A DNA stretch of 64,000 nucleotides from an uncultured Lachnospiraceae bacterium (GCA_947176965.1 CAMWSU010000001.1:68888-132887), one strand, 5' to 3'. Counted from the stretch's first letter, positions 1 to 64,000 are shown. The notes: generated from the sequence alone by a model not told the origin. Made by a program: numbers and translations.

Positions 1-2
1 TG

Positions 3-230
3 GATCCGTCAAAAAAAGAATATCTGGAGGCGGCGCGCGCAGAGTGGACGTACATTCAGGAGCACCTGATCGACAGCCGTGCGGATTCCGAGTGGTTTTG
101 GGAAGTGGACATCGAGGGAAAACCCACGAGCAGGAAACCGATCGTGGAGCCTTGGAAATGCCCGTATCATAACGGGCGGATGTGCTTTGAAGTCATCCGT
201 CGTGCGGAAAAATTGGACGTAGAGCTGTAA
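3..230 (+). CDS. C-terminal fragment of an AGE-family epimerase, most likely cellobiose/mannobiose 2-epimerase (5' end outside window)
   Basis: The frame is open from the window edge to TAA 228-230. The translation ends ...IVEPWKCPYHNGRMCFEVIRRAEKLDVEL, which carries the W-K-x-P-Y-H-N-G-R motif typical of N-acylglucosamine/cellobiose 2-epimerases. It sits directly upstream of a GH130 phosphorylase. It is absent from the ORF track because it has no start. Confidence 0.7.
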   Translation, partial: DPSKKEYLEAARAEWTYIQEHLIDSRADSEWFWEVDIEGKPTSRKPIVEPWKCPYHNGRMCFEVIRRAEKLDVEL

Positions 231-323
231 ACATAATTGCGGAACTGTATATTTGCACATTCATAAACGCGATGGATGCGTTCCGCAATTACATATTTCA
301 CATCAATCATAAGGAGGGAACCT

Positions 324-1496
324 ATGTTGCATGAGCAGTATTATGTGGAGCTTGCCAAGCAGAAGAAGCTTCTCGAGAGAAAAAATGTAAAGAGCGATGC
401 CTATAACGGAATTTATGACCGTTATGAGTATCCCGTATTGACAAGCGGGCATATCCCGCTGACATGGCGTTATGACTTGAATCCGGAGACGAACCCGTAT
501 TTTATGGAACGGCTCGGCATCAACGCTGTCATGAATTCCGGCGCGATCGAGTTAAACGGAAAATACTATCTGGTGGCAAGGATCGAGGGAAATGACCGCA
601 AATCGTTCTTTGGCGTTGCCGAAAGCGATAACGGGATCGACGGATTCCGGTTCTGGGATTATCCGATCCTGCTTGATGATACCTGCCCTGAGGAGACGAA
701 TGTGTACGACATGCGCTTAACGAAGCATGAGGACGGTTATATTTACGGCGTATTCTGCTCGGAGAGCAAGGATAAAACGGTAAACGATCTGTCCGCGGCG
801 GTTGCGGCAGCAGGCATCGTCAGGACGAAGGACTTAAAGAAGTGGGAGCGCCTTGAGAACTTAAAGACCTTAAATTCCCCGCAGCAGAGGAACGTCGTGC
901 TGCATCCGGAATTTGTAAACGGAAAATATGCGTTCTACACGAGACCGATGGACGATTTCATTGACACCGGTTCCGGCGGCGGTGTCGGCTTCGGTTTATG
1001 CGACGATATCACCCATGCGGTCATTGACGAGGAGATCATCACGAGCAAGCGGAAATATCACACGATCACGGAGGCAAAGAACGGTGCGGGCGCCGTGCCG
1101 ATCAAAACGCCGAAGGGCTGGATCCATATTGCGCACGGCGTGCGTAATACGGCAGCAGGCTTACGCTATGTCATCTATGCGTTTGCAACGGACTTAAACG
1201 ATCCCTCGAAGGTCATTGCGGAGCCGTCGGGCTTACTGATCGGTCCGCATGGAAAAGAGCGCGTCGGCGACGTCAGCAATGTCGTGTTCACGAACGGCGC
1301 GATCGCAAAGGACAATGGGGATGTGTATATTTACTATGCGTCCAGCGATACGAGGATGCATGTGGCGACAACGACGATTGAACGGCTCATGGATTATGTA
1401 TTTAACACGCCGGAAGATCCGGGACGTTCCGTAGAGTGCGTCGCGCAGCGCTGTGAGCTGATCAGAAAAAATCTGGAATTTTTAGGTAAATCATAA
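324..1496 (+). CDS. GH130 phosphorylase, 4-O-beta-D-mannosyl-D-glucose phosphorylase-like (GH130_1 type)
   Basis: Start moved to ATG 324, behind AAGGAGGG at 311-318. The N-terminus [40 protein letters not shown] and the length (~390 aa) resemble the long GH130 mannosylglucose phosphorylases. The adjacent epimerase fits the pathway. Confidence 0.85.
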
Positions 1497-1526
1497 CGAT
1501 CTGATGTGAATTTTGATCGGGACGGA

Positions 1527-1557
1527 CAAAAAGAGCTTCCTTAGGAGGCTCTTTTTC
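1527..1557 (+). terminator. Rho-independent terminator after GH130_1
   Basis: Stem AAGAGCTTCC / GGAGGCTCTT (1531-1553, loop TTA), then a T-run. Confidence 0.7.
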
Positions 1558-1911
1558 GTGATGGAAATCTGGCAACATTCTCCATAAATGAATTGTCAAT
1601 AGCAATTTAAGTAAAAAATGAAGGGCATATTTTATATATTTTTTACAAATCGACAGAAAAAAAACATAAATACTTGTAAAGTTGCATAGGAAAGAGTAGT
1701 ATAGAAACGATAAGAGGCTATCATTTTGCATATTTTTATATTTGTTTTTAAGTAAAAAGCATATTGCCGTAAAAAATGAGATTTATGCGGAATACTTAAA
1801 TTAACCTAATAAACCCGGTAGAGTTAGCTAATAAACAAGCTAAGGTTATTTAACAAACAGAGCGGAATTAGCTAAATGTAACTGATATTACTTAAATAGC
1901 AGGTAACGGAA

Positions 1912-3450
1912 ATGAAGAAGAGAGCAGCAGTTTTAATGATCGTATGCGTGCTGACGGCGGCGCTTGCCGCCTGCGGTGCAGGGAAATCGGATGGGGACAC
2001 CCAGGGACAAGACGGCGCGGCATCGGGACAGGATGAAAACACTCCCGTACAGCGAACAGTCGTCGGTGAGTATGAGGCGGAGAACGGAAGCTTTACGGGC
2101 AATGTCAGAGCCGGCAGCCGTGTCGAGGGATATTCGGGCGAAGGCTATGCGGAAGGGTTTGAAAACGACGGCGATATCTGCACGATCACCGTACATATTG
2201 AGACGGACGGATTTTATGATTTGGCATTTACGCATGCGCAGCTTGGCGGGTACAAAGAAAATAAAGTATCGCTTGACGGAGGAGAGATTGGCTACATCGC
2301 AAGCGAGACGGCCGATTTCGCGACGACGGAGTTGGAACGCATCTATATGGAAGCCGGTGATCATGAGATCGGCGTGATCAAATACTGGGGATATATTGCA
2401 TTGGATAAATTAACGGTATACGAAAGTCCTGAGCTGGGCGAGGCGTTTTATCAGGTATCGGCGAAGCTTGTCAACGAGAATGCGGATGACTGTGCAAAGC
2501 GCCTGATGAGTTATCTCTGTGATAATTATGGAACGAATGTCCTGACAGGTCAATATTGCGATACGGGACTTTACGGTAAGGAAACGGCGTGTATTTGGAA
2601 GGAAACGGGAAAATTTCCGGCGGTCGTCGGTTTGGACATGATGGGATATACGCCGACCTTCGTGGCGAACGGCAGCGAGGGGAAATCGATCGAATACGCG
2701 AAACAGGCGTGGGAGGAAGGCGCGATCGTTACGATGTGCTGGCATTGGAGCGCACCGGCGGAGTATGTCACAGGCACATGGTATAGTGCATTTTACAAAG
2801 AGCATACAAACATCGACCTGGATGCAATTATGAACGGGGAAGATGAAGCGGGGATGGAAGCGCTGCTCTCAGATATGGATGCCATCGCAGGGGAACTAAA
2901 AGAACTGCAGGAGGCGGGCGTGCCGATCCTGTGGAGACCGCTTCATGAAGCGAGCGGCGGATGGTTTTGGTGGGGAGACTGTGAAGCGGAGTCCAATATT
3001 GCATTATACCGCCTTATGTATGACAAATTTACGAATGAATATGGATTAAACAATCTCATCTGGGTGTGGAACGGGCAGGACGCCGAATGGTATCCGGGTG
3101 ATGATGTGGTTGATATTGTCGGCATTGACATTTACGCCGGCGAGCATCAATACAGCTCACAGATTGCGACATTCCTTGAGGTAAACCGTTATGCGGGCGG
3201 CAAAAAACTGGTCGTCCTTTCCGAGAACGGAACGATCCCGGATCCTGACCTTATGATCAGAGACGGCGCTATGTGGGGCTTTTATGCGACGTGGGGCGGC
3301 GATTTCGTGGCGGCTCCGGTGGGAGTCAACAAGTACGTCGAGACCTACACGGAGGCGGATATTTTGAAGCGGGTATATGAGCATGAGCATATGATTACGC
3401 TTGATGAAGTTCCCGATCTGACAACCTACCCGATCAGGGAGGATGCATAG
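1912..3450 (+). CDS. Endo-beta-1,4-mannanase lipoprotein, CBM35/CBM6-like module + GH26 catalytic domain
   Basis: Lipobox LTAALAAC-G. The N-terminal YEAENGSFTGN...GYSGEGYAEGF segment has a CBM35-type signature. The catalytic region contains WRPLHEASGGWFWWG, the GH26 motif. Confidence 0.88.
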   Translation: MKKRAAVLMIVCVLTAALAACGAGKSDGDTQGQDGAASGQDENTPVQRTVVGEYEAENGSFTGNVRAGSRVEGYSGEGYAEGFENDGDICTITVHIETDGFYDLAFTHAQLGGYKENKVSLDGGEIGYIASETADFATTELERIYMEAGDHEIGVIKYWGYIALDKLTVYESPELGEAFYQVSAKLVNENADDCAKRLMSYLCDNYGTNVLTGQYCDTGLYGKETACIWKETGKFPAVVGLDMMGYTPTFVANGSEGKSIEYAKQAWEEGAIVTMCWHWSAPAEYVTGTWYSAFYKEHTNIDLDAIMNGEDEAGMEALLSDMDAIAGELKELQEAGVPILWRPLHEASGGWFWWGDCEAESNIALYRLMYDKFTNEYGLNNLIWVWNGQDAEWYPGDDVVDIVGIDIYAGEHQYSSQIATFLEVNRYAGGKKLVVLSENGTIPDPDLMIRDGAMWGFYATWGGDFVAAPVGVNKYVETYTEADILKRVYEHEHMITLDEVPDLTTYPIREDA

Positions 3451-3453
3451 CGG

Positions 3454-4167
3454 ATGAGGGATAAAACAAATCGCGATCCTAAAAGGGAAATGACACGGGA
3501 GACGGACGGGAACGAAAAGAAACCCGAACGAAAAATACTCGGCTCGGAAGGTGAACTGATCTATGTTATGACGAAGATCGGACAGGTTATCATCCTGAAT
3601 CTTCTGTGGCTGGTATCCTGTATCCCGATCATTACGATCGGTACGGCGACAACGTCTCTGTATTACGCAATGATGAAAAATATCCGCAGAAACCGGAGTT
3701 ATCCGACCACCGAATATATTGCTTCTTTTAAGCGGACGTTTTTAAGCGGCAGTATTCTGACAGCGGCGATGGCAGTGTGGCTCTTTGCGTTGTATCATCT
3801 CCGGCTGATCGCGTTGGACCAGGGAACGGAGACAGGCGTTTTTCTAAGCCGCACTTATATCACACTCATGATCGTAACGGCGGGCATTGCAGTGTATTTG
3901 TTTCCGGTGCTGTCAAGGTTTACGATGAAGCTCTCCTCTATGGTGAAGCTGGCGTTTGTCATGGCGGTGCGGTATATCGGATTTACCATATTGATCCTTG
4001 CGGGAACGGGTCTGCTTGCGTGGCTGATCTTTCGCTATCTGCCCATGGCGACGATTCTCTTTCTGCCGGGAATGTGGTGTTATGTATGCACATTCATGAT
4101 AGAGCGGGCACTGCGAAGATACATGCCGAAGCCCGACGGCAATGAGGACGCGTGGTATTACGAATAA
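3454..4167 (+). CDS. DUF624/YesL-like integral membrane protein (copy 1)
   Basis: ILNLLWLVSCIPIITIGTATTSLYYAMMKNIRRN is the hallmark N-terminal segment of YesL-type proteins found beside sugar ABC systems. Several TM helices. The start is uncertain (3454 or 3490). Confidence 0.75.
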   Translation: MRDKTNRDPKREMTRETDGNEKKPERKILGSEGELIYVMTKIGQVIILNLLWLVSCIPIITIGTATTSLYYAMMKNIRRNRSYPTTEYIASFKRTFLSGSILTAAMAVWLFALYHLRLIALDQGTETGVFLSRTYITLMIVTAGIAVYLFPVLSRFTMKLSSMVKLAFVMAVRYIGFTILILAGTGLLAWLIFRYLPMATILFLPGMWCYVCTFMIERALRRYMPKPDGNEDAWYYE

Positions 4168-4168
4168 A

Positions 4169-4223
4169 AAAGAATGGCGCAAAGCGCCATTCTTTCGAAG
4201 AATTCGCCTTTGGCGGATGCTTC
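4169..4223 (+). repeat. Double-hairpin intergenic module, copy A (second copy at 43508-43563)
   Basis: It begins right after stop TAA 4165-4167. Hairpin 1 is AGAATGGCGC-AAA-GCGCCATTCT and hairpin 2 is GAAGAATTCGCC-TTT-GGCGGATGCTTC. The ~60 nt align with the copy downstream of rnj at roughly 80% identity by eye. Confidence 0.7.
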
Positions 4224-4259
4224 CGGGACAGAGAAATTTCCTATAAGTTAAAAAGCGCA

Positions 4260-4283
4260 ACAAAGAAGAGCTCTTCTTTGTTT
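4260..4283 (+). terminator. Rho-independent terminator (perfect 22-nt palindrome + TTT)
   Basis: ACAAAGAAGAGCTCTTCTTTGT followed by TTT. It probably ends the GH26-DUF624 transcription unit. Confidence 0.7.
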
Positions 4284-4314
4284 AGTATCAAGTAATCTAT
4301 GATTACTTGATACT
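4284..4314. promoter_or_regulatory. 31-bp palindrome (14-bp arms, 3-nt centre), candidate operator or hairpin overlapping a putative -35
   Basis: AGTATCAAGTAATC-TAT-GATTACTTGATACT. The right arm contains TTGATA (4307-4312), and a weak -10 ATGAAT lies 17 nt downstream. It is upstream of the long ABC operon. Confidence 0.4.
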
Positions 4315-4382
4315 AAAGGGATGAACGGAATGAATATTTTCATATATGATTTTTGCAGGTGATAGAAAGGCTGGGTATCAAG

Positions 4383-7300
4383 ATGAGACAGGGGAAAACA
4401 AAAAAGAAATGGATGGCGGCGGTATTGACGGTGGCAGAGCTTTTTAGCGTTGTGCAGCTTGCGGCGATCAATGTCCGTGCGGAGTCTCTGATGACACAGG
4501 AGGAGTGCAAGGAAATTGTCAGCACGTATTCCGTGACCGATTCCGTTCCGGGCTACAGTGAGTATCTGGAAGCGCATGCCGGAGCAGCGCGTCCGCAGCG
4601 TGAGATTGCGGTGGATGCAGGGGACTATAGCTGCTACATGGAAAACGACGTGGAGATGACGCCGGTGATTATAACCGACTATGAGGGGATGAGCGGCGAT
4701 GCGGTTCTGACAACGGAGAACGCCTATGTAGAATACAAGGTGGACGTGCCGGAGACGGGGCTATACGAGCTTTCCTTGGAATATTACCCCGTGGAAGGCA
4801 AGAATTCCGAGATTCAGAGAAGCTTCTTTGTGGACGGAGAACTTCCTTATGGGGAGCTTTCTCTTGTCGAGTTTTCCCGTGTGTGGTCAACGGATGTTGC
4901 ACAGGCAAGCTTTGCGGACGGCATCTATGATGTAGAGTGGAACAGGGACGTGCAGGGCAATGATATGAAGCCGACGTCGGTGGAAATTCCTGAGTGGACG
5001 GTTGCGAGCCTCTATGATAACAATGGTTACATTACGGAGCCGTTATCGGTTTACCTTGAGCAGGGTACACATACGATCACGATCAATTCGCAGAGAGAGC
5101 CGATGCTCTTACGCAGGCTGATCCTATCTAACAGCGAGCCGGTCAGAAGCTACGCTGAGGTGAAAGCGGCGTGGGATGCGCAGGGTGCGCAGCCGACAAG
5201 CGGACAGAATATCATGGTCCAGGCGGAGAATGCGTCAAAGACGTCCTCCCAGATGCTTTATCCGAAGCAGGATCAGTCTTCCCCGGCAGTTTCGCCGAGC
5301 AGTGCAAAGGCGCTTCTGAACAACAGTATCGGCGGCGAGAGCTGGAGCGATGCGGGACAATGGATCGAATGGGAGTTCACGGTGCCGGAATCGGGCTATT
5401 ATGAAATTTCCATGTTTGATAAACAGAGCTTCATGCGCGGAATTTATGTGTCGCGCAAGATTATGATTGATGGCGTAGTGCCGTTTGAAGAAATGTCCGA
5501 TTACGGATTTACCTATTCTTCCAGCTGGCGCATGGATACGCTTGAGGATGCGGATGGGAATCCTTATCAGTTCTATCTGGAGGCGGGCAGACACACGCTC
5601 CGCATGGAGGTTGTGCTTGGTGAGTTTTCCAGTGTCATTGCCGAGGTTCAGGACTGTGTATCTCAATTAAATGCCATTTACAGAAAGCTGATCCGTATCA
5701 CGGGTGTGAGCCCGGATACTTACCGCGATTATCAGATCGCCGCGTCCCTGCCGGGATTGGTAGATGAGATGACGGTGGTACGTGACCAGCTGAATGACGC
5801 GATCGCTGCACTGCGTACGGCGGCGGGAGGCTCCTCTGACAAGGAAACCGTGCTGATCACGATGCGCGACCAGCTTGACTATCTGATCAAAGACGAAGAG
5901 CGGTTCGTAAAGGTTGTCGGTACCTATAAGCAGAACGTCCGGGCATGCGGTAACTGGATCACGCAGGTTATCAGCCAGCCGCTGCAGCTTGACCGGATTT
6001 TCATCCGTTCCTCGGATGTGACGAACAAGGTTTCCTCCAATTCGTTTTGGGATAAGCTGGTATACGAGATTAAAAGATTATTCTACTCCTTTGTGATTGA
6101 TTACAACTCTCTCGGTGCAACGGGAGAAGAGAGCGCCGATAACAAACCGATCACGCTTTGGATCGGAACGGGACGTGATCAGGCGAATGTCATCCGCTCC
6201 CTGATCGACGAATCCTTTACAAGCAAGACAGGTATTAACGTGAACGTACAGCTTGTGGATATGAACACACTGCTGCGCGCCGAGCTTGCGGGAGAGGGAC
6301 CGGATGTGGCGATACAGGTTGCCAATACGAACGGTGTTGCCGGAGCGGTCTTAAATACAGGTAACGATACCCCTGTCAATTATGGACTGCGAAATGCCGT
6401 GCTTGACCTGACGCAGTTTTCGGATTTTGATGAGGTGGCGGCGCGGTTTTATCCGAGTGCGCTGACGGCGTTCTCCTTTGACGGCGCGACCTATGCGCTG
6501 CCTGAGACGCAGACATTCCCTGTGATGTTCTATCGCAAGGATATTTTAACGGAGCTTGGTTTGGAGATTCCGGAGACATGGGATGATGTAAAGGTCATCA
6601 TGTCCGTACTTGCAAAGAACCAGATGGAGTTCGGTATGCTGCCGTCTGAGCAGATCTTCGCAATGCTTCTTTATCAGAACGGAGGAGAGTATTACAACGA
6701 GGGCGGTATTTCCTCAGCGCTTGATTCGGATATTGCAGTGAATACGTTCAAGGAATACTGCGAATATTATACGGATTACGGACTGGATAAGACGACGAGT
6801 GTGGAAGAGCGTTTCCGTACCGGTGAGTGTCCGATCATTATTGCAGATTACACGGTATACAACAATCTGGAGGTGTCCGCGCCGGATATTGCCGGACTGT
6901 GGGATTTCACGATTGTTCCGGGAACCGTACAGGAGGACGGCACGGTCGATCACTCTGTCGGATGTACGGGACTTGCGAGTCTGATCATGGCGGATACCGA
7001 TCAGCCGGATGCATGCTGGGAGTTCTTAAAATGGTGGACCTCCGCTGATGTGCAGGCGCTGTTCGACCGCGAGATGGAATCCTTGATGGGTTCTGCGGCG
7101 CGAGTTGCGACGGCAAATCAGGAGGCATTCGGGCGTATGCCGTGGAAAGTAGATACGTATGAAGCACTGGCGGAAGCGTTCACATGGGTGAAAGGAATTC
7201 CACAGGTACCGGGCGGTTATTATTCCTGGCGTAACGTTAATAACGCGTTCTATACGGTAACGACGGATACCGATACGGCATCGCCCCGCGAGGAGCTGAT

Positions 7301-7394
7301 GGATAAGGTACTCTACATTAACGATGAGATCACCTATAAACGAAAAGAATTTAATCTGATCACATTAGATGACTTAGAGGGGGAGGGCAATTAA
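4383..7394 (+). CDS. Giant (~1000 aa) extracellular solute-binding protein: signal/anchor + two CBM6/35-like beta-sandwich modules + helical linker + family-1 ABC substrate-binding domain
   Basis: Start chosen at MRQGKTKKKWMAAVLTV (signal-like). There are two internally similar modules: AYVEYKVDVPETGLYELSLEYYP... (about 4600-5150) and GQWIEWEFTVPESGYYEISMF... (about 5210-5640). The C-terminal ~415 aa (about 6144-7391, ITLWIGTGRDQANVIRSLIDE...) look like a sugar SBP. Stop TAA abuts the next ATG. Confidence 0.75.
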   Translation: MRQGKTKKKWMAAVLTVAELFSVVQLAAINVRAESLMTQEECKEIVSTYSVTDSVPGYSEYLEAHAGAARPQREIAVDAGDYSCYMENDVEMTPVIITDYEGMSGDAVLTTENAYVEYKVDVPETGLYELSLEYYPVEGKNSEIQRSFFVDGELPYGELSLVEFSRVWSTDVAQASFADGIYDVEWNRDVQGNDMKPTSVEIPEWTVASLYDNNGYITEPLSVYLEQGTHTITINSQREPMLLRRLILSNSEPVRSYAEVKAAWDAQGAQPTSGQNIMVQAENASKTSSQMLYPKQDQSSPAVSPSSAKALLNNSIGGESWSDAGQWIEWEFTVPESGYYEISMFDKQSFMRGIYVSRKIMIDGVVPFEEMSDYGFTYSSSWRMDTLEDADGNPYQFYLEAGRHTLRMEVVLGEFSSVIAEVQDCVSQLNAIYRKLIRITGVSPDTYRDYQIAASLPGLVDEMTVVRDQLNDAIAALRTAAGGSSDKETVLITMRDQLDYLIKDEERFVKVVGTYKQNVRACGNWITQVISQPLQLDRIFIRSSDVTNKVSSNSFWDKLVYEIKRLFYSFVIDYNSLGATGEESADNKPITLWIGTGRDQANVIRSLIDESFTSKTGINVNVQLVDMNTLLRAELAGEGPDVAIQVANTNGVAGAVLNTGNDTPVNYGLRNAVLDLTQFSDFDEVAARFYPSALTAFSFDGATYALPETQTFPVMFYRKDILTELGLEIPETWDDVKVIMSVLAKNQMEFGMLPSEQIFAMLLYQNGGEYYNEGGISSALDSDIAVNTFKEYCEYYTDYGLDKTTSVEERFRTGECPIIIADYTVYNNLEVSAPDIAGLWDFTIVPGTVQEDGTVDHSVGCTGLASLIMADTDQPDACWEFLKWWTSADVQALFDREMESLMGSAARVATANQEAFGRMPWKVDTYEALAEAFTWVKGIPQVPGGYYSWRNVNNAFYTVTTDTDTASPREELMDKVLYINDEITYKRKEFNLITLDDLEGEGN

Positions 7395-8324
7395 ATGGCA
7401 TCAAAGGAAGCTTTGGAAGTGGCCAGAAAGCAAGGAACGCTTGGCTACCGCATTAAGAAAAACAAATCCTGCTATATCATGATGGCGCCGTATTTTATCC
7501 TGTTCTTCCTGTTCACAGTGCTGCCGGTGCTTATGTCGATCGCATTGAGCTTCACATACTTCAACATGCTGGAGTGGCCGACGTTTAACGGATGGAACAA
7601 TTATGTGAAGCTGCTGCTGGAGGATGACATTTTCCTTGTGTCCCTGAAGAATACGCTGATCTTCGCAGTGGTGACGGGACCGGTCAGCTATTTCCTCTGC
7701 CTCATGTTCGCGTGGATCATCAATGAGTTTTCAAGCAAGATCAGAACGCTGCTTACCTTGATCTTTTATGCGCCGTCCATCTGCGGTAACGCATATATGG
7801 TATGGCAGTTGATCTTATCGAGCGACAGATACGGATACTTGAACGGTATTCTGATCAAGCTCGGCATTATCAATGAACAAAAGCTGTGGATGCAGGATGC
7901 GAAGTTTATTCTGCCCTGTCTGATCGTCGTACAGCTCTGGCTCTCGCTTGGTACCGGCTTCCTTTCATTCATTGCCGGTCTGCAGACTGTCGATAAGAGC
8001 CTGTATGAGGCGGCGGCATTGGACGGTGTCAAGAACCGCTGGCAGGAGTTGTGGTATGTGACGCTCCCGTCCATGAGACCGCAGTTGATGTTCGGTGCGG
8101 TTATGCAGATCACACAGTCGTTTGCTGTTGCGGATATTTCCATCCAGTTAGCCGGAAACCCATCCGTCAACTACGCGGGCGCAACGGTCGTCACGCACCT
8201 GTTGGATTACGGTTCCACCCGATTTGATATGGGTTATGCCTCCGCAATCGCAACCGTGCTCTTCCTGCTAATGGTCGGCACGAACAAGCTTGTACAAAAA
8301 CTGTTGAGAAGGGTGGGAGAGTAA
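7395..8324 (+). CDS. Sugar ABC transporter permease (MalF/LplB-like)
   Basis: Six-TM pattern. The EAA-type loop is YEAAALDGVKNRWQELWYVTLPSMRP. It starts 1 nt after the SBP stop. Confidence 0.9.
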   Translation: MASKEALEVARKQGTLGYRIKKNKSCYIMMAPYFILFFLFTVLPVLMSIALSFTYFNMLEWPTFNGWNNYVKLLLEDDIFLVSLKNTLIFAVVTGPVSYFLCLMFAWIINEFSSKIRTLLTLIFYAPSICGNAYMVWQLILSSDRYGYLNGILIKLGIINEQKLWMQDAKFILPCLIVVQLWLSLGTGFLSFIAGLQTVDKSLYEAAALDGVKNRWQELWYVTLPSMRPQLMFGAVMQITQSFAVADISIQLAGNPSVNYAGATVVTHLLDYGSTRFDMGYASAIATVLFLLMVGTNKLVQKLLRRVGE

Positions 8325-9221
8325 GTGGCAAAGACAGCGACGAAGACGAAAAAGAAATATCGTTTTTTTAAGCCAAGGGAAAAGAAGCTGAACCGATCCC
8401 TTGCGGGTAACGGCATCCTGTTCTTTATCATGGGCATCTGCGGTGTATTCATGGCGCTGCCGCTTGTCATGATCATTAACAACTGCTTAAAGCCCTTGGA
8501 CGAATTATTCCAGTATCCGCCGAAAGTATTTGTGCGGAATCCAACGCTTGAGAACTTTACCGATCTGTTTACGGTCATGAGCGATTCGTGGGTACCGTTC
8601 TCGCGATACATATTAAATACGATCATCATTACGGGCGCGGGAACCGTTCTGCATGTTATTTTTGCTTCCCTTGCGGCATATCCGCTTGCGAAGCATGAGT
8701 TTCCGGGAAAGAGCATTCTGTTTAACATGGTCGTGCTCTCGATGATGTTCTCTTGGACGGTTACACAGATTCCGAACTATATGATCATCAGCTGGCTCGG
8801 CATCAACAATAATTATCTGGCGCTGATCCTGCCGGCGTGTCAGTACGGAATGGGACTCTATCTGATGAAGCAGTTCATGGAACAGCTTCCGACATCGCTG
8901 ATGGAGTCGGCAAGACTCGACGGCGCAAGCGAGTATCAGGTGTTTTGGAAGATTGTTATGCCGAACGTAAAACCTGCGTGGCTGACACTGGCAATCTTCC
9001 AGTTCCAGCAGATGTGGGGCAACACCGGTTCGATGTTTTTACGTGACGAGCAGTTAAAGCCGATGCAGTTTGCCTTACAGCAGATTGCAGCCGGAGGTAC
9101 GGCGAGGGCCGGAGCTTCCGCGGCGGTTACTTTTGTTATTGCGGCGGTGCCGATCATCTTCTTCCTTGCATGCCAGAGTAACGTGTTAGAGACGATGACG
9201 ACATCCGGTATGAAAGACTGA
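8325..9221 (+). CDS. Sugar ABC transporter permease (MalG/LplC-like)
   Basis: GTG start directly after TAA, with GGGTGGGAG upstream. The EAA loop is MESARLDGASEYQVFWKIVMPNVKP. Confidence 0.9.
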   Translation: MAKTATKTKKKYRFFKPREKKLNRSLAGNGILFFIMGICGVFMALPLVMIINNCLKPLDELFQYPPKVFVRNPTLENFTDLFTVMSDSWVPFSRYILNTIIITGAGTVLHVIFASLAAYPLAKHEFPGKSILFNMVVLSMMFSWTVTQIPNYMIISWLGINNNYLALILPACQYGMGLYLMKQFMEQLPTSLMESARLDGASEYQVFWKIVMPNVKPAWLTLAIFQFQQMWGNTGSMFLRDEQLKPMQFALQQIAAGGTARAGASAAVTFVIAAVPIIFFLACQSNVLETMTTSGMKD

Positions 9222-9235
9222 TGGGAGGGAGCGCT

Positions 9236-10720
9236 ATGAAAAAGATAAATCGAATCAATAAAATAGCCGCTGCCCTTCTTGCGGCGATCGTGTTCCTGCT
9301 TGTACCGGCTGAGGCAGTACAGGCGGAAGAACTTCCGTATGATACCTACAATTACAACTACCGAGAGGATTTTGTAATCACTCCCGCGGCGTATGTGCCG
9401 AACGGTTCGGTAACGGGCTTAAGCGTCGGGACGACCGATTTTAAGGAGCCGCAGGATTTCTGCGTGGCACCTGATGGATTGGTGTACGTGGCGGATACGG
9501 GCAATAACCGGATCGTGGTCTTAAACCATGAAATGACCGAGATGGTGCGGGAAATTTCCACGTTTGACAGGAACGGCACGGCGGATACGTTTAACGCACC
9601 TTACGGTGTGTGCGTTTCCGAGAATATGGAGCTCTATGTTGCGGATTCCAATAACAGAAGAGTTGTCGTGCTGACGCCGGAAGGTGAGTTCGTCAAGATT
9701 GTGGATAATCCGCAATCGGAAATCTTAGAGGAGAATTTTGAGTTTATTCCGCTTAAGGTAACGGTGGATTATGCAGACCGTGTGTACGTTATTGCTAAAA
9801 ATGCATTTGAAGGAATTTTGGTTTTTGAGAGCAACGGAGAATTTACCGGATATTTCGGAACGATCGAAGTAAAGATCACATTGTGGGAGAAGTTTTGGAG
9901 GAGGCTTGCTAGCAAGGAAGAGCGCTCCAAATCTCAGCTCTATATCCCGACAGAGTTTACGGGAATCGACGTGGATGACGGCGGATTTATTTACGCTTCC
10001 AATATTGATTCGGAAGGCGTGCAGGCAGTCAGACGATTAAACCCGCAGGGAAAGGATGTCATTCAGAAGGGTGAGAACGGGAATGTCGGCGGCGATATTT
10101 TGACCGGTATGTACGGTGATTACAGTGGTCCGTCCCAGATCACGGACGTGGTATATCGCGATAAGGGAATTTATTCCTTGCTTGACAGAAGACGCGGAAG
10201 AATCTTTACTTACGATAAAGAGGGAAATCTTCTCTACATCTTCGGCGGTCTCGGTTCACAGGAAGGAACGTTCAACGTACCTGTTGCAATCGAATCGATC
10301 GATGGGGAGATCATTGTATTAGACGCGTATTATGGCGCAATCTTAAGATTCAAGGAAACCAGATACGGTTCTCTCATCAATGAGGCAGTCGGGCTGCGCT
10401 TCGACGGTGACGAGACGGAAGCGATCGAGAAATGGCAGGAGGTATTACGGTTAGACGGAAACAATGAGCTTGCCAATACCGGTATCGGAAAGGCATATTT
10501 AACGGCGGGAAATAACCGCCTTGCGATGGAATACTTAGAGCTTGGTATGAACCGGAAATATTACTCCATTGCATGGAAACGATACCGAAACGAGCTTTTG
10601 GCAAAGAACATGAACATGATCATGACCGTGGTAGTCGTACTTATCATCGCATGGGTCGTATACCGGAAATTGCGTAAGAAAAAGAAAGGTAAAGCGGACG
10701 GGGAAGGAGGGCTTATTTGA
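9236..10720 (+). CDS. Secreted NHL-repeat beta-propeller protein with TPR-like tail and C-terminal TM anchor
   Basis: ATG 9236 follows GGGAGGGAG. Signal peptide MKKINRINKIAAALLAAIVFLLVPAEAVQA. NHL-type blades (VADTGNNRIVVLN, VADSNNRRVVVLT). C-terminus MIMTVVVVLIIAWVVYRKLRKKKKGK. Confidence 0.75.
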   Translation: MKKINRINKIAAALLAAIVFLLVPAEAVQAEELPYDTYNYNYREDFVITPAAYVPNGSVTGLSVGTTDFKEPQDFCVAPDGLVYVADTGNNRIVVLNHEMTEMVREISTFDRNGTADTFNAPYGVCVSENMELYVADSNNRRVVVLTPEGEFVKIVDNPQSEILEENFEFIPLKVTVDYADRVYVIAKNAFEGILVFESNGEFTGYFGTIEVKITLWEKFWRRLASKEERSKSQLYIPTEFTGIDVDDGGFIYASNIDSEGVQAVRRLNPQGKDVIQKGENGNVGGDILTGMYGDYSGPSQITDVVYRDKGIYSLLDRRRGRIFTYDKEGNLLYIFGGLGSQEGTFNVPVAIESIDGEIIVLDAYYGAILRFKETRYGSLINEAVGLRFDGDETEAIEKWQEVLRLDGNNELANTGIGKAYLTAGNNRLAMEYLELGMNRKYYSIAWKRYRNELLAKNMNMIMTVVVVLIIAWVVYRKLRKKKKGKADGEGGLI

Positions 10721-11352
10721 TGAAACAGTTATTTTCCAAGGACAAATGGAAATATGCATTTTACACCGTAAGCCATCCGGCGGACGGATATTATGAGATT
10801 CGGCACAGAGAACGCGGAAGCGTTCCAATCGCGGTTTTGCTGGTCATTCTCTTTTCAATCAGCTTTTCCATCAACCGCATATCGGCAAGCTTTATTGTCA
10901 ATGACATTGATCCGCTTACCATCAATCTGTTGAGCGAATTGGTTTCGGTCCTTTTGTTATATCTGCTGTTCTGTGTCGGAAACTGGTCGATCACCTGTCT
11001 GATGAACGGCGAGGGCAGATTAAAGGATATTGCGATCGCGCTTGGGTATGCGATGATCCCGATGATTGTCTGCATGAATATCGGAACGATCTTCAGCCAC
11101 GCGGTAGCGGCGGATGAGGGCGCGTTCTACTACATGATCATCGGAATCGGCATCGCTTATGGGGTGTTCATGATGCTGGTGGGAGTCATGGAGGTTCACA
11201 ATTATACATTAGGTAAGACGCTGATCACGATCTTCCTGACCTTTGTGGCAATTTTCATCATTATATTCGTTGTATTGTTGGTAATGGATCTCATCAATCA
11301 GGTAATCGGTTTCTTTTACAGTATTTATCAGGAACTGATTTTCAGGGCGTAA
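10720..11352 (+). CDS. Yip1-domain multi-pass membrane protein
   Basis: ATG overlaps the upstream stop (TGATG at 10718-10722), with GGAAGGAGG upstream. The cytosolic N-terminus (HPADGYYEIRHRERGS) followed by five hydrophobic helices fits the Yip1/YIPF architecture. Confidence 0.7.
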   Translation: MKQLFSKDKWKYAFYTVSHPADGYYEIRHRERGSVPIAVLLVILFSISFSINRISASFIVNDIDPLTINLLSELVSVLLLYLLFCVGNWSITCLMNGEGRLKDIAIALGYAMIPMIVCMNIGTIFSHAVAADEGAFYYMIIGIGIAYGVFMMLVGVMEVHNYTLGKTLITIFLTFVAIFIIIFVVLLVMDLINQVIGFFYSIYQELIFRA

Positions 11353-11367
11353 GGGGGAGGACATAAG

Positions 11368-13947
11368 ATGCGGAAAAGTAAAAAAATTCTGATCGGTGTT
11401 GTAAGCCTTGTCGCTGCAGTCATCCTGATATGGCTTGTATACTATCTGGTACATTTTTATTTTTACAATCACTACAGAGACTATCTCACCTCCTATGATT
11501 ATGAGGAGGGAAAAGAGTTCACGCCGATCGCGGAAAGTAAAGCTGATGTAGAGGGCATGGTGCTTGCCGCACAAAACGGTACGGTAAAGTTGTATGTGAA
11601 TGCGGAGACGGGGGAAGCTGCTTTTGTGGATACCCGCAACGGTCAGATCATCTATACGAACCCGCCGGACGCAGATGACGATGCGATCGCGAATAAGACC
11701 AATACCAATTATATGAAATCCCAGCTGGTCGTGGATTATTTCAATACGGCGAGAACACAGGGAACCTACGATTCTTTCAGCTATTGTATCGAGCAGGGAG
11801 ACCAGCTTGAGATTGAGTCGATTGAAAACGGCGTGCGTTTCATCTATACGCTTGGTGACCTGTCGGCAGCAACGGGTATCGTGCCGATCTATATCAGTAC
11901 GGATGCGCTGGATTCCGTGTGCGCCGTATTGGACGAAGAAGGCGATAAATTTGTGAGAAGCAAATTTAAGGAAAGCAGTGTGGCGGATGATTATATGGAG
12001 TTGTTGGAATCCGCGCAAAGAGGAGCGTCACAGATCCGTAAGCTGAACCGCTATTTTGAGGAGGCGGGTTTCACGCAGGATGACTACAACCGCGAGATGG
12101 AAGGCTCGGGCGTGGAGGGCGCTGTTCCGGTTTCGTTTGAAATCCCGCTGGAGTACCGTTTGGTTGGGGACGCTGTTGAAGTATCCATCCCGATGAGTGC
12201 GGTAAAGGAGAACGGAGGCGGTGCGATCTACCGTATTTCCCTGTTACGTTTCCTTGGCGCGGCGGGAATCGACGAGAGCGGTTATCTCCTTGTGCCGAAC
12301 GGTTCCGGGTCCATCATCAATTTTAACAACGGAAAGACGACGGCGCAGCCGTATTCGGAATACGTTTATGGAATTGATCCGCTTGCAGCGGAGCTGACGG
12401 TCCGTGAGAATACCGAGAATGTCAAGATGGCATTGTTCGGTATCTGCCGTGAGGACAGTTCTGTGTTCGCTACGATCGAGAGAGGCGGGGCAATGGCATA
12501 TTTAAGCGCGAGCGTCTCGGGCAGGATCAATGAGTATAATTATGTTTATCCGACTTTCGTGTTAAGAGGAAACGAAAAGTTAGAGATGTTCGGTACGACG
12601 GGTAATGAGGCGGACTTACCGATCGTAGAGAAGAATTATTATGATCAGAATCTGACGGTCAGATATACGATGTTAACCGAGGAGCATGCTGGCTATGCGG
12701 GAGCGGCGAATTATTATCGGGACCGCTTGATCAGCGAGGGTGTGCTGACACCGAACAATGCGGACGGGGACATCAAATTCTATTATGACGTCATTGGCGG
12801 GATTGAAAAGATCAAGTTTTTCCTCGGTGTGCGTTACAGAGGCCTTTACGCCATGACCGATTTTGACGAAGCGATCGAAATATCGAATGACCTTGCGGCA
12901 AACGGGATTTCCAATCAGGTCATGAATTATCAGGGCTGGTGTAACGGCGGCTATTATCATGATGTTCTGAATAAGATCAAGGTTCCGTGGCGCTTGGGAG
13001 GAAGATCGGGCTTAGAGGACTTAAGCGCAGCGGTTGCGGCAAACGGCGGAACATTCTATGCAGATGTGGCGCTCCAGCGTGTGTCGGAAATTTCCGATCG
13101 TTACAGCGAAGGAAATGAGACGTCCAGATATTACGGTGCAGGTTATATTGCGGAGTTTGGATTGGTCAATCCGTCAACACTGCGTCAGACATCGGGCTTA
13201 GGATGGTCGGAGAATCGGTTTTATCTGGTTTCACCGAAGTTCCTTGTGCGTTATGTAGAGCGATTCGCAGACAAGATTGACCGATATGACATTGGCGGTA
13301 TTTCTTTAAGAGATCTCGGCAATCAGCTTCATTCCGATAAAAAGCGGACGAATGTCATTGACCGTACCGCGGCGCAGGATGTCGTGGAGGCGGAGCTTCA
13401 GAATTTGGAAGACACCGGTAAGCTGTTGATGGTAAATGCGGGAAATGATTACTCCTTTGCGTATGCGAATGACATCATCAACGCGCCGCTGACGGATAAT
13501 GATTACTATATTGTGGACGAGACGATTCCGTTCTATGAGATGATCATACACGGCTGCATTGATTACTCCGGTTCGGTCATCAACTTAAGCGATACTTTCG
13601 ACAGAACGGAGACCGTTCTGAATTTGATCGAGACGGGCGCGTCGCCGCACTTTGTATTCACGTGGGAGAATTCCAATGAGATGAAGAACACGGGTATCAG
13701 CCGTTTTTACTCGACCACGTATGAGAATTGGAAGCAGGAGGCGCTTGCCGTTTACGACGAGGTGAATGAGGTATTAAGTCACGTGAACGGAGCGACGATC
13801 GTGAACCATGTAATCTACGCAAACGGCGTACGTGCCATCACCTATAGCAACGGCGTCACGATTTATGTAAATACGGGTACTGCGAGCCAGACGGTGGACG
13901 GTGTGACCGTTCCGGCACGAGGCTATGAGATGGGAGGCGTTCATTGA
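11368..13947 (+). CDS. 859-aa N-terminally anchored extracellular protein of unknown function (DUF5696-like, label from memory)
   Basis: N-terminal TM helix ILIGVVSLVAAVILIWLVYYLV, then a large soluble region with no catalytic motif I can assign. GGGGGAGGA RBS. The stop overlaps the next start (TGATG at 13945-13949). Confidence 0.6.
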   Translation: MRKSKKILIGVVSLVAAVILIWLVYYLVHFYFYNHYRDYLTSYDYEEGKEFTPIAESKADVEGMVLAAQNGTVKLYVNAETGEAAFVDTRNGQIIYTNPPDADDDAIANKTNTNYMKSQLVVDYFNTARTQGTYDSFSYCIEQGDQLEIESIENGVRFIYTLGDLSAATGIVPIYISTDALDSVCAVLDEEGDKFVRSKFKESSVADDYMELLESAQRGASQIRKLNRYFEEAGFTQDDYNREMEGSGVEGAVPVSFEIPLEYRLVGDAVEVSIPMSAVKENGGGAIYRISLLRFLGAAGIDESGYLLVPNGSGSIINFNNGKTTAQPYSEYVYGIDPLAAELTVRENTENVKMALFGICREDSSVFATIERGGAMAYLSASVSGRINEYNYVYPTFVLRGNEKLEMFGTTGNEADLPIVEKNYYDQNLTVRYTMLTEEHAGYAGAANYYRDRLISEGVLTPNNADGDIKFYYDVIGGIEKIKFFLGVRYRGLYAMTDFDEAIEISNDLAANGISNQVMNYQGWCNGGYYHDVLNKIKVPWRLGGRSGLEDLSAAVAANGGTFYADVALQRVSEISDRYSEGNETSRYYGAGYIAEFGLVNPSTLRQTSGLGWSENRFYLVSPKFLVRYVERFADKIDRYDIGGISLRDLGNQLHSDKKRTNVIDRTAAQDVVEAELQNLEDTGKLLMVNAGNDYSFAYANDIINAPLTDNDYYIVDETIPFYEMIIHGCIDYSGSVINLSDTFDRTETVLNLIETGASPHFVFTWENSNEMKNTGISRFYSTTYENWKQEALAVYDEVNEVLSHVNGATIVNHVIYANGVRAITYSNGVTIYVNTGTASQTVDGVTVPARGYEMGGVH

Positions 13948-14864
13948 TGAAGAAGAAGAAAAGAAAAATGACTCTCACAAGAAAACGTGCCATTACCGGT
14001 TATCTCTTTATCATGCCATGGCTGATCGGTTTCCTGTGGTTTTATGTACGAAGCTTGTTTATGACGATGCAGTTTTCCTTGAACGTACTGGAGGTAAGGC
14101 CGGGAGGCGGTTACACGCTGACGTTTGCGGGACTTGATAATTTTATTTATGCGTTCCGCGCACATGCATCGTTTAAGCAGATATTGACAACCTCTGTTGC
14201 AAATATGCTGATTGATGTACCGCTGATCACATTTTTCAGCTTGTTCATGGCACTGCTGCTCAATAAGAAATTCCATGGACGAACACTCGTCCGGGCAATC
14301 TTCTTCCTGCCGGTTATTTTGAATTCGGAAGCGATTACGGATGCGATGGATTTGGCGCGCAGCATGATGAGCGGCGGAATGTCCAATGCGGCTGCAGAGG
14401 TCGCGGAGGCGGCTTCAAGCGGCGTGAGTATCGAATACTATATTCAAATGTTCGGTTCGCTCGGTCTGCCGATGGGGATGATTGAGTATATTATGGGCGC
14501 GGTTGCCCGAATCAGTGAGATCATCAATGCCTCAGGTGTACAGATTATTATCTTTATCGCAGCGCTGCAGTCCATACCGGGTTCCATGTATGAGGTAGCA
14601 AAGATCGAGGGTGCGACGGGGTATGAAACGTTCTGGAAGGTAACGTTCCCGATGGTAATGCCCCACATTATCACAAACGTGGTCTACACCGTGGTGGACA
14701 GTTTTGCAGATTCCGAAGTTGTCGAGCTGGCGTATGACACGGCGTTTACCAATAATAATTACGGATTGAGCTCCGTAATGAGTCTGGTATCTACCGTGAT
14801 CACCTGTTTGATTCTGGTGATCGTATGCCGCTTCATACAGAAGCGTGCGTTCTACTATAACTAA
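13947..14864 (+). CDS. Sugar ABC transporter permease (MalF-like), second importer
   Basis: TM pattern and EAA loop YEVAKIEGATGYETFWKVTFPMVMP. The ATG overlaps the upstream stop. Confidence 0.9.
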   Translation: MKKKKRKMTLTRKRAITGYLFIMPWLIGFLWFYVRSLFMTMQFSLNVLEVRPGGGYTLTFAGLDNFIYAFRAHASFKQILTTSVANMLIDVPLITFFSLFMALLLNKKFHGRTLVRAIFFLPVILNSEAITDAMDLARSMMSGGMSNAAAEVAEAASSGVSIEYYIQMFGSLGLPMGMIEYIMGAVARISEIINASGVQIIIFIAALQSIPGSMYEVAKIEGATGYETFWKVTFPMVMPHIITNVVYTVVDSFADSEVVELAYDTAFTNNNYGLSSVMSLVSTVITCLILVIVCRFIQKRAFYYN

Positions 14865-14881
14865 GAAAGGAGGAAAAAGAA

Positions 14882-15919
14882 ATGGCGAAGACAACAAAGG
14901 CAACAAAGGCAACAAAGAATACAAAAACATTTTCCGTACAAAAGCTGAAAGAACAGTACATGGCGCTTAAGACGGATACACAGTTTGCCAATGACAGAAA
15001 GCGCTGGCAGTCCAATGGTAAGGGCTTTCTCATCGGTTTGTTGAAGTTTTTATTGATCGTCGGTGTCAGCTATGTGATCTTAGGTCCGGTGCTTGGCATT
15101 GTTACAAGTTCTTTTTTCTCCAATGCCGATAACTATAACCCGATGGTATATATGATTCCGCAGGAGCCGACGCTGGAGCGCTATTCAAAGGCAAGCGCGT
15201 ATCTGGACTACTGGAAAACTCTGAGCAATTCCATGATCTATTCGGTTACGCTCATGATGATTCAGGTGTTTATCTGCTCCATGGTAGGATATGGTTTTGC
15301 GAGATATAAATTTCCGCTCAAGAATTTGTTTTTTGCGTTAGTCGTCGTGATGATCGTCATTCCGACGCACACGATCATGCTTCCGCTGTATATGACGTTT
15401 GCGAATTTTGATGTGCTCGGTATTATCAGGCTCATCAAAGGAGCGCCGGTCAATATTTTATCAACACCGATTCCGGTATATATTATGACGGTGTTCGGGT
15501 GCGGTTTACGTTCGGGACTTTATATCTACATTTTCAATCAGTTCTTCCGCGGGCTGCCGAAGGAGATCGAGGAGGCGGCGTTTGTGGACGGCGCGGGCAC
15601 ATGGTACACCTACTTCCGTATCATGCTTGTTAATGCAATGCCTTCTGTCATTACCGTGGCGATCTTTTCCATGGTATGGCAGTATAATGATACATTTTAC
15701 GGAAAGTTATTTTTGATCAGCGATGATCTGATAATCAGTAAGAAGATTGCGGGGTTGACGGCAAATATAGCGACGAATGAGAAGATTTATGATCCGGCCA
15801 TTCAGCAGTTATATTTAGACGCCGGAATCGTGCTCGTAATGCTTCCTGTGGTTATCATCTATGTCGTTCTTCAAAAATACTTTATAGAGGGAGTTGAGCG
15901 AAGCGGTATTGTCGGTTAA
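14882..15919 (+). CDS. Sugar ABC transporter permease (MalG-like) with basic N-terminal extension
   Basis: EAA loop EEAAFVDGAGTWYTYFRIMLVNAMP. AAAGGAGG RBS. The N-terminus KTTKATKATKNTK is encoded by short 9-nt repeats. Confidence 0.9.
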   Translation: MAKTTKATKATKNTKTFSVQKLKEQYMALKTDTQFANDRKRWQSNGKGFLIGLLKFLLIVGVSYVILGPVLGIVTSSFFSNADNYNPMVYMIPQEPTLERYSKASAYLDYWKTLSNSMIYSVTLMMIQVFICSMVGYGFARYKFPLKNLFFALVVVMIVIPTHTIMLPLYMTFANFDVLGIIRLIKGAPVNILSTPIPVYIMTVFGCGLRSGLYIYIFNQFFRGLPKEIEEAAFVDGAGTWYTYFRIMLVNAMPSVITVAIFSMVWQYNDTFYGKLFLISDDLIISKKIAGLTANIATNEKIYDPAIQQLYLDAGIVLVMLPVVIIYVVLQKYFIEGVERSGIVG

Positions 15920-15968
15920 ACGGCGGAACGCCTTGCTCGTAACAATTCAACGATACTAAATAAGGAGG

Positions 15969-17876
15969 ATGAAAAAGTTGAAGGCAAAAAAACTCTTAGC
16001 ATTATTCCTTGCAGCAGCGATGACCTTTGCAATGGTTGGCTGCGGCGGCAATGATGCCGAAACAGACGCACCGTCTGATGCGAATCAGACGGACGACGCA
16101 GCACCGACGGAGGCTCCGACAGAAGCACCGACGGAAGCACCTTCCGATGATGTGACACCCGCAACGACTGAGGCGAGCATCGATTTCGAGGATGGTGCAT
16201 TTGGTTTCGTATATTGCGATACCAAAATTGCAGGCGGCACCGGTCCTGCAGAGCTTTCCGTAGTAGATTATAACGGCTCCAAAGCATTACAGGTAGTGCC
16301 GGGTGGAAAGTTCCCCTGTGTGGCTATGCCGGTTGACCAGCTTTTGGGTGATCAGGCAGGCAATGTGGCGACGATCGATGTGACGATCGGTACAACAAGC
16401 CCGGACGGTATCTTCTATGCCGTATCCGGAAAGCTTTACAGCGTGATCAGCGACAATAAGGATGTTGATCAGCCATGGAGCGTTTACCTTGAGGCGGCAA
16501 ACCCGAAGACTGTGACCTATACGGTTCCTGACGGCAGATCCTTTGCTGCGGGGGATGTATTTGCAATCTCCATGGAAGTTGATAACGCAAAGAGTGAAGC
16601 CGGTGCGCCGACAACCCTTTACATCGACAACATTACTTTTAAGGATGCATCCGGCAATGTGCTTGCAGCGGATACTTCTGTTGTCGTAGAGGCAGCGGCT
16701 GAAGAGGCAGACCCGAACCTTTTGGTATTAAAGGATGTGGTTGAGATTGACGGCTTTGCGGCAAGCGCAGGCGGCTGGGCGCAGGACGGTATCGATCTGA
16801 CCGAGGAGCAGAAGGCACTCTTTGTACCGGGCTCCGTGATTGAGATTGATTACAACGGCGCTACACCGGTATGGCTTGTAGCAGTCAGCGCGGATGAAAA
16901 TCCGAACCCGCTGGGTACATGGCTGCGCGGCGTGGATCAGAATACCTTTGCTCCGAACGCTTATGTAGGCAACGGCAAGATTCAGTACCGTTATGAGGAT
17001 CTGGTAGAGTTCTTTGGAGAGGACTTCGGTCAGTATGTGAAGACGTTACAGTGCGAGGCAGCCAATGACTGGGAAGTATTCGGTATGAGAGTCGGCACGG
17101 ACAGCGGTCTGGTAACGGTAGGCGGCACGGAGCTTGAGGGCTTTGCAAAAAGCGCAGGCGGCTGGGCGCAGGACGGTATCGACCTGACAGATGAGCAGAG
17201 AGCACTCCTTGTACCCGGTTCCGTTATTGAAATCGAGTATAGCGGCGAGACACCGGTATGGCTTGTGGCAGTCAGCGCGGATGAAAATCCGAACCCGTTG
17301 GGCACATGGCTGCGCGGCGTAAATCAGGAAACCTTCGAGGTTGACGGTGCGGTAGGTGACGGCGTGGTTCAGTACACCTATGAGCAGTTAGTACCGTACT
17401 TCGGAGAGGACTTCGGTCAGTATGTGACGACGTTACAGTGCGAAGCTGCCAATGATTGGGAAGTCTTCAGCGTGAGGGTTGGAAAGCCGATCGTTCCGGT
17501 CAAGAATGCAACGGAGCTTGAGGGCTTTGCAAAAAGCGCAGGCGGCTGGGCACAGGATGGTATCGACCTGACAGATGAGCAGAGAGCACTCCTTGTACCG
17601 GGCTGTGTGATCAATATTGAGTACAGCGGTGATACACCGGTATGGCTTGTAGCAGTCAGCGCGGATGAAAATCCGAACCCGTTGGGCACATGGCTGCGCG
17701 GCGTGAACCAGGATACCTTCGAGGTTGACGGCGCAGTAGGAGACGGTATCGTTCAGTACACCTACGAGCAGTTAGTACCGTACTTCGGCGAGGACTTTGG
17801 TCAGTATGTGACGACGTTACAGTGTGAAGCGGCGAATGACTGGGAAGTTTACAGCGTGTCTGTAGGTATGCAGTAA
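15969..17876 (+). CDS. Lipoprotein: (PTEA)n linker + CBM-like domain + three tandem 128-129-aa repeats of an unknown domain
   Basis: Lipobox AMVGC-GG and linker APTEAPTEAPTEAPSDD. An N-terminal domain ends TLYIDNITFKD. Then come three copies of ...GFAKSAGGWAQDGIDLTDEQRALLVPGSVIEIEYSG.TPVWLVAVSADENPNPLGTWLRGV...TLQCEAANDWEV.... The start may be TTG 15978, because the SD abuts ATG 15969. Confidence 0.75.
   Translation: MKKLKAKKLLALFLAAAMTFAMVGCGGNDAETDAPSDANQTDDAAPTEAPTEAPTEAPSDDVTPATTEASIDFEDGAFGFVYCDTKIAGGTGPAELSVVDYNGSKALQVVPGGKFPCVAMPVDQLLGDQAGNVATIDVTIGTTSPDGIFYAVSGKLYSVISDNKDVDQPWSVYLEAANPKTVTYTVPDGRSFAAGDVFAISMEVDNAKSEAGAPTTLYIDNITFKDASGNVLAADTSVVVEAAAEEADPNLLVLKDVVEIDGFAASAGGWAQDGIDLTEEQKALFVPGSVIEIDYNGATPVWLVAVSADENPNPLGTWLRGVDQNTFAPNAYVGNGKIQYRYEDLVEFFGEDFGQYVKTLQCEAANDWEVFGMRVGTDSGLVTVGGTELEGFAKSAGGWAQDGIDLTDEQRALLVPGSVIEIEYSGETPVWLVAVSADENPNPLGTWLRGVNQETFEVDGAVGDGVVQYTYEQLVPYFGEDFGQYVTTLQCEAANDWEVFSVRVGKPIVPVKNATELEGFAKSAGGWAQDGIDLTDEQRALLVPGCVINIEYSGDTPVWLVAVSADENPNPLGTWLRGVNQDTFEVDGAVGDGIVQYTYEQLVPYFGEDFGQYVTTLQCEAANDWEVYSVSVGMQ
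16735..17873 (+). repeat. Three in-frame tandem repeats (periods 387 and 384 nt) inside the lipoprotein gene
   Basis: The landmark GCGGCTGGGC recurs at 16771, 17158 and 17542. Copies 2 and 3 are nearly identical at the DNA level over long stretches. Copy 1 is more diverged. Confidence 0.9.
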
Positions 17877-17897
17877 GATCGCAGAATAGGTAACTCA

Positions 17898-17937
17898 AAA
17901 CCGTCGGGCGGCGGGACCGTATCGCCGCCTGCGGTTT
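17898..17937 (+). other. GC-rich intercistronic hairpin between lipoprotein gene and SBP gene
   Basis: AAACCG..GGCGGCG-loop-CGCCGCC..CGGTTT gives about 15 bp of pairing. The U-tract is only the 3' stem end, so this may be a partial terminator or an mRNA stabiliser. Confidence 0.5.
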
Positions 17938-17979
17938 CACTAATGATATTCATGAAAAATGAAGGAGGAATCAAATAGC

Positions 17980-19437
17980 ATGAAATATTATAAGAAATTA
18001 CTTGCGCTCGGTCTCAGCGTGGTTATGCTTGCAGGTATGACGGCGTGCGGCGGCGGTGATGATAAGCCGGCGGCAAGCGATAACAATAATACACCTGCAG
18101 CAAGCGGTAACAATTCATCCGGCAACGATGACAATACGTCTGCGGACAATTCTGACGGCGGTAATACAGTGGGTCCGGCAGCCGAGACGAGAACGATCAG
18201 GATCGGTACATGGTACGATCACTTCTATGACAGTACGAACGAGAGCATTTGGGATGATACAACTGTATCCGATGAGGAGTTTGCGCAGGCGCATTTTGAT
18301 ATTGTCAAAGAGGTTGAGGAGAAGTACAATGTAAGAATCGAGTTCGTCAACCTGACCTTTAACGGTGTAAAAGAGTCCATTAACACCTCCATCTTAGCAG
18401 GACATCCGGACTGTGATATTTATGAGGTGGATTTGGGCTTCGGTATCGCGGCAGCATTGAACGGCTATGCAGTGAATCTGCGGGAGCTCGTTCCTGATGC
18501 GGATATTTGCAACGACCAGATGATCTTTGCGCCGACCAATATCGGTCTGAAGGATGGCAGTATTTATTTGTTTACGGCTGTTTCTAAGGAGGCAGAGCTT
18601 TATAACACCTATATGCTTGCTTACAATAAGCAGATTTTGGATGATGCGGGTCTTGAGTATCCCGAGGATCTGTATGAGAGAGGCGAGTGGACATGGGATA
18701 AGTGGCGTGAGTATATGATCCAGTTGACACAGGATACAAACGGTGACGGCGTGATCGATCAGTACGGCTACTGCTCCCGCTGGGATTTCACCGTGTATAA
18801 TCTCTTAATGTCGAATGGCACGACGATGGCATCCACCGATACAGAGACACTTTCCAGCCCGGAAGTTGGTGAAGTGATTGACTTCATGTACAATATGTGG
18901 GCGGTGGACAGAGTGGCAAAGCCGTGGAATTCGGATGATTTTGACTCCAACCAGAACTCTTATACTGACGGCAATATTGCATTTTGGGCAACTGCAGCAT
19001 GGATTTCCGATGCAAACAAAGATATTGATTGTGACTTCGACGTCGTATGGTGCCCGTGGCCGATCGGACCGAACGGAAATCAGGAGACCAATAATCTCCG
19101 TAACCTGTCCTCAGGTAATGCGTATATGATCCCGACCGGTGTGGAAGATCCGGAATTCGTTTACCATGTATTTGAGGATTGGGCGAACTGGTATCATGGC
19201 GATACTGAATTCCGTGATTCTAACGTAACATGGTGGGAAGACTGTGCGATGACCGAAGAGAACTTTGCGGTTATGGAATATCTCGGTTCGAGAGATCAGT
19301 TTGACCTTTGGAATTCCTTCGGGCTGAAATGGGATGATGACTGGGTAAAAGTCTTAAATGGCGAGATGACCCCGGCACAGTTCCAGGAGACATGGAAGCA
19401 GCCGATGCAGGATTCCCTGGATAGCTTCTTTAAGTAA
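17980..19437 (+). CDS. ABC transporter substrate-binding lipoprotein (manno-oligosaccharide-binding candidate)
   Basis: ATG 17980 follows GAAGGAGGA. Lipobox LAGMTAC-GG and a low-complexity S/N/D linker, then a family-1 SBP-like body of about 485 aa. Its position next to the two permeases resembles characterised Roseburia-type mannan loci. Confidence 0.85.
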   Translation: MKYYKKLLALGLSVVMLAGMTACGGGDDKPAASDNNNTPAASGNNSSGNDDNTSADNSDGGNTVGPAAETRTIRIGTWYDHFYDSTNESIWDDTTVSDEEFAQAHFDIVKEVEEKYNVRIEFVNLTFNGVKESINTSILAGHPDCDIYEVDLGFGIAAALNGYAVNLRELVPDADICNDQMIFAPTNIGLKDGSIYLFTAVSKEAELYNTYMLAYNKQILDDAGLEYPEDLYERGEWTWDKWREYMIQLTQDTNGDGVIDQYGYCSRWDFTVYNLLMSNGTTMASTDTETLSSPEVGEVIDFMYNMWAVDRVAKPWNSDDFDSNQNSYTDGNIAFWATAAWISDANKDIDCDFDVVWCPWPIGPNGNQETNNLRNLSSGNAYMIPTGVEDPEFVYHVFEDWANWYHGDTEFRDSNVTWWEDCAMTEENFAVMEYLGSRDQFDLWNSFGLKWDDDWVKVLNGEMTPAQFQETWKQPMQDSLDSFFK

Positions 19438-19479
19438 TCCGCTATTGATCGTTATGAAGCAGCATTGAAAAGCAGGAAT

Positions 19480-19510
19480 GCCGCCGCATATCCAAGTGGT
19501 GTGCGGCGGC
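19480..19510 (+). terminator. Terminator-like GC hairpin after SBP gene
   Basis: GCCGCCGCA-13 nt-TGCGGCGGC. There is no clean T-run. Confidence 0.4.
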
Positions 19511-19594
19511 GGTCATGCTGATTTGTACGAAGCGTCATGTTTTCGGACAGAAACGGCGCGGCAGACTATATAGAAAGGGAACAGGGAGGGAAAC

Positions 19595-20230
19595 TTGTTT
19601 CGCAGCGATAGTCTTTTTTCAAGATTTATGGGAATGCTCTGTGATATTTTATGGGTAGGCATTTTGTGGATACTCGGATGCATTCCGATCATTACGGCAG
19701 GCGCGTCAACGACGGCGGCATATTACGCGATGACAAAGTCGGTGCGTCATAAGACCGGTTATATCCATAAGGAATTTTTGCACTCATGGAGAGCGAATTG
19801 GAAGCAGGCGACAGTCATGACGCTGGTGTTTGTGATCGCTGCCCTGGTCATTGTGTTTGACATCCGCTATGTATGGGTGAATGACAATAAGTTAAACAGC
19901 GCGCTGTTCATGGTGCTGCTGTTGGTTTCGTTTTTGATCGCCTCCGTTACGGTTTATTTTTGTCCGTTTTTATCTAGATTTGAAAAGAAAAACTTAGAAA
20001 TGCTGAAATTTACGGCATTTGCGGCGTTTAAGTATCTGCCGCTCACATTTGGGATCATTGTGCTTTTTGTACTTGCCGTGATCGGTGTGTATCTGATGCC
20101 ATGGTCTGTGTTTGTGATCCCGGGCGTTTATTTGTTCCTGCTGACTTATCCGATGGAGTATGTGATGTTGAAATTCATGCCCGTTCCGGAGGAAGGAAGC
20201 GAGGAAGCGGAAAAGTGGTATTATCAATAG
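19595..20230 (+). CDS. DUF624/YesL-like integral membrane protein (copy 2)
   Basis: TTG start 5 nt after GGGAGGG. ILWVGILWILGCIPIITAGASTTAAYYAMTKSVRHK parallels copy 1. Both copies end ...EDAWYYE / ...EKWYYQ. Confidence 0.75.
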   Translation: MFRSDSLFSRFMGMLCDILWVGILWILGCIPIITAGASTTAAYYAMTKSVRHKTGYIHKEFLHSWRANWKQATVMTLVFVIAALVIVFDIRYVWVNDNKLNSALFMVLLLVSFLIASVTVYFCPFLSRFEKKNLEMLKFTAFAAFKYLPLTFGIIVLFVLAVIGVYLMPWSVFVIPGVYLFLLTYPMEYVMLKFMPVPEEGSEEAEKWYYQ

Positions 20231-20346
20231 AAAGAAAGCTACGGCCGTTTTTTTACGGCTGTTCATATAAAGTATTGTTACATAGATGGATTTGGTATTA
20301 ATCAGGTATGTTCCATGAGGGATACAGAGGGAAGCATAGGTGGGGC

Positions 20347-21369
20347 ATGAATAAGAATGTGACGATGAAGAACATAGCCGATGCTTTGGGTGTCAGCACC
20401 GTTACTGTTTCAAAGGCGTTGTCGGATAAGGACGGTGTCGGTGAACAGCTCCGCCGGAGCATTAAGCAGAAGGCCGATGAGATGGGCTATTGCCACAGTG
20501 TATCAAAGGCGAAATGTGTTTCGGACAGTTCCAAATTTAATATCGGTGTGATCGTTGCAAGCAATTATGTGGATCCGGATTCGTACGCGTTCTATTTGAA
20601 GGTGTATCATTATATTATCCTTGCTTTAACAAAGTGCAATTATTCTGGCATTATGGAGATCATTTCGGATGACATGCGCGACAACTTGGCGATGCCCGTT
20701 GTTGCGGCGGAGCGTAAGGTGGACGGCATTATTGTTTTAGGGCAGTTTACGACCGCTTATGTGCAGAAAGTGAAAGATACGGGAATCCCGCTTGTTCTTT
20801 TGGATTTTTATGATGGGGAAGTGGAAACCGACAGTGTGGTCACGGATAATGTATACGGTGCATACAGGCTGACGGAATACTGTATTGATAAGGGACATAA
20901 AAAGATTGCGTTTGTCGGAAGCATTCATGCGACGGCTTCCATACTTGACCGTTATCTTGGCTATTATCGGGCGCTGCTGGTGCATGGAATCGAACCGAGA
21001 GCAGATTATGTGCTGGAGGATAGGGATGAGAACTGCCTGTTCAAAAGTGAGATCGCTCTGCCGGAAGACATGCCGAGCGCATTTGTATGTAATTGCGATG
21101 AGCTTGCCTATCTGCTGATAGAGCAGCTTCGGAACAAAGGGCTGCGTGTGCCGGAGGACGTGTCCGTGGTCGGATTCGATAACTATACGTTTATCGGTCA
21201 TCTTACTTATCAAAAGCTGACAACGGTTGCAGTTAATGTGGAAGTGATGGCGGGTGAGGCGGTTTCCCTGCTGATCAGCCAGATCGAGGGCGGTGCGCCG
21301 TCCAATGTCAGAAAGGTCATCGACGGAACACTCTTAATCAGAGATTCCGTGAAAGATATTAGTAAATGA
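20347..21369 (+). CDS. LacI-family transcriptional regulator
   Basis: N-terminal HTH MKNIADALGVSTVTVSKALSDKDGV followed by a periplasmic-binding-protein-like sugar-sensor fold. The start is uncertain (20308, 20347 or 20365). Confidence 0.9.
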   Translation: MNKNVTMKNIADALGVSTVTVSKALSDKDGVGEQLRRSIKQKADEMGYCHSVSKAKCVSDSSKFNIGVIVASNYVDPDSYAFYLKVYHYIILALTKCNYSGIMEIISDDMRDNLAMPVVAAERKVDGIIVLGQFTTAYVQKVKDTGIPLVLLDFYDGEVETDSVVTDNVYGAYRLTEYCIDKGHKKIAFVGSIHATASILDRYLGYYRALLVHGIEPRADYVLEDRDENCLFKSEIALPEDMPSAFVCNCDELAYLLIEQLRNKGLRVPEDVSVVGFDNYTFIGHLTYQKLTTVAVNVEVMAGEAVSLLISQIEGGAPSNVRKVIDGTLLIRDSVKDISK

Positions 21370-21409
21370 GCGCAAAGGCGCATCAAAGAAAGGGAAAAGG
21401 AGAACTAGT

Positions 21410-22435
21410 ATGAGCGAAGTAAAAATGTTGAATTGCCCGGAGGTTAAGAATGTGCCTTGGCAGGAGAAACCGGAAGGGATCATCGGGGCGCCGATCTGGA
21501 GATACACGGAGAATCCGATCATCGGCAGAAATCCGGTGGAGAATGTGGCACGGATTTTTAACAGTGCGGTTATGCCTTATGGAGATGAATTTATCGGTGT
21601 GTTCCGCGGTGAGCAGACAAACGGCATTCCTTATATCTATCTCGGGCACAGCAAGGATGCGATCCACTGGGAGTTTGATAAGGAAAAGATTCCGTTCAAG
21701 GATGAGAACGGCAATGATTTCATGCCGATCTATGCATACGATCCTCGTCTGGTGAAGGTGGAGGATACCTATTACATCATTTGGTGTCAGGATTTCTACG
21801 GGGCTTCCATCGGTATGGCAAAGACAACAGATTTTAAGACCTTTACGAGACTGGAAAATCCGTTCATTCCGTTTAACAGAAACGCAGTACTGTTTCCGAG
21901 AAAAATAAACGGAAAGTATATGTTGTTAAGCCGTCCTTCCGACAGCGGGCATACGCCGTTCGGCGACATTTTCTTAAGCGAGAGCCCGGACATGGTATAC
22001 TGGGGCAGACATCGCCATGTGATGGGACGCAGCAGCGAGTGGTGGGAGTCCGTGAAGATCGGCGGCGGTGCCGCTCCGATCGAGACGACCGAGGGATGGC
22101 TGTTATTCTATCACGGCGTATCCGGAACTTGCAACGGTTTTGTATATTCCATCGGCGGTGCGATCCTTGATATTGATAATCCGTCCAAGGTGCTTTACAG
22201 ATGTGAGAATTTCCTGCTGACACCGGAGGAGTGGTATGAGGAGAGAGGCTTTGTTCCGAATGTCTGCTTCCCCTGTGCGACGATCCATGATCCGGTATCC
22301 GGTAAGATCGCGCTGTATTACGGATGCGCGGACAGCTATGTCGGACTGGCATTTACAAAACTGGATGAGATTGTAGATTACATTAAGACACACAGCCATG
22401 TAACGGACAACGATACCGAGCTTGGTATCCGCTAA
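21410..22435 (+). CDS. GH130 phosphorylase, beta-1,4-manno-oligosaccharide phosphorylase-like (short GH130_2 type)
   Basis: 341 aa. PWQEKPEGIIGAPIWRYTENPIIGRNP..., ...AYDPRLVKVEDTYYIIW and ...GGGAAPIETTEGWLLFYHGV are typical GH130 blades. AAAAGGAG RBS. Confidence 0.85.
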   Translation: MSEVKMLNCPEVKNVPWQEKPEGIIGAPIWRYTENPIIGRNPVENVARIFNSAVMPYGDEFIGVFRGEQTNGIPYIYLGHSKDAIHWEFDKEKIPFKDENGNDFMPIYAYDPRLVKVEDTYYIIWCQDFYGASIGMAKTTDFKTFTRLENPFIPFNRNAVLFPRKINGKYMLLSRPSDSGHTPFGDIFLSESPDMVYWGRHRHVMGRSSEWWESVKIGGGAAPIETTEGWLLFYHGVSGTCNGFVYSIGGAILDIDNPSKVLYRCENFLLTPEEWYEERGFVPNVCFPCATIHDPVSGKIALYYGCADSYVGLAFTKLDEIVDYIKTHSHVTDNDTELGIR

Positions 22436-22456
22436 GACGTGTGAAATCGTGGGATA

Positions 22457-22494
22457 CAAAAGAACAGGAGAGTCAGCTTCTCCTGTTCTTTTGT
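22457..22494 (+). terminator. Rho-independent terminator after GH130_2
   Basis: AAAAGAACAGGAGA-loop-TCTCCTGTTCTTTT, a 14-bp stem with a T-run. Confidence 0.85.
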
Positions 22495-22540
22495 GGTATT
22501 ATATGGTATACTGCAAAGGGCAGAGTTAAGCAGACAAGGA

Positions 22541-22554
22541 AAAACGATCGTTTT
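22541..22554. promoter_or_regulatory. Perfect 14-bp palindrome AAAACGATCGTTTT, candidate LacI-type operator
   Basis: It lies 73 nt upstream of the esterase start. It is nested inside a larger GGGCAGAG...CTCTGCCC inverted repeat (22518-22569). Confidence 0.35.
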
Positions 22555-22626
22555 CCCGGGGCTCTGCCCGGAACAAATAATAGTGCGAGATACCAATCAT
22601 AAAATGAGTAAATAAGGAGATACAGT

Positions 22627-23742
22627 ATGGCTTATCAGATTCAGACCGAAAAAGGTTTGGTGAACAGAGGAAACTGGTACCGGCTCAAGGAGTGCATGCG
22701 GCGCGCTGAGGGCGGTGACCGCATCACGATCGGTTTTTTAGGCGGTTCCATCACACAGGGAGCTGTCGCTGAAACGCACACGACCTGCTACGCGTATCTT
22801 GTATTTGACTGGTGGGTAAAAAAATTCCCGAAAACCGCATTTACCTATGTCAACGCCGGTATCGGAGGAACTACTTCACAGTTTGGCGCGGCAAGGGCGC
22901 AGAGCGACCTTCTTTCCAGCCGGCCGGACGTCGTGTTTGTGGAGTTTTCCGTCAATGATGAAAATAATGATTTCTTCAAAGAGACTTATGAGGGACTTGT
23001 CAGAAAGATTTATGACGCGCCGTTAAAGCCGGCGGTCACGCTCATTCATAATGTCATGTATGATCACGGAAAGACGGCGCAGGAAATCCATCAGGCGGTC
23101 GGAACGTATTATGATCTTCCCTGTGTGGCAATGAAGCCGACTATTTATGCGGAGGTCGAAGCGGGCAGGATTCCGAACCGTGATATTACGCCCGATGATC
23201 TGCATCCGAATACGGCGGGGCATGCGCTGGTTGCCTCGGTGATCATTGCATATTTGGAGAAGGTTTATGCGGAGCTGTCCAAAGAGGAAGCGCCGCCGAA
23301 AGCAATGCCCGCACCATTGACGGACAATCACTATCAGAACAGCGTGCGTCTGCAGAACAATAACGCGTCGCCCGTTTTAGACGGCTGGACGGCGGATCTG
23401 ACGCCGCAGCGTCTGGTTTTGGAAGGGTTTCGTAACGGCTGGACGGCAGGAAAACAGGGGGCAAAGATTACGTTTGAGGCAGAGGGAAGCGAGATTGCGG
23501 TGCAGTACCGGAAGACGATCACGCAGCCTGCGCCGATTGCAAAGGCGGTCGTGGACGGGGATGAGAAAAACGCGGTGATCCTGGATGCCAATTTTGACGA
23601 GACATGGGGAGACTGCCTTTTTATGCAGAATCTTCTCGTGCATGGGGAGAACCGGAAGCATACCGTGGAGATCACGCTGACGCAGACACATGAGGATGAC
23701 GCATCCTTATTTTACTTAATATCGTTGATCATATCACACTAG
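22627..23742 (+). CDS. SGNH-hydrolase acetyl-mannan esterase with C-terminal CBM35-like domain (RiCE17-like)
   Basis: Block I is FLGGS(41)ITQG and block V is D(190)DLH(193)PN. The residue numbering matches what I recall for the Roseburia CE17 2-O-acetyl-mannan esterase. The C-terminal ~150 aa beta-rich domain and the 371-aa length also fit. Confidence 0.75.
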   Translation: MAYQIQTEKGLVNRGNWYRLKECMRRAEGGDRITIGFLGGSITQGAVAETHTTCYAYLVFDWWVKKFPKTAFTYVNAGIGGTTSQFGAARAQSDLLSSRPDVVFVEFSVNDENNDFFKETYEGLVRKIYDAPLKPAVTLIHNVMYDHGKTAQEIHQAVGTYYDLPCVAMKPTIYAEVEAGRIPNRDITPDDLHPNTAGHALVASVIIAYLEKVYAELSKEEAPPKAMPAPLTDNHYQNSVRLQNNNASPVLDGWTADLTPQRLVLEGFRNGWTAGKQGAKITFEAEGSEIAVQYRKTITQPAPIAKAVVDGDEKNAVILDANFDETWGDCLFMQNLLVHGENRKHTVEITLTQTHEDDASLFYLISLIISH

Positions 23743-23754
23743 AAAGAGGTTACC

Positions 23755-26076
23755 ATGTTTCGAGATGATTTTGTCTGGGGCGTAGCGGCAAGTGCGTACC
23801 AGATCGAGGGAAAAGAACCGGGGGACGGTATCGGAAAAGGCATATGGGATATCTATGCTGACGAAGGGAAAATATATGGCGGACACCGTGCGGAGATCGC
23901 GTGCGATCATATGCACCGTTATGAGGATGATTTTGCGATCATGGGTGCGCTCGGTATCAAGGCGTATCGTTTTTCGGTCAATTGGTGCCGGATCCTGCCG
24001 GAGGGAACGGGAAAAGTCAATGAAAAGGGCGTTCTTTTTTATCGCGATCTGATCAAGAGCATGCTGAAAAACGGTGTGACGCCGTATCTGACGCTCTATC
24101 ACTGGGAGCTGCCGCAGGCGCTCCAGAATCAGGGCGGCTGGCTGAACGAGAAGTCGATCGAATGGTTCGGCGAGTATGCGCGGGTCATTGCAGAACGGTT
24201 TTCCGATCTGGTTGAGCATTTCATTACGCTCAATGAGCCGCAGTGCTTTGTTGGACTTGCCCACCTGCGGGGCGTGCAGGCACCCGGATTAAAGATGTCC
24301 TACACAGAGACCTTTCAGATCGCGCACAATGCGCTGCGCGCGCACGGGCAGGCGGTCATCAATCTGCGCAAATACGCGTGCCGTCCGGTCAAGGTCAGTA
24401 TTTCTTTGACATGCGGCGTGGCGATCCCGAAGACGGATGCGCCTGAGGATATTGAGGCGGCACGGAAGGTCTATTTCGGTTTCTATAATGATATGGACAA
24501 TTGGGCATGGAATATGGGCTGGTTTTCGGATGCGGTCTTTCTTGGAAAATACCCCGAGGAGGGTGTACGGAAATTCGAAAAATGGCTGCCGAAGATCACG
24601 AAAGAGGATATGGAGCTGATCTCACAGCCGCTCGATTTCATGGGAACAAATATTTACAACGGCTATTATATCCGGGCAGGAGAGAACGGTGAGCCGCAGT
24701 TTCTGGATTATGAATACGGCGCGCCGCAGACGGCAACGGGCTGGCCGATGACACCGGAGTGTATATACTGGGGACTGCGCTTTGCCTATGAGCGTTATCA
24801 TCTGCCGATTCACGTGACGGAGAACGGCGTCTGCTATCGGGATATTGTGTCCCCGGACGGGCGCGTGCATGATACGAACCGCAGTACGTTTTTGGATGCG
24901 TATTTGTCTGAGGTGCAGAGAGCGGCAGACGAGGGTGTGGATGTCAGAGGTTATTTTTTATGGACGTTTTTGGATAATTTTGAGTGGTCGGAAGGTTACA
25001 AAGACCGGTTCGGCATCATTTATGTGGATTATGCGACGCAGAAGCGGACGGCAAAGGACTCCGCATACTGGTATGCGGAAACGATCAGAACAAACGGAGG
25101 GAATTTGAGCATGAATCAGGAAGTAAAATCAATCTTATTTTTGAATCCGGTATTCAAGCAGATGATCTGGGGAGGAAACCGCCTTGGGACGGACTGGGGG
25201 TATCCGATACCCGGCGACGACACGGGCGAGTGCTGGGCTGTCAGCGCGCATCCGAACGGGGACTGCGCTGTGCGCGAGGGCGTGTATGCGGGCAGGACGC
25301 TGTCCGAGCTCTGGGAGAAAGAACCTGCGCTGTTCGGAAATACCGGGCTGGATCGTTTTCCGCTTCTCATCAAGATCATTGACGCGAAATCGGACTTAAG
25401 CATTCAGGTGCATCCCGATGACGCATATGCAAAAAAGAATGAGAACGGCTCTCTCGGCAAGACGGAGTGCTGGTACATTTTAGACTGCCCCGATGACGCG
25501 GCGCTCGTGATCGGGCACAACGCGTCCTCCAAAGAAGAGCTTCGTGAGATGATCGAGGGAAAGCGCTGGGGTGAGCTGATCCGCGAGATCCCCGTGAAAA
25601 AGGGAGATTTCATTCAGATCGATCCCGGAACGGTGCATGCGATCAAGGGCGGGCTGATGATCTTAGAAACACAGCAGAACAGCGATATTACCTATCGTGT
25701 CTACGATTATGACCGTTTGAGTAACGGGAAGCCGCGCGAGCTTCATATAGAAAAAAGCATTGATGTCATCACCGTGCCCGCAAAGCCGGTGGAGGAGAGT
25801 GTCATGACGCCTGCCGGACTTCCGGAAAACCAGATGAATCCGCTGATCGCATGTGATTATTATAAGGTATGGAAACTGGATGTGACTGCGCCCGTAACAT
25901 TTTCGCAGGACGAGCCGTTCCTGATCATGAGCGTGATCGAAGGCAGCGGTCTTATAGACGGACAGCTTATCAAAAAGGGAGATCATTTCATTCTGCCGTC
26001 GGGCTATGGAACGTACAGCATACAGGGAAACCTGGAGATCATTGCGTCAACAATTAAAAATGAGAAGAATTTCTAA
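23755..26076 (+). CDS. In-frame fusion: GH1 beta-glucosidase/mannosidase (aa 1-452) + class I mannose-6-phosphate isomerase (aa 453-773)
   Basis: GH1 motifs are ITLNEPQ (acid/base) and VTENG (nucleophile). From ATG 25111 the sequence MNQEVKSILFLNPVFKQMIWGGNRLGTDWGYPIPGDDTGECWAVSAHPNG...QVHPDD...TECWYIL is a Bacillus-type PMI. No stop separates the two parts. Confidence 0.85.
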   Translation: MFRDDFVWGVAASAYQIEGKEPGDGIGKGIWDIYADEGKIYGGHRAEIACDHMHRYEDDFAIMGALGIKAYRFSVNWCRILPEGTGKVNEKGVLFYRDLIKSMLKNGVTPYLTLYHWELPQALQNQGGWLNEKSIEWFGEYARVIAERFSDLVEHFITLNEPQCFVGLAHLRGVQAPGLKMSYTETFQIAHNALRAHGQAVINLRKYACRPVKVSISLTCGVAIPKTDAPEDIEAARKVYFGFYNDMDNWAWNMGWFSDAVFLGKYPEEGVRKFEKWLPKITKEDMELISQPLDFMGTNIYNGYYIRAGENGEPQFLDYEYGAPQTATGWPMTPECIYWGLRFAYERYHLPIHVTENGVCYRDIVSPDGRVHDTNRSTFLDAYLSEVQRAADEGVDVRGYFLWTFLDNFEWSEGYKDRFGIIYVDYATQKRTAKDSAYWYAETIRTNGGNLSMNQEVKSILFLNPVFKQMIWGGNRLGTDWGYPIPGDDTGECWAVSAHPNGDCAVREGVYAGRTLSELWEKEPALFGNTGLDRFPLLIKIIDAKSDLSIQVHPDDAYAKKNENGSLGKTECWYILDCPDDAALVIGHNASSKEELREMIEGKRWGELIREIPVKKGDFIQIDPGTVHAIKGGLMILETQQNSDITYRVYDYDRLSNGKPRELHIEKSIDVITVPAKPVEESVMTPAGLPENQMNPLIACDYYKVWKLDVTAPVTFSQDEPFLIMSVIEGSGLIDGQLIKKGDHFILPSGYGTYSIQGNLEIIASTIKNEKNF

Positions 26077-26118
26077 ATCTAAAGCTCATTTCGCCAGTGA
26101 AAGTGGAGAGGAATCAAG

Positions 26119-27312
26119 ATGCTTGCAAAAAAATATCAGGAAATGTTATCGGCGAAGTCTGTGATCCGCAGCCTGTCGGAATATGCCACGGAGCGGGGAA
26201 AGCAGATCGGTTATGAAAACGTCTTTGATTACAGTCTGGGAAATCCTTCGGTCGAAGTGCCGCAGTCCTATACGGATACGTTGATCGCCATGCTGCGCGA
26301 CGAAAATTCGATGGCGCTGCACGGTTACAGCCCGACGCTGACGATTCCTGCCGTCAGAGAAGCAGTTGCGGAGAACTTAAACCGGCGTTTTGGCATGAAT
26401 TACCAAAAAGAGCATATCTTTATGGTGAGCGGTGCTGCGGGTGCGATCGCGCATGCGATCCGTTTGGTGACGTCGCCCGGAGATGAGATTTTGACGTTTG
26501 CTCCTTTTTTCCCGGAATACCATCCGTATGTGGATTTAAGCGGTGCGTGCCTGCGCGTCGTCCCTGCGCATACAGAGGATTTTCAGATTCATTTTGAGGC
26601 GTTTGACGCCATGATGAATGAGCGGGTCATGGCGGTGCTCATTAATACGCCGAATAATCCTTCGGGCGTGGTCTATTCGGCGCAGACGCTGCAGCATCTT
26701 TCCGCATATCTGCATGAGAAGCAGGAGGAATACGGACATGAGATTTATCTGATCTCCGACGAGCCGTACCGGGAAATCGCATTTGACGGCAAAAGCGTTC
26801 CCTATCCCGCTAATTATTATGAGAATACAATCACCTGTTATTCGTGGTCGAAATCCCTATCCGTGCCGGGAGACCGGATCGGTTATGTGGCGGTTCACCC
26901 CGCATGCCCGGACGCAGAGCTGATGATTCAGATGTGCGGGCAGATTTCGCGCGGAATCGGTCATAACTGCCCGACAGCCATGGTGCAGCTTGCGGTTGCT
27001 AAAAATCTGGACGCCGTTGCGGATCTGTCCGTCTATGAAACCAATCGGAATATTCTGTATGACGAGCTTGTCTCGCTTGGCTTTACCGTCGTGCGCCCCG
27101 CAGGAACGTTTTATATTTTCCCGAAAGCGCTTGAAGAGGATGCCGTTTCTTTTTGCGAGAAAGCAAAGAAGTATGATCTCATCCTTGTGCCGGGAGACAG
27201 CTTTGGCTGCCCGGGCTATTTCCGCATGGCATATTGTATTGACACGGAGAAGGTGGAGCGTTCCCTTGACGCGCTCAGACGCTTTGTGCGGGAAGAATAT
27301 CAATCATCATAA
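26119..27312 (+). CDS. PLP-dependent class I/II aminotransferase (AspC/AlaT-like)
   Basis: The fold-type I pattern includes INTPNNPSG and the lysine motif YSWSKSLSVPGDRIGY. Confidence 0.85.
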   Translation: MLAKKYQEMLSAKSVIRSLSEYATERGKQIGYENVFDYSLGNPSVEVPQSYTDTLIAMLRDENSMALHGYSPTLTIPAVREAVAENLNRRFGMNYQKEHIFMVSGAAGAIAHAIRLVTSPGDEILTFAPFFPEYHPYVDLSGACLRVVPAHTEDFQIHFEAFDAMMNERVMAVLINTPNNPSGVVYSAQTLQHLSAYLHEKQEEYGHEIYLISDEPYREIAFDGKSVPYPANYYENTITCYSWSKSLSVPGDRIGYVAVHPACPDAELMIQMCGQISRGIGHNCPTAMVQLAVAKNLDAVADLSVYETNRNILYDELVSLGFTVVRPAGTFYIFPKALEEDAVSFCEKAKKYDLILVPGDSFGCPGYFRMAYCIDTEKVERSLDALRRFVREEYQSS

Positions 27313-27335
27313 GCAACCCATCGAAAGGAGCGGCT

Positions 27336-28163
27336 ATGCTTGAAATTCTGAAAGCAATCTTATTCGGTATCGTGGAGGGCATCACGGAGTGGCTTCCCAT
27401 CAGCAGTACGGGACATATGATCCTATTAAATGAGCTGGTGCCGCTTGGGGTATCCGATGAATTTTACAGCATGTTCGAGGTAGTGATCCAGCTTGGGGCT
27501 ATCATGGCGGTTGTCGTGCTTTTCTGGCAGAAAATATGGCCTTTTCAGTGGAAGGACAGGACGAAGCCCGTCATAAAAAAAGACATCTTTCTCATGTGGT
27601 TTCAGATCGTGGCAGCCTGCATTCCCGCGGCGGTTGTCGGACTGTTGTTTGACGACGTGTTGGAAAAATACCTTTATAATTATGTTGTGGTCGCATTGGC
27701 GCTCATTGTGTTTGGCATTGCATTCATCGTGGTGGAAAACCGAAACCGCGGAATGCGCCCGGCTGTGACGAGCCTGCGGCAGATGACATATAAGACGGCG
27801 CTGATCATCGGACTGTTTCAGTTGATCGCCGCGGTGTTTCCGGGGACGTCCCGTTCGGGGGCGACCATCGTTGGCGCACTTATGATCGGGGTGTCAAGAA
27901 CCGTGGCAGCGGAGTTCACGTTCTTTCTGGCGATTCCGGTGATGCTCGGGGCAAGCCTGCTAAAACTGGTAAAGTACGGTTTTGCATTTACGGGACAGGA
28001 AGTATGGATTCTTTTGACCGGAATGCTTGTTGCGTTTGTCGTCTCGCTTTTTGTGCTGAAATTCCTGATGGACTATATTAAAAAGCATGATTTTAAGGTT
28101 TTCGGCTACTATCGGATCGCGCTTGGCGCGTTGGTGCTGCTTTTCTTCCTGATTTTCAGGTAG
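27336..28163 (+). CDS. uppP: Undecaprenyl-diphosphate phosphatase
   Basis: AILFGIVEGITEWLPISSTGHM and PGTSRSGATI are the BacA/UppP signature motifs. 8-TM profile. Confidence 0.93.
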   Translation: MLEILKAILFGIVEGITEWLPISSTGHMILLNELVPLGVSDEFYSMFEVVIQLGAIMAVVVLFWQKIWPFQWKDRTKPVIKKDIFLMWFQIVAACIPAAVVGLLFDDVLEKYLYNYVVVALALIVFGIAFIVVENRNRGMRPAVTSLRQMTYKTALIIGLFQLIAAVFPGTSRSGATIVGALMIGVSRTVAAEFTFFLAIPVMLGASLLKLVKYGFAFTGQEVWILLTGMLVAFVVSLFVLKFLMDYIKKHDFKVFGYYRIALGALVLLFFLIFR

Positions 28164-28394
28164 ATTTTCAGGCAAATTCTTTGTGCATTATTTATGAAAA
28201 AACTGGAAAAACCAAGGTCAAAAATATACAAACGCACGAAAGTTGCGTATTTTGTTTGACTTTTTGCTTCATATGCGATACAGTGCAACTGTATGAATTA
28301 TAGTAAATGCTTTGTTACCAGCGTGAAACGTTCGGCAATGAGGTAGCAAGTTAGAAAAGATAAGGAAGCACAGTGCATGTGTAAAGGAGGAAGT

Positions 28395-28814
28395 ATGGCT
28401 GAGACAAAGAAGCCTGTCACTGAGAAGGCAGCAGAAAAGGATGTAGTTGTAAAGGCAGAGGCAGCAGCACCCGCAGCAGTAAAGGATGAGGCGCCTGTTG
28501 TAAAGAAGAAACCGGGACGGAAGCCGGGTTCTAAGACGAAGAAGACGACGGAGAAGAAAGCTCCTGCAGCAAAGAAAGTGGCAGCGGAGAAGAAGGAGAC
28601 CGTAAAGAGAAGTGCAAAGAACAGTCTCACCTTAGAGTGGGAAGGACGCTCCCTTACGGAAGATTCTCTGATTCAGAGCGCAAAGGATGTGTGGGTTCAT
28701 GATCTCGGCAGAGACATTAAGGATTTCAAGTCCGCAGAGCTCTATGTAAAGCCGGCTGATAGAGCAGTTTATTATGTCATCAACGGCGATGTAACGGGCA
28801 GCTTTGGCCTGTAA
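28395..28814 (+). CDS. Small protein with histone-H1-like K/A/P-rich N-terminus and a conserved ~60-aa C-terminal domain (unknown function)
   Basis: ATG 28395 follows AAAGGAGG. The N-terminal half is KKPVTEKAAEK...VKKKPGRKPGSKTKKTTEKKAPAAKKVAAEKK. The C-terminal half is LTLEWEGRSLTEDSLIQSAKDVWVHDLGRDIKDFKSAELYVKPADRAVYYVINGDVTGSF. It has its own putative promoter and terminator. Confidence 0.6.
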   Translation: MAETKKPVTEKAAEKDVVVKAEAAAPAAVKDEAPVVKKKPGRKPGSKTKKTTEKKAPAAKKVAAEKKETVKRSAKNSLTLEWEGRSLTEDSLIQSAKDVWVHDLGRDIKDFKSAELYVKPADRAVYYVINGDVTGSFGL

Positions 28815-28886
28815 GAAAGAGCGGGGGAATTCGTTCAAAAAGAGAATGTGAATCGCCGCATTTTCAAAAATAAAGGAATGAAATCA

Positions 28887-28928
28887 ATACACCGTGTTAC
28901 CGGCTGGTATCGGCGGTGTATTTTTTTT
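28887..28928 (+). terminator. Rho-independent terminator
   Basis: ATACACCG...CGGTGTAT stem followed by T8. Confidence 0.85.
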
Positions 28929-28962
28929 ATGTATTTTTTATCATTATTTTTTCAAAAATGAG

Positions 28963-28991
28963 TTGACAATATAGAGGGTAAGTGATAACTT
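28963..28991 (+). promoter_or_regulatory. SigA-type promoter of the hrcA-grpE-dnaK-dnaJ operon
   Basis: TTGACA (28963-28968), a 17-nt spacer, then the extended -10 TGaTAACTT. Confidence 0.6.
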
Positions 28992-29004
28992 ATGTATGAA
29001 GATA

Positions 29005-29031
29005 TTAGCACTCTATCGAAATGAGTGCTAA
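29005..29031. promoter_or_regulatory. CIRCE operator (HrcA binding site)
   Basis: TTAGCACTC-N9-GAGTGCTAA is a perfect match to the CIRCE consensus. It lies between the promoter and hrcA. Confidence 0.95.
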
Positions 29032-29056
29032 CAGGTAAAAGGGAAGGTGGTTACGG

Positions 29057-30097
29057 TTGGGGCAGGCAGTACTGGACGAAAGAAAAATGAAAATTCTGCA
29101 GGCGATCATCCGCAATTATCTTGAGACGGGAGAGCCGGTCGGAAGCAGAACGATTTCCAAATATACCGATTTGAATCTAAGCTCGGCGACCATCCGCAAT
29201 GAGATGGCGGATTTAGAGGAACTGGGATACATCCTGCAGCCCCATACCTCGGCGGGGCGGATTCCGTCGGATAAAGGCTATCGCCTGTATGTGGATCACA
29301 TGATGGCGGATAAGGAACGCGAAGTCAATGAGATGAAAGAGATGCTTCTTGAAAAAGAAGAAAAGATGGAGCGGCTTTTGCAGCAGGCAGCGAGGGTGCT
29401 TGCCACGAATACCAATTATGCCGCCATGATCTCCGCGCCGCAGATCGTTGGGAATAAGTTAAAGTTCATTCAGTTGACGAAGGTTGATGCGGGGCAGCTT
29501 TTGGCCGTGATCGTGGTTGAGGGTAATGTCATTAAGAATGAAATGTTCTCGGTGGAAGAGGAGCTTTCCGATGAGACCGTCTTAAAGCTCAATATTCTTT
29601 TAAATACACAGCTTGGAGGGCTTTCCGTCAATGAGATCAGTTTGGGTATGATCTCCGCCATGAAGCAGCAGGCGGGTATTCACAGCGGTATCGTGGGCGA
29701 CGTGATCGACGCGGTCGCGGGGGCGATCACATCGGATGAGGACCTTGAGATCTATACAAGCGGCGCCAATAATATTTTCCGGTATCCGGAGCTTGCCGAT
29801 CAGAAGCGCGCCAGCGAGCTGATCACGACGTTTGAGGAAAAGCAGGAATTGACTCAGATCGTGCAGGAGACGCTCTCGGACGATGAGAATACGGGCATCA
29901 AAGTTTATATCGGAGATGAGACGCCCGTGCAGCATATGAGGGACTGCAGTGTCGTGACGGCAACCTATGAGCTGGGCGAGGGCATGAAAGGAACGATCGG
30001 CATCATCGGTCCGAAGCGCATGGATTATGAGAAAGCAGTCGGCAGCCTAAAGACGGTGATGACGCAGCTGGAAGAAATATATAAGAAAAAGCAATAA
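29057..30097 (+). CDS. hrcA: Heat-inducible transcription repressor HrcA
   Basis: LDERKMKILQAIIRNYLETGEPVGSRTISK is the winged-helix N-terminus. TTG start behind GAAGGTGG. First gene of the dnaK operon. Confidence 0.93.
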   Translation: MGQAVLDERKMKILQAIIRNYLETGEPVGSRTISKYTDLNLSSATIRNEMADLEELGYILQPHTSAGRIPSDKGYRLYVDHMMADKEREVNEMKEMLLEKEEKMERLLQQAARVLATNTNYAAMISAPQIVGNKLKFIQLTKVDAGQLLAVIVVEGNVIKNEMFSVEEELSDETVLKLNILLNTQLGGLSVNEISLGMISAMKQQAGIHSGIVGDVIDAVAGAITSDEDLEIYTSGANNIFRYPELADQKRASELITTFEEKQELTQIVQETLSDDENTGIKVYIGDETPVQHMRDCSVVTATYELGEGMKGTIGIIGPKRMDYEKAVGSLKTVMTQLEEIYKKKQ

Positions 30098-30111
30098 AGG
30101 AGATGAGTCCC

Positions 30112-30921
30112 ATGTCAGAAAAGAAGGATGACAGGATGAAAGAGGAGCAGACCGCAGATGCGCAGCAGGAAGGCGCGCAGACATCGGATGACGCCCGGGC
30201 AGTAACGGAAAGCGACAGCGGGGCGTGCGGCGAACAAAGCGCTGGCGAGGCATCAGCAGAAGCGGAACAGAGCGAAGACGGCGATGAGGCTGTGGACGCG
30301 GAACAGTCCGAAAGCGCCGACAAGTCGCCGGAGGATAAGGAACAGACCGTAAACGACGGGGAGACTGCGGCGGATGCGGATGATGACGCGGAGACCGCGG
30401 ATGGTAAGGACACTTCCCATACAGATACGCCGAAAGAGAAGGAAGGCAAATTCTTTAAGAAGAATAAGAAACCGGATAAAAAGGATAAACAGCAGGAAAA
30501 GATAGAGGAGCTGGAGGATCGCGTCAGACGCCAGATGGCGGAATTTGAGAATTTCCGCAAGAGGACGGAAAAAGAAAAGACGATGATGTTTGAGACCGGC
30601 GCAAGAAGCGTGATAGAAAAGATCCTGCCGGTCGTCGATAATTTTGAACGCGGTCTGGCGAGCGTTCCGGAAGAAGAAAAGAACAGCCCGTTCGCCGAGG
30701 GCATGAGCATGGTTTATAAGCAGTTGATCAATGAACTGGAAAAACTGGAAGTGCGGCCGATCGAGGCGGTCGGCAAGGAATTCGATCCTGATTTCCACAA
30801 CGCAGTCATGCAGGTGGAAAGTGAGGAGTATGAGTCCGGCATGATCGCACAGGAGCTGCAGAAGGGCTATACTTACCGCGACACCGTTGTCAGACACAGC
30901 ATGGTGGCAGTCGTGCCGTAG
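30112..30921 (+). CDS. grpE: Nucleotide exchange factor GrpE with ~125-aa acidic N-terminal extension
   Basis: The core is IEELEDRVRRQMAEFENFRKRTEKE...GYTYRDTVVRHSMVAV. ATG 30112 has better SD spacing than 30103. Confidence 0.9.
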   Translation: MSEKKDDRMKEEQTADAQQEGAQTSDDARAVTESDSGACGEQSAGEASAEAEQSEDGDEAVDAEQSESADKSPEDKEQTVNDGETAADADDDAETADGKDTSHTDTPKEKEGKFFKKNKKPDKKDKQQEKIEELEDRVRRQMAEFENFRKRTEKEKTMMFETGARSVIEKILPVVDNFERGLASVPEEEKNSPFAEGMSMVYKQLINELEKLEVRPIEAVGKEFDPDFHNAVMQVESEEYESGMIAQELQKGYTYRDTVVRHSMVAVVP

Positions 30922-31049
30922 GCGGTAAGGAAGCTGACGCAGAATCGCCGGGTGGCGCAATCGGGCGGACCTGTGACAGGACGGATCGTGTAAAAAGCCG
31001 GAAACGGATTTTTATAGACTAAAACAAAGAATTTTCAGATCGTATTTGA

Positions 31050-32939
<1,890 letters not shown>

Positions 32940-32944
32940 CACAT

Positions 32945-34123
32945 ATGGCAGAACAGAAACGGGATTATTACGAGGTGCTTGGAGTCGGCAAGAATGCCGA
33001 TGAAGCAGAGATTAAAAAAGCATATCGTGTACTGGCTAAAAAATATCATCCCGATATGAATCCGGGTGACAAAGAGGCGGAAAAGAAGTTTAAGGAAGCG
33101 TCCGAGGCTTATGCAGTCTTAAGCGACCCGGAAAAGCGCAGGCAGTACGACCAGTTCGGGCATGCGGCGTTCGAGGGCGGCGCGGGAGGAGGCGGCTTCG
33201 GCGGTTTTGACTTCAGCGGCGCAGATTTCGGCGATATATTCGGTGATATATTCGGCGATCTGTTCGGCGGAGGACGGCGTTCGGGAAGATCGGGCAACGG
33301 ACCGATGCGCGGGCGCAATGTGAGAACGAGCATCCGCATCAGCTTTGTGGAAGCGGTGTTCGGCGCGGAAAAAGAGATCGAGATACCGTACAAGGAAGAG
33401 TGCAAGACCTGTCACGGAAGCGGTGCGAAGCCGGGAAGCGGTCCTGTCACCTGTGATAAATGTAAGGGCTCCGGACAGATTGTTTACACACAGAACAGCT
33501 TTTTCGGAACGGTCAGGAATGTGCAGGCATGCCCTGATTGTAACGGAACGGGAAAGGTCATAAAGGACAAATGTCCCGACTGCCACGGCTCCGGTTATCA
33601 TTCCATCCGCAAAAAGATCATGGCGATCATTCCGGCGGGAATCGATAACGGGCAGGCATTCCGCATTTCCGATATGGGAGAGCCGGGAACGAACGGTGGG
33701 CCGCGCGGAGATGTGCTTGTGGAATGTCAGGTGATGCGTCACCCGATCTTCCAGCGCGATGGTGTGGATATTTATTCGACCGTACCGATTTCATTCGCGA
33801 TCGCCGCGCTTGGCGGCGAGGTACTTGTCGATACGCTTGACAGCAGGATTGCCTACACGATCAAGCCGGGAACCCAGACGGACACCCGCGTTGTCCTAAA
33901 ACGCAAGGGTGTGCCGAATGTTCATAACAAGGAGCAGCGAGGCAACCATTATGTCACGTTCGTGGTGCAGGTGCCGGATAAGCTGTCCGCAAAAGCACGC
34001 GATCTGCTGACGGAGTTTGATTCCATGACGGGCGACAGCTTAAATGAGGTCAAACGCGTAACAGGTACGAAGGCGGGCGGAGAAACGCAGAAAGAGACAA
34101 AGAAGAAAAAGAAATTTTTCTGA
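32945..34123 (+). CDS. dnaJ: Co-chaperone DnaJ
   Basis: J-domain with HPD ([11 protein letters not shown]), a G/F-rich region, and four CxxCxGxG zinc-finger repeats. Confidence 0.97.
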
Positions 34124-34249
34124 TCAGGTAATGGTAAGGGGCGTGAACAATTCGGGTTTGCGCCCTTGTCTTTTATGAAAAATCCATATATACTGTAACA
34201 GAACAGTCCGCGGGAAAACGGACGGCAAAGAAAGCGGGGGGATGCAGCG

Positions 34250-35242
34250 ATGAAGTGGACGGCATTCAGGATCAAGACGGTGACGGAGGCGGAGGACATT
34301 TTGATCAGCACGCTCTATGACATTGGGCTTGAAGGCGCGCAGATCGAGGACAAGGTTCCTTTGACGGCAGCGGATAAGGAGCGGATGTTCGTGGATATTC
34401 TTCCTGATACCGCGGAAGATGACGGGATCGCCTATGTGACGTTTTTTGTGGAGACGGATGAGGACGGACTGCTTCTTCTTTCGGGGGAAAAGACGACGAA
34501 GCAGGAACTTCTTTCGCGCATCGAGCAGGAGATGGACGATCTTCGCGGCTTTATGGAGCTGGGAGAGGGGACGATCTCATTGTCCGAGACGGAGGACATT
34601 GACTGGATCAATAACTGGAAACAGTATTTTCATCAATTCTATATCGACGATCTGCTTGTGATCCCGTCATGGGAGGCAGTCAGACCGGGGGACAGGGACA
34701 AGAAAGTCCTGCATATCGACCCCGGTACGGCGTTCGGAACGGGCATGCATGAGACGACGCAGCTCTGCATCCGCCAGATCAGAAAATATATGACAAACGA
34801 GACGGCGCTTTTAGACGTCGGTACGGGAAGCGGCATTCTTGGCATCATTGCGCTCATGTATGGGGCGAAGCGTGTGACCGGCACGGATATTGACCCGTGC
34901 GCGGAGCAGGCGGTTTCTGAAAATCTTTCGGCGAACGGCATTGACGCATCGAGGTTTGAACTGCTGATCGGGAACCTCATTACCGATGAGAAGCTTCGGG
35001 AATGCGTCGGCGATGAGCAGTATGACATTGTCACTGCGAATATCTTAGCGGATGTGCTTGTACCTCTGACACCCGTGATCACGCGGCATATCAAGCCGGG
35101 CGGCTATTATATCACGTCGGGTATCATCAATGAGAACCATAAGGAACAGGATGTGCGGGACGCGATGCTTGCAGCGGGCTTAGAGATCGTGGAAGTGACC
35201 TATCAGGGCGAGTGGGTGAGCGTGACCGGGCGGCGCAAGTGA
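34250..35242 (+). CDS. prmA: Ribosomal protein L11 methyltransferase
   Basis: IDPGTAFGTGMHETTQLC and LDVGTGSGILGI motifs. It sits after dnaJ, as in Bacillus. Confidence 0.93.
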   Translation: MKWTAFRIKTVTEAEDILISTLYDIGLEGAQIEDKVPLTAADKERMFVDILPDTAEDDGIAYVTFFVETDEDGLLLLSGEKTTKQELLSRIEQEMDDLRGFMELGEGTISLSETEDIDWINNWKQYFHQFYIDDLLVIPSWEAVRPGDRDKKVLHIDPGTAFGTGMHETTQLCIRQIRKYMTNETALLDVGTGSGILGIIALMYGAKRVTGTDIDPCAEQAVSENLSANGIDASRFELLIGNLITDEKLRECVGDEQYDIVTANILADVLVPLTPVITRHIKPGGYYITSGIINENHKEQDVRDAMLAAGLEIVEVTYQGEWVSVTGRRK

Positions 35243-35274
35243 GATAGGGGGCTTTTGACGCCTAAATTGATTTG

Positions 35275-35478
35275 TGTCATTGCGGAATGAAGTCCATAAC
35301 GGATATGGTTGTACAAATATGCAAGTCCGTAAGCAGGGCACTGTGAGACCGCCAGTACTTATATGCGGTATTTTCGCATGTTACGTACTGCTGCGGTCGA
35401 GCTGTAGCGAAAGCGTGCCTGCGAAGGATTGCATATTTGTACAGCCTCGAAATTAGATTTACGCGTCTCGCAATGACA
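35275..35478. other. ~204-nt rod-like imperfect palindrome (candidate structured ncRNA or MITE-like insertion)
   Basis: The outer 10-bp stem is TGTCATTGCG/CGCAATGACA, followed by a 25x25-nt internal loop and a perfect 15-bp stem TGTACAAATATGCAA/TTGCATATTTGTACA. Next come GCAGG/CCTGC, CAC/GTG, GACCGC/GCGGTC and CAGTAC/GTACTG, with an apical hairpin ATGCG-GTATTTT-CGCAT. All pairs are Watson-Crick. Confidence 0.5.
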
Positions 35479-35511
35479 TAAGATCCGGAGATACGTTTGA
35501 AGGAGACGCCT

Positions 35512-36261
35512 ATGTATCATTTTTTTGTGGAGCCGTCGCAGATCGACGTGGAAAGACGCCGCGTCGTGATCACGGGGGAGGATGTGAACCATATCGTGAA
35601 CGTGCTGCGCATCAGGCAGGGAGAGGAGCTTGCCGTCAGCAACGGTGTGGACGGAAAGGAATACCGCTGTGAGGTGCACGCGTTTGATCAGGAGCGGGTA
35701 GAGTGCGTGCTCCGTTTTATCAAAGAGGACGGCGTGGAGCTGCCCGCAAGGGTGCGGCTGTTTCAGGCGCTGCCGAAAGCGGATAAAATGGAGCTCATCA
35801 TACAGAAGGCGGTGGAGCTCGGCGTTTATGAGATCATTCCCGTTGCGTCGGGGCGCTGCGTCGTGAAGCTGGATGCGAAGAAAGAGGCATCGAAGCTGGC
35901 ACGCTGGAATGCCATTGCGGAGGCGGCGGCAAAACAGAGCAGGCGCGCGCTGATCCCGAAGGTCAGTCACGTTGTTTCTTTTGCCGATGCGGTGAAAGAA
36001 GCGGCAGGGGCGGATGTGAAAATGATCCCCTATGAGCTTGCCGCGGATATGGAACGCACAAGAGAGCTGATCGGCAGCATCCGTCCCGGCTCGCAGATCG
36101 CGGTCATGATCGGACCGGAGGGCGGTTTTGAGGAGACGGAGATCGAACAGGCAAAAGCGGCGGGGATCGTGCCCGTGACATTGGGCAGGCGTATCCTGCG
36201 TACGGAAACGGCAGGCTTCACTGTCATGGCATGGCTCATGTATCATTTGGAGACGCCTTAG
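35512..36261 (+). CDS. rsmE: 16S rRNA (uracil1498-N3)-methyltransferase RsmE
   Basis: MYHFFVEP...GEDVNHIVNVLRIRQGEEL (PUA-like) and IGPEGGFEETEIE (SPOUT knot). ATG 35512 follows AAGGAG. Confidence 0.92.
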   Translation: MYHFFVEPSQIDVERRRVVITGEDVNHIVNVLRIRQGEELAVSNGVDGKEYRCEVHAFDQERVECVLRFIKEDGVELPARVRLFQALPKADKMELIIQKAVELGVYEIIPVASGRCVVKLDAKKEASKLARWNAIAEAAAKQSRRALIPKVSHVVSFADAVKEAAGADVKMIPYELAADMERTRELIGSIRPGSQIAVMIGPEGGFEETEIEQAKAAGIVPVTLGRRILRTETAGFTVMAWLMYHLETP

Positions 36262-36298
36262 AATATAGTAATATATATTGGAATGAGAGAAGACAGAA

Positions 36299-37453
36299 AT
36301 GAAATGTTATTTTGATAATTCGGCGACCACGAGATGCTTTGACAGCGTTGCTGAAATTGTAGATCAGGTCATGCGTATGGATTACGGAAATCCGTCAAGT
36401 CTGCATACAAAGGGTGTGGAGGCGGAGCAGTATGTCCGCTATGCGAAGGAACAGATCGCGAAAAGCTTAAAAGTACAGGAAAAAGAGATTCTTTTTACAT
36501 CGGGAGGAACGGAAGCGGATAATCTGGCGATCATCGGTGCGGCAATGGCAAACTACCGCAGGGGAAGGCATCTGATCACAACACAGATCGAGCATCCCGC
36601 TGTTTTGCAGACAATGAATTATTTAGAGAGTCTCGGCTACGGCGTTACTTACCTGCCCGTGGATGCATACGGGCGTATCCGTATCGAGGAGCTGGAGGCG
36701 GCGACCACACCGGAAACGATCCTTGTTTCCATCATGCATACGAATAATGAAATCGGAAGTGTCATGCCGATTGCGGAGGCGGGCAGAGTCATCAAGCAGA
36801 AAAACCCGCAGACCCTGTTTCATGTGGATGCGGTGCAGGGATACGGAAAATGCCGCATTTATCCGAAAAAAGAAGGGATCGATCTGTTGTCGGTGAGCGG
36901 GCATAAGATTCATGCGCCGAAAGGAATCGGGTTCCTGTATGTCGGTGAGAAAGTAAAGATCAAGCCGATCTTGTTTGGCGGCGGGCATCAGGGCGGCATG
37001 CGCTCCGGAACGGAGAACGTTGTGGGGATCGCCGGACTCGGAAGAGCGGTCGAGGGGATTTTTGCGCATCTGGATGAGGATGTGGACCGTCTGTATGAGT
37101 ATAAAGAATATTTTACGGAGCAGGTGCTGCGCATTCCCGATGTGACGCTGAACGGTCCGCGCGGGAGGGAAGGCTCGCCCCATATTGTGAGCCTGTCCGT
37201 AAAGGGTGTCCGGGCTGAGGTGCTGCTGCACAGCTTAGATGCCGAGGGAATTTGCATTTCTGCGGGGAGCGCCTGCTCGTCCCATAAACCGACGCCTTCC
37301 GCGACACTTCAGGCGATCGGCATCGAACGGGAGCTTTTGGAATCGACCGTGCGTTTCAGCTTTTCCTTAGACACCACGAAAGAACAGCTTGACTACGCGC
37401 TTTCCGTGCTGAATGAGCAGATTCCGAAACTGCGGCGCTATACAAGAAAATAG
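36299..37453 (+). CDS. Cysteine desulfurase (NifS/IscS class V aminotransferase), ThiI partner type
   Basis: FTSGGTEADN, SVSGHKIHAPKGIGFLY (PLP-Lys) and the active-site loop SAGSACSS. It sits directly upstream of thiI. Confidence 0.92.
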   Translation: MKCYFDNSATTRCFDSVAEIVDQVMRMDYGNPSSLHTKGVEAEQYVRYAKEQIAKSLKVQEKEILFTSGGTEADNLAIIGAAMANYRRGRHLITTQIEHPAVLQTMNYLESLGYGVTYLPVDAYGRIRIEELEAATTPETILVSIMHTNNEIGSVMPIAEAGRVIKQKNPQTLFHVDAVQGYGKCRIYPKKEGIDLLSVSGHKIHAPKGIGFLYVGEKVKIKPILFGGGHQGGMRSGTENVVGIAGLGRAVEGIFAHLDEDVDRLYEYKEYFTEQVLRIPDVTLNGPRGREGSPHIVSLSVKGVRAEVLLHSLDAEGICISAGSACSSHKPTPSATLQAIGIERELLESTVRFSFSLDTTKEQLDYALSVLNEQIPKLRRYTRK

Positions 37454-37540
37454 CGTGAAGAGAAGTTCTAAGGTGCCCCAAAACGTCACCTAAGAACTTC
37501 TAAAGCTTCACGCAGGAGAATGCCCGTTAGGGCATTCTCC
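37453..37540 (+). repeat. Composite hairpin module: CTAAG-type long hairpin + GAATGCCC hairpin
   Basis: GCGTGAAG..AGAAGTTCTAAGGTG-loop-CACCTAAGAACTTCT..CTTCACGC, then GGAGAATGCCC-GTTA-GGGCATTCTCC. The first hairpin shares GTTCTAAGGT...ACCTAAGAAC.TCTAAA with the hairpin at 44999-45039. Confidence 0.65.
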
Positions 37541-37568
37541 CTAATAGATTTCAAAGGAGAAAAAAACA

Positions 37569-38750
37569 ATGTTTTCAGCTTTTTTGATCAAATATGCGGA
37601 AATTGGAATCAAAGGAAAGAACCGTTATCTTTTTGAGGATGCGCTGGTAAGTGACATCAAATATGCGCTGCGCCGCTGTGACGGCAGTTTCCGCGTGCAT
37701 AAGGCGGACGGGCGCATCTACGTCGATGCGCTGTCTGAATTTGATTATGACGAGACGGTGGGCAACCTAAAGACCGTGTTCGGTGTTTCGGGTATCTGCC
37801 CGGTCGTTCATGTGGAGGACTTAGGCTTTGAGCAACTGACGAAGGATGTGCTTTCCTACATGGACAACGTATATGCGGACAAGCATAAAACGTTTAAGGT
37901 GTTTGCCAGACGCGCAAGAAAAAATTATCCGATGCAGTCGCCGCAGATGAATGAGGAATTGGGTGCGGCGATCTTAGAGGCGTTCCCGGATTTCCGTGTG
38001 GATGTGCATCATCCCGACATTCAGCTCAATGTGGAGGTGCGCGAGAAGATTTATTTATATTCCGAGGTAATACCGGGACCGGGCGGTCTTCCGCTCGGGA
38101 CAAACGGAAAGGCGATGCTCCTGCTTTCCGGCGGGATTGATTCTCCGGTCGCGGGCTATATGATCGCGAAGCGCGGCGTGCATATCGACGCTGTTTATTT
38201 TCATGCGCCGCCCTATACGTCGGAGCGCGCGAAGCAGAAGGTGGTCGATCTGGCAAAGCTGATCGCACGCTACACGGGACCGATCGATCTGCATGTCATC
38301 AATTTTACGGACATTCAGCTCTATATTTATGAAAAATGTCCGCATGACGAGCTGACGATCATTATGCGCCGTTACATGATGCGCATTGCCGAGACGCTTG
38401 CGGGCAAAAATAATTGCTTAGGACTGGTGACGGGGGAGAGTATCGGACAGGTTGCCTCCCAGACGATGGCGAGCCTAGCCTGTACGGATGACGCGTGCAG
38501 CATGCCGGTCTATCGGCCGCTCATCGGCTTTGATAAAAATGACATCGTCGAGATTGCCGAGAAGATCAATACCTACGAGACGTCCATCCTGCCGTTTGAG
38601 GACTGCTGCACGATCTTCGTGGCGAAGCATCCCGTGACGAAGCCCAACCTCAAGGTCATCCGTGACCATGAGACAAATTTAAAGGAGAAGATCGACATGC
38701 TGGTGCAGACAGCGCTTGAGACGGATGAAGTCATTCATATCGAGGCGTGA
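37569..38750 (+). CDS. thiI: tRNA uracil 4-sulfurtransferase ThiI
   Basis: THUMP-type N-terminus (FLIKYAEIGIKGKNR) and PP-loop LLLSGGIDSPVA. Confidence 0.95.
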   Translation: MFSAFLIKYAEIGIKGKNRYLFEDALVSDIKYALRRCDGSFRVHKADGRIYVDALSEFDYDETVGNLKTVFGVSGICPVVHVEDLGFEQLTKDVLSYMDNVYADKHKTFKVFARRARKNYPMQSPQMNEELGAAILEAFPDFRVDVHHPDIQLNVEVREKIYLYSEVIPGPGGLPLGTNGKAMLLLSGGIDSPVAGYMIAKRGVHIDAVYFHAPPYTSERAKQKVVDLAKLIARYTGPIDLHVINFTDIQLYIYEKCPHDELTIIMRRYMMRIAETLAGKNNCLGLVTGESIGQVASQTMASLACTDDACSMPVYRPLIGFDKNDIVEIAEKINTYETSILPFEDCCTIFVAKHPVTKPNLKVIRDHETNLKEKIDMLVQTALETDEVIHIEA

Positions 38751-38759
38751 TAAGGGTGC

Positions 38760-38790
38760 AAAAAAAGCAAGGCGTTCACCTTGCTTTTTT
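38760..38790. terminator. Bidirectional Rho-independent terminator between thiI (+) and the HPr-like gene (-)
   Basis: A7-GCAAGG-CGTTCA-CCTTGC-T6. Confidence 0.85.
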
Positions 38791-38821
38791 ACCACATGTA
38801 CCTGTGTATGTGTTCCATTGA

Positions 38822-39052
38822 TTAGATCATGTACGGCTTAATGATGTCAAGAACATCGTCGATGTTGTCTTCTGCATGGATATTTAATTCGATCGGCTTG
38901 GATAAGTCTAAGCTGAAAATACCCATGATGGATTTTGCATCGATAACATATCTGCCGGAAACTAAATCAAAGTCATAATCGAATTTTGTAATATCGTTTA
39001 CGAACGATTTTACTTTGTCAATGGAATTCAAAGAAATCTTCACTGTCTTCAT
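38822..39052 (-). CDS. HPr-fold protein lacking the His15 phosphorylation site (Crh-like, Ser46 region retained)
   Basis: 76 aa. YVIDAKSIMGIFSLDL aligns with the HPr Ser46 region (VNLKSIMGVMSL). The position equivalent to G-I-H15-A-R-P reads S-I-D-K-V-K. AAGGAGG RBS on the minus strand. Confidence 0.7.
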   Translation of the reverse strand: MKTVKISLNSIDKVKSFVNDITKFDYDFDLVSGRYVIDAKSIMGIFSLDLSKPIELNIHAEDNIDDVLDIIKPYMI

Positions 39053-39168
39053 TGATCATTACCTCCTTATATTTTTGGTTGCGCGGTCATTTGAACCACA
39101 TCATCATCTTAATTGCTAAAAAAGGAAAAGTCAATACATAAAACAATACAAAAAAAACGAGGTTTCCT

Positions 39169-40545
39169 ATGAAAAGTGTAGCATTACATAATCTTGGCTG
39201 CAAGGTGAATACTTATGAAATGGACGTTATGCGGCAAATGTTACAAGAAAACGGCTATGAAATTGTGCCATTTGTTCAAAAAGCAGACATTTATATCATT
39301 AATACCTGTACCGTGACAAATATTGCGGATCGAAAAAGCAGACAGATGCTGCACCGCGCCAGAAAGCAGAATCCGCAGGCAGTGGTCGTTGCGGTCGGCT
39401 GTTATGTGCAGACAGCTCTTCACGCGGAGGATTTAGGTGCCGATATTATCATAGGGAATAATCGGAAAGGACAGATTGTCCGTATTTTAGACGAATATTT
39501 TGCGGCTCATGCGGCACATGATACCGTAGTGGATATTGCGCATACGGACGAATATGAGGAGCTGGTTTTGACAAAACCGCAGGAGCATGTGCGGGCATTC
39601 TTAAAGATTCAGGACGGATGCAATCAGTTTTGTACTTACTGCGCGATCCCGCTTGCGCGTGGACGTGTCAGAAGCAGAAAGCAGGAGAGCATTCTTGCAG
39701 AGGCGCGTGCGCTGGCGGATGCCGGCTGCAAAGAGCTTGTGCTCACGGGGATTCATTTGAGCTCGTACGGGCTGGATTTTCTCGGAATCCGGTCGGCGGA
39801 TTATCGGGATGCCGCCAAAGCGGGCTTTCTTGCGGAATTGGTGGAACAGCTTGCTGAAGTTCCGGGAATATGCCGGATCCGGCTTGGTTCCTTAGAGCCG
39901 CGGATCGTGACACAGGAGCTTGCCGAACGCCTTGCGAAATGCAAGAAGCTCTGTCCGCATTTTCATTTATCCCTGCAAAGCGGATGCGATACGGTCTTAA
40001 AGCGGATGAACCGCCATTATGATACGGAGTACTTTGCGCAGAGTGTAAAGATTTTAAGGGAGGCGTTTGGGCGCGCTGCGGTCACGACGGATGTGATCGT
40101 CGGTTTTCCGGGAGAAACAGAGGAGGAATTTGCCGCGACGAAAGCGTATGCGGAACGCATCGGATTTTATGAGATGCATGTGTTCAAATATTCCAAACGA
40201 GAGGGGACGCCGGCCGCGGTGATGGAAGAGCAGGTTCCGGACAGCGTCAAAGCGCGCAGGAGCGATGAATTGATCGCGGTATCAGAACGACTTTCCGAGG
40301 CATACCGCGCGCAGTATATCGGGCAGCCGATGGAGATTCTTACGGAGGAGTATAAGGAGATCGGGGGCGTGCGGTACCTGATCGGACATACGGAGGATTA
40401 TGTGCTGGCGGCAGTGCAGGAAGGGGAAATCCGGCCGAACCGGATCGTACGGGGAATCGGGGAAAGACTGCTAAAGGACGGTGAGTTACAGGTTATTTTA
40501 TTAAGGGAGATAAGTCTCATTGCAAAATTCGGGGAAGTAGAGTAG
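39169..40545 (+). CDS. mtaB: tRNA (t6A37) methylthiotransferase MtaB (radical SAM, MiaB family)
   Basis: N-terminal cluster HNLGCKVNTYE...CTVT, radical-SAM CNQFCTYCAIP, and a TRAM-like C-terminus. Confidence 0.9.
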   Translation: MKSVALHNLGCKVNTYEMDVMRQMLQENGYEIVPFVQKADIYIINTCTVTNIADRKSRQMLHRARKQNPQAVVVAVGCYVQTALHAEDLGADIIIGNNRKGQIVRILDEYFAAHAAHDTVVDIAHTDEYEELVLTKPQEHVRAFLKIQDGCNQFCTYCAIPLARGRVRSRKQESILAEARALADAGCKELVLTGIHLSSYGLDFLGIRSADYRDAAKAGFLAELVEQLAEVPGICRIRLGSLEPRIVTQELAERLAKCKKLCPHFHLSLQSGCDTVLKRMNRHYDTEYFAQSVKILREAFGRAAVTTDVIVGFPGETEEEFAATKAYAERIGFYEMHVFKYSKREGTPAAVMEEQVPDSVKARRSDELIAVSERLSEAYRAQYIGQPMEILTEEYKEIGGVRYLIGHTEDYVLAAVQEGEIRPNRIVRGIGERLLKDGELQVILLREISLIAKFGEVE

Positions 40546-40623
40546 AATAGAAGCAGTATGGTACGCGTGGAGGTGTCGGTATAGGGACAGGCACTGATCG
40601 TCTCAGATAAAGGAAGTGGCGAA

Positions 40624-40893
40624 ATGGCAGATTTGGGAAATACACAATTTTTCAGGGTAGAGACAGAACCGGAGATTCAGGTACAGGAGGTTCTTCGCGC
40701 GGTGTATGAGGCGCTGACGGAGAAAGGCTATAATCCGGTCAATCAGATCGTGGGGTATATTATGTCGGGAGATCCGACCTATATTACCAGCCATAAGAAC
40801 GCCCGGACGATGATCATGAAGGTGGAACGCGATGAGCTGGTGGAGGAAATGCTGGCGCAGTATATCCGTTTCAACGGATGGGATGAGAAATAA
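40624..40893 (+). CDS. ireB: IreB-family regulatory phosphoprotein (UPF0297/YrzL)
   Basis: TQFFRVE...VLRAVYEALTEKGYNPVNQIVGYIMSGDPTYITSHKNAR is the family hallmark. Confidence 0.9.
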   Translation: MADLGNTQFFRVETEPEIQVQEVLRAVYEALTEKGYNPVNQIVGYIMSGDPTYITSHKNARTMIMKVERDELVEEMLAQYIRFNGWDEK

Positions 40894-40970
40894 AAGTGAA
40901 AATAAATTTTCACTCATAAGTTTTGCGCGTAAGCACAAAACTTGCAGGTCGTGTAAGAATGGGGATTTGT

Positions 40971-41423
40971 ATGCGGATCATGGGACTGGATTTCGGCTCT
41001 AAGACGGTGGGCGTGGCATTGAGTGATGAGCTGCTCATCACGGCACAGGGCAAGGAGATCATTCGCAGGGAGCAGGAGAATAAGCTGCGCAGGACATGTG
41101 CGCGGATCGAGGAACTGATAGAGGAGTATGGCGTCGGGCAGATCGTACTCGGACTGCCGAAGAACATGAACGACACGCAGGGAGTCCGTGCGGAGAAAAC
41201 GCGTGAGTTCGGTGAAATGCTTGAAAGGCGTACGGGACTTCCCGTAGCATATTGGGATGAGCGCCTTACGACGGTGGCGGCTGATAGGACGATGATGGAA
41301 GCGGGGATACGCAGGGAGCATCGCCGCGACTATGTGGATATGATCGCGGCAGTCCTGATCTTACAGGGGTATCTTGACCGCCGCGCCATGCAGGAAAAAG
41401 AGAGCGGGCACGCGGAAGAATAA
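40971..41423 (+). CDS. ruvX: Holliday junction resolvase-like RuvX (YqgF)
   Basis: [19 protein letters not shown]...[11 protein letters not shown]...WDERLTT. The start is 40971 or 40980. Confidence 0.9.
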
Positions 41424-41446
41424 TGCTATAGCGAAAAAATGAACGC

Positions 41447-41749
41447 ATGACGGATGAGGATTGCGATGATGGCAGTATGGTCATCACAGACGGAGAATCT
41501 ATGGAACAGGATCAGATTGTATTAGAGGGCGAGAACGGCGAAAAACTGATATTTTATGTATTAGAGCAGACGCGGATAGCGGGCAGGAGCTATCTGCTTG
41601 TGACAGACAGCAAAGACGAGGAGGCGACGGCGGTCATTCTGCGCGATGATTCCAAGGATACGGACTTAGAGAGCGTGTATGTGTTCGTGGAGGACGATGC
41701 GGAGTTTGAGGCGATCGCGGGTGTTTTCGAAGGAATGCTGGATGAGTAA
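41447..41749 (+). CDS. DUF1292 (YrzB-like) protein
   Basis: IVLEGENGEKLIFYVLEQTRIAGRSYLLV...VFVEDDAEFEAI pattern. The best SD (ACGGAGA) precedes ATG 41501, so the true start may be there. Confidence 0.75.
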   Translation: MTDEDCDDGSMVITDGESMEQDQIVLEGENGEKLIFYVLEQTRIAGRSYLLVTDSKDEEATAVILRDDSKDTDLESVYVFVEDDAEFEAIAGVFEGMLDE

Positions 41750-41797
41750 AGACGTTGATTTCCGGTTATAATCAAAAAAGGATTGTGATCGGAACGG

Positions 41798-43507
41798 ATG
41801 AACAAAGATGTGGAGGAAATTTTTTTGAAAAGAAAGGAAAAAGAAGGAAGCCATGCTTCAGGTCTGCGGATTATTCCGCTCGGAGGGCTGGAGCAGATTG
41901 GCATGAACATTACTGCCTTCGAGTATGAGGACAGTATTATTGTGGTGGACTGCGGACTGAGTTTTCCCGCAGATGATATGCTTGGAATTGATTTAGTCAT
42001 TCCGGATGTGACGTACTTAAAGGAACATATAGATAAGGTGAAAGGCTTTGTGATCACGCACGGGCATGAAGATCATATCGGCGCGCTGCCTTATGTGTTA
42101 AAAGAGATCAACGTGCCGGTATATGCGACGCGTCTGACCATGGGGATCATTGAGAACAAGCTGCGCGAGCATGAGCTGATGAAAGTGACGAAGCGCAAGG
42201 TCGTGAAATTCGGACAGTCCATTAACCTGGGACAGTTCCGAGTAGAGTATATCAAGACAAATCATAGTATTGTGGATGCAGCGGCGCTCGCAATTTATTC
42301 GCCCGCGGGAACGGTCATCCATACGGGAGATTTTAAGGTGGATTATACGCCGGTATTCGGCGATGCGATCGACTTGGGACGGTTTGCGGAGATCGGTAAA
42401 AAGGGTGTGCTTGCGTTAATGTGTGATTCCACGAATGCGGAGCGGCCGGGCTTTACTCTGTCTGAGAAGACCGTCGGAAAGACGATCGACACGATTTTTC
42501 AGGAGCATAAGGATACGCGCATTATCATTGCGACGTTTGCGTCGAATGTGGACCGCGTGCAGCAGATCATCAATTCCGCTTACCGCTTCGGCCGCAAGGT
42601 CGTTGTGGAGGGGCGCAGCATGGTGAATATCATTGAGACGGCGTCCGCGCTGGAATGTCTCAATATACCGGAAAATACGCTGATCGATATTGAGCAGCTC
42701 AAAAACTATCCCGACGAGCAGACCGTTATCATCACGACGGGGTCCCAGGGTGAGAGCATGGCGGCGTTAAGCCGTATGGCAAACGGAACGCACAGAAAAA
42801 TATCCATCAAACCGAATGATACGATCATTTTTTCGTCCAATCCGATTCCGGGCAACGAGAAAGCGGTCACGAACGTGATCAATGAGCTGTTGATGAAAGG
42901 GGCGGATGTGATCTTTCAGGATGTGCATGTGTCGGGGCATGCGTGTCAGGAGGAGATCAAGCTGATCTACACGCTGACAAGGCCGAAATACGCGATCCCC
43001 GTGCATGGAGAATATAAGCACTTAAAAGCGCAGGCGAAGCTTGCGATGGAGTTGGGCATTCCCAAGGAACATATTTTTATTGTTTCTTCGGGCGATGTGC
43101 TTGAACTTTCCGAAGAAAAGGCGGCCGTGACGGGAAAAGTGGCGGTCGGAGAGGTGCTCGTGGACGGACTTGGCGTGGGGGATGTCGGCAATGTCGTGCT
43201 GCGCGACAGGCAGCATTTGGCGGAAGACGGCATCATCATTGTCGTGATGGCGCTGGACTCCTATTCCGGACAGCTTGCTTCGGGACCGGAGATCGTTTCG
43301 CGCGGGTTTGTGTATGTGCGCGAATCCGACGAGCTGATGGCGGAGGCGAGGGAACTTGTGTCGTCCCAGGTATTGCGATGCCTGGACCGTAATGTGACGG
43401 ACTGGGGAAAGATCAAAGCGACGATCAAGGACTGCTTAAGCGATTTTGTTTGGAAAAAGACGAAGCGCAGACCGATGATCCTGCCGATCATTATGGATGT
43501 GGAATAA
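41798..43507 (+). CDS. rnj: Ribonuclease J
   Basis: Metallo-beta-lactamase motif VITHGHEDHIGALPY, plus beta-CASP and a C-terminal domain. About 560 aa. Confidence 0.95.
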   Translation: MNKDVEEIFLKRKEKEGSHASGLRIIPLGGLEQIGMNITAFEYEDSIIVVDCGLSFPADDMLGIDLVIPDVTYLKEHIDKVKGFVITHGHEDHIGALPYVLKEINVPVYATRLTMGIIENKLREHELMKVTKRKVVKFGQSINLGQFRVEYIKTNHSIVDAAALAIYSPAGTVIHTGDFKVDYTPVFGDAIDLGRFAEIGKKGVLALMCDSTNAERPGFTLSEKTVGKTIDTIFQEHKDTRIIIATFASNVDRVQQIINSAYRFGRKVVVEGRSMVNIIETASALECLNIPENTLIDIEQLKNYPDEQTVIITTGSQGESMAALSRMANGTHRKISIKPNDTIIFSSNPIPGNEKAVTNVINELLMKGADVIFQDVHVSGHACQEEIKLIYTLTRPKYAIPVHGEYKHLKAQAKLAMELGIPKEHIFIVSSGDVLELSEEKAAVTGKVAVGEVLVDGLGVGDVGNVVLRDRQHLAEDGIIIVVMALDSYSGQLASGPEIVSRGFVYVRESDELMAEARELVSSQVLRCLDRNVTDWGKIKATIKDCLSDFVWKKTKRRPMILPIIMDVE

Positions 43508-43563
43508 AAAAGAAATGCGCCAAGGCGCATTTCTTTCGAAGAATCCGCCTTGGCGGATTCTTC
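43508..43563 (+). repeat. Double-hairpin intergenic module, copy B
   Basis: It begins right after the rnj stop TAA. The hairpins are GAAATGCGCC..GGCGCATTTC and GAAGAATCCGCC..GGCGGATTCTTC. It is homologous to 4169-4223. Confidence 0.7.
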
Positions 43564-43623
43564 CTGACGGGGATAATCCCTGTGGGAATGATATAGGAAT
43601 GCGTGCAAAGGACGAAAAAGGTT

Positions 43624-43968
43624 ATGAAGAACTTAGAGCAGGCGTTGAATGCATTTGTAGACTGTGTAAAAGAATCGGACACGTATCAGAAATATGTGCA
43701 GGAGAGGAAGCAGATTGAGCTTTATCCGGATCTAAAATGGAGAATCGATGAATATCGAAGAAGGATGTTTATCCTGCAGAATACCGAGGACGGCGATAAG
43801 CTGTTTGATGAAGTGGAGCAGCTGGAAGCGGAAGGTGCAAGCTTGCGGGACAATGGGCTTGTCAACGATTTTCTTGCGGCGGAGCTTTCTTTTTGCAGGA
43901 TGATGCAGGATGTCTATACCCGGATCACGGCGGAGCTGGAGTTTGACATGACGCTTGGAAAGGAATAG
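43624..43968 (+). CDS. YlbF/YmcA-family protein
   Basis: MKNLEQALNAFVDCVKESDTYQKYVQERKQIELYPDLKWRIDEY... is helical and resembles the YlbF/YmcA N-terminus. The start may be GTG 43603. Confidence 0.65.
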   Translation: MKNLEQALNAFVDCVKESDTYQKYVQERKQIELYPDLKWRIDEYRRRMFILQNTEDGDKLFDEVEQLEAEGASLRDNGLVNDFLAAELSFCRMMQDVYTRITAELEFDMTLGKE

Positions 43969-43978
43969 GTTATTCAAA

Positions 43979-44356
43979 ATGGACGTAAAACAGATCATCA
44001 GAGGGATCGCGGCGCTTGTGATCAAAGTGGCGGTGATGGTACTTGTGGTATTCATTATTTACCGCCTTGCTTTATCGGCATATACGTTCGGCTATCGCAT
44101 TTTTGCGGAGGAGCCGATGACCCAGGGCGAGGGCGTTACCGTGTCCGTGGCAGTGACGGAAGAAGATGATGTCAAATCGCTCGGACAGAAGCTGTATGAT
44201 AAGGGATTGATCCGCAGCACCAGATTGTTTTATTTTCAGGAGCTGTTATCCAATTATCACGGGATTGAGCAGCCGGGCGTATACGAGTTGAATACAAGTA
44301 TGACGGTCGAGGAGATGCTGGAGAAGATTTCCGAGGGAATGCCGGAAAGGAATTAA
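43979..44356 (+). CDS. MltG/YceG-like N-terminal fragment-type protein (TM anchor + LysM-like domain only, no catalytic domain)
   Basis: TM helix IAALVIKVAVMVLVVFIIY, then VTVSVAVTEEDDVKSLGQKLYDKGLIRSTRLFYFQ...GVYELNTSMTVEEMLEKI, which resembles the first ~120 aa of MltG. The gene ends 2 nt before the next CDS. Confidence 0.6.
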   Translation: MDVKQIIRGIAALVIKVAVMVLVVFIIYRLALSAYTFGYRIFAEEPMTQGEGVTVSVAVTEEDDVKSLGQKLYDKGLIRSTRLFYFQELLSNYHGIEQPGVYELNTSMTVEEMLEKISEGMPERN

Positions 44357-44358
44357 CA

Positions 44359-45009
44359 GTGGTTGTGGATGAAAGAATGATTGCCTTTATCAATTCTCTT
44401 GATAAAGGCAATTCGGCGTTTTTATACGAATTGGAAAAGACGGCACATGAGACGGCAGTGCCGATCGTGCGGACACAGACGCAGGCGCTTTTGCGTTTTA
44501 TGTTAGCGTTGACAAAGCCGGCTAAGATCCTTGAGGTCGGTACGGCAATCGGATTTTCGGCGCTGCTCATGAGCGATGCGGCGCCGCAGGCGAAGATCAC
44601 GACAATCGAGAAATATGAAAAGCGGATTCCGCTTGCAAAGGAGAATTTCCGCAGGGCCGGCAGGGAAGAACAGATCACGCTTTTAGAGGGCGATGCGGCG
44701 GATATTTTGAAGGAACTGACCGGAAGCTATGATTTCATTTTTATGGATGCGGCAAAGGGGCAGTATTCTCATTTTTTTCCGGACGTGCTCCGGCTGCTTG
44801 CGCCGGGCGGACTGCTCGTGTCGGACAATGTGCTTCAGGACGGGGACGTTATCGAATCCCGCTATGCGGTCACAAGACGGAATCGGACGATTCATGCGAG
44901 AATGCGGGAATATCTGTATGTTCTGACGCATCATGAGGAACTGGAAACAACGATCCTGCCGGTTGGGGACGGCGTGGCATTAAGCGTCAAAAAAATGAAG
45001 ATGTTCTAA
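44359..45009 (+). CDS. Class I SAM-dependent O-methyltransferase (YrrM/TrmR-like)
   Basis: ILEVGTAIGFSALLM SAM motif and DFIFMDAAKGQY. It sits between mltG-like and U32 peptidase genes, as in Bacillus yrrL-yrrM-yrrNO. Confidence 0.8.
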   Translation: MVVDERMIAFINSLDKGNSAFLYELEKTAHETAVPIVRTQTQALLRFMLALTKPAKILEVGTAIGFSALLMSDAAPQAKITTIEKYEKRIPLAKENFRRAGREEQITLLEGDAADILKELTGSYDFIFMDAAKGQYSHFFPDVLRLLAPGGLLVSDNVLQDGDVIESRYAVTRRNRTIHARMREYLYVLTHHEELETTILPVGDGVALSVKKMKMF

Positions 45010-45039
45010 GGTTGGAAAATACCCAACCTAAGAACATCT
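44999..45039 (+). repeat. CTAAG-type hairpin overlapping the stop codon of the methyltransferase gene (terminator-like)
   Basis: AGATGTTCTAAGGTTGG-AAAATAC-CCAACCTAAGAACATCT, with one conserved A-A mismatch. A T-run follows at 45046-45050. Confidence 0.6.
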
Positions 45040-45108
45040 AAATCATTTTTAATTGTTTGTACGAACTAAGGCGATAGATCGGAAAGTATGAGGGAAACGG
45101 AGACGATT

Positions 45109-46356
45109 ATGAGAAACGAGAAACGGGCGGGAAAACCGGAGCTTTTGATACCGGCGGGCAGTCTTGAGGTATTAAAGACGGCCGTGGTATTCGGCGCGGA
45201 TGCGGTGTATATCGGCGGAGAGGTGTTCGGACTGCGCGCAAAAGCAAAGAATTTTTCGATGCAGGAGATGGCGCAGGGAATTGCGTTTGCGCATGCGCAT
45301 GGTGTGCGCGTGTATGTGACCGCCAATATTCTGGCGCATAATGATGACCTTGACGCGGCGGCGGATTATTTTCGCGAATTAAAAGAGATGAAGCCGGATG
45401 CGCTGATCATATCCGATCCGGGAATGTTCATGCTGGCGAAGGAAATCTGTCCGGATACAGAGCTTCATATTTCCACGCAGGCAAATAATACCAATTACGG
45501 TACATATCAGTTTTGGTGGGACTTAGGGGCGCGCAGGGTCGTGTCCGCCAGAGAGCTTTCGCTTGCGGAGATCAGGGAGATCAGAGACCACATCCCGCAG
45601 GACATGGAAATAGAAACCTTTATTCATGGCGCGATGTGCATTTCGTATTCGGGAAGATGCCTGTTAAGTAATTATTTTACGGGAAGGGATGCGAATCAGG
45701 GCGCATGTACGCACCCGTGCCGTTGGAAATACGCGGTGGTCGAGGAGACGAGACCGGGTGAATATCTTCCGGTTTATGAGAACGAGAGAGGAACATTTTT
45801 GTTTAACTCCAAGGATCTGTGCATGGTGGAGCATATCCCGGATCTGATCGAAGCGGGAATCGACAGCTTTAAGGTGGAAGGGCGCATGAAAACGGCGCTC
45901 TATGTGGCGGCGGTGGCGCGAACCTACCGGATGGCGATCGACGACTATTTTGCTTCGCCCGATACCTACCGTGCGAATCTGCCTAAGTATCGCGAGGAGA
46001 TCGTCAAATGCACGTATCGCAAATTTACGACCGGATTTTTTTACGGCAAGCCGGAGCGGGACGCGCAGGTATATGACGATAATACCTATATCAATGAGTA
46101 CGTGTACCTCGGCGTGATCGAGGAGGTGCTGCCGGATGGAAGTTTACGTATCACGCAGCGCAATAAGTTTTCGGTTGACGATGAGGTGGAGCTGATGTGT
46201 CCCGACGGGAGGAATGTTCCGGTTCGGGTGCTTGGCATGAAAACCGAAGACGGGCAAAGTGTATCAAGCTGTCCGCACCCGCAGCAGGTGCTCTATCTTA
46301 CGTTGTCCGAGCCGGCTTCGCAGTATGATCTCATACGGGTCAGAAAAAACGGTTGA
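45109..46356 (+). CDS. Peptidase U32 family protein (YrrO/TrhP-like)
   Basis: KPELLIPAGSLEVLKTAVVFGADAVYIGG...E.F.HGAMC.SYSGRC.LS pattern. ATG 45109 has the better SD (ACGGAG). Confidence 0.88.
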   Translation: MRNEKRAGKPELLIPAGSLEVLKTAVVFGADAVYIGGEVFGLRAKAKNFSMQEMAQGIAFAHAHGVRVYVTANILAHNDDLDAAADYFRELKEMKPDALIISDPGMFMLAKEICPDTELHISTQANNTNYGTYQFWWDLGARRVVSARELSLAEIREIRDHIPQDMEIETFIHGAMCISYSGRCLLSNYFTGRDANQGACTHPCRWKYAVVEETRPGEYLPVYENERGTFLFNSKDLCMVEHIPDLIEAGIDSFKVEGRMKTALYVAAVARTYRMAIDDYFASPDTYRANLPKYREEIVKCTYRKFTTGFFYGKPERDAQVYDDNTYINEYVYLGVIEEVLPDGSLRITQRNKFSVDDEVELMCPDGRNVPVRVLGMKTEDGQSVSSCPHPQQVLYLTLSEPASQYDLIRVRKNG

Positions 46357-46486
46357 CCGTCGCCGCGGAGTCATAGTACAATCAAAAACGGAAAAATTTT
46401 GCTCTTTGGGCTTGCATTTTTTTTGTTTTTAGGTTATCGTAATAAAAACGAAAGACATTTCGTACATATGGTAACCTGAACAATGA

Positions 46487-46521
46487 TGTTCCAAAAGCAA
46501 TTTTGGGGCATTTTTTGTTTT
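46487..46521 (+). promoter_or_regulatory. Terminator-like hairpin + U-tract in the glnN leader (candidate attenuator)
   Basis: TGTTCCAAAA-GCAA-TTTTGGGGCA (10 bp including 2 G-U) followed by TTTTTTGTTTT. It ends only ~6 nt before the SD AAAGGAGG. Confidence 0.45.
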
Positions 46522-46542
46522 GAGGAGAAAAGGAGGAGCATT

Positions 46543-48654
46543 ATGAGCGAAGTAATGAACGTTGAGGAGATTTTTGCATCGGATGTCTTTACACTCGGCA
46601 AGATGAAAGAAGTGCTGCCGAAAGACGTCTATAAGGAAGTAAAAAAGGTCATGGATGAGGGCGGCGAGCTTTCTATGTCGGCGGCAAACGTGGTTGCCAA
46701 GGCAATGAAGGATTGGGCGGTCGAGAACGGTGCGACGCATTTTACACATTGGTTCCAGCCTTTGACCGGTATCACGGCGGAAAAGCATGACGCATTTGTC
46801 ACCCATCCGGATGACAGCGGCAAAATGCTGACAGAGTTTTCGGGAAAAGAGCTGATCAAGGGAGAGCCGGATGCGTCTTCCTTCCCGTCGGGCGGACTGC
46901 GCGCGACCTTTGAGGCGAGAGGCTATACGGCGTGGGATATCACATCGCCGGCATTCTTAAAGGAATCGGGCTGCGGCACAATCCTCTGCATCCCGACGGC
47001 GTTCTGTTCCTACACGGGCGAGGCGCTTGATAAAAAGACGCCGCTTTTGCGCTCCATGCAGGCGCTTTCCGAGCAGGCGCTCCGTATCGTAAGGCTGTTC
47101 GGCAATCAGGGTGCGACGAAAGTAACGGCATCCGTAGGACCGGAGCAGGAATATTTCTTAGTGGATAAAGAGCTGTATATGCAGCGTCCCGATCTCATGT
47201 TTGCGGGAAGAACGCTGTTCGGCGCGCCGGCTCCGAAAGGGCAGGAAATGGAGGATCATTATTTCGGTGTCATCAAGGAGCGTGTCGGCGCTTATATGAA
47301 AGACTTAAATATCGAACTGTGGAAGCTCGGCGTGACGGCAAAGACGCAGCACAATGAGGTTGCGCCCGCACAGCATGAGCTGGCCCCGATCTATGAGACA
47401 GCGAACATTGCGGTTGACCATAACCAGCTTGTCATGGAGGCAATGAAGCGGGTCGCTTATAAGCATGACATGAGATGTCTGCTTCATGAGAAGCCGTATG
47501 CGGGCGTGAACGGATCCGGTAAGCATAACAACTGGTCGATCACGACGGATAACGGTGTGAATCTTTTAGATCCGGGTGAGACCCCGAATGAAAATATCCA
47601 ATTCCTGTTAGTACTTGCCTGCATCATGAAGGCGGTCGATACGCATGCGGATCTGCTCAGACAGAGCGCATCCGACGTCGGAAACGATCACAGACTTGGC
47701 GCGAACGAGGCTCCGCCCGCCATCATTTCGATGTTCCTCGGCGAACAGCTTGACGATGTTGTGAGACAGCTTGTGGAGACGGGAATGGCGAAGAGCTTAA
47801 AAGAGGGCGGCAAGCTGATGACGGGCGTAAAGACACTGCCCGATTTAGATAAAGATGCGACTGACAGAAACAGAACATCACCGTTTGCCTTCACGGGAAA
47901 TAAATTTGAGTTCCGTATGGTCGGTTCGGCGGATTCCATCGCAAGCCCGAATACGATCTTAAATGCGATCGTTGCGGAGGCATTCTGCGAGGCTGCGGAC
48001 CGGTTGGAAAAGGCAAACGATTTTGAGATGGAAGTACATGACCTGATCAAAGAATATATGACGAAATACCAGAGGATTGTATTCAACGGCGACGGCTATT
48101 CCGATGAGTGGATCATGGAAGCGGAGAAGAGAGGACTGCCCAATATCAAGTCCATGATCGAGGCGGCAGGCTCTTTGACAACCGAGAAAGCAGTAAAGCT
48201 GTTTGAGAAGTTCGGCATCTTTACGAAGACAGAGCTTGAGTCCCGTGAGGAGATTATCTATGAAACGTATGCAAAGACCATCAACATTGAGGCGTTGACG
48301 ATGATCGATATGGCGGGCAAGCAGATCATTCCGGCAGTCGTGTCCTACACAAAGAACCTTGCAGACACGATCAATGCCGTAAAAGCCGCAGGCTGCGACG
48401 CATCCGTACAGGTGGATCTCTTAAAAGAGACTTCGGCATTGCTCGGCGATATGAGGGAAGCGCTTTCTGACTTAAAGAAAGCGGAGGCAGAAGCTTCGGC
48501 AATGGCCGATGTGAAAGAGCAGGCGTTCTTCTATAAAGAAACTGTCATGAACATCATGCAGCAGCTTCGGACTCCGGCGGATAAACTGGAGATGATCGTG
48601 GACAAATCCATGTGGCCGTTCCCGACCTATGGTGAGTTGATGTTTGAAGTGTAA
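46543..48654 (+). CDS. glnN: Glutamine synthetase type III
   Basis: ~700 aa. [35 protein letters not shown] and [10 protein letters not shown] motifs are typical of GSIII. Confidence 0.93.
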
Positions 48655-48694
48655 AGGGCATGGTTACTAAAATGAAATGGACAGGGTATCAGGT

Positions 48695-49738
48695 ATGAAG
48701 CGTAAAAGGTTAAGTTTCAGGGCAGCAGTGATTGCTGCCCTATGCCTGCCATTGGCGGGAATTGGTTTTTTGCCGGATATGGGGCAATACGGCATGACGA
48801 CCGTGCATGCAGCAGCCGGAGAGAATGCGGGGATAGAAGCGCAGACGCCGCCGCTTCCGGGTCCTACGGCAATACCAATACTGTTTTTTAATGTCACACA
48901 GGTGGCGTGCCATATACAGGCGACGGAGTCGGTTCTTGTGTGGACGGAGCCGTTTGAAGATACGGCACAGTGTGTCGCACAGGTAGATGCGGGTACGGTA
49001 TTTATGGTCTGCGGCGTGACGAGCAACGGATGGTTTCAGGTGCGGTATTTAGGGCAGAAATGCTATGTCAGTCCCGTGAATGTGGCGTTTTACACAGGCG
49101 GGGAGGAGCGGACGGAGCTTCCTCTTTTAGATAAAGAAAAGGGATACCGTGTTGCGTTTTTAGGAGACGGTATCACGTACGGGGATAAGCTTTCCTCGCA
49201 AAGCGACACCTACGCATCGCTCCTTACAGTCAAAATGGGGGCGGAGTCCTATGATAATTATGGTGTGAACGGGTCTTGCATGGGTGGGAATCATCCTGAG
49301 CGCTTTTGGGACAGATATTTCGCCATGACGGAGGAGGCGGATCTGGTATTTGTGTTTGGCGGGACAAATGACTATGAATTGGGTACGCCGCTCGGCGCCA
49401 TGGGCGACAATTCCACGCAGAGTTTTTACGGTGTGCTGAATCTGCTGATGAGCAGTATGAAGCAAAAATATCCCGACGCGCAGATCATATTTATGACGCC
49501 GCTGCCCCGGCTTGGGGACACTCAGAAGAACAGCGAGGGATATGTGCTTGCGGATTATGCCAATGCCATCGTGGAGATGGGGGAATTTTATGATATTCCG
49601 GTTGTGGATCTCTATCATACGGCATCCATGAATTTCGTTGGAAATGACGAATATTCAGCGGACGGACTTCATCCGACTGCGGCCGGGCATAAAGCGCTTT
49701 CGGATTACCTGTATGGCCTGCTGTGGGAACAGCAATAA
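48695..49738 (+). CDS. Secreted SH3-domain + SGNH/GDSL hydrolase
   Basis: Signal peptide MKRKRLSFRAAVIAALCLPLAG. SH3b-like segment (GTVFMVCGVTSNGWFQVRYLGQKCYV). SGNH blocks FLGDGITYG, FGGTNDY and DGLHPTAAGH. Confidence 0.8.
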   Translation: MKRKRLSFRAAVIAALCLPLAGIGFLPDMGQYGMTTVHAAAGENAGIEAQTPPLPGPTAIPILFFNVTQVACHIQATESVLVWTEPFEDTAQCVAQVDAGTVFMVCGVTSNGWFQVRYLGQKCYVSPVNVAFYTGGEERTELPLLDKEKGYRVAFLGDGITYGDKLSSQSDTYASLLTVKMGAESYDNYGVNGSCMGGNHPERFWDRYFAMTEEADLVFVFGGTNDYELGTPLGAMGDNSTQSFYGVLNLLMSSMKQKYPDAQIIFMTPLPRLGDTQKNSEGYVLADYANAIVEMGEFYDIPVVDLYHTASMNFVGNDEYSADGLHPTAAGHKALSDYLYGLLWEQQ

Positions 49739-49852
49739 ATGTGTAAATTGAGGATAGCATCGGTGTTTCTAAGGATATGGAAAAGCGAAGTATTGGTATA
49801 AACAGGCAGCTTTGCAGAAACATGATCTGGCGGACACAAAGTGCAAAGAGTT

Positions 49853-49902
49853 AAAAACCCCCCTTAACTAGCCTTGGCTTTTGGCCTGCCTATTTAAGGG
49901 GG
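49853..49902 (-). terminator. Rho-independent terminator of the minus-strand zinc-ribbon gene
   Basis: On the minus strand, CCCCCTTAA-loop-TTAAGGGGG is followed by GTTTTT. Confidence 0.6.
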
Positions 49903-49909
49903 ATCATAC

Positions 49910-50368
49910 CTATGCATTCACAATCGGAACTTTTTTATAGCCTCTGCTCTTTTTGATTCGTTTCACTTGGTCCTTGGTGATATCGGAAGCGACAAGAATT
50001 TCTTCTCCCGTCATTAAATCCCTTATCCAGAATTCATAACTGTTATCCGTGGACATAAATCCTGTCGTTTTTTTCGCTAAAACATGCTTTGCATAAGGCT
50101 CAAAAGCCTGACGGTATCCGTAATCACCGGCTGCCATTTCCACCTTCGCTTCCTTGCTCTTTAACTCCATGCCCCTTCCACATACGGGACACATTTTGAA
50201 ATAAATCTTCTTTACAGGAAAAAGCGGTATGTATTCCAGATGTGCCCAAACAGTATTCCTGACATATCCTTTTTGGTATATTCTGTGGCAGACGGGACAT
50301 TCTTCTCTCTGCCCGTAATAACCTGCAAGTTTTGTAAAAACGTGGGTTCCGTAAACAATAACTGCCAT
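49910..50368 (-). CDS. Zinc-ribbon protein of unknown function
   Basis: CPVC...(33 aa)...CPVC pairs (ECPVCHRIY / KMCPVCGRG). AAAGAGGA RBS on the minus strand. Own terminator. Confidence 0.65.
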   Translation of the reverse strand: MAVIVYGTHVFTKLAGYYGQREECPVCHRIYQKGYVRNTVWAHLEYIPLFPVKKIYFKMCPVCGRGMELKSKEAKVEMAAGDYGYRQAFEPYAKHVLAKKTTGFMSTDNSYEFWIRDLMTGEEILVASDITKDQVKRIKKSRGYKKVPIVNA

Positions 50369-50518
50369 AATGTCCTCTTTTCTTCACGTAATATCTTATT
50401 TTATTAACGAACAAAGCATATCATGTCTGCCGTTTTTCTGTCAAACACAATGTATAAATTAATAAGATTTGCCGCAAACAGATTTATAAACATTAGAGAA
50501 ATGTCTTGAACGAAAGTC

Positions 50519-50532
50519 GGAACAAATGTTCG
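50519..50532. promoter_or_regulatory. LexA (Cheo/SOS) box upstream of uvrB
   Basis: GGAACAAATGTTCG compared with the Firmicutes consensus CGAACnnnnGTTCG. The GAAC-N4-GTTC core is perfect. Confidence 0.8.
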
Positions 50533-50540
50533 ATAAATAG

Positions 50541-50569
50541 TAGACAATAAAAAAAGGCTGTGGTATACT
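50541..50569 (+). promoter_or_regulatory. uvrBA promoter
   Basis: TAGACA, a 17-nt spacer, then the extended -10 TGgTATACT. Confidence 0.6.
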
Positions 50570-50666
50570 CATAGGACGAGATAGTTGAAGTGCGAAAAAT
50601 GATGGAATGGTAAAGATGAGAACGCAGCAATAGAGTTTGGAATGAGTGAGGATTGGGAGTACTTTC

Positions 50667-52646
50667 ATGGATCATTTTGAATTGGTATCGGAATATGTGC
50701 CTACCGGCGATCAGCCGCAGGCGATCACGGAGTTGGTGGAAGGCTTTAAGCAGGGCAACCAATTCCAGACGCTTCTCGGCGTGACCGGTTCCGGTAAGAC
50801 CTTTACAATGGCGAATATCATACAGGCATTGAATAAGCCGACGCTGATCATTGCACATAATAAGACGCTTGCGGGACAGCTTTACGGCGAGTTTAAGGAA
50901 TTTTTCCCGAATAACGCGGTTGAATATTTTGTTTCCTATTATGATTATTACCAGCCGGAGGCATATGTTCCGTCGTCGGACACCTATATAGCAAAGGACT
51001 CCGCCGTAAATGAGGAAATCGACAGGCTGCGCCTGTCCGCGACCGCGTCGCTGACCGAGCGGAGAGATGTGATCGTGGTTGCCAGTGTGTCGTGTATTTA
51101 CGGTCTGGGAAGCCCGGACGATTATATGGGAATGGTGGTTTCCCTGCGGCCGGGTATGACGAAGGACAGAGATCAGGTCATCCGGGAGCTGATCGACATG
51201 CAGTATGAGCGAAATGACTTGGATCTTGACCGAAGCTGCTTTCGCGTTCATGGCGACGTGCTGGAGATCAATCCTGCGCAGGGCGGGGATGCGCTGATCA
51301 GAGTCGAATTTTTCGGCGATGAGATTGACCGCATCACGGAGGTTGAACCGCTGACGGGAAAGTCGCTCTCGGTACTGGAACATGTGATGATCTTTCCGGC
51401 TTCTCATTATGTTGTTGCACCGGAAAAGATTCGGCGCGCCTGTGATGCGATCGATGAGGAATTAAAAGAGCGGGTTGTTTTTTTTAAGCAGGAGGACAAG
51501 CTGTTAGAGGCGCAGCGGATTGCCGAGCGCACGAATTTTGATGTGGAGATGCTGCGTGAGACGGGTTTCTGCTCCGGCATTGAGAATTATTCAAGACATT
51601 TGAACGGCACGAAGGCGGGGGAACCTCCGCACTGTCTGATGGACTATTTTAAGGATGACTATCTGATCATCATTGACGAGTCCCATATTACGATCCCGCA
51701 GATCCGGGGCATGTATGCGGGAGACCGTTCGCGCAAGACAACGCTTGTCGATTACGGTTTCCGCCTGCCGTCGGCGCTTGATAACCGGCCGCTGAATTTT
51801 GCGGAGTTCGAGCAGCATATCGATCAGATGCTGTTTGTGTCGGCAACACCGAATGTCTACGAGCAGGAGCATGAGCTGCTGCGGACAGAACAGATCATCC
51901 GGCCGACCGGACTGTTGGATCCCGAAGTGTTCGTGCGTCCGATCGAGGGGCAGATCGACGATCTGATCGGTGAGATCCGCAAGGAGACGGAGCGCAAAAA
52001 CAAGGTGCTTGTGACGACGCTCACCAAGCGGATGGCGGAAGATCTGACCGAGTATATGAAGGATGTCGGCGTCCGTGTCAAATATCTGCATTCGGATATT
52101 GACACGCTGGAACGTGCCGAGATCATACGGGATATGCGGCTGGATGTGTTCGACGTACTCGTCGGGATCAACCTGCTGCGGGAGGGTTTGGACATTCCCG
52201 AGATTTCACTGGTGGCGATTCTGGATGCGGATAAGGAGGGCTTTCTGAGGTCCGAGACTTCATTGATACAGACGATCGGACGTGCGGCGCGAAATTCTGA
52301 CGGGCATGTCATTATGTATGCGGATCAGATCACGGAGTCCATGCGTGTGGCAATTGAGGAGACGGAGCGGAGACGTCGTATCCAGCAGAAATATAATGAG
52401 GAGCACGGAATCACGCCGCAGACAATCCGTAAGGCGGTGAGGGATCTGATCAGCATCAGCAGGAAGATTGCCAAGGAAGAAGTGCGCTTCGAGAAGGATC
52501 CGGAATCCATGACAAAAGAAGAATTGGAAAAGCTGATCGCGGCAGTTCAAAAGAAGATGAAGAAAGCTGCGGCGGAGCTTGACTTTGAGACGGCGGCGGA
52601 ACTTCGCGATAAGATGATGGAGCTAAAGAAGCGGTTGGAGGAATAA
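50667..52646 (+). CDS. uvrB: Excinuclease ABC subunit B
   Basis: [12 protein letters not shown] Walker A, DESH box, and a C-terminal UVR domain ([14 protein letters not shown]). Confidence 0.98.
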
Positions 52647-52669
52647 CAGAATAAAGGAGTACAGAGAGT

Positions 52670-55552
52670 ATGGCAGCAAAAAAGATGCTTGCACCGACGG
52701 AGTATATTCGAATCCGGGGAGCAAACGAGCATAATCTGAAACAGATTGACATTGATATTCCGAGAAATCAGCTTGTGGTATTGACGGGGCTTTCCGGCTC
52801 CGGGAAATCATCACTGGCGTTTGATACGATCTATGCGGAAGGACAGAGGCGTTACATGGAGTCGCTGTCCTCTTATGCAAGGCAGTTTCTGGGGCAGATG
52901 GAAAAGCCGAGTGTGGAAAAGATTGAGGGGCTTTCTCCGGCGATTTCTATAGACCAGAAATCGACAAACCGTAACCCGCGTTCGACGGTGGGAACCGTGA
53001 CGGAGATTTATGATTATTTCCGTCTCCTCTACGCGCGTATCGGGATTCCGCACTGTCCGGAATGCGGCAGGGAGATCCGGAAGCAGACGGTCGATGAGAT
53101 GTGCGATCAGATCATGGGGCTTGCGGAAGGAACAAAAATACAATTGCTCGCACCTGTCGTCCGCGGTAAAAAAGGAGAGCATGCAAAGGTACTTTCGCGT
53201 GCCGCAAGGAGCGGCTATGTGCGCGTGATCCTGGATGGCAGCATGTATGAGCTTTCCGAGGAGATCAAGCTGGATAAAAATATCAAGCATACTATAGAGA
53301 TTGTAGTGGACCGTTTGATCGTGAAGCCGGGTATTGAGAGCAGGCTGACAAGCTCGATCGAGAATACGCTTGAGCTGGCGGAAGGGCTGATGGTAGTTGA
53401 CGTGATCGACGGGGAGCCGCTTCAGTTCAGTCAGAGCTTTGCATGTCCGGATTGTGGAATCAGCATTGAGGAGATCGAGCCGAGGAGCTTTTCTTTCAAT
53501 AATCCGTTCGGTGCCTGTCCTGACTGCTTCGGACTCGGCTATAAGATGGAGTTTGACCCTGAGCTGTTGATACCGGATCGCTCCCTAAGCCTGAATCAGG
53601 GTGCGATCGTTGCGATGGGCTGGCAGTCAAGCTCGGATGAGGGAAGCTTTACTCACGCGCTGCTTGACGCATTGGCAAAGGAATATCATTTTTCTTTAGA
53701 CACACCGTTTGAGGAGCTTCCGGACGAGATTCAGAATGTCATTATTTCAGGCACAAACGGACGTCAGGTAAAAGTGCATTATAAAGGACAGCGCGGTGAG
53801 GGTGTGTATCCGGTCGCGTTTGAAGGGCTGGTCCAGAATATGCAGAAGCGTTATCGCGAGACCGGTTCTGATTTTATGAAACAGGAGTATGAAACGTTCA
53901 TGAAGATCACGCCCTGCAAGCTGTGCAAGGGCATGCGGTTAAAAAAGACTTCGCTTGCGGTGACGGTCTGCGACAAAAATATTTATGAGATCACATCTCT
54001 TTCTATCAAAACGCTGTCGGCATTTCTTGAAACGCTGGAACTGACAAGGCAGCAGCAGCTGATCGGAGATCAGATCCTGAAAGAGATTCGGGCGCGCGTG
54101 CGGTTTCTGGTCGATGTGGGACTGGAATACCTGAGTCTTTCCAGAGCAACGGCAAGCTTATCGGGCGGCGAGGCGCAGCGAATCCGGCTGGCGACACAGA
54201 TCGGTTCGGGACTTGTCGGCGTTTGCTACATTTTGGATGAGCCGAGCATCGGTCTGCATCAGCGCGATAATGATAAGCTGCTCTCTACATTGAAACGGCT
54301 GCGTGATCTTGGCAATTCGGTGCTCGTTGTGGAGCATGACGAGGATACGATGCTTGAGGCGGATCATATTGTGGACATCGGCCCGGGGGCGGGCGAGCAC
54401 GGCGGCGAGGTCATAGCGCAGGGAACAGCGGAGCAGATCATGAAAGTGAAGGAATCCGTAACGGGACAGTATTTGAGCGGCGCAAAACGGATCCCCGTAC
54501 CCGAGACAAGAAGAAAGCCGACCGGTTTTCTGACTGTCAAGGGCGCAAGAGAGCATAACCTGAAGAATATCGACGTGGATTTTCCGCTTGGCGTATTTAC
54601 CTGCGTCACGGGCGTTTCCGGTTCGGGAAAGAGTTCTCTGGTCAATGAAATCCTGTATAAGCATCTGGCGAAGAAGCTGAACCGGGCGAGGACCGTTGCC
54701 GGTGCGCATGACACGATCCTTCATGTGGATAAGCTCGATAAGGTCATTAATATCGACCAGTCGCCGATCGGACGAACACCGCGCTCCAATCCGGCGACCT
54801 ATACGGGAGTGTTCGATCAGATCCGTGATCTGTTTGCCGGCACAACGGACGCAAAGGCGCGCGGCTACAGCAAGGGACGATTCAGCTTTAACGTGAAAGG
54901 CGGGCGCTGCGAGGCATGCAGTGGAGACGGTATCATCAAAATTGAAATGCACTTTCTTCCCGACGTGTATGTGCCGTGCGAGGTCTGCGGAGGAAAACGC
55001 TACAATAGAGAGACGCTGGATGTCAAATATAAGGGAAAGAGTATTTATGACGTGCTGGATATGACGGTCGAGGAAGCGGTGCATTTCTTTGAAAATGTAC
55101 CGTCCATCCGAAGAAAGATCGAGACGCTTTACGACGTCGGACTTTCCTATATCCGCTTAGGACAGCCTTCCACAACATTATCAGGCGGCGAGGCGCAGCG
55201 GATCAAGCTTGCGACAGAGCTTTCCAAGCGGGATACGGGACATACGATCTATATTATGGATGAACCGACGACAGGACTGCATTTCGCGGATGTGCATAAA
55301 CTGGTGGACATCCTGCACCGACTTGCGGACGGCGGCAATACCGTGGTTGTGATCGAGCACAATCTGGATGTGATCAAGACAGCCGACTATATCATTGATA
55401 TGGGTCCGGAGGGCGGAGACGGCGGCGGAACGGTGATCGCAAGGGGAACGCCGGAACAGGTCGCACAGGCGGAAGGCTCTTATACGGGAGTCTATGTCCG
55501 GAAAATGTTGGAAAGGGAAAATCACAGAAAAACGCAAAAAAGCACGAATTGA
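52670..55552 (+). CDS. uvrA: Excinuclease ABC subunit A
   Basis: Two ABC modules ([14 protein letters not shown]; [13 protein letters not shown]), LSGGEAQR signatures and zinc fingers (CPEC, CPDC, CEAC...CEVC). Confidence 0.98.
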
Positions 55553-55726
55553 CCTTTATTTTTATCGGAAAACAGCCGATAACATACCTAGATGCATGGA
55601 GGCACGAATACGCAGGGCGGACGGAACCGCTTTACGTAGCGTGCTTTCTTTGTTGGGAAAAGAAACATGTAACAGTCCTATCCGTGCATGGTTCAAAAAA
55701 ATTTGTGAAGTTTTTGGAAACCCCCT

Positions 55727-55754
55727 TTGAAAATGCGTTCTTATAGGTTATAAT
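55727..55754 (+). promoter_or_regulatory. Near-consensus SigA promoter upstream of mreB
   Basis: TTGAAA, 16 nt, TATAAT. It leaves a ~115-nt leader containing the hairpin GATGGCAA...TTGCCATT. Confidence 0.6.
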
Positions 55755-55876
55755 GGCTTCGTATGTTTATTTTTTACGGTAGATGGCAATGCTGAAAGTA
55801 GATTTTGCCATTCGGTCATGAGTATAAGAAGCATTCACATAGAAATAGAGGAGAGCGTGAGAAAGGGGTTTGGAGC

Positions 55877-56872
55877 ATGCAGTATACGGATATTGGAATT
55901 GATTTGGGAACTGCGAGTATTCTTGTCTATATCAGAGGGAAGGGCGTTGTGTTAAAGGAGCCGTCTGTTGTTGCATTTGACAGGGATACGAATAAGATAA
56001 AGGCAATCGGTGAGGATGCGCGTCTGATGTTGGGAAGGACGCCGGGAAATATCGTTGCGGTCAGACCGTTAAGACAGGGTGTTATTTCGGATTATACCGT
56101 CACCGAGAAAATGATGAAGTATTTTATCCAGAAAGCGCTCGGAAGAAGAACCTTCCGCAAGCCGCGCATTGCGGTGTGCGTGCCGAGCGGCGTGACTGAG
56201 GTAGAGAAGAAAGCAGTTGAGGACGCAACCTATCAGGCAGGCGCACGGGAGGTTTCCATTATTGAGGAACCGATCGCAGCGGCAATCGGCGCCGGCATTG
56301 ACATCAGTAAGCCGTGCGGCAATATGATCGTTGATATTGGAGGCGGAACGTCGGATATTGCAGTCATCTCCCTCGGCGGTACGGTCGTAAGCGCATCCAT
56401 TAAGGTTGCGGGCGATGATTTTGATGAGGCGATCGTGCGCTATATGCGTAAAAAGCATAATCTTTTGATCGGCGAGAGAACAGCGGAGGACATTAAGATC
56501 AAGATCGGTACGGCGTTTAAGCGTCCGGAAGTAGATTATATGGAAGTTCGTGGTAGAAATCTGGTGACAGGTCTGCCGCGTACCGTTAAGGTTTCCTCGG
56601 AGGAGACAGAGGAGGCACTTAGGGAGACGACCTCGCAGATCATTGAGATCATACACAGCGTTCTTGAGAAAACACCGCCTGAGCTTGCGGCGGATATTGC
56701 GGATCGCGGTATTGTATTAACCGGAGGCGGAAGCCTGCTGCGCGGGCTGGAGGATCTGATCGCCAACAAGACGGGGATCAATACGATGACGGCGGAGGAG
56801 CCGATGACGGCGGTTGCGATCGGAACCGGACGCTATGTAGAGTTCCTTGCAGGCTACCATGAGGAAAGTTAA
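55877..56872 (+). CDS. mreB: Rod shape-determining actin homologue MreB/Mbl
   Basis: IGIDLGTASILVY, VVCVPSGVTEVEKKAV and DIGGGTSDIAVISLGG motifs. It is followed by two rod genes, like Bacillus mbl-flhO-flhP. Confidence 0.93.
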   Translation: MQYTDIGIDLGTASILVYIRGKGVVLKEPSVVAFDRDTNKIKAIGEDARLMLGRTPGNIVAVRPLRQGVISDYTVTEKMMKYFIQKALGRRTFRKPRIAVCVPSGVTEVEKKAVEDATYQAGAREVSIIEEPIAAAIGAGIDISKPCGNMIVDIGGGTSDIAVISLGGTVVSASIKVAGDDFDEAIVRYMRKKHNLLIGERTAEDIKIKIGTAFKRPEVDYMEVRGRNLVTGLPRTVKVSSEETEEALRETTSQIIEIIHSVLEKTPPELAADIADRGIVLTGGGSLLRGLEDLIANKTGINTMTAEEPMTAVAIGTGRYVEFLAGYHEES

Positions 56873-56929
56873 GAGACGGTTTATTCAGGATAAAGGGAAA
56901 CACGAAAAGGAACGGGTAAGGAGGCAGAC

Positions 56930-57715
56930 ATGCTCAGAGGATTATACACGGCCTATACCGGAATGGTAAACCAGCAGAAGCGTCTGGATACAATGACAAA
57001 TAATCTTGCGAATGTCAACACGGTTGGTTTTAAGAAGGAAGGCGCGACAAACGAGGCGTTTTCCGACGTGCTCGCATATCGTCTCAAGGATGTGACGACG
57101 CCGGGAAACGGCCGTTATATCGGACAGATGAATCTTGGCGTAAAGATCGGTGAAAATTACACGGATTGGACGCAGGGCGCGTTCCGTAACACCGATAATA
57201 CATATGATCTTGCCTTAAGCGGCAGCGGATTTTTCAGTATTGAGTTTACGAATAAAAATGACGAGACGATGACGCTGTATACGCGTGACGGTGGTTTTAC
57301 CGTGAATACGGCGGGGTATCTTGTCAATGATAACGGCGATTATGTGCTCGGCAGAGCGGCAAACGGCGGTTTGGAGCGGATTCAGCTTGACCCGACAAAG
57401 GATACCTACATCGATCAGACCGGGGGCATCTATCAGGATGACGAACTGATGGCGACACTCCAGATCACGGACTTTGCCGATTACGATTATTTAGCGAAAT
57501 ACGGTGAGAATTATTACCGTGCGATCGAGGGAGCAGAATTGCAGGATGCGGACGCGAGAGTCCATTCGGGATATTTGGAGCAGTCCAATGTGGAAAGCGT
57601 TCAGGAAATGGTAAATATGATCACGATCCAGCGGAATTATGAGGCGAATCAAAAGGTGATCACAACGCTCGACCGTTCGCTCGATATTGCGGTCAACCAG
57701 ATTGGCAAGGTGTAA
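56930..57715 (+). CDS. Flagellar basal-body rod protein, FlgF/FlhO-like
   Basis: N-terminal MLRGLYTAYTGMVNQQKRLDTMTNNLANVNTVGFKK and C-terminal GYLEQSNV...EMVNMITIQRNYEANQKV. Confidence 0.85.
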   Translation: MLRGLYTAYTGMVNQQKRLDTMTNNLANVNTVGFKKEGATNEAFSDVLAYRLKDVTTPGNGRYIGQMNLGVKIGENYTDWTQGAFRNTDNTYDLALSGSGFFSIEFTNKNDETMTLYTRDGGFTVNTAGYLVNDNGDYVLGRAANGGLERIQLDPTKDTYIDQTGGIYQDDELMATLQITDFADYDYLAKYGENYYRAIEGAELQDADARVHSGYLEQSNVESVQEMVNMITIQRNYEANQKVITTLDRSLDIAVNQIGKV

Positions 57716-57784
57716 GGTAATGTATCATGTCGCCGGACATGATACCCGCCCAAACGGGCATGCAAATAGTAGGAGGAATTTATC

Positions 57785-58600
57785 ATGGTACGTTCTTTAT
57801 GGTCGGCGGCAACGGGCATGATCGCCCAGCAGCTGAATGTGGACACGATCGCACATAACCTTTCCAATGTGAATACGACGGGTTATAAGACAGATGTGGC
57901 GGAGTTTCAATCCCTGCTGTATCAGACGCTTCAAACGCGGACAACTTCCGCAAATGGGGAGGAGAAACCGGGAAGCGCACAGGTTGGTCTGGGTGTGCGC
58001 AATTCATCCATCAGTTCCATTTTTACGCAGGGTGAGATGAGAGAATCGACGAGCCCTACGGCGTTTGCGATTGAGGGAGAGGGATTTTTCTCCATTCGCG
58101 GGTTGGACGGCGGCACCTATTATACAAGAAATGGTAACTTCTTTATTTCGGAAGGAAATGATGGGCTGACACTCTGTACGGCAGAGGGTTATCCGGTGCT
58201 GGATACAGAGGGGGACGAGATCGTGTTCGATCCGGATATGATCGTGAGCAAGATCACGATTACCGATCAGGGAAGCTTCTGCTACCCGGACGAGACAAAC
58301 AATCCACGTGAGCTTGGCATGACGATCGGCGTATACCAGTTCAATAATCCGACAGGTCTGTATAAGACGGACGGCGGATATTATCAGGAGACACCGGCGA
58401 GCGGGGACGCAATGAACGAGGCGGAAAACAACGCGCTGAAAAAGAGCAAGATCGTTCAGGGCTATTTGGAGGCATCCAACGTCAAGGTCGTGGATGAGAT
58501 GGTGAATCTGATCATTGCGCAGCGCGCTTATGAGATGAATTCCAAGGCGATCACGACGACGGATGAAATGATGCAGACGGCAAATCAGTTAAAGAGCTAA
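57785..58600 (+). CDS. flgG: Flagellar basal-body rod protein FlgG/FlhP-like
   Basis: MVRSLWSAATGMIAQQLNVDTIAHNLSNVNTTGYK...GYLEASNVKVVDEMVNLIIAQRAYEMNSKA. Confidence 0.85.
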   Translation: MVRSLWSAATGMIAQQLNVDTIAHNLSNVNTTGYKTDVAEFQSLLYQTLQTRTTSANGEEKPGSAQVGLGVRNSSISSIFTQGEMRESTSPTAFAIEGEGFFSIRGLDGGTYYTRNGNFFISEGNDGLTLCTAEGYPVLDTEGDEIVFDPDMIVSKITITDQGSFCYPDETNNPRELGMTIGVYQFNNPTGLYKTDGGYYQETPASGDAMNEAENNALKKSKIVQGYLEASNVKVVDEMVNLIIAQRAYEMNSKAITTTDEMMQTANQLKS

Positions 58601-58773
58601 TAGATTAAAAAATCAAAGATTTTTCTAAAGCGAACAAGTTCGCTTTGCAAATTTGTGCTGACGCCCAAATTCGCGGGCTATTGGCAGCATAGGTGATTAG
58701 TGTGAGAAGTACTAATTCTCCGCACAAATATGAGATTCCGCGAAGCGGAATCGGCAGAAAAGAGGGCTTATCT

Positions 58774-59139
58774 ATGGATATGAGCGGTCTTACACTGGGA
58801 TATAATGATTACCTGAGCATGGCGAAGGATGTTTCGGCGACGAAGACGGAAAATGCGGCAAACGCCATAAGCAAGGATTCGACGGACGAAGAACTGATGA
58901 GCGCCTGCAAGCAGTTTGAATCCTATCTGCTGGAACAGGTATTTAAGGAAATGCAAAAGACGATCTCCTTTGATGACGATGAGAAGTCACCTTCTATCGG
59001 CTTTTCCATGGGGGGAGACGACAGTCTGACGGAATACTTTAAGGAGCAGGCGATCGCCACCCTTGCCTCTGATTCCACTGAGAGGAGCGGTCTGGGAATC
59101 GCGCAGATGCTGTACGAGGCAATGAAGCGCGGACAGTAG
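58774..59139 (+). CDS. Rod-binding (FlgJ N-terminal-like) protein
   Basis: ACKQFESYLLEQVFKEMQKT is the Rod_binding motif. ATG 58774 follows AAGAGGG. Confidence 0.7.
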   Translation: MDMSGLTLGYNDYLSMAKDVSATKTENAANAISKDSTDEELMSACKQFESYLLEQVFKEMQKTISFDDDEKSPSIGFSMGGDDSLTEYFKEQAIATLASDSTERSGLGIAQMLYEAMKRGQ

Positions 59140-59207
59140 CGCTGTGGGCTGACGACGGACCGGTAAGAATCATTCACATTGAGAAGTAAAAGAACAACCG
59201 GATAGAG

Positions 59208-59235
59208 AAAGGCTGCTTACCGAAGCAGCCTTTTT
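59208..59235 (+). terminator. Rho-independent terminator
   Basis: AAAGGCTGCTT-ACCG-AAGCAGCCTTT followed by TT. Confidence 0.85.
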
Positions 59236-59290
59236 GCGCGCATCAGGGGTTGTTTGTGCCGCAGGCAGGTCTGCGGTATGGGGGTATATC

Positions 59291-61531
59291 ATGGAGACGA
59301 TAAAGGGCTATGTGGAGCATGTGATCTATCGCAATGAGGATAACCATTACACGGTGCTGGAGCTTGTTGTGGACGGAAAGGCGACGACTGTTACGGGAAC
59401 GTTTGACAGCGCTTCCGAGGGGGAGACGATCGAGGCAGAGGGAGAATTTGTCAAGCATGCGATCTACGGAAAACAATTTAAGATGAGCAGTTATCGGAGC
59501 ATGCTGCCGGACGATGTGCTTTCCATTGAACGTTACCTTGGCTCGGGCGCGGTCAAAGGGATCGGGGAATCCCTCGCGGCACGCATTGTCGCCCGTTTTG
59601 GCGAGGACACCTTTACCATCATAGAGAAAGAGCCGGAGCGTCTTTCGGAGATCAAAGGGATCAGCGAGCGCAAGGCGCGTGAAATTGCCGCGCAGCTTGA
59701 GGATAAAAAAGGAACGCGCGACGCGATGATGTTTTTGCAGAAATACGGCATCACAAACACGATGGCGATCAAGATCTATCAACAGTACGGCGCGGAAATA
59801 TATGGAATTTTGCAGGAAAACCCGTATCGTCTTGCCGAGGAAGTGGAAGGCATCGGTTTTAAGGCGGCGGATGAGATCGCGGCGAAGATCGGCATTCATG
59901 TGGATTCCGACTACCGCATCCGAAGCGGACTGCTGTACATACTGCTGCTTGCGGGAGGGGAGGGACATCTCTTTCTGCCGCTGCCCGTCCTGCGCGCACG
60001 GACGGCAGAGCTTTTAGGACTTTCGGAGGAGGCGGTCGATCCGGTCATTCCCAATATGGCGATGGATAAAAAACTGGTAATCAAAAATCAGGGCGGCGTG
60101 GCGGCAGTATATGGGAGCAGCGCCTATTATACGGAGTTAGACTGTGCACGCATGCTGCATGATCTGATGCTTGTAACTGGGGGAGAAGATCCGAAGGAGG
60201 ATGAGAGGCTTCACCTCAGCATTGCGCGGATCGAGGAGGAGCAGCAGCTTACCTTGGACGAATTGCAGCGTCGCGCGGTCGCGGAGGCGATGAAGAACGG
60301 CGTCTTCATTCTTTCGGGCGGTCCCGGAACCGGAAAAACGACAACGACGAAGGCGATCATTGAGCTGCTTGACAAAGAAGGAATGGAGTTTCAACTTGCG
60401 GCGCCGACAGGACGTGCCGCCAAGCGGATGCAGGAGACGACCGGCTATGAGGCGCGGACGATTCACCGTCTGCTGGAATTGAACGGGGCGGTCACGGAGC
60501 AGGGACGGCGCGTGCGGTTTGAGCGCAATGAGGAAAATCCGTTGGAAGCGGACGCGATCATCATTGATGAGATGTCGATGGTGGATATTTACTTATTTCA
60601 TGCGCTGTTAAAAGCAGTCACGGTCGGCACGAGGCTGATTCTGGTGGGGGATGCGAACCAGCTTCCGAGTGTCGGACCGGGACAGGTGCTTCGCGACCTG
60701 ATGGGGAGCGGCTGTTTCCCGATGGTCGTATTAAACAAGATCTTCCGGCAGGCGGAGGAGAGCGACATTGTTGTCAACGCGCACCGGATCCATGAGGGAA
60801 AGGAGATCGCATTGGATAACCGGAGCAAGGATTTCTTTTTTCTGGAACGGGACCAAGTGAATGTAATCTACAAGCATATGATCCAGCTCATCACGGGGAA
60901 AATGCCCGCCTATGTGAACGCACAGCCTTTTGAGATCCAGGTGCTGACGCCGATGCGCAAGGGGGCGCTCGGTGCGGAAAACCTGAACCGGATTTTGCAG
61001 CAGTACTTAAATCCGGCATCTCCCGATAAAAAAGAATACGCCTTTGGGGAAAACGTGTTCCGCGAGGGAGATAAAGTAATGCAGATCAAAAATAATTACC
61101 AGCTCGAATGGGAGGTGCTTGGCGCCTATCAGATTCCTGTTGACAGGGGGACGGGAGTCTTTAACGGCGATATGGGGCGTATTGTTTCCGTGGATGAGAC
61201 GGCGCGCATCCTGCGGGTGCAGTTTGATGAGGGGCGCATCGTGGACTATGAGTTTGCGAATCTGGAGGAATTGGAGCTTGCCTATGCGATCACGATCCAT
61301 AAGTCGCAGGGCAGTGAATATCCGGGCATCATCATGCCGCTTTTGTCCGCTCCGCGCATGCTCTTAAACCGGAACCTGCTTTATACGGGCATCACGAGGG
61401 CGCGCGGCTGTGTGACGATTTTGGGGAGCCGGCAGACGATCGCGCAGATGATCGCCAATGTGGATGAGCAGAAGCGCCATACGGGGCTGGTCTACCGTTT
61501 GAGAGAGTTGATCCGGAAAGAAGAGGAATGA
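59291..61531 (+). CDS. recD2: ATP-dependent RecD2-type (SF1B) DNA helicase
   Basis: ILSGGPGTGKTT Walker A, IIIDEMSMVD, LVGDANQLPSVGPG and AITIHKSQGSE. The N-terminal OB/HhH region is typical of RecD2/YrrC. Confidence 0.93.
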   Translation: METIKGYVEHVIYRNEDNHYTVLELVVDGKATTVTGTFDSASEGETIEAEGEFVKHAIYGKQFKMSSYRSMLPDDVLSIERYLGSGAVKGIGESLAARIVARFGEDTFTIIEKEPERLSEIKGISERKAREIAAQLEDKKGTRDAMMFLQKYGITNTMAIKIYQQYGAEIYGILQENPYRLAEEVEGIGFKAADEIAAKIGIHVDSDYRIRSGLLYILLLAGGEGHLFLPLPVLRARTAELLGLSEEAVDPVIPNMAMDKKLVIKNQGGVAAVYGSSAYYTELDCARMLHDLMLVTGGEDPKEDERLHLSIARIEEEQQLTLDELQRRAVAEAMKNGVFILSGGPGTGKTTTTKAIIELLDKEGMEFQLAAPTGRAAKRMQETTGYEARTIHRLLELNGAVTEQGRRVRFERNEENPLEADAIIIDEMSMVDIYLFHALLKAVTVGTRLILVGDANQLPSVGPGQVLRDLMGSGCFPMVVLNKIFRQAEESDIVVNAHRIHEGKEIALDNRSKDFFFLERDQVNVIYKHMIQLITGKMPAYVNAQPFEIQVLTPMRKGALGAENLNRILQQYLNPASPDKKEYAFGENVFREGDKVMQIKNNYQLEWEVLGAYQIPVDRGTGVFNGDMGRIVSVDETARILRVQFDEGRIVDYEFANLEELELAYAITIHKSQGSEYPGIIMPLLSAPRMLLNRNLLYTGITRARGCVTILGSRQTIAQMIANVDEQKRHTGLVYRLRELIRKEEE

Positions 61532-62250
61532 AAAAGAAAAAAAGAATCGCAGAGATGCTCACGGGGCTGCTCTATCCGGCGCATTGCCCTGTCTGTGACG
61601 AAGTGCTCTCCGGTCCGCCGGGCGGCATCTGCACACCTTGCCGCGCACGTCTCCGGACGGTGAAAGATCCCTATTGTGTGAAGTGCGGAAAGCCGCTGCA
61701 TGACGGGCAGCTTGTTTATTGTCATGACTGCGGCACGGCAAAGCATATGTTTACGAGAGGACGCTCTCTATTCTATTATGAAGATATCCGCGAGTCCGTT
61801 TACCGGTTTAAGTATGAAGGAAGACAGGAGTATGCTTCTTTTTATGCGGATGAGGCGGTGCGTGTGCTGGGAGAAGAAATCCTGGCATGGCATGCCGAGG
61901 CGCTCATTCCGATCCCGCTGAATAAAGCGAAGCTGAAGAAGCGGGGATACAATCAGGCGGCCCTCTTTGCAGAGGCGCTGTCTGAGCGTTTAGACATTCC
62001 GGTTTTGGAGGGAGCGCTTGTCCGGGAGCGGAATACGGTACCGCAAAAAGGGCTGAATCGGGAAGAACGGCAAAAAAATCTGAAAAAGGCTTTCAAATTT
62101 ATACAAAATGATGTAAAATTAAAGACAATTATATTAATTGATGATATTTTTACAACTGGCAGCACCGTGGATGCGGCAGGAGCACTGCTGCAGCAGGCGG
62201 GAGTGGCGGATATTTATGTGATCACATTGGCTTCCGGCAACGGAATTTAG
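61528..62250 (+). CDS. comFC: ComF family protein (ComFC, phosphoribosyltransferase fold with N-terminal zinc finger)
   Basis: CPVC...C..C...C..CG...C..C zinc-ribbon region and PRT motif IILIDDIFTTGST. ATGA overlap with the recD2 stop. Confidence 0.9.
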   Translation: MKKKKRIAEMLTGLLYPAHCPVCDEVLSGPPGGICTPCRARLRTVKDPYCVKCGKPLHDGQLVYCHDCGTAKHMFTRGRSLFYYEDIRESVYRFKYEGRQEYASFYADEAVRVLGEEILAWHAEALIPIPLNKAKLKKRGYNQAALFAEALSERLDIPVLEGALVRERNTVPQKGLNREERQKNLKKAFKFIQNDVKLKTIILIDDIFTTGSTVDAAGALLQQAGVADIYVITLASGNGI

Positions 62251-62266
62251 AGAAGGAGTGGAAAGT

Positions 62267-62677
62267 ATGAACGTCAGAAATTGCAGGAAATGCGGAAGGA
62301 TTTTTAACTATGTGGCGGGACCTCACATTTGTCCGTCGTGTCGGGAGAAGCAGGAGGAGAAATTTCAGGAGGTAAAGAACTTTATCCGCGACAATAAGGA
62401 TGCGACGATCAACGTCGTCTCTGAGGAATGTGATGTGGAGATCCCACAGATTCAGCAGTGGATCCGTGAAGAGCGGCTTGCATTTTCTGATGATTCCCCG
62501 ATCGGCGTGAGCTGTGAAAACTGTGGAGCCATGATTAAAACAGGGCGTTTCTGCGAAAAATGTAAAAAAGGAATGGCAATGGATTTAAGCAATGCGATCC
62601 GTAAGCCGGAGGCACCGAAATTGGATCCGAAAAAGCAGGATCGCGAAAATCCGAAAATGAGATTCTTGGACAGATAA
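62267..62677 (+). CDS. Flagellar-region zinc-ribbon protein, YvyF-like
   Basis: MNVRNCRKCGRIFNYVAGPHICPSCREK...VSCENCGAMIKTGRFCEKC. It sits after comFC, as in Bacillus comFC-yvyF. Confidence 0.75.
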   Translation: MNVRNCRKCGRIFNYVAGPHICPSCREKQEEKFQEVKNFIRDNKDATINVVSEECDVEIPQIQQWIREERLAFSDDSPIGVSCENCGAMIKTGRFCEKCKKGMAMDLSNAIRKPEAPKLDPKKQDRENPKMRFLDR

Positions 62678-62693
62678 TTACTACGGGAGAGCT

Positions 62694-63095
62694 ATGTTAA
62701 ACGAAGAACGGATTATTATGATGACGCGGATGGCGGCCTATGAGAGCGGCGAAGGAAAAAAGGACGGCGCGATCGGGAGCTATTTCAGGGGCGATTATAT
62801 CGGACTTCAGGTATTGAAGTCCATTATCGGCGCGACCATTGCTTATTTTTTAGTGTGCGGCATCTATTTGTTATACCATTTTGAAACATTGTTAGACGGA
62901 ATTTATGAGATGGACCTGTGGGGAGTTGCGCGCAAGGCGGCGATTGCTTATATTGTGACGGTTGCCGTATATGCGCTCATTTCCTATGTCGTTTATTCCT
63001 ACAAATACGGAAAAGCGAAAAAAAAGCAGAAAGCATATATGAGCAGGCTGCGCCAGCTATCGCAGCTTTATCAGCTTGAGTCCAAAAACAAATAG
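62694..63095 (+). CDS. Small two-TM membrane protein, unknown function
   Basis: GGGAGAG RBS. Hydrophobic helices IIGATIAYFLVCGIYLLY and AAIAYIVTVAVYALISYVVY, with a basic C-terminal tail. Confidence 0.6.
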   Translation: MLNEERIIMMTRMAAYESGEGKKDGAIGSYFRGDYIGLQVLKSIIGATIAYFLVCGIYLLYHFETLLDGIYEMDLWGVARKAAIAYIVTVAVYALISYVVYSYKYGKAKKKQKAYMSRLRQLSQLYQLESKNK

Positions 63096-63114
63096 TCATA
63101 TTGAGAGGATGGTT

Positions 63115-64000
63115 ATGGCTACATTACTTGTCATAAAAGAAAAACTAAAGAGCTTTTACAGCAAATATGAGGCATATCTGGTTCCCGTGCTGAAATTTGC
63201 GGCAGCGTTTATTTCGCTGCTCCTTGTCAATAAGAGGCTGGGCTATATGACGCAGCTTAACAGCACCGCGATCGTACTGATCGTAGCGCTTTTGTGTTCG
63301 TTTCTGCCGCTTAATATTATCATCGTGATGGCGGCGGCATTTTCACTCGGTCATGTATATACCCTGTCATGGGAATGCGTGATCGTGCTGTTGGTGCTTT
63401 ATCTGCTCATGTTCTTATTGTATTTCCGCTTTTCGCCGAAGGATACCATTGCGGTGCTTCTGACGCCGATCTGTTTTGCGTTGAAGATTCCGGTCGTGAT
63501 GCCGCTTTCCATGGGACTTGTGGGAAGTCCGGCGTCTGTTGTATCCGTTGGCTGCGGTGTGATCGTCTATTATGTGTTGAGCTTTATTAACCGTAACGCA
63601 ACGGCGATCAACTCGTTGGATGCGGACGGCACGCTCGTGCGTTTCCGTTATTTTTTGGACGGGATCATGCATGACCGGGCGATGCTAGTGGCGGTCGCGG
63701 CATTTGCCGTGACGGTGATCGTTGTATACATTATCCGTAGGATGCCGGTAGACCACTGTTGGACGATCGCAATGATCACGGGTGCGTTGATGAGCATGGT
63801 CATTCTGATGTTCGGCGATCTGAAATATCATACCAATATTTCCATTATGGGAACGATCGTGGGGAGCATTGCGGCAGTCGGCATTGTGAAGGTTCTGCAG
63901 TTTTTTGTGTTCAATGTCGATTATAGCAGGACGGAACACATACAATTTGAAGATGATGAATATTATTATTATGTTAAGGCAGTTCCTAAGATGACAGTGG
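63115..64000 (+). CDS. Polytopic membrane protein, unknown function (3' end outside window)
   Basis: ATG 63115 follows GAGAGGA. The frame stays open to the window end (>=295 aa) with at least 7 hydrophobic helices. It is not in the ORF track because no stop lies within the window. Confidence 0.6.
   Translation, partial: MATLLVIKEKLKSFYSKYEAYLVPVLKFAAAFISLLLVNKRLGYMTQLNSTAIVLIVALLCSFLPLNIIIVMAAAFSLGHVYTLSWECVIVLLVLYLLMFLLYFRFSPKDTIAVLLTPICFALKIPVVMPLSMGLVGSPASVVSVGCGVIVYYVLSFINRNATAINSLDADGTLVRFRYFLDGIMHDRAMLVAVAAFAVTVIVVYIIRRMPVDHCWTIAMITGALMSMVILMFGDLKYHTNISIMGTIVGSIAAVGIVKVLQFFVFNVDYSRTEHIQFEDDEYYYYVKAVPKMTV

Follow-up and report, generated by a model that had tools for sequence, protein, structure and literature searches.

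The window analyzed here is a stretch of 64,000 nucleotides from an uncultured Lachnospiraceae bacterium, and the three genes of interest lie consecutively on its + strand. The first (positions 9236..10720) encodes a 494-aa NHL/TPR protein with a signal peptide, a six-bladed NHL beta-propeller, TPR-like helices, a C-terminal transmembrane (TM) segment and a K-rich tail. The second (10720..11352, +) encodes a 210-aa Yip1-family membrane protein, recognized by Pfam and hydropathy, and the third (11368..13947, +) encodes an 859-aa DUF5696 protein with an N-terminal TM signal anchor and a GH129/GH101-like ectodomain. The sequence GGGAGGGAG lies upstream of the ATG of the NHL gene at 9236; a longer open reading frame (ORF) starts at 9221. 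A TGATG stop/start overlap joins the TGA stop of the NHL gene to the ATG of the Yip1 gene (10718..10722, +), and another joins the stop of the DUF5696 gene to the ATG of a permease gene, permease B1 (13945..13949, +). The 15-nt gap between the Yip1 and DUF5696 genes includes GGGGGAGG. All three ORFs and their junctions were confirmed as consecutive + strand genes with TGATG overlaps or short gaps, as the initial annotation had read them. The junction between DUF5696 and permease B1 had an overlap of 1 or 4 nt in 49 of the 72 cases measured among 80 orthologous loci, as did the NHL-Yip1 junction in 37 of 69 orthologous loci measured. Because the same overlaps recur at both junctions across orthologous loci, they are not due to chance. 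A 4 nt overlap between DUF5696 and permease B1 also was found in 22 of 64 diverse loci.

The Pfam search that had been proposed for the trio matched each of the three proteins above the cut-off. The NHL protein matched PF01436 in two stretches (1.2e-13, 50.8 bits, cut-off 20) and TPR_11 weakly (5.5e-4). Hydropathy analysis revealed a signal-like segment at the N-terminus and a C-terminal TM segment at residues 461-479, followed by RKLRKKKKGK, a K-rich tail that is predicted to be cytoplasmic. Pfam and hydropathy thus agree with the earlier description of a signal peptide, propeller, TPR-like tail, TM anchor and KKKKGK tail. The NCBI record of the NHL protein names it a gluconolactonase; the score with PF08450 (SGL) was 22.3 bits, below the cut-off of 26.3, and the best Foldseek structural matches were binding-type NHL domains rather than lactonases. 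The Yip1 protein matched PF04893 (4.9e-16, 59.5 bits, cut-off 28.6) over profile positions 3-173 of 173 and has five hydrophobic segments, consistent with the five-helix, Yip1-like membrane core that had been called from the sequence.

The NHL and Yip1 proteins were a single, fused polypeptide in 48 diverse loci. The relatives of P0280 comprised 877 matches at E<=1e-10 and, among the matches listed, nearly all have Yip1 and NHL domains. A naturally fused NHL::Yip1 homologue was modeled, and its propeller (residues 37-376), TPR-like helices and bundle of helices form a single rigid unit (pLDDT 93.3, pTM 0.87). The Foldseek matches of this model were the NHL domains of TRIM71, Brat and TRIM2 (1e-18 to 1e-12).

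The trio is flanked on both sides by genes for sugar importers. Directly downstream of DUF5696 are permease B1 (13947..14864, +; 305 aa; BPD_transp_1, 1.5e-8), whose EAA-type loop reads EVAKIEGATGYETFWKVTFPMVMP in the translation, and permease B2 (14882..15919, +; 345 aa; BPD_transp_1, 3.4e-14), with the EAA loop EEAAFVDGAG. These are followed by a lipoprotein with three CBM65 modules (15969..17876, +; CBM65_1, 5.1e-48, three stretches; lipobox MVGC) and an ordinary, 492-aa CUT1 solute-binding protein (SBP; 17959..19437, +; SBP_bac_1, 2e-14), which is likely the receptor of importer B. Upstream of the trio, a large binding protein (4353..7394, +) was detected as an ORF from TTG 4353, with ATG 4383 as the likely start. 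It has about 570 aa of uncharacterized N-terminal sequence with an internal repeat (E 1e-6) and then a CUT1 SBP domain (SBP_bac_8, 2.9e-21, residues 620-904), and its C-terminal domain matches Lin1841 (2.1e-18). Permeases A1 (7395-8324, +) and A2 (8325-9221, +) follow, each with BPD_transp_1; their identity to B1/B2 is only 22%. PF00528 matched all four permeases, the EAA loops are kept in all four, and both binding proteins have SBP_bac_1/8 matches. Judged by permeases with EAA loops and a family-1 SBP, the window encodes a CUT1-type importer. No dedicated sugar-ABC ATPase was detected among the approximately 50 largest ORFs scanned in the window, where the only ABC_tran match was UvrA. The ABC sugar importers of Bacillota usually share an ATPase that is encoded elsewhere.

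The 859-aa protein matched PF18952 with an E value of 4e-199 (663.5 bits, cut-off 25.6) over residues 238-853 and profile positions 2-612 of 612, which bears out the label DUF5696 that the initial annotation had given. No mention of the DUF5696 family was found in the literature searched. The protein has its sole TM segment at residues 7-25, with RKSKK before it, and an N-terminal anchor was found in 104 of 108 diverse relatives. Hydropathy predicts that all three proteins of the trio are anchored in the membrane and lie mostly outside the cell, in agreement with the cell-surface location proposed earlier.

The AlphaFold2 model of the DUF5696 protein (pLDDT 94.5, pTM 0.92) consists of an N-terminal beta-sandwich, a (beta/alpha)8 barrel and a C-terminal beta-sandwich, the three-domain fold of GH129. 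This fold is common to DUF5696, GH129 (the alpha-N-acetylgalactosaminidase NagBb of Bifidobacterium bifidum and a 3,6-anhydro-D-galactosidase of Zobellia galactanivorans) and its relative GH101. Foldseek matched the model to GH129, GH101 and GH36 glycosidases (5opq, E 1.5e-32; 8rzk, 2.2e-31; 5wzr, 1e-25; TM-score on target 0.66-0.70). A search of PDB with the single sequence gave no match; the family profile of 108 relatives matched PDB sequences 8rzk/5opq (5.5e-9) and 5wzn (1.3e-6), and hhalign aligned DUF5696 with a NagBb-like sequence at a probability of 95% (E 3.7e-8). Among the motifs that GH129 and DUF5696 have in common are [IV]P[FL]Y..V.H and a GW..G that follows a barrel strand, and NagBb-like fragments bear precomputed matches to both PF18952 and PF12905. 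We conclude from these profile and alignment matches that the DUF5696 protein is a remote homologue of GH129. Unlike GH129, DUF5696 proteins are extended at the N-terminus by about 240 residues and have a membrane anchor there, and they are genomically locked to the NHL, Yip1 and ABC permease genes.

The catalytic nucleophile and acid/base of NagBb, which we take to be D435 and E478 (D435 agrees with the count in the alignments), were sought in DUF5696. The hhalign alignment, of low confidence in this stretch, set the nucleophile Asp opposite S646, with D649 of the 859-aa protein three residues away; the D649 column among the 108 relatives contained D in 72, T in 17, S in 8 and N in 4. The acid/base Glu of GH129 was not kept and aligned to N690, a variable column (S 23, D 19, E 17, N 15) whose neighboring columns read G-G-N. 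Canonical retaining catalysis is thus not conserved in DUF5696, since the acid/base column is variable and D649 is present in only 72 of 108 relatives. The initial annotation could place no catalytic motif on this protein; a fold is now supplied by the GH129/GH101/GH36-type match. A match to a characterized enzyme family with a defined role, which would have spoken against the module first proposed, extends to GH129-type fold and homology but stops halfway, because the canonical dyad is not kept.

Other DUF5696 residues were near-invariant, including W524 (102/108), D657 (101/108), R666 (107/108), N693 (99/108) and D717 (101/108), and D337 in the N-domain was present in 103 of 108 relatives. 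The conservation of these polar and acidic residues extends down to 28% identity. W524, D657, R666, N693 and D717 sit just after barrel strands in a DSSP trace of the AlphaFold2 model, positions that may form the catalytic face. D657 and D717 could, speculatively, be an alternative catalytic pair, and we regard catalysis and pure binding as about equally probable functions for DUF5696. The pocket residues are unchanged while the glycan context of the loci varies, which is odd for a substrate-specific enzyme.

Gene neighborhoods were compared in about 150 loci at 28-95% identity. The order NHL-Yip1-DUF5696-permease B1-permease B2 was found in all 80 genome loci (48-95% identity), in the four distant-representative loci (28-33% identity) and in the 79 diverse metagenome loci. 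The NHL, Yip1 and DUF5696 genes occurred together in every other genome examined, the outcome expected by the annotation that first grouped them. The B1/B2 pair was located 3' of DUF5696 in all loci with enough flank except one (L091), and all 29 diverse loci whose flanks reach at least 8.5 kb on both sides contain an ordinary SBP of 430-480 aa. Every one of the 49 long-flank orthologous mannan loci has the block of large SBP and A permeases, compared with only 13 of the 29 diverse loci, where it can be on either side of the core; permeases A1/A2 travel with the large SBP in nearly every locus that has either. A six-gene core of large SBP, two upstream permeases and trio, as first proposed, does not agree with this distribution. 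Nor should the trio be described as standing between the two importers: because B1/B2 and the ordinary SBP are invariant partners and the large SBP/A block is optional, it belongs with the second, downstream importer. The triple-CBM65 lipoprotein was present in nearly all of the 80 orthologous loci that reach far enough and was not labelled in the diverse loci; it is an add-on of the mannan-type lineage only. The flanking genes vary among LacI, GH26, GH10, GH27/36, GH3, GH5, GH43, GH130, GH29, GH106 and GH113/GH9, and some contigs have two or three copies of the trio module, as would be expected of a reusable uptake module. Lineages named Halanaerobiales and Limnochordia have members of the family as well. 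What the analysis shows is the gene structure, the folds, the remote homology, the conserved synteny and the fusion events.

We favor, at about even probability, the reading that the trio proteins serve the downstream importer of B1/B2 and SBP as obligate accessory subunits on its extracytoplasmic side and are reused for many glycans. Membrane topology, physical assembly, glycan engagement and catalysis are what we infer in the following scheme. The C-terminal TM helix of the NHL protein and the five-helix Yip1 protein would form a single membrane platform whose outer face displays the NHL propeller and the TPR head. DUF5696, as a type-II membrane protein, would take up glycan fragments at the membrane surface in the conserved pocket of its ectodomain and, in the version that we favor, trim or debranch them through non-canonical residues, for which D657 and D717 are candidates. 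The processed glycan would pass to the binding protein and then to the permeases. The trio module may thus be a generic front end for mannan, as here, xylan and other glycans, and the large binding protein with permeases A1/A2 would be a second, optional importer. Residues 131-180 of permease B1, its extracytoplasmic loop, are not conserved, so no docking surface for the trio can be named on this permease.

A precedent for the proposed role of the trio is the Yip1-family protein YknW, which is reported to modulate the assembly of the ABC transporter YknXYZ (PMC4887032). YknW of the Bacillus YknWXYZ system and the Yip1 protein of the trio are both bacterial Yip1-family proteins encoded with an ABC transporter, a likeness that consists of a shared Pfam family; YknWXYZ, in contrast, belongs to the MacB-type exporters, includes a membrane-fusion protein and has neither an NHL propeller nor a glycosidase-fold partner. 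The SLC3 proteins 4F2hc and rBAT, heavy chains of heteromeric amino-acid transporters, are single-pass, type-II membrane proteins with an alpha-amylase-family ectodomain whose activity is absent or orphan, and they function as ancillary transporter subunits (PMC8537225). DUF5696 is like these heavy chains in that a single TM segment carries its glycosidase-fold ectodomain, by analogy only, since the SLC3 proteins occur in eukaryotes, are of GH13 and not GH129-like fold, and have a disulfide link to a secondary transporter (SLC7) rather than a place in an ABC system. With these two precedents (PMC8537225; PMC4887032), DUF5696 might be a non-catalytic heavy chain that stabilizes, assembles or positions the permease pair, as the SLC3 proteins do with SLC7 amino-acid transporters, with NHL-Yip1 as an assembly factor. 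The predicted type-II topology and glycosidase-fold ectodomain, the degenerate GH129 dyad, the conserved translational coupling to permease B1 and the independence of the trio module from glycan type all are consistent with such a role, which we nonetheless consider rather unlikely, because near-invariant polar and acidic residues are more usual in a functional ligand or catalytic site than in one that has decayed.

The beta-mannan loci of Roseburia intestinalis encode RiGH26, RiMnBP/MPP1/MPP2, two GH130 enzymes, an epimerase, esterases and GH1/GH3/GH36/GH113 (PMC6385246). The pathway logic is shared with the window, which has a GH26-CBM35, two GH130 enzymes, a GDSL esterase, LacI, CUT1 SBPs and permeases, and a GH1 that is fused to mannose-6-phosphate isomerase. 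The window differs in having two permease pairs, the 1000-aa binding protein, the triple-CBM65 lipoprotein and the trio; neither a GH36 nor an epimerase, both present in the Roseburia system, was found among the window ORFs scanned. The statement that the characterized mannan pathway needs none of the trio was upheld, as the R. intestinalis system lists no such proteins and a single importer (PMC6385246). That R. intestinalis imports manno-oligosaccharides with none of the trio listed was counted against the accessory-subunit reading (PMC6385246).

Since R. intestinalis uses RiGH36 (PMC6385246) and no GH36/GH27 was found among the window ORFs scanned, DUF5696 could be the extracellular alpha-galactosidase of the pathway, removing branches from galactomannan or galactoglucomannan fragments independently of the transporter, with NHL and Yip1 as unrelated neighbors. 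Its structural relatives are alpha-acting (GH129, GH101 and GH36 alpha-galactosidases). However, the trio and permeases also are found beside GH10, GH43, GH29 and GH106 genes, GH27/36 is already present in some trio loci, the linkage to NHL/Yip1 and permeases is near-complete with gene fusions known among the loci, and the canonical dyad is incomplete, all of which make a transporter-independent galactosidase improbable. Very improbable is a function of the trio on the cell's own envelope, where local remodeling or binding of a wall polymer might let large oligosaccharides through to the importer. The invariance of the pocket residues across varied nutrient glycans and the occurrence of the family in Halanaerobiales and Limnochordia would fit such a function, but it is pure inference without homology in its favor, and the substrates of the nearest folds are O-glycans, carrageenan and alpha-galactosides rather than wall polymers. 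That the trio is a surface sensor signalling polymer to the locus regulator is hardly credible despite the large ectodomains and a regulator close by (LacI, 20308-21369, in the window; LacI or AraC elsewhere), because a cytoplasmic output domain is absent, the short K-rich tails are the only cytoplasmic parts, the regulator type differs among loci and the tight coupling is with permease genes rather than regulator genes.

In the Sus-like utilisome of Bacteroidota, surface glycan-binding proteins and a glycosidase are assembled on the SusCD transporter. The concept is shared with the accessory-subunit reading, namely that a locus encodes a transporter together with glycan-binding and glycosidase-fold partners anchored at the surface, and that the set is duplicated and reused for many glycans. 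The utilisome, however, has a TonB-dependent outer-membrane transporter instead of the inner-membrane ABC importer found here, there is no homology between the two, and assembly is a proposal in the present case. The presence of the permease-linked trio in about 150 loci points to a multi-part sugar-uptake machine of an undescribed type.

The large open reading frames listed from position 276 to about 26,000 of the window are all on the + strand, and Pfam searches gave the gene order of a mannan-type locus; the remainder of the window contains housekeeping genes. First come a GH130 enzyme (276-1496), a GH26 enzyme with a CBM35 module (1912-3450) and the first of two DUF624 membrane proteins (3454-4167). 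These are followed by a big binding protein of 1013 amino acids (4353-7394, with the likely start at ATG 4383), permeases A1 (7395-8324) and A2 (8325-9221), an NHL protein (9236-10720), a Yip1 protein (10720-11352) and a DUF5696 protein (11368-13947). The last three, here called the trio, precede permeases B1 (13947-14864) and B2 (14882-15919), a triple-CBM65 lipoprotein (15969-17876), an ordinary binding protein (17959-19437) and the second DUF624 protein (19595-20230). Genes for a LacI regulator, a second GH130 enzyme, a GDSL esterase and a GH1 enzyme fused to mannose-6-phosphate isomerase (23755-26076) come last in this order. The product of the last gene (773 amino acids) has a complete GH1 domain (E 4.6e-139) and both the catalytic and cupin domains of a type-I phosphomannose isomerase, and would unite the final hydrolytic step with mannose-6-phosphate isomerization in one protein. 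Comparable fused open reading frames were present in two related loci, L042 (772 amino acids) and L045 (734 amino acids).

The TGATG stop/start overlaps reported in the initial annotation were confirmed at 10718-10722 and 13945-13949. Intergenic gaps from the big binding protein gene through the ordinary binding protein gene were 82 nt or shorter, and the spaces between these genes showed no convincing terminator on the + strand, so a single transcript of about 15 kb covering them is plausible. The 215-nt gap 5' of the big binding protein gene contains three perfect or near-perfect palindromes (4168-4315 region). The first, immediately 3' of the first DUF624 gene, is a strong terminator-like hairpin (4168-4196); the second is AACAAAGAAGAGCTCTTCTTTGTT (4259-4282); and the third (4285-4315) is an inverted repeat with 14-nt arms, AGTATCAAGTAATC-TA-TGATTACTTGATACT. 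The perfect palindrome at 4285-4315 was rejected as a shared operator: it occurs once in the window and, among relatives, only in the closest one, L001, and may be an operator at the strain level. No plasmid matched the trio by megablast. Identical trio proteins were found in a Lachnospiraceae metagenome-assembled genome, where they are annotated as "hypothetical protein," "gluconolactonase," and "YIP1 family protein."

The trio was found repeatedly in other genomes, which confirms the co-occurrence of its genes. When one genome per species was scanned, 80 loci were detected whose DUF5696 proteins were 48-95% identical to that of the window; their sources were Lachnospiraceae, Oscillospiraceae, Butyrivibrio, a Faecalibacterium-labeled genome and Clostridium sp. 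KNHs205, a cultured carrier of the trio (locus L053). Wherever the contig was long enough, the order was GH26, DUF624, big binding protein, A1, A2, NHL, Yip1, DUF5696, B1, B2, CBM65 protein and binding protein, with DUF624 missing from a few loci. The two DUF624 genes of the window (3454-4167 and 19595-20230) flank a ten-gene transporter block, and both positions were kept in most of the 80 loci. Since the conserved order in this close set by itself establishes orthology only, distant relatives were sampled. Two distant representatives (28-31% identity) retained the eight-gene block of the orthologous loci; one adjoins GH113 and GH9 genes and the other adjoins genes for GH106, YdjC and oxidoreductases. 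In two further distant representatives, NHL and Yip1 were fused into one protein of about 720-730 amino acids, followed by DUF5696 and two permeases, and no big binding protein was present upstream. In one of the two, a binding protein and a GH29 fucosidase come next.

A further 79 loci came from a scan of metagenomes seeded on this clade of distant relatives, and were labeled by iterative searches with the window proteins. NHL and Yip1 directly preceded DUF5696 in every locus with enough upstream sequence; a script counted 63 of 67, and the four misses were due to over-extended open reading frame starts. The two domains were fused in 48 of the 63 counted loci and separate in 15. Two permeases directly followed DUF5696 in every metagenome locus except L091, the only one in which no permease pair was recognized directly 3' of DUF5696. 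There (L091:12744-15804), an unlabeled open reading frame of 379 amino acids follows DUF5696, whereas the upstream side has a permease and a binding protein; either a rearrangement or a permease too divergent to be recognized could account for this exception. All 29 loci with long flanks contained an ordinary binding protein and 13 of the 29 contained the big binding protein with A1/A2, on either side of the core. Thus, what is conserved is the trio together with the importer encoded downstream of it and not, as initially proposed, its association with the big binding protein upstream; the upstream block is an optional second importer.

The genes beside this module varied. Pfam analysis of 99 flanking open reading frames detected LacI regulators, GH10, GH27/36, GH3, GH5, GH43, GH1, GH130 and oxidoreductases, and the module was reused beside mannanase, xylanase, fucosidase and rhamnosidase genes. 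Because the flanking enzymes differ, the trio-permease module is not specific to mannan. Some contigs carried several modules: three separate NHL::Yip1-DUF5696-permease modules (L109, L144, and L161) were found on one digester contig, Ga0134096_1000020, and two copies (L091 and L126) on another, Ga0134096_1000005. Such multiplicity is like that of Bacteroidota, which multiply polysaccharide utilization loci.

Pfam searches bore out the initial description of the trio, with matches to NHL (1.2e-13) together with weak TPR, to Yip1 (4.9e-16) and to DUF5696 (PF18952; E 4e-199), the label suggested in the initial annotation. Hydropathy and charge distribution, on which the topologies of all three proteins rest, predict that the NHL protein has a cleavable signal peptide, a C-terminal anchor and a K-rich tail, that Yip1 has five helices, and that DUF5696 has an uncleaved N-terminal signal anchor, with the bulk of that protein extracellular. 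NCBIfam had no model matching Yip1 or DUF5696 and gave sub-threshold matches only for the NHL protein.

The NHL::Yip1 fusion family had 877 matches below 1e-10, with source names that include Limnochordia, Halanaerobiales and Natronospora cellulosivora. Among the matches listed, Yip1 and NHL domains occurred together in nearly all, and TPR was present as well in many. A natural fusion homolog was modeled as one confident body (pLDDT 93.3, pTM 0.87) consisting of a propeller (37-376), four TPR-like helices, a long helix (442-477) and then the Yip1 helices. The long helix is the counterpart of the C-terminal anchor of the window NHL protein, and this is how the model should look if the window NHL and Yip1 proteins pack into a single membrane platform, a reading carried over from the homolog that was modeled. 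YknW offers a bacterial precedent for a Yip1 protein: it reportedly modulates how YknXYZ, an ABC transporter, is assembled (PMC4887032). The top Foldseek matches of the fusion model were only binding-type NHL propellers (TRIM71, Brat, and TRIM2). The SMP-30/gluconolactonase Pfam model scored 22.3 bits on the NHL protein (9236-10720) against a threshold of 26.3 bits. The public name "gluconolactonase" is therefore unsupported and, given also the binding-type structural neighbors, is probably an over-annotation.

DUF5696 is a very large family: clustering at 50% identity left at least 4,706 clusters (E <= 0.001), 2,733 of them below 1e-30; our literature search found no mention of it. An AlphaFold2 model of the window protein built from an alignment of 108 diverse relatives had a pLDDT of 94.5 and a pTM of 0.92. 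When this model was searched against the PDB with Foldseek, the best matches were GH129 enzymes, namely the Zobellia 3,6-anhydro-D-galactosidase 5opq (1.5e-32) and NagBb of Bifidobacterium (1e-25). A second tier consisted of GH101 endo-alpha-N-acetylgalactosaminidases (about 4e-21 to 6e-17), and a third of a Flavonifractor galactosaminidase and GH36 alpha-galactosidases (about 1e-14). The single DUF5696 sequence matched nothing among PDB sequences; GH129 was reached solely with the family profile (5.5e-9 and 1.3e-6). NagBb-like fragments in the protein collection had precomputed matches to both PF18952 and PF12905, and hhalign aligned the DUF5696 family to a rebuilt NagBb-like sequence with 95% probability. 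The same comparison with a GH27 alpha-galactosidase from a neighboring gene gave no usable alignment (probability 0.3%); D649 or D657, paired with D717, would be a candidate dyad of the GH27/36 type. On the basis of the modeled fold, the profile matches and hhalign, DUF5696 is a remote relative of GH129/GH101 and not an orphan fold. The 859-amino-acid protein, on which no catalytic motif could initially be placed, can thus be assigned as GH129/GH101-like with a degenerate dyad.

We take Asp 435 to be the nucleophile of NagBb and Glu 478 its acid/base. A residue count of the printed NagBb alignment through the rebuilt sequence, whose numbering is approximate since it was reconstructed from a frameshifted contig, placed Asp at 435 (AYLD) and Glu at 478 (SSSEE). 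In the hhalign alignment, D435 of NagBb fell on S646 of the window protein, three residues off D649 and in a low-confidence stretch, and E478 was aligned with N690. D649 was kept in 72 of the 108 relatives; column 690 was variable (S, D, E, or N), and an acid was present at both 649 and 690 in only 15 sequences. Hence, the canonical GH129 dyad does not appear to be a feature of the DUF5696 family, and the window protein (D649, N690) is, by alignment, without an acid/base. An acid at 690 occurred in 21 of 36 sequences without D649 vs. 15 of 72 with it (Fisher p 1.8e-4); as these sequences share ancestry, the difference is no more than suggestive. Acids at the two positions thus tend to exclude each other, and a single carboxylate may occupy either site.

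Other residues were near-invariant among the 108 relatives: R666 (107), D337 (103), W524 (102), D657 and D717 (101 each), N693 (99), and Y695 (95). All of these except D337, which is in the N-domain, directly follow barrel strands in the DSSP trace of the model, on the side of the barrel that we take to be the catalytic face. From this conservation we conclude that DUF5696 keeps a functional pocket. Under the accessory-subunit reading set out below, cleavage and pure binding are about equally probable as roles for it.

The A and B permeases shared only 22% identity. No conserved extracytoplasmic insertion of B1/B2 that might serve as a docking site for the trio was found; the long B1 loop is variable. 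The CBM65 lipoprotein (15969-17876), with tandem triple modules and a Pro/Thr/Glu/Ala-rich linker, is encoded between B2 and the binding protein of the B importer. It was kept in the orthologous mannan loci and not labeled in the diverse loci, and may serve the B importer by capturing glycans at the cell surface. The N-terminal ~570 amino acids of the big binding protein (4383-6100) matched no Pfam family above threshold and no PDB sequence; weak sub-threshold matches to Golvesin_C and GH115_C were seen. An internal repeat in this region (31% over 68 amino acids, E 1e-6) looks like two carbohydrate-binding-type modules preceding a helical stretch. At the N-terminus of the region, a hydrophobic segment ending in VRA-ES may be removed as a signal instead of serving as an anchor. 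Among about 50 large open reading frames of the window that were scanned, none encoded an ABC ATPase for either importer, and the sole ABC_tran match was UvrA (52670-55552). Since the EAA loops are intact in both permease pairs, both importers presumably use a shared ATPase encoded elsewhere.

Bacillota are major degraders of fiber in the gut, and the usual picture of how they take up glycans has one binding protein and two permeases served by a shared ATPase. We propose, with an even measure of confidence and doubt, that the trio proteins are three accessory subunits of the B importer that would act on its outer face. The NHL protein with its transmembrane anchor and Yip1 would form a membrane platform, and DUF5696 would be the glycan-engaging subunit. 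This proposal draws on the topology, with all three proteins predicted to be membrane-anchored; on the conserved glycosidase-fold pocket of DUF5696; on the gene context, in which flanking enzymes vary; and on the linkage, in which the trio is tied in the genome to the permease-B genes, fusions occur and the stop/start overlaps are kept. The main alternative is that DUF5696 is a non-catalytic heavy chain, for which SLC3 proteins are the model (PMC8537225); we consider this improbable. Less probable still are a free-standing alpha-galactosidase, an enzyme whose target is the envelope of the cell itself, and a sensor; either the synteny data or the absence of an output domain counts against each of these.

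The accessory-subunit proposal can be extended, tentatively and with more doubt than confidence. NHL-Yip1, DUF5696, the two permeases and the binding protein could constitute an undescribed class of multi-subunit ABC glycan importer, widespread in gut and digester Bacillota, and the inner-membrane counterpart of the Bacteroidota Sus "utilisome." As its type-II membrane subunit with a glycosidase fold, DUF5696 would use catalytic residues other than those of GH129, could thus found a new glycoside hydrolase family, and would process long glycan fragments, or thread them, straight into the transporter. The ABC importer, NHL, Yip1 and GH129-like fold families are each already known; the literature searched, including that on Yip1 or NHL proteins with ABC transporters and recent work on beta-mannan, yielded no description of their obligate combination. 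In the loci described here, a single class of binding-protein/permease importers of Bacillota is tied in the genome to three extra surface proteins. If the proposed assembly is true, it would represent a new transporter architecture and a large domain of unknown function would gain a role; a glycoside hydrolase family might also be added, and the fibers that individual gut Bacillota import would become easier to predict.
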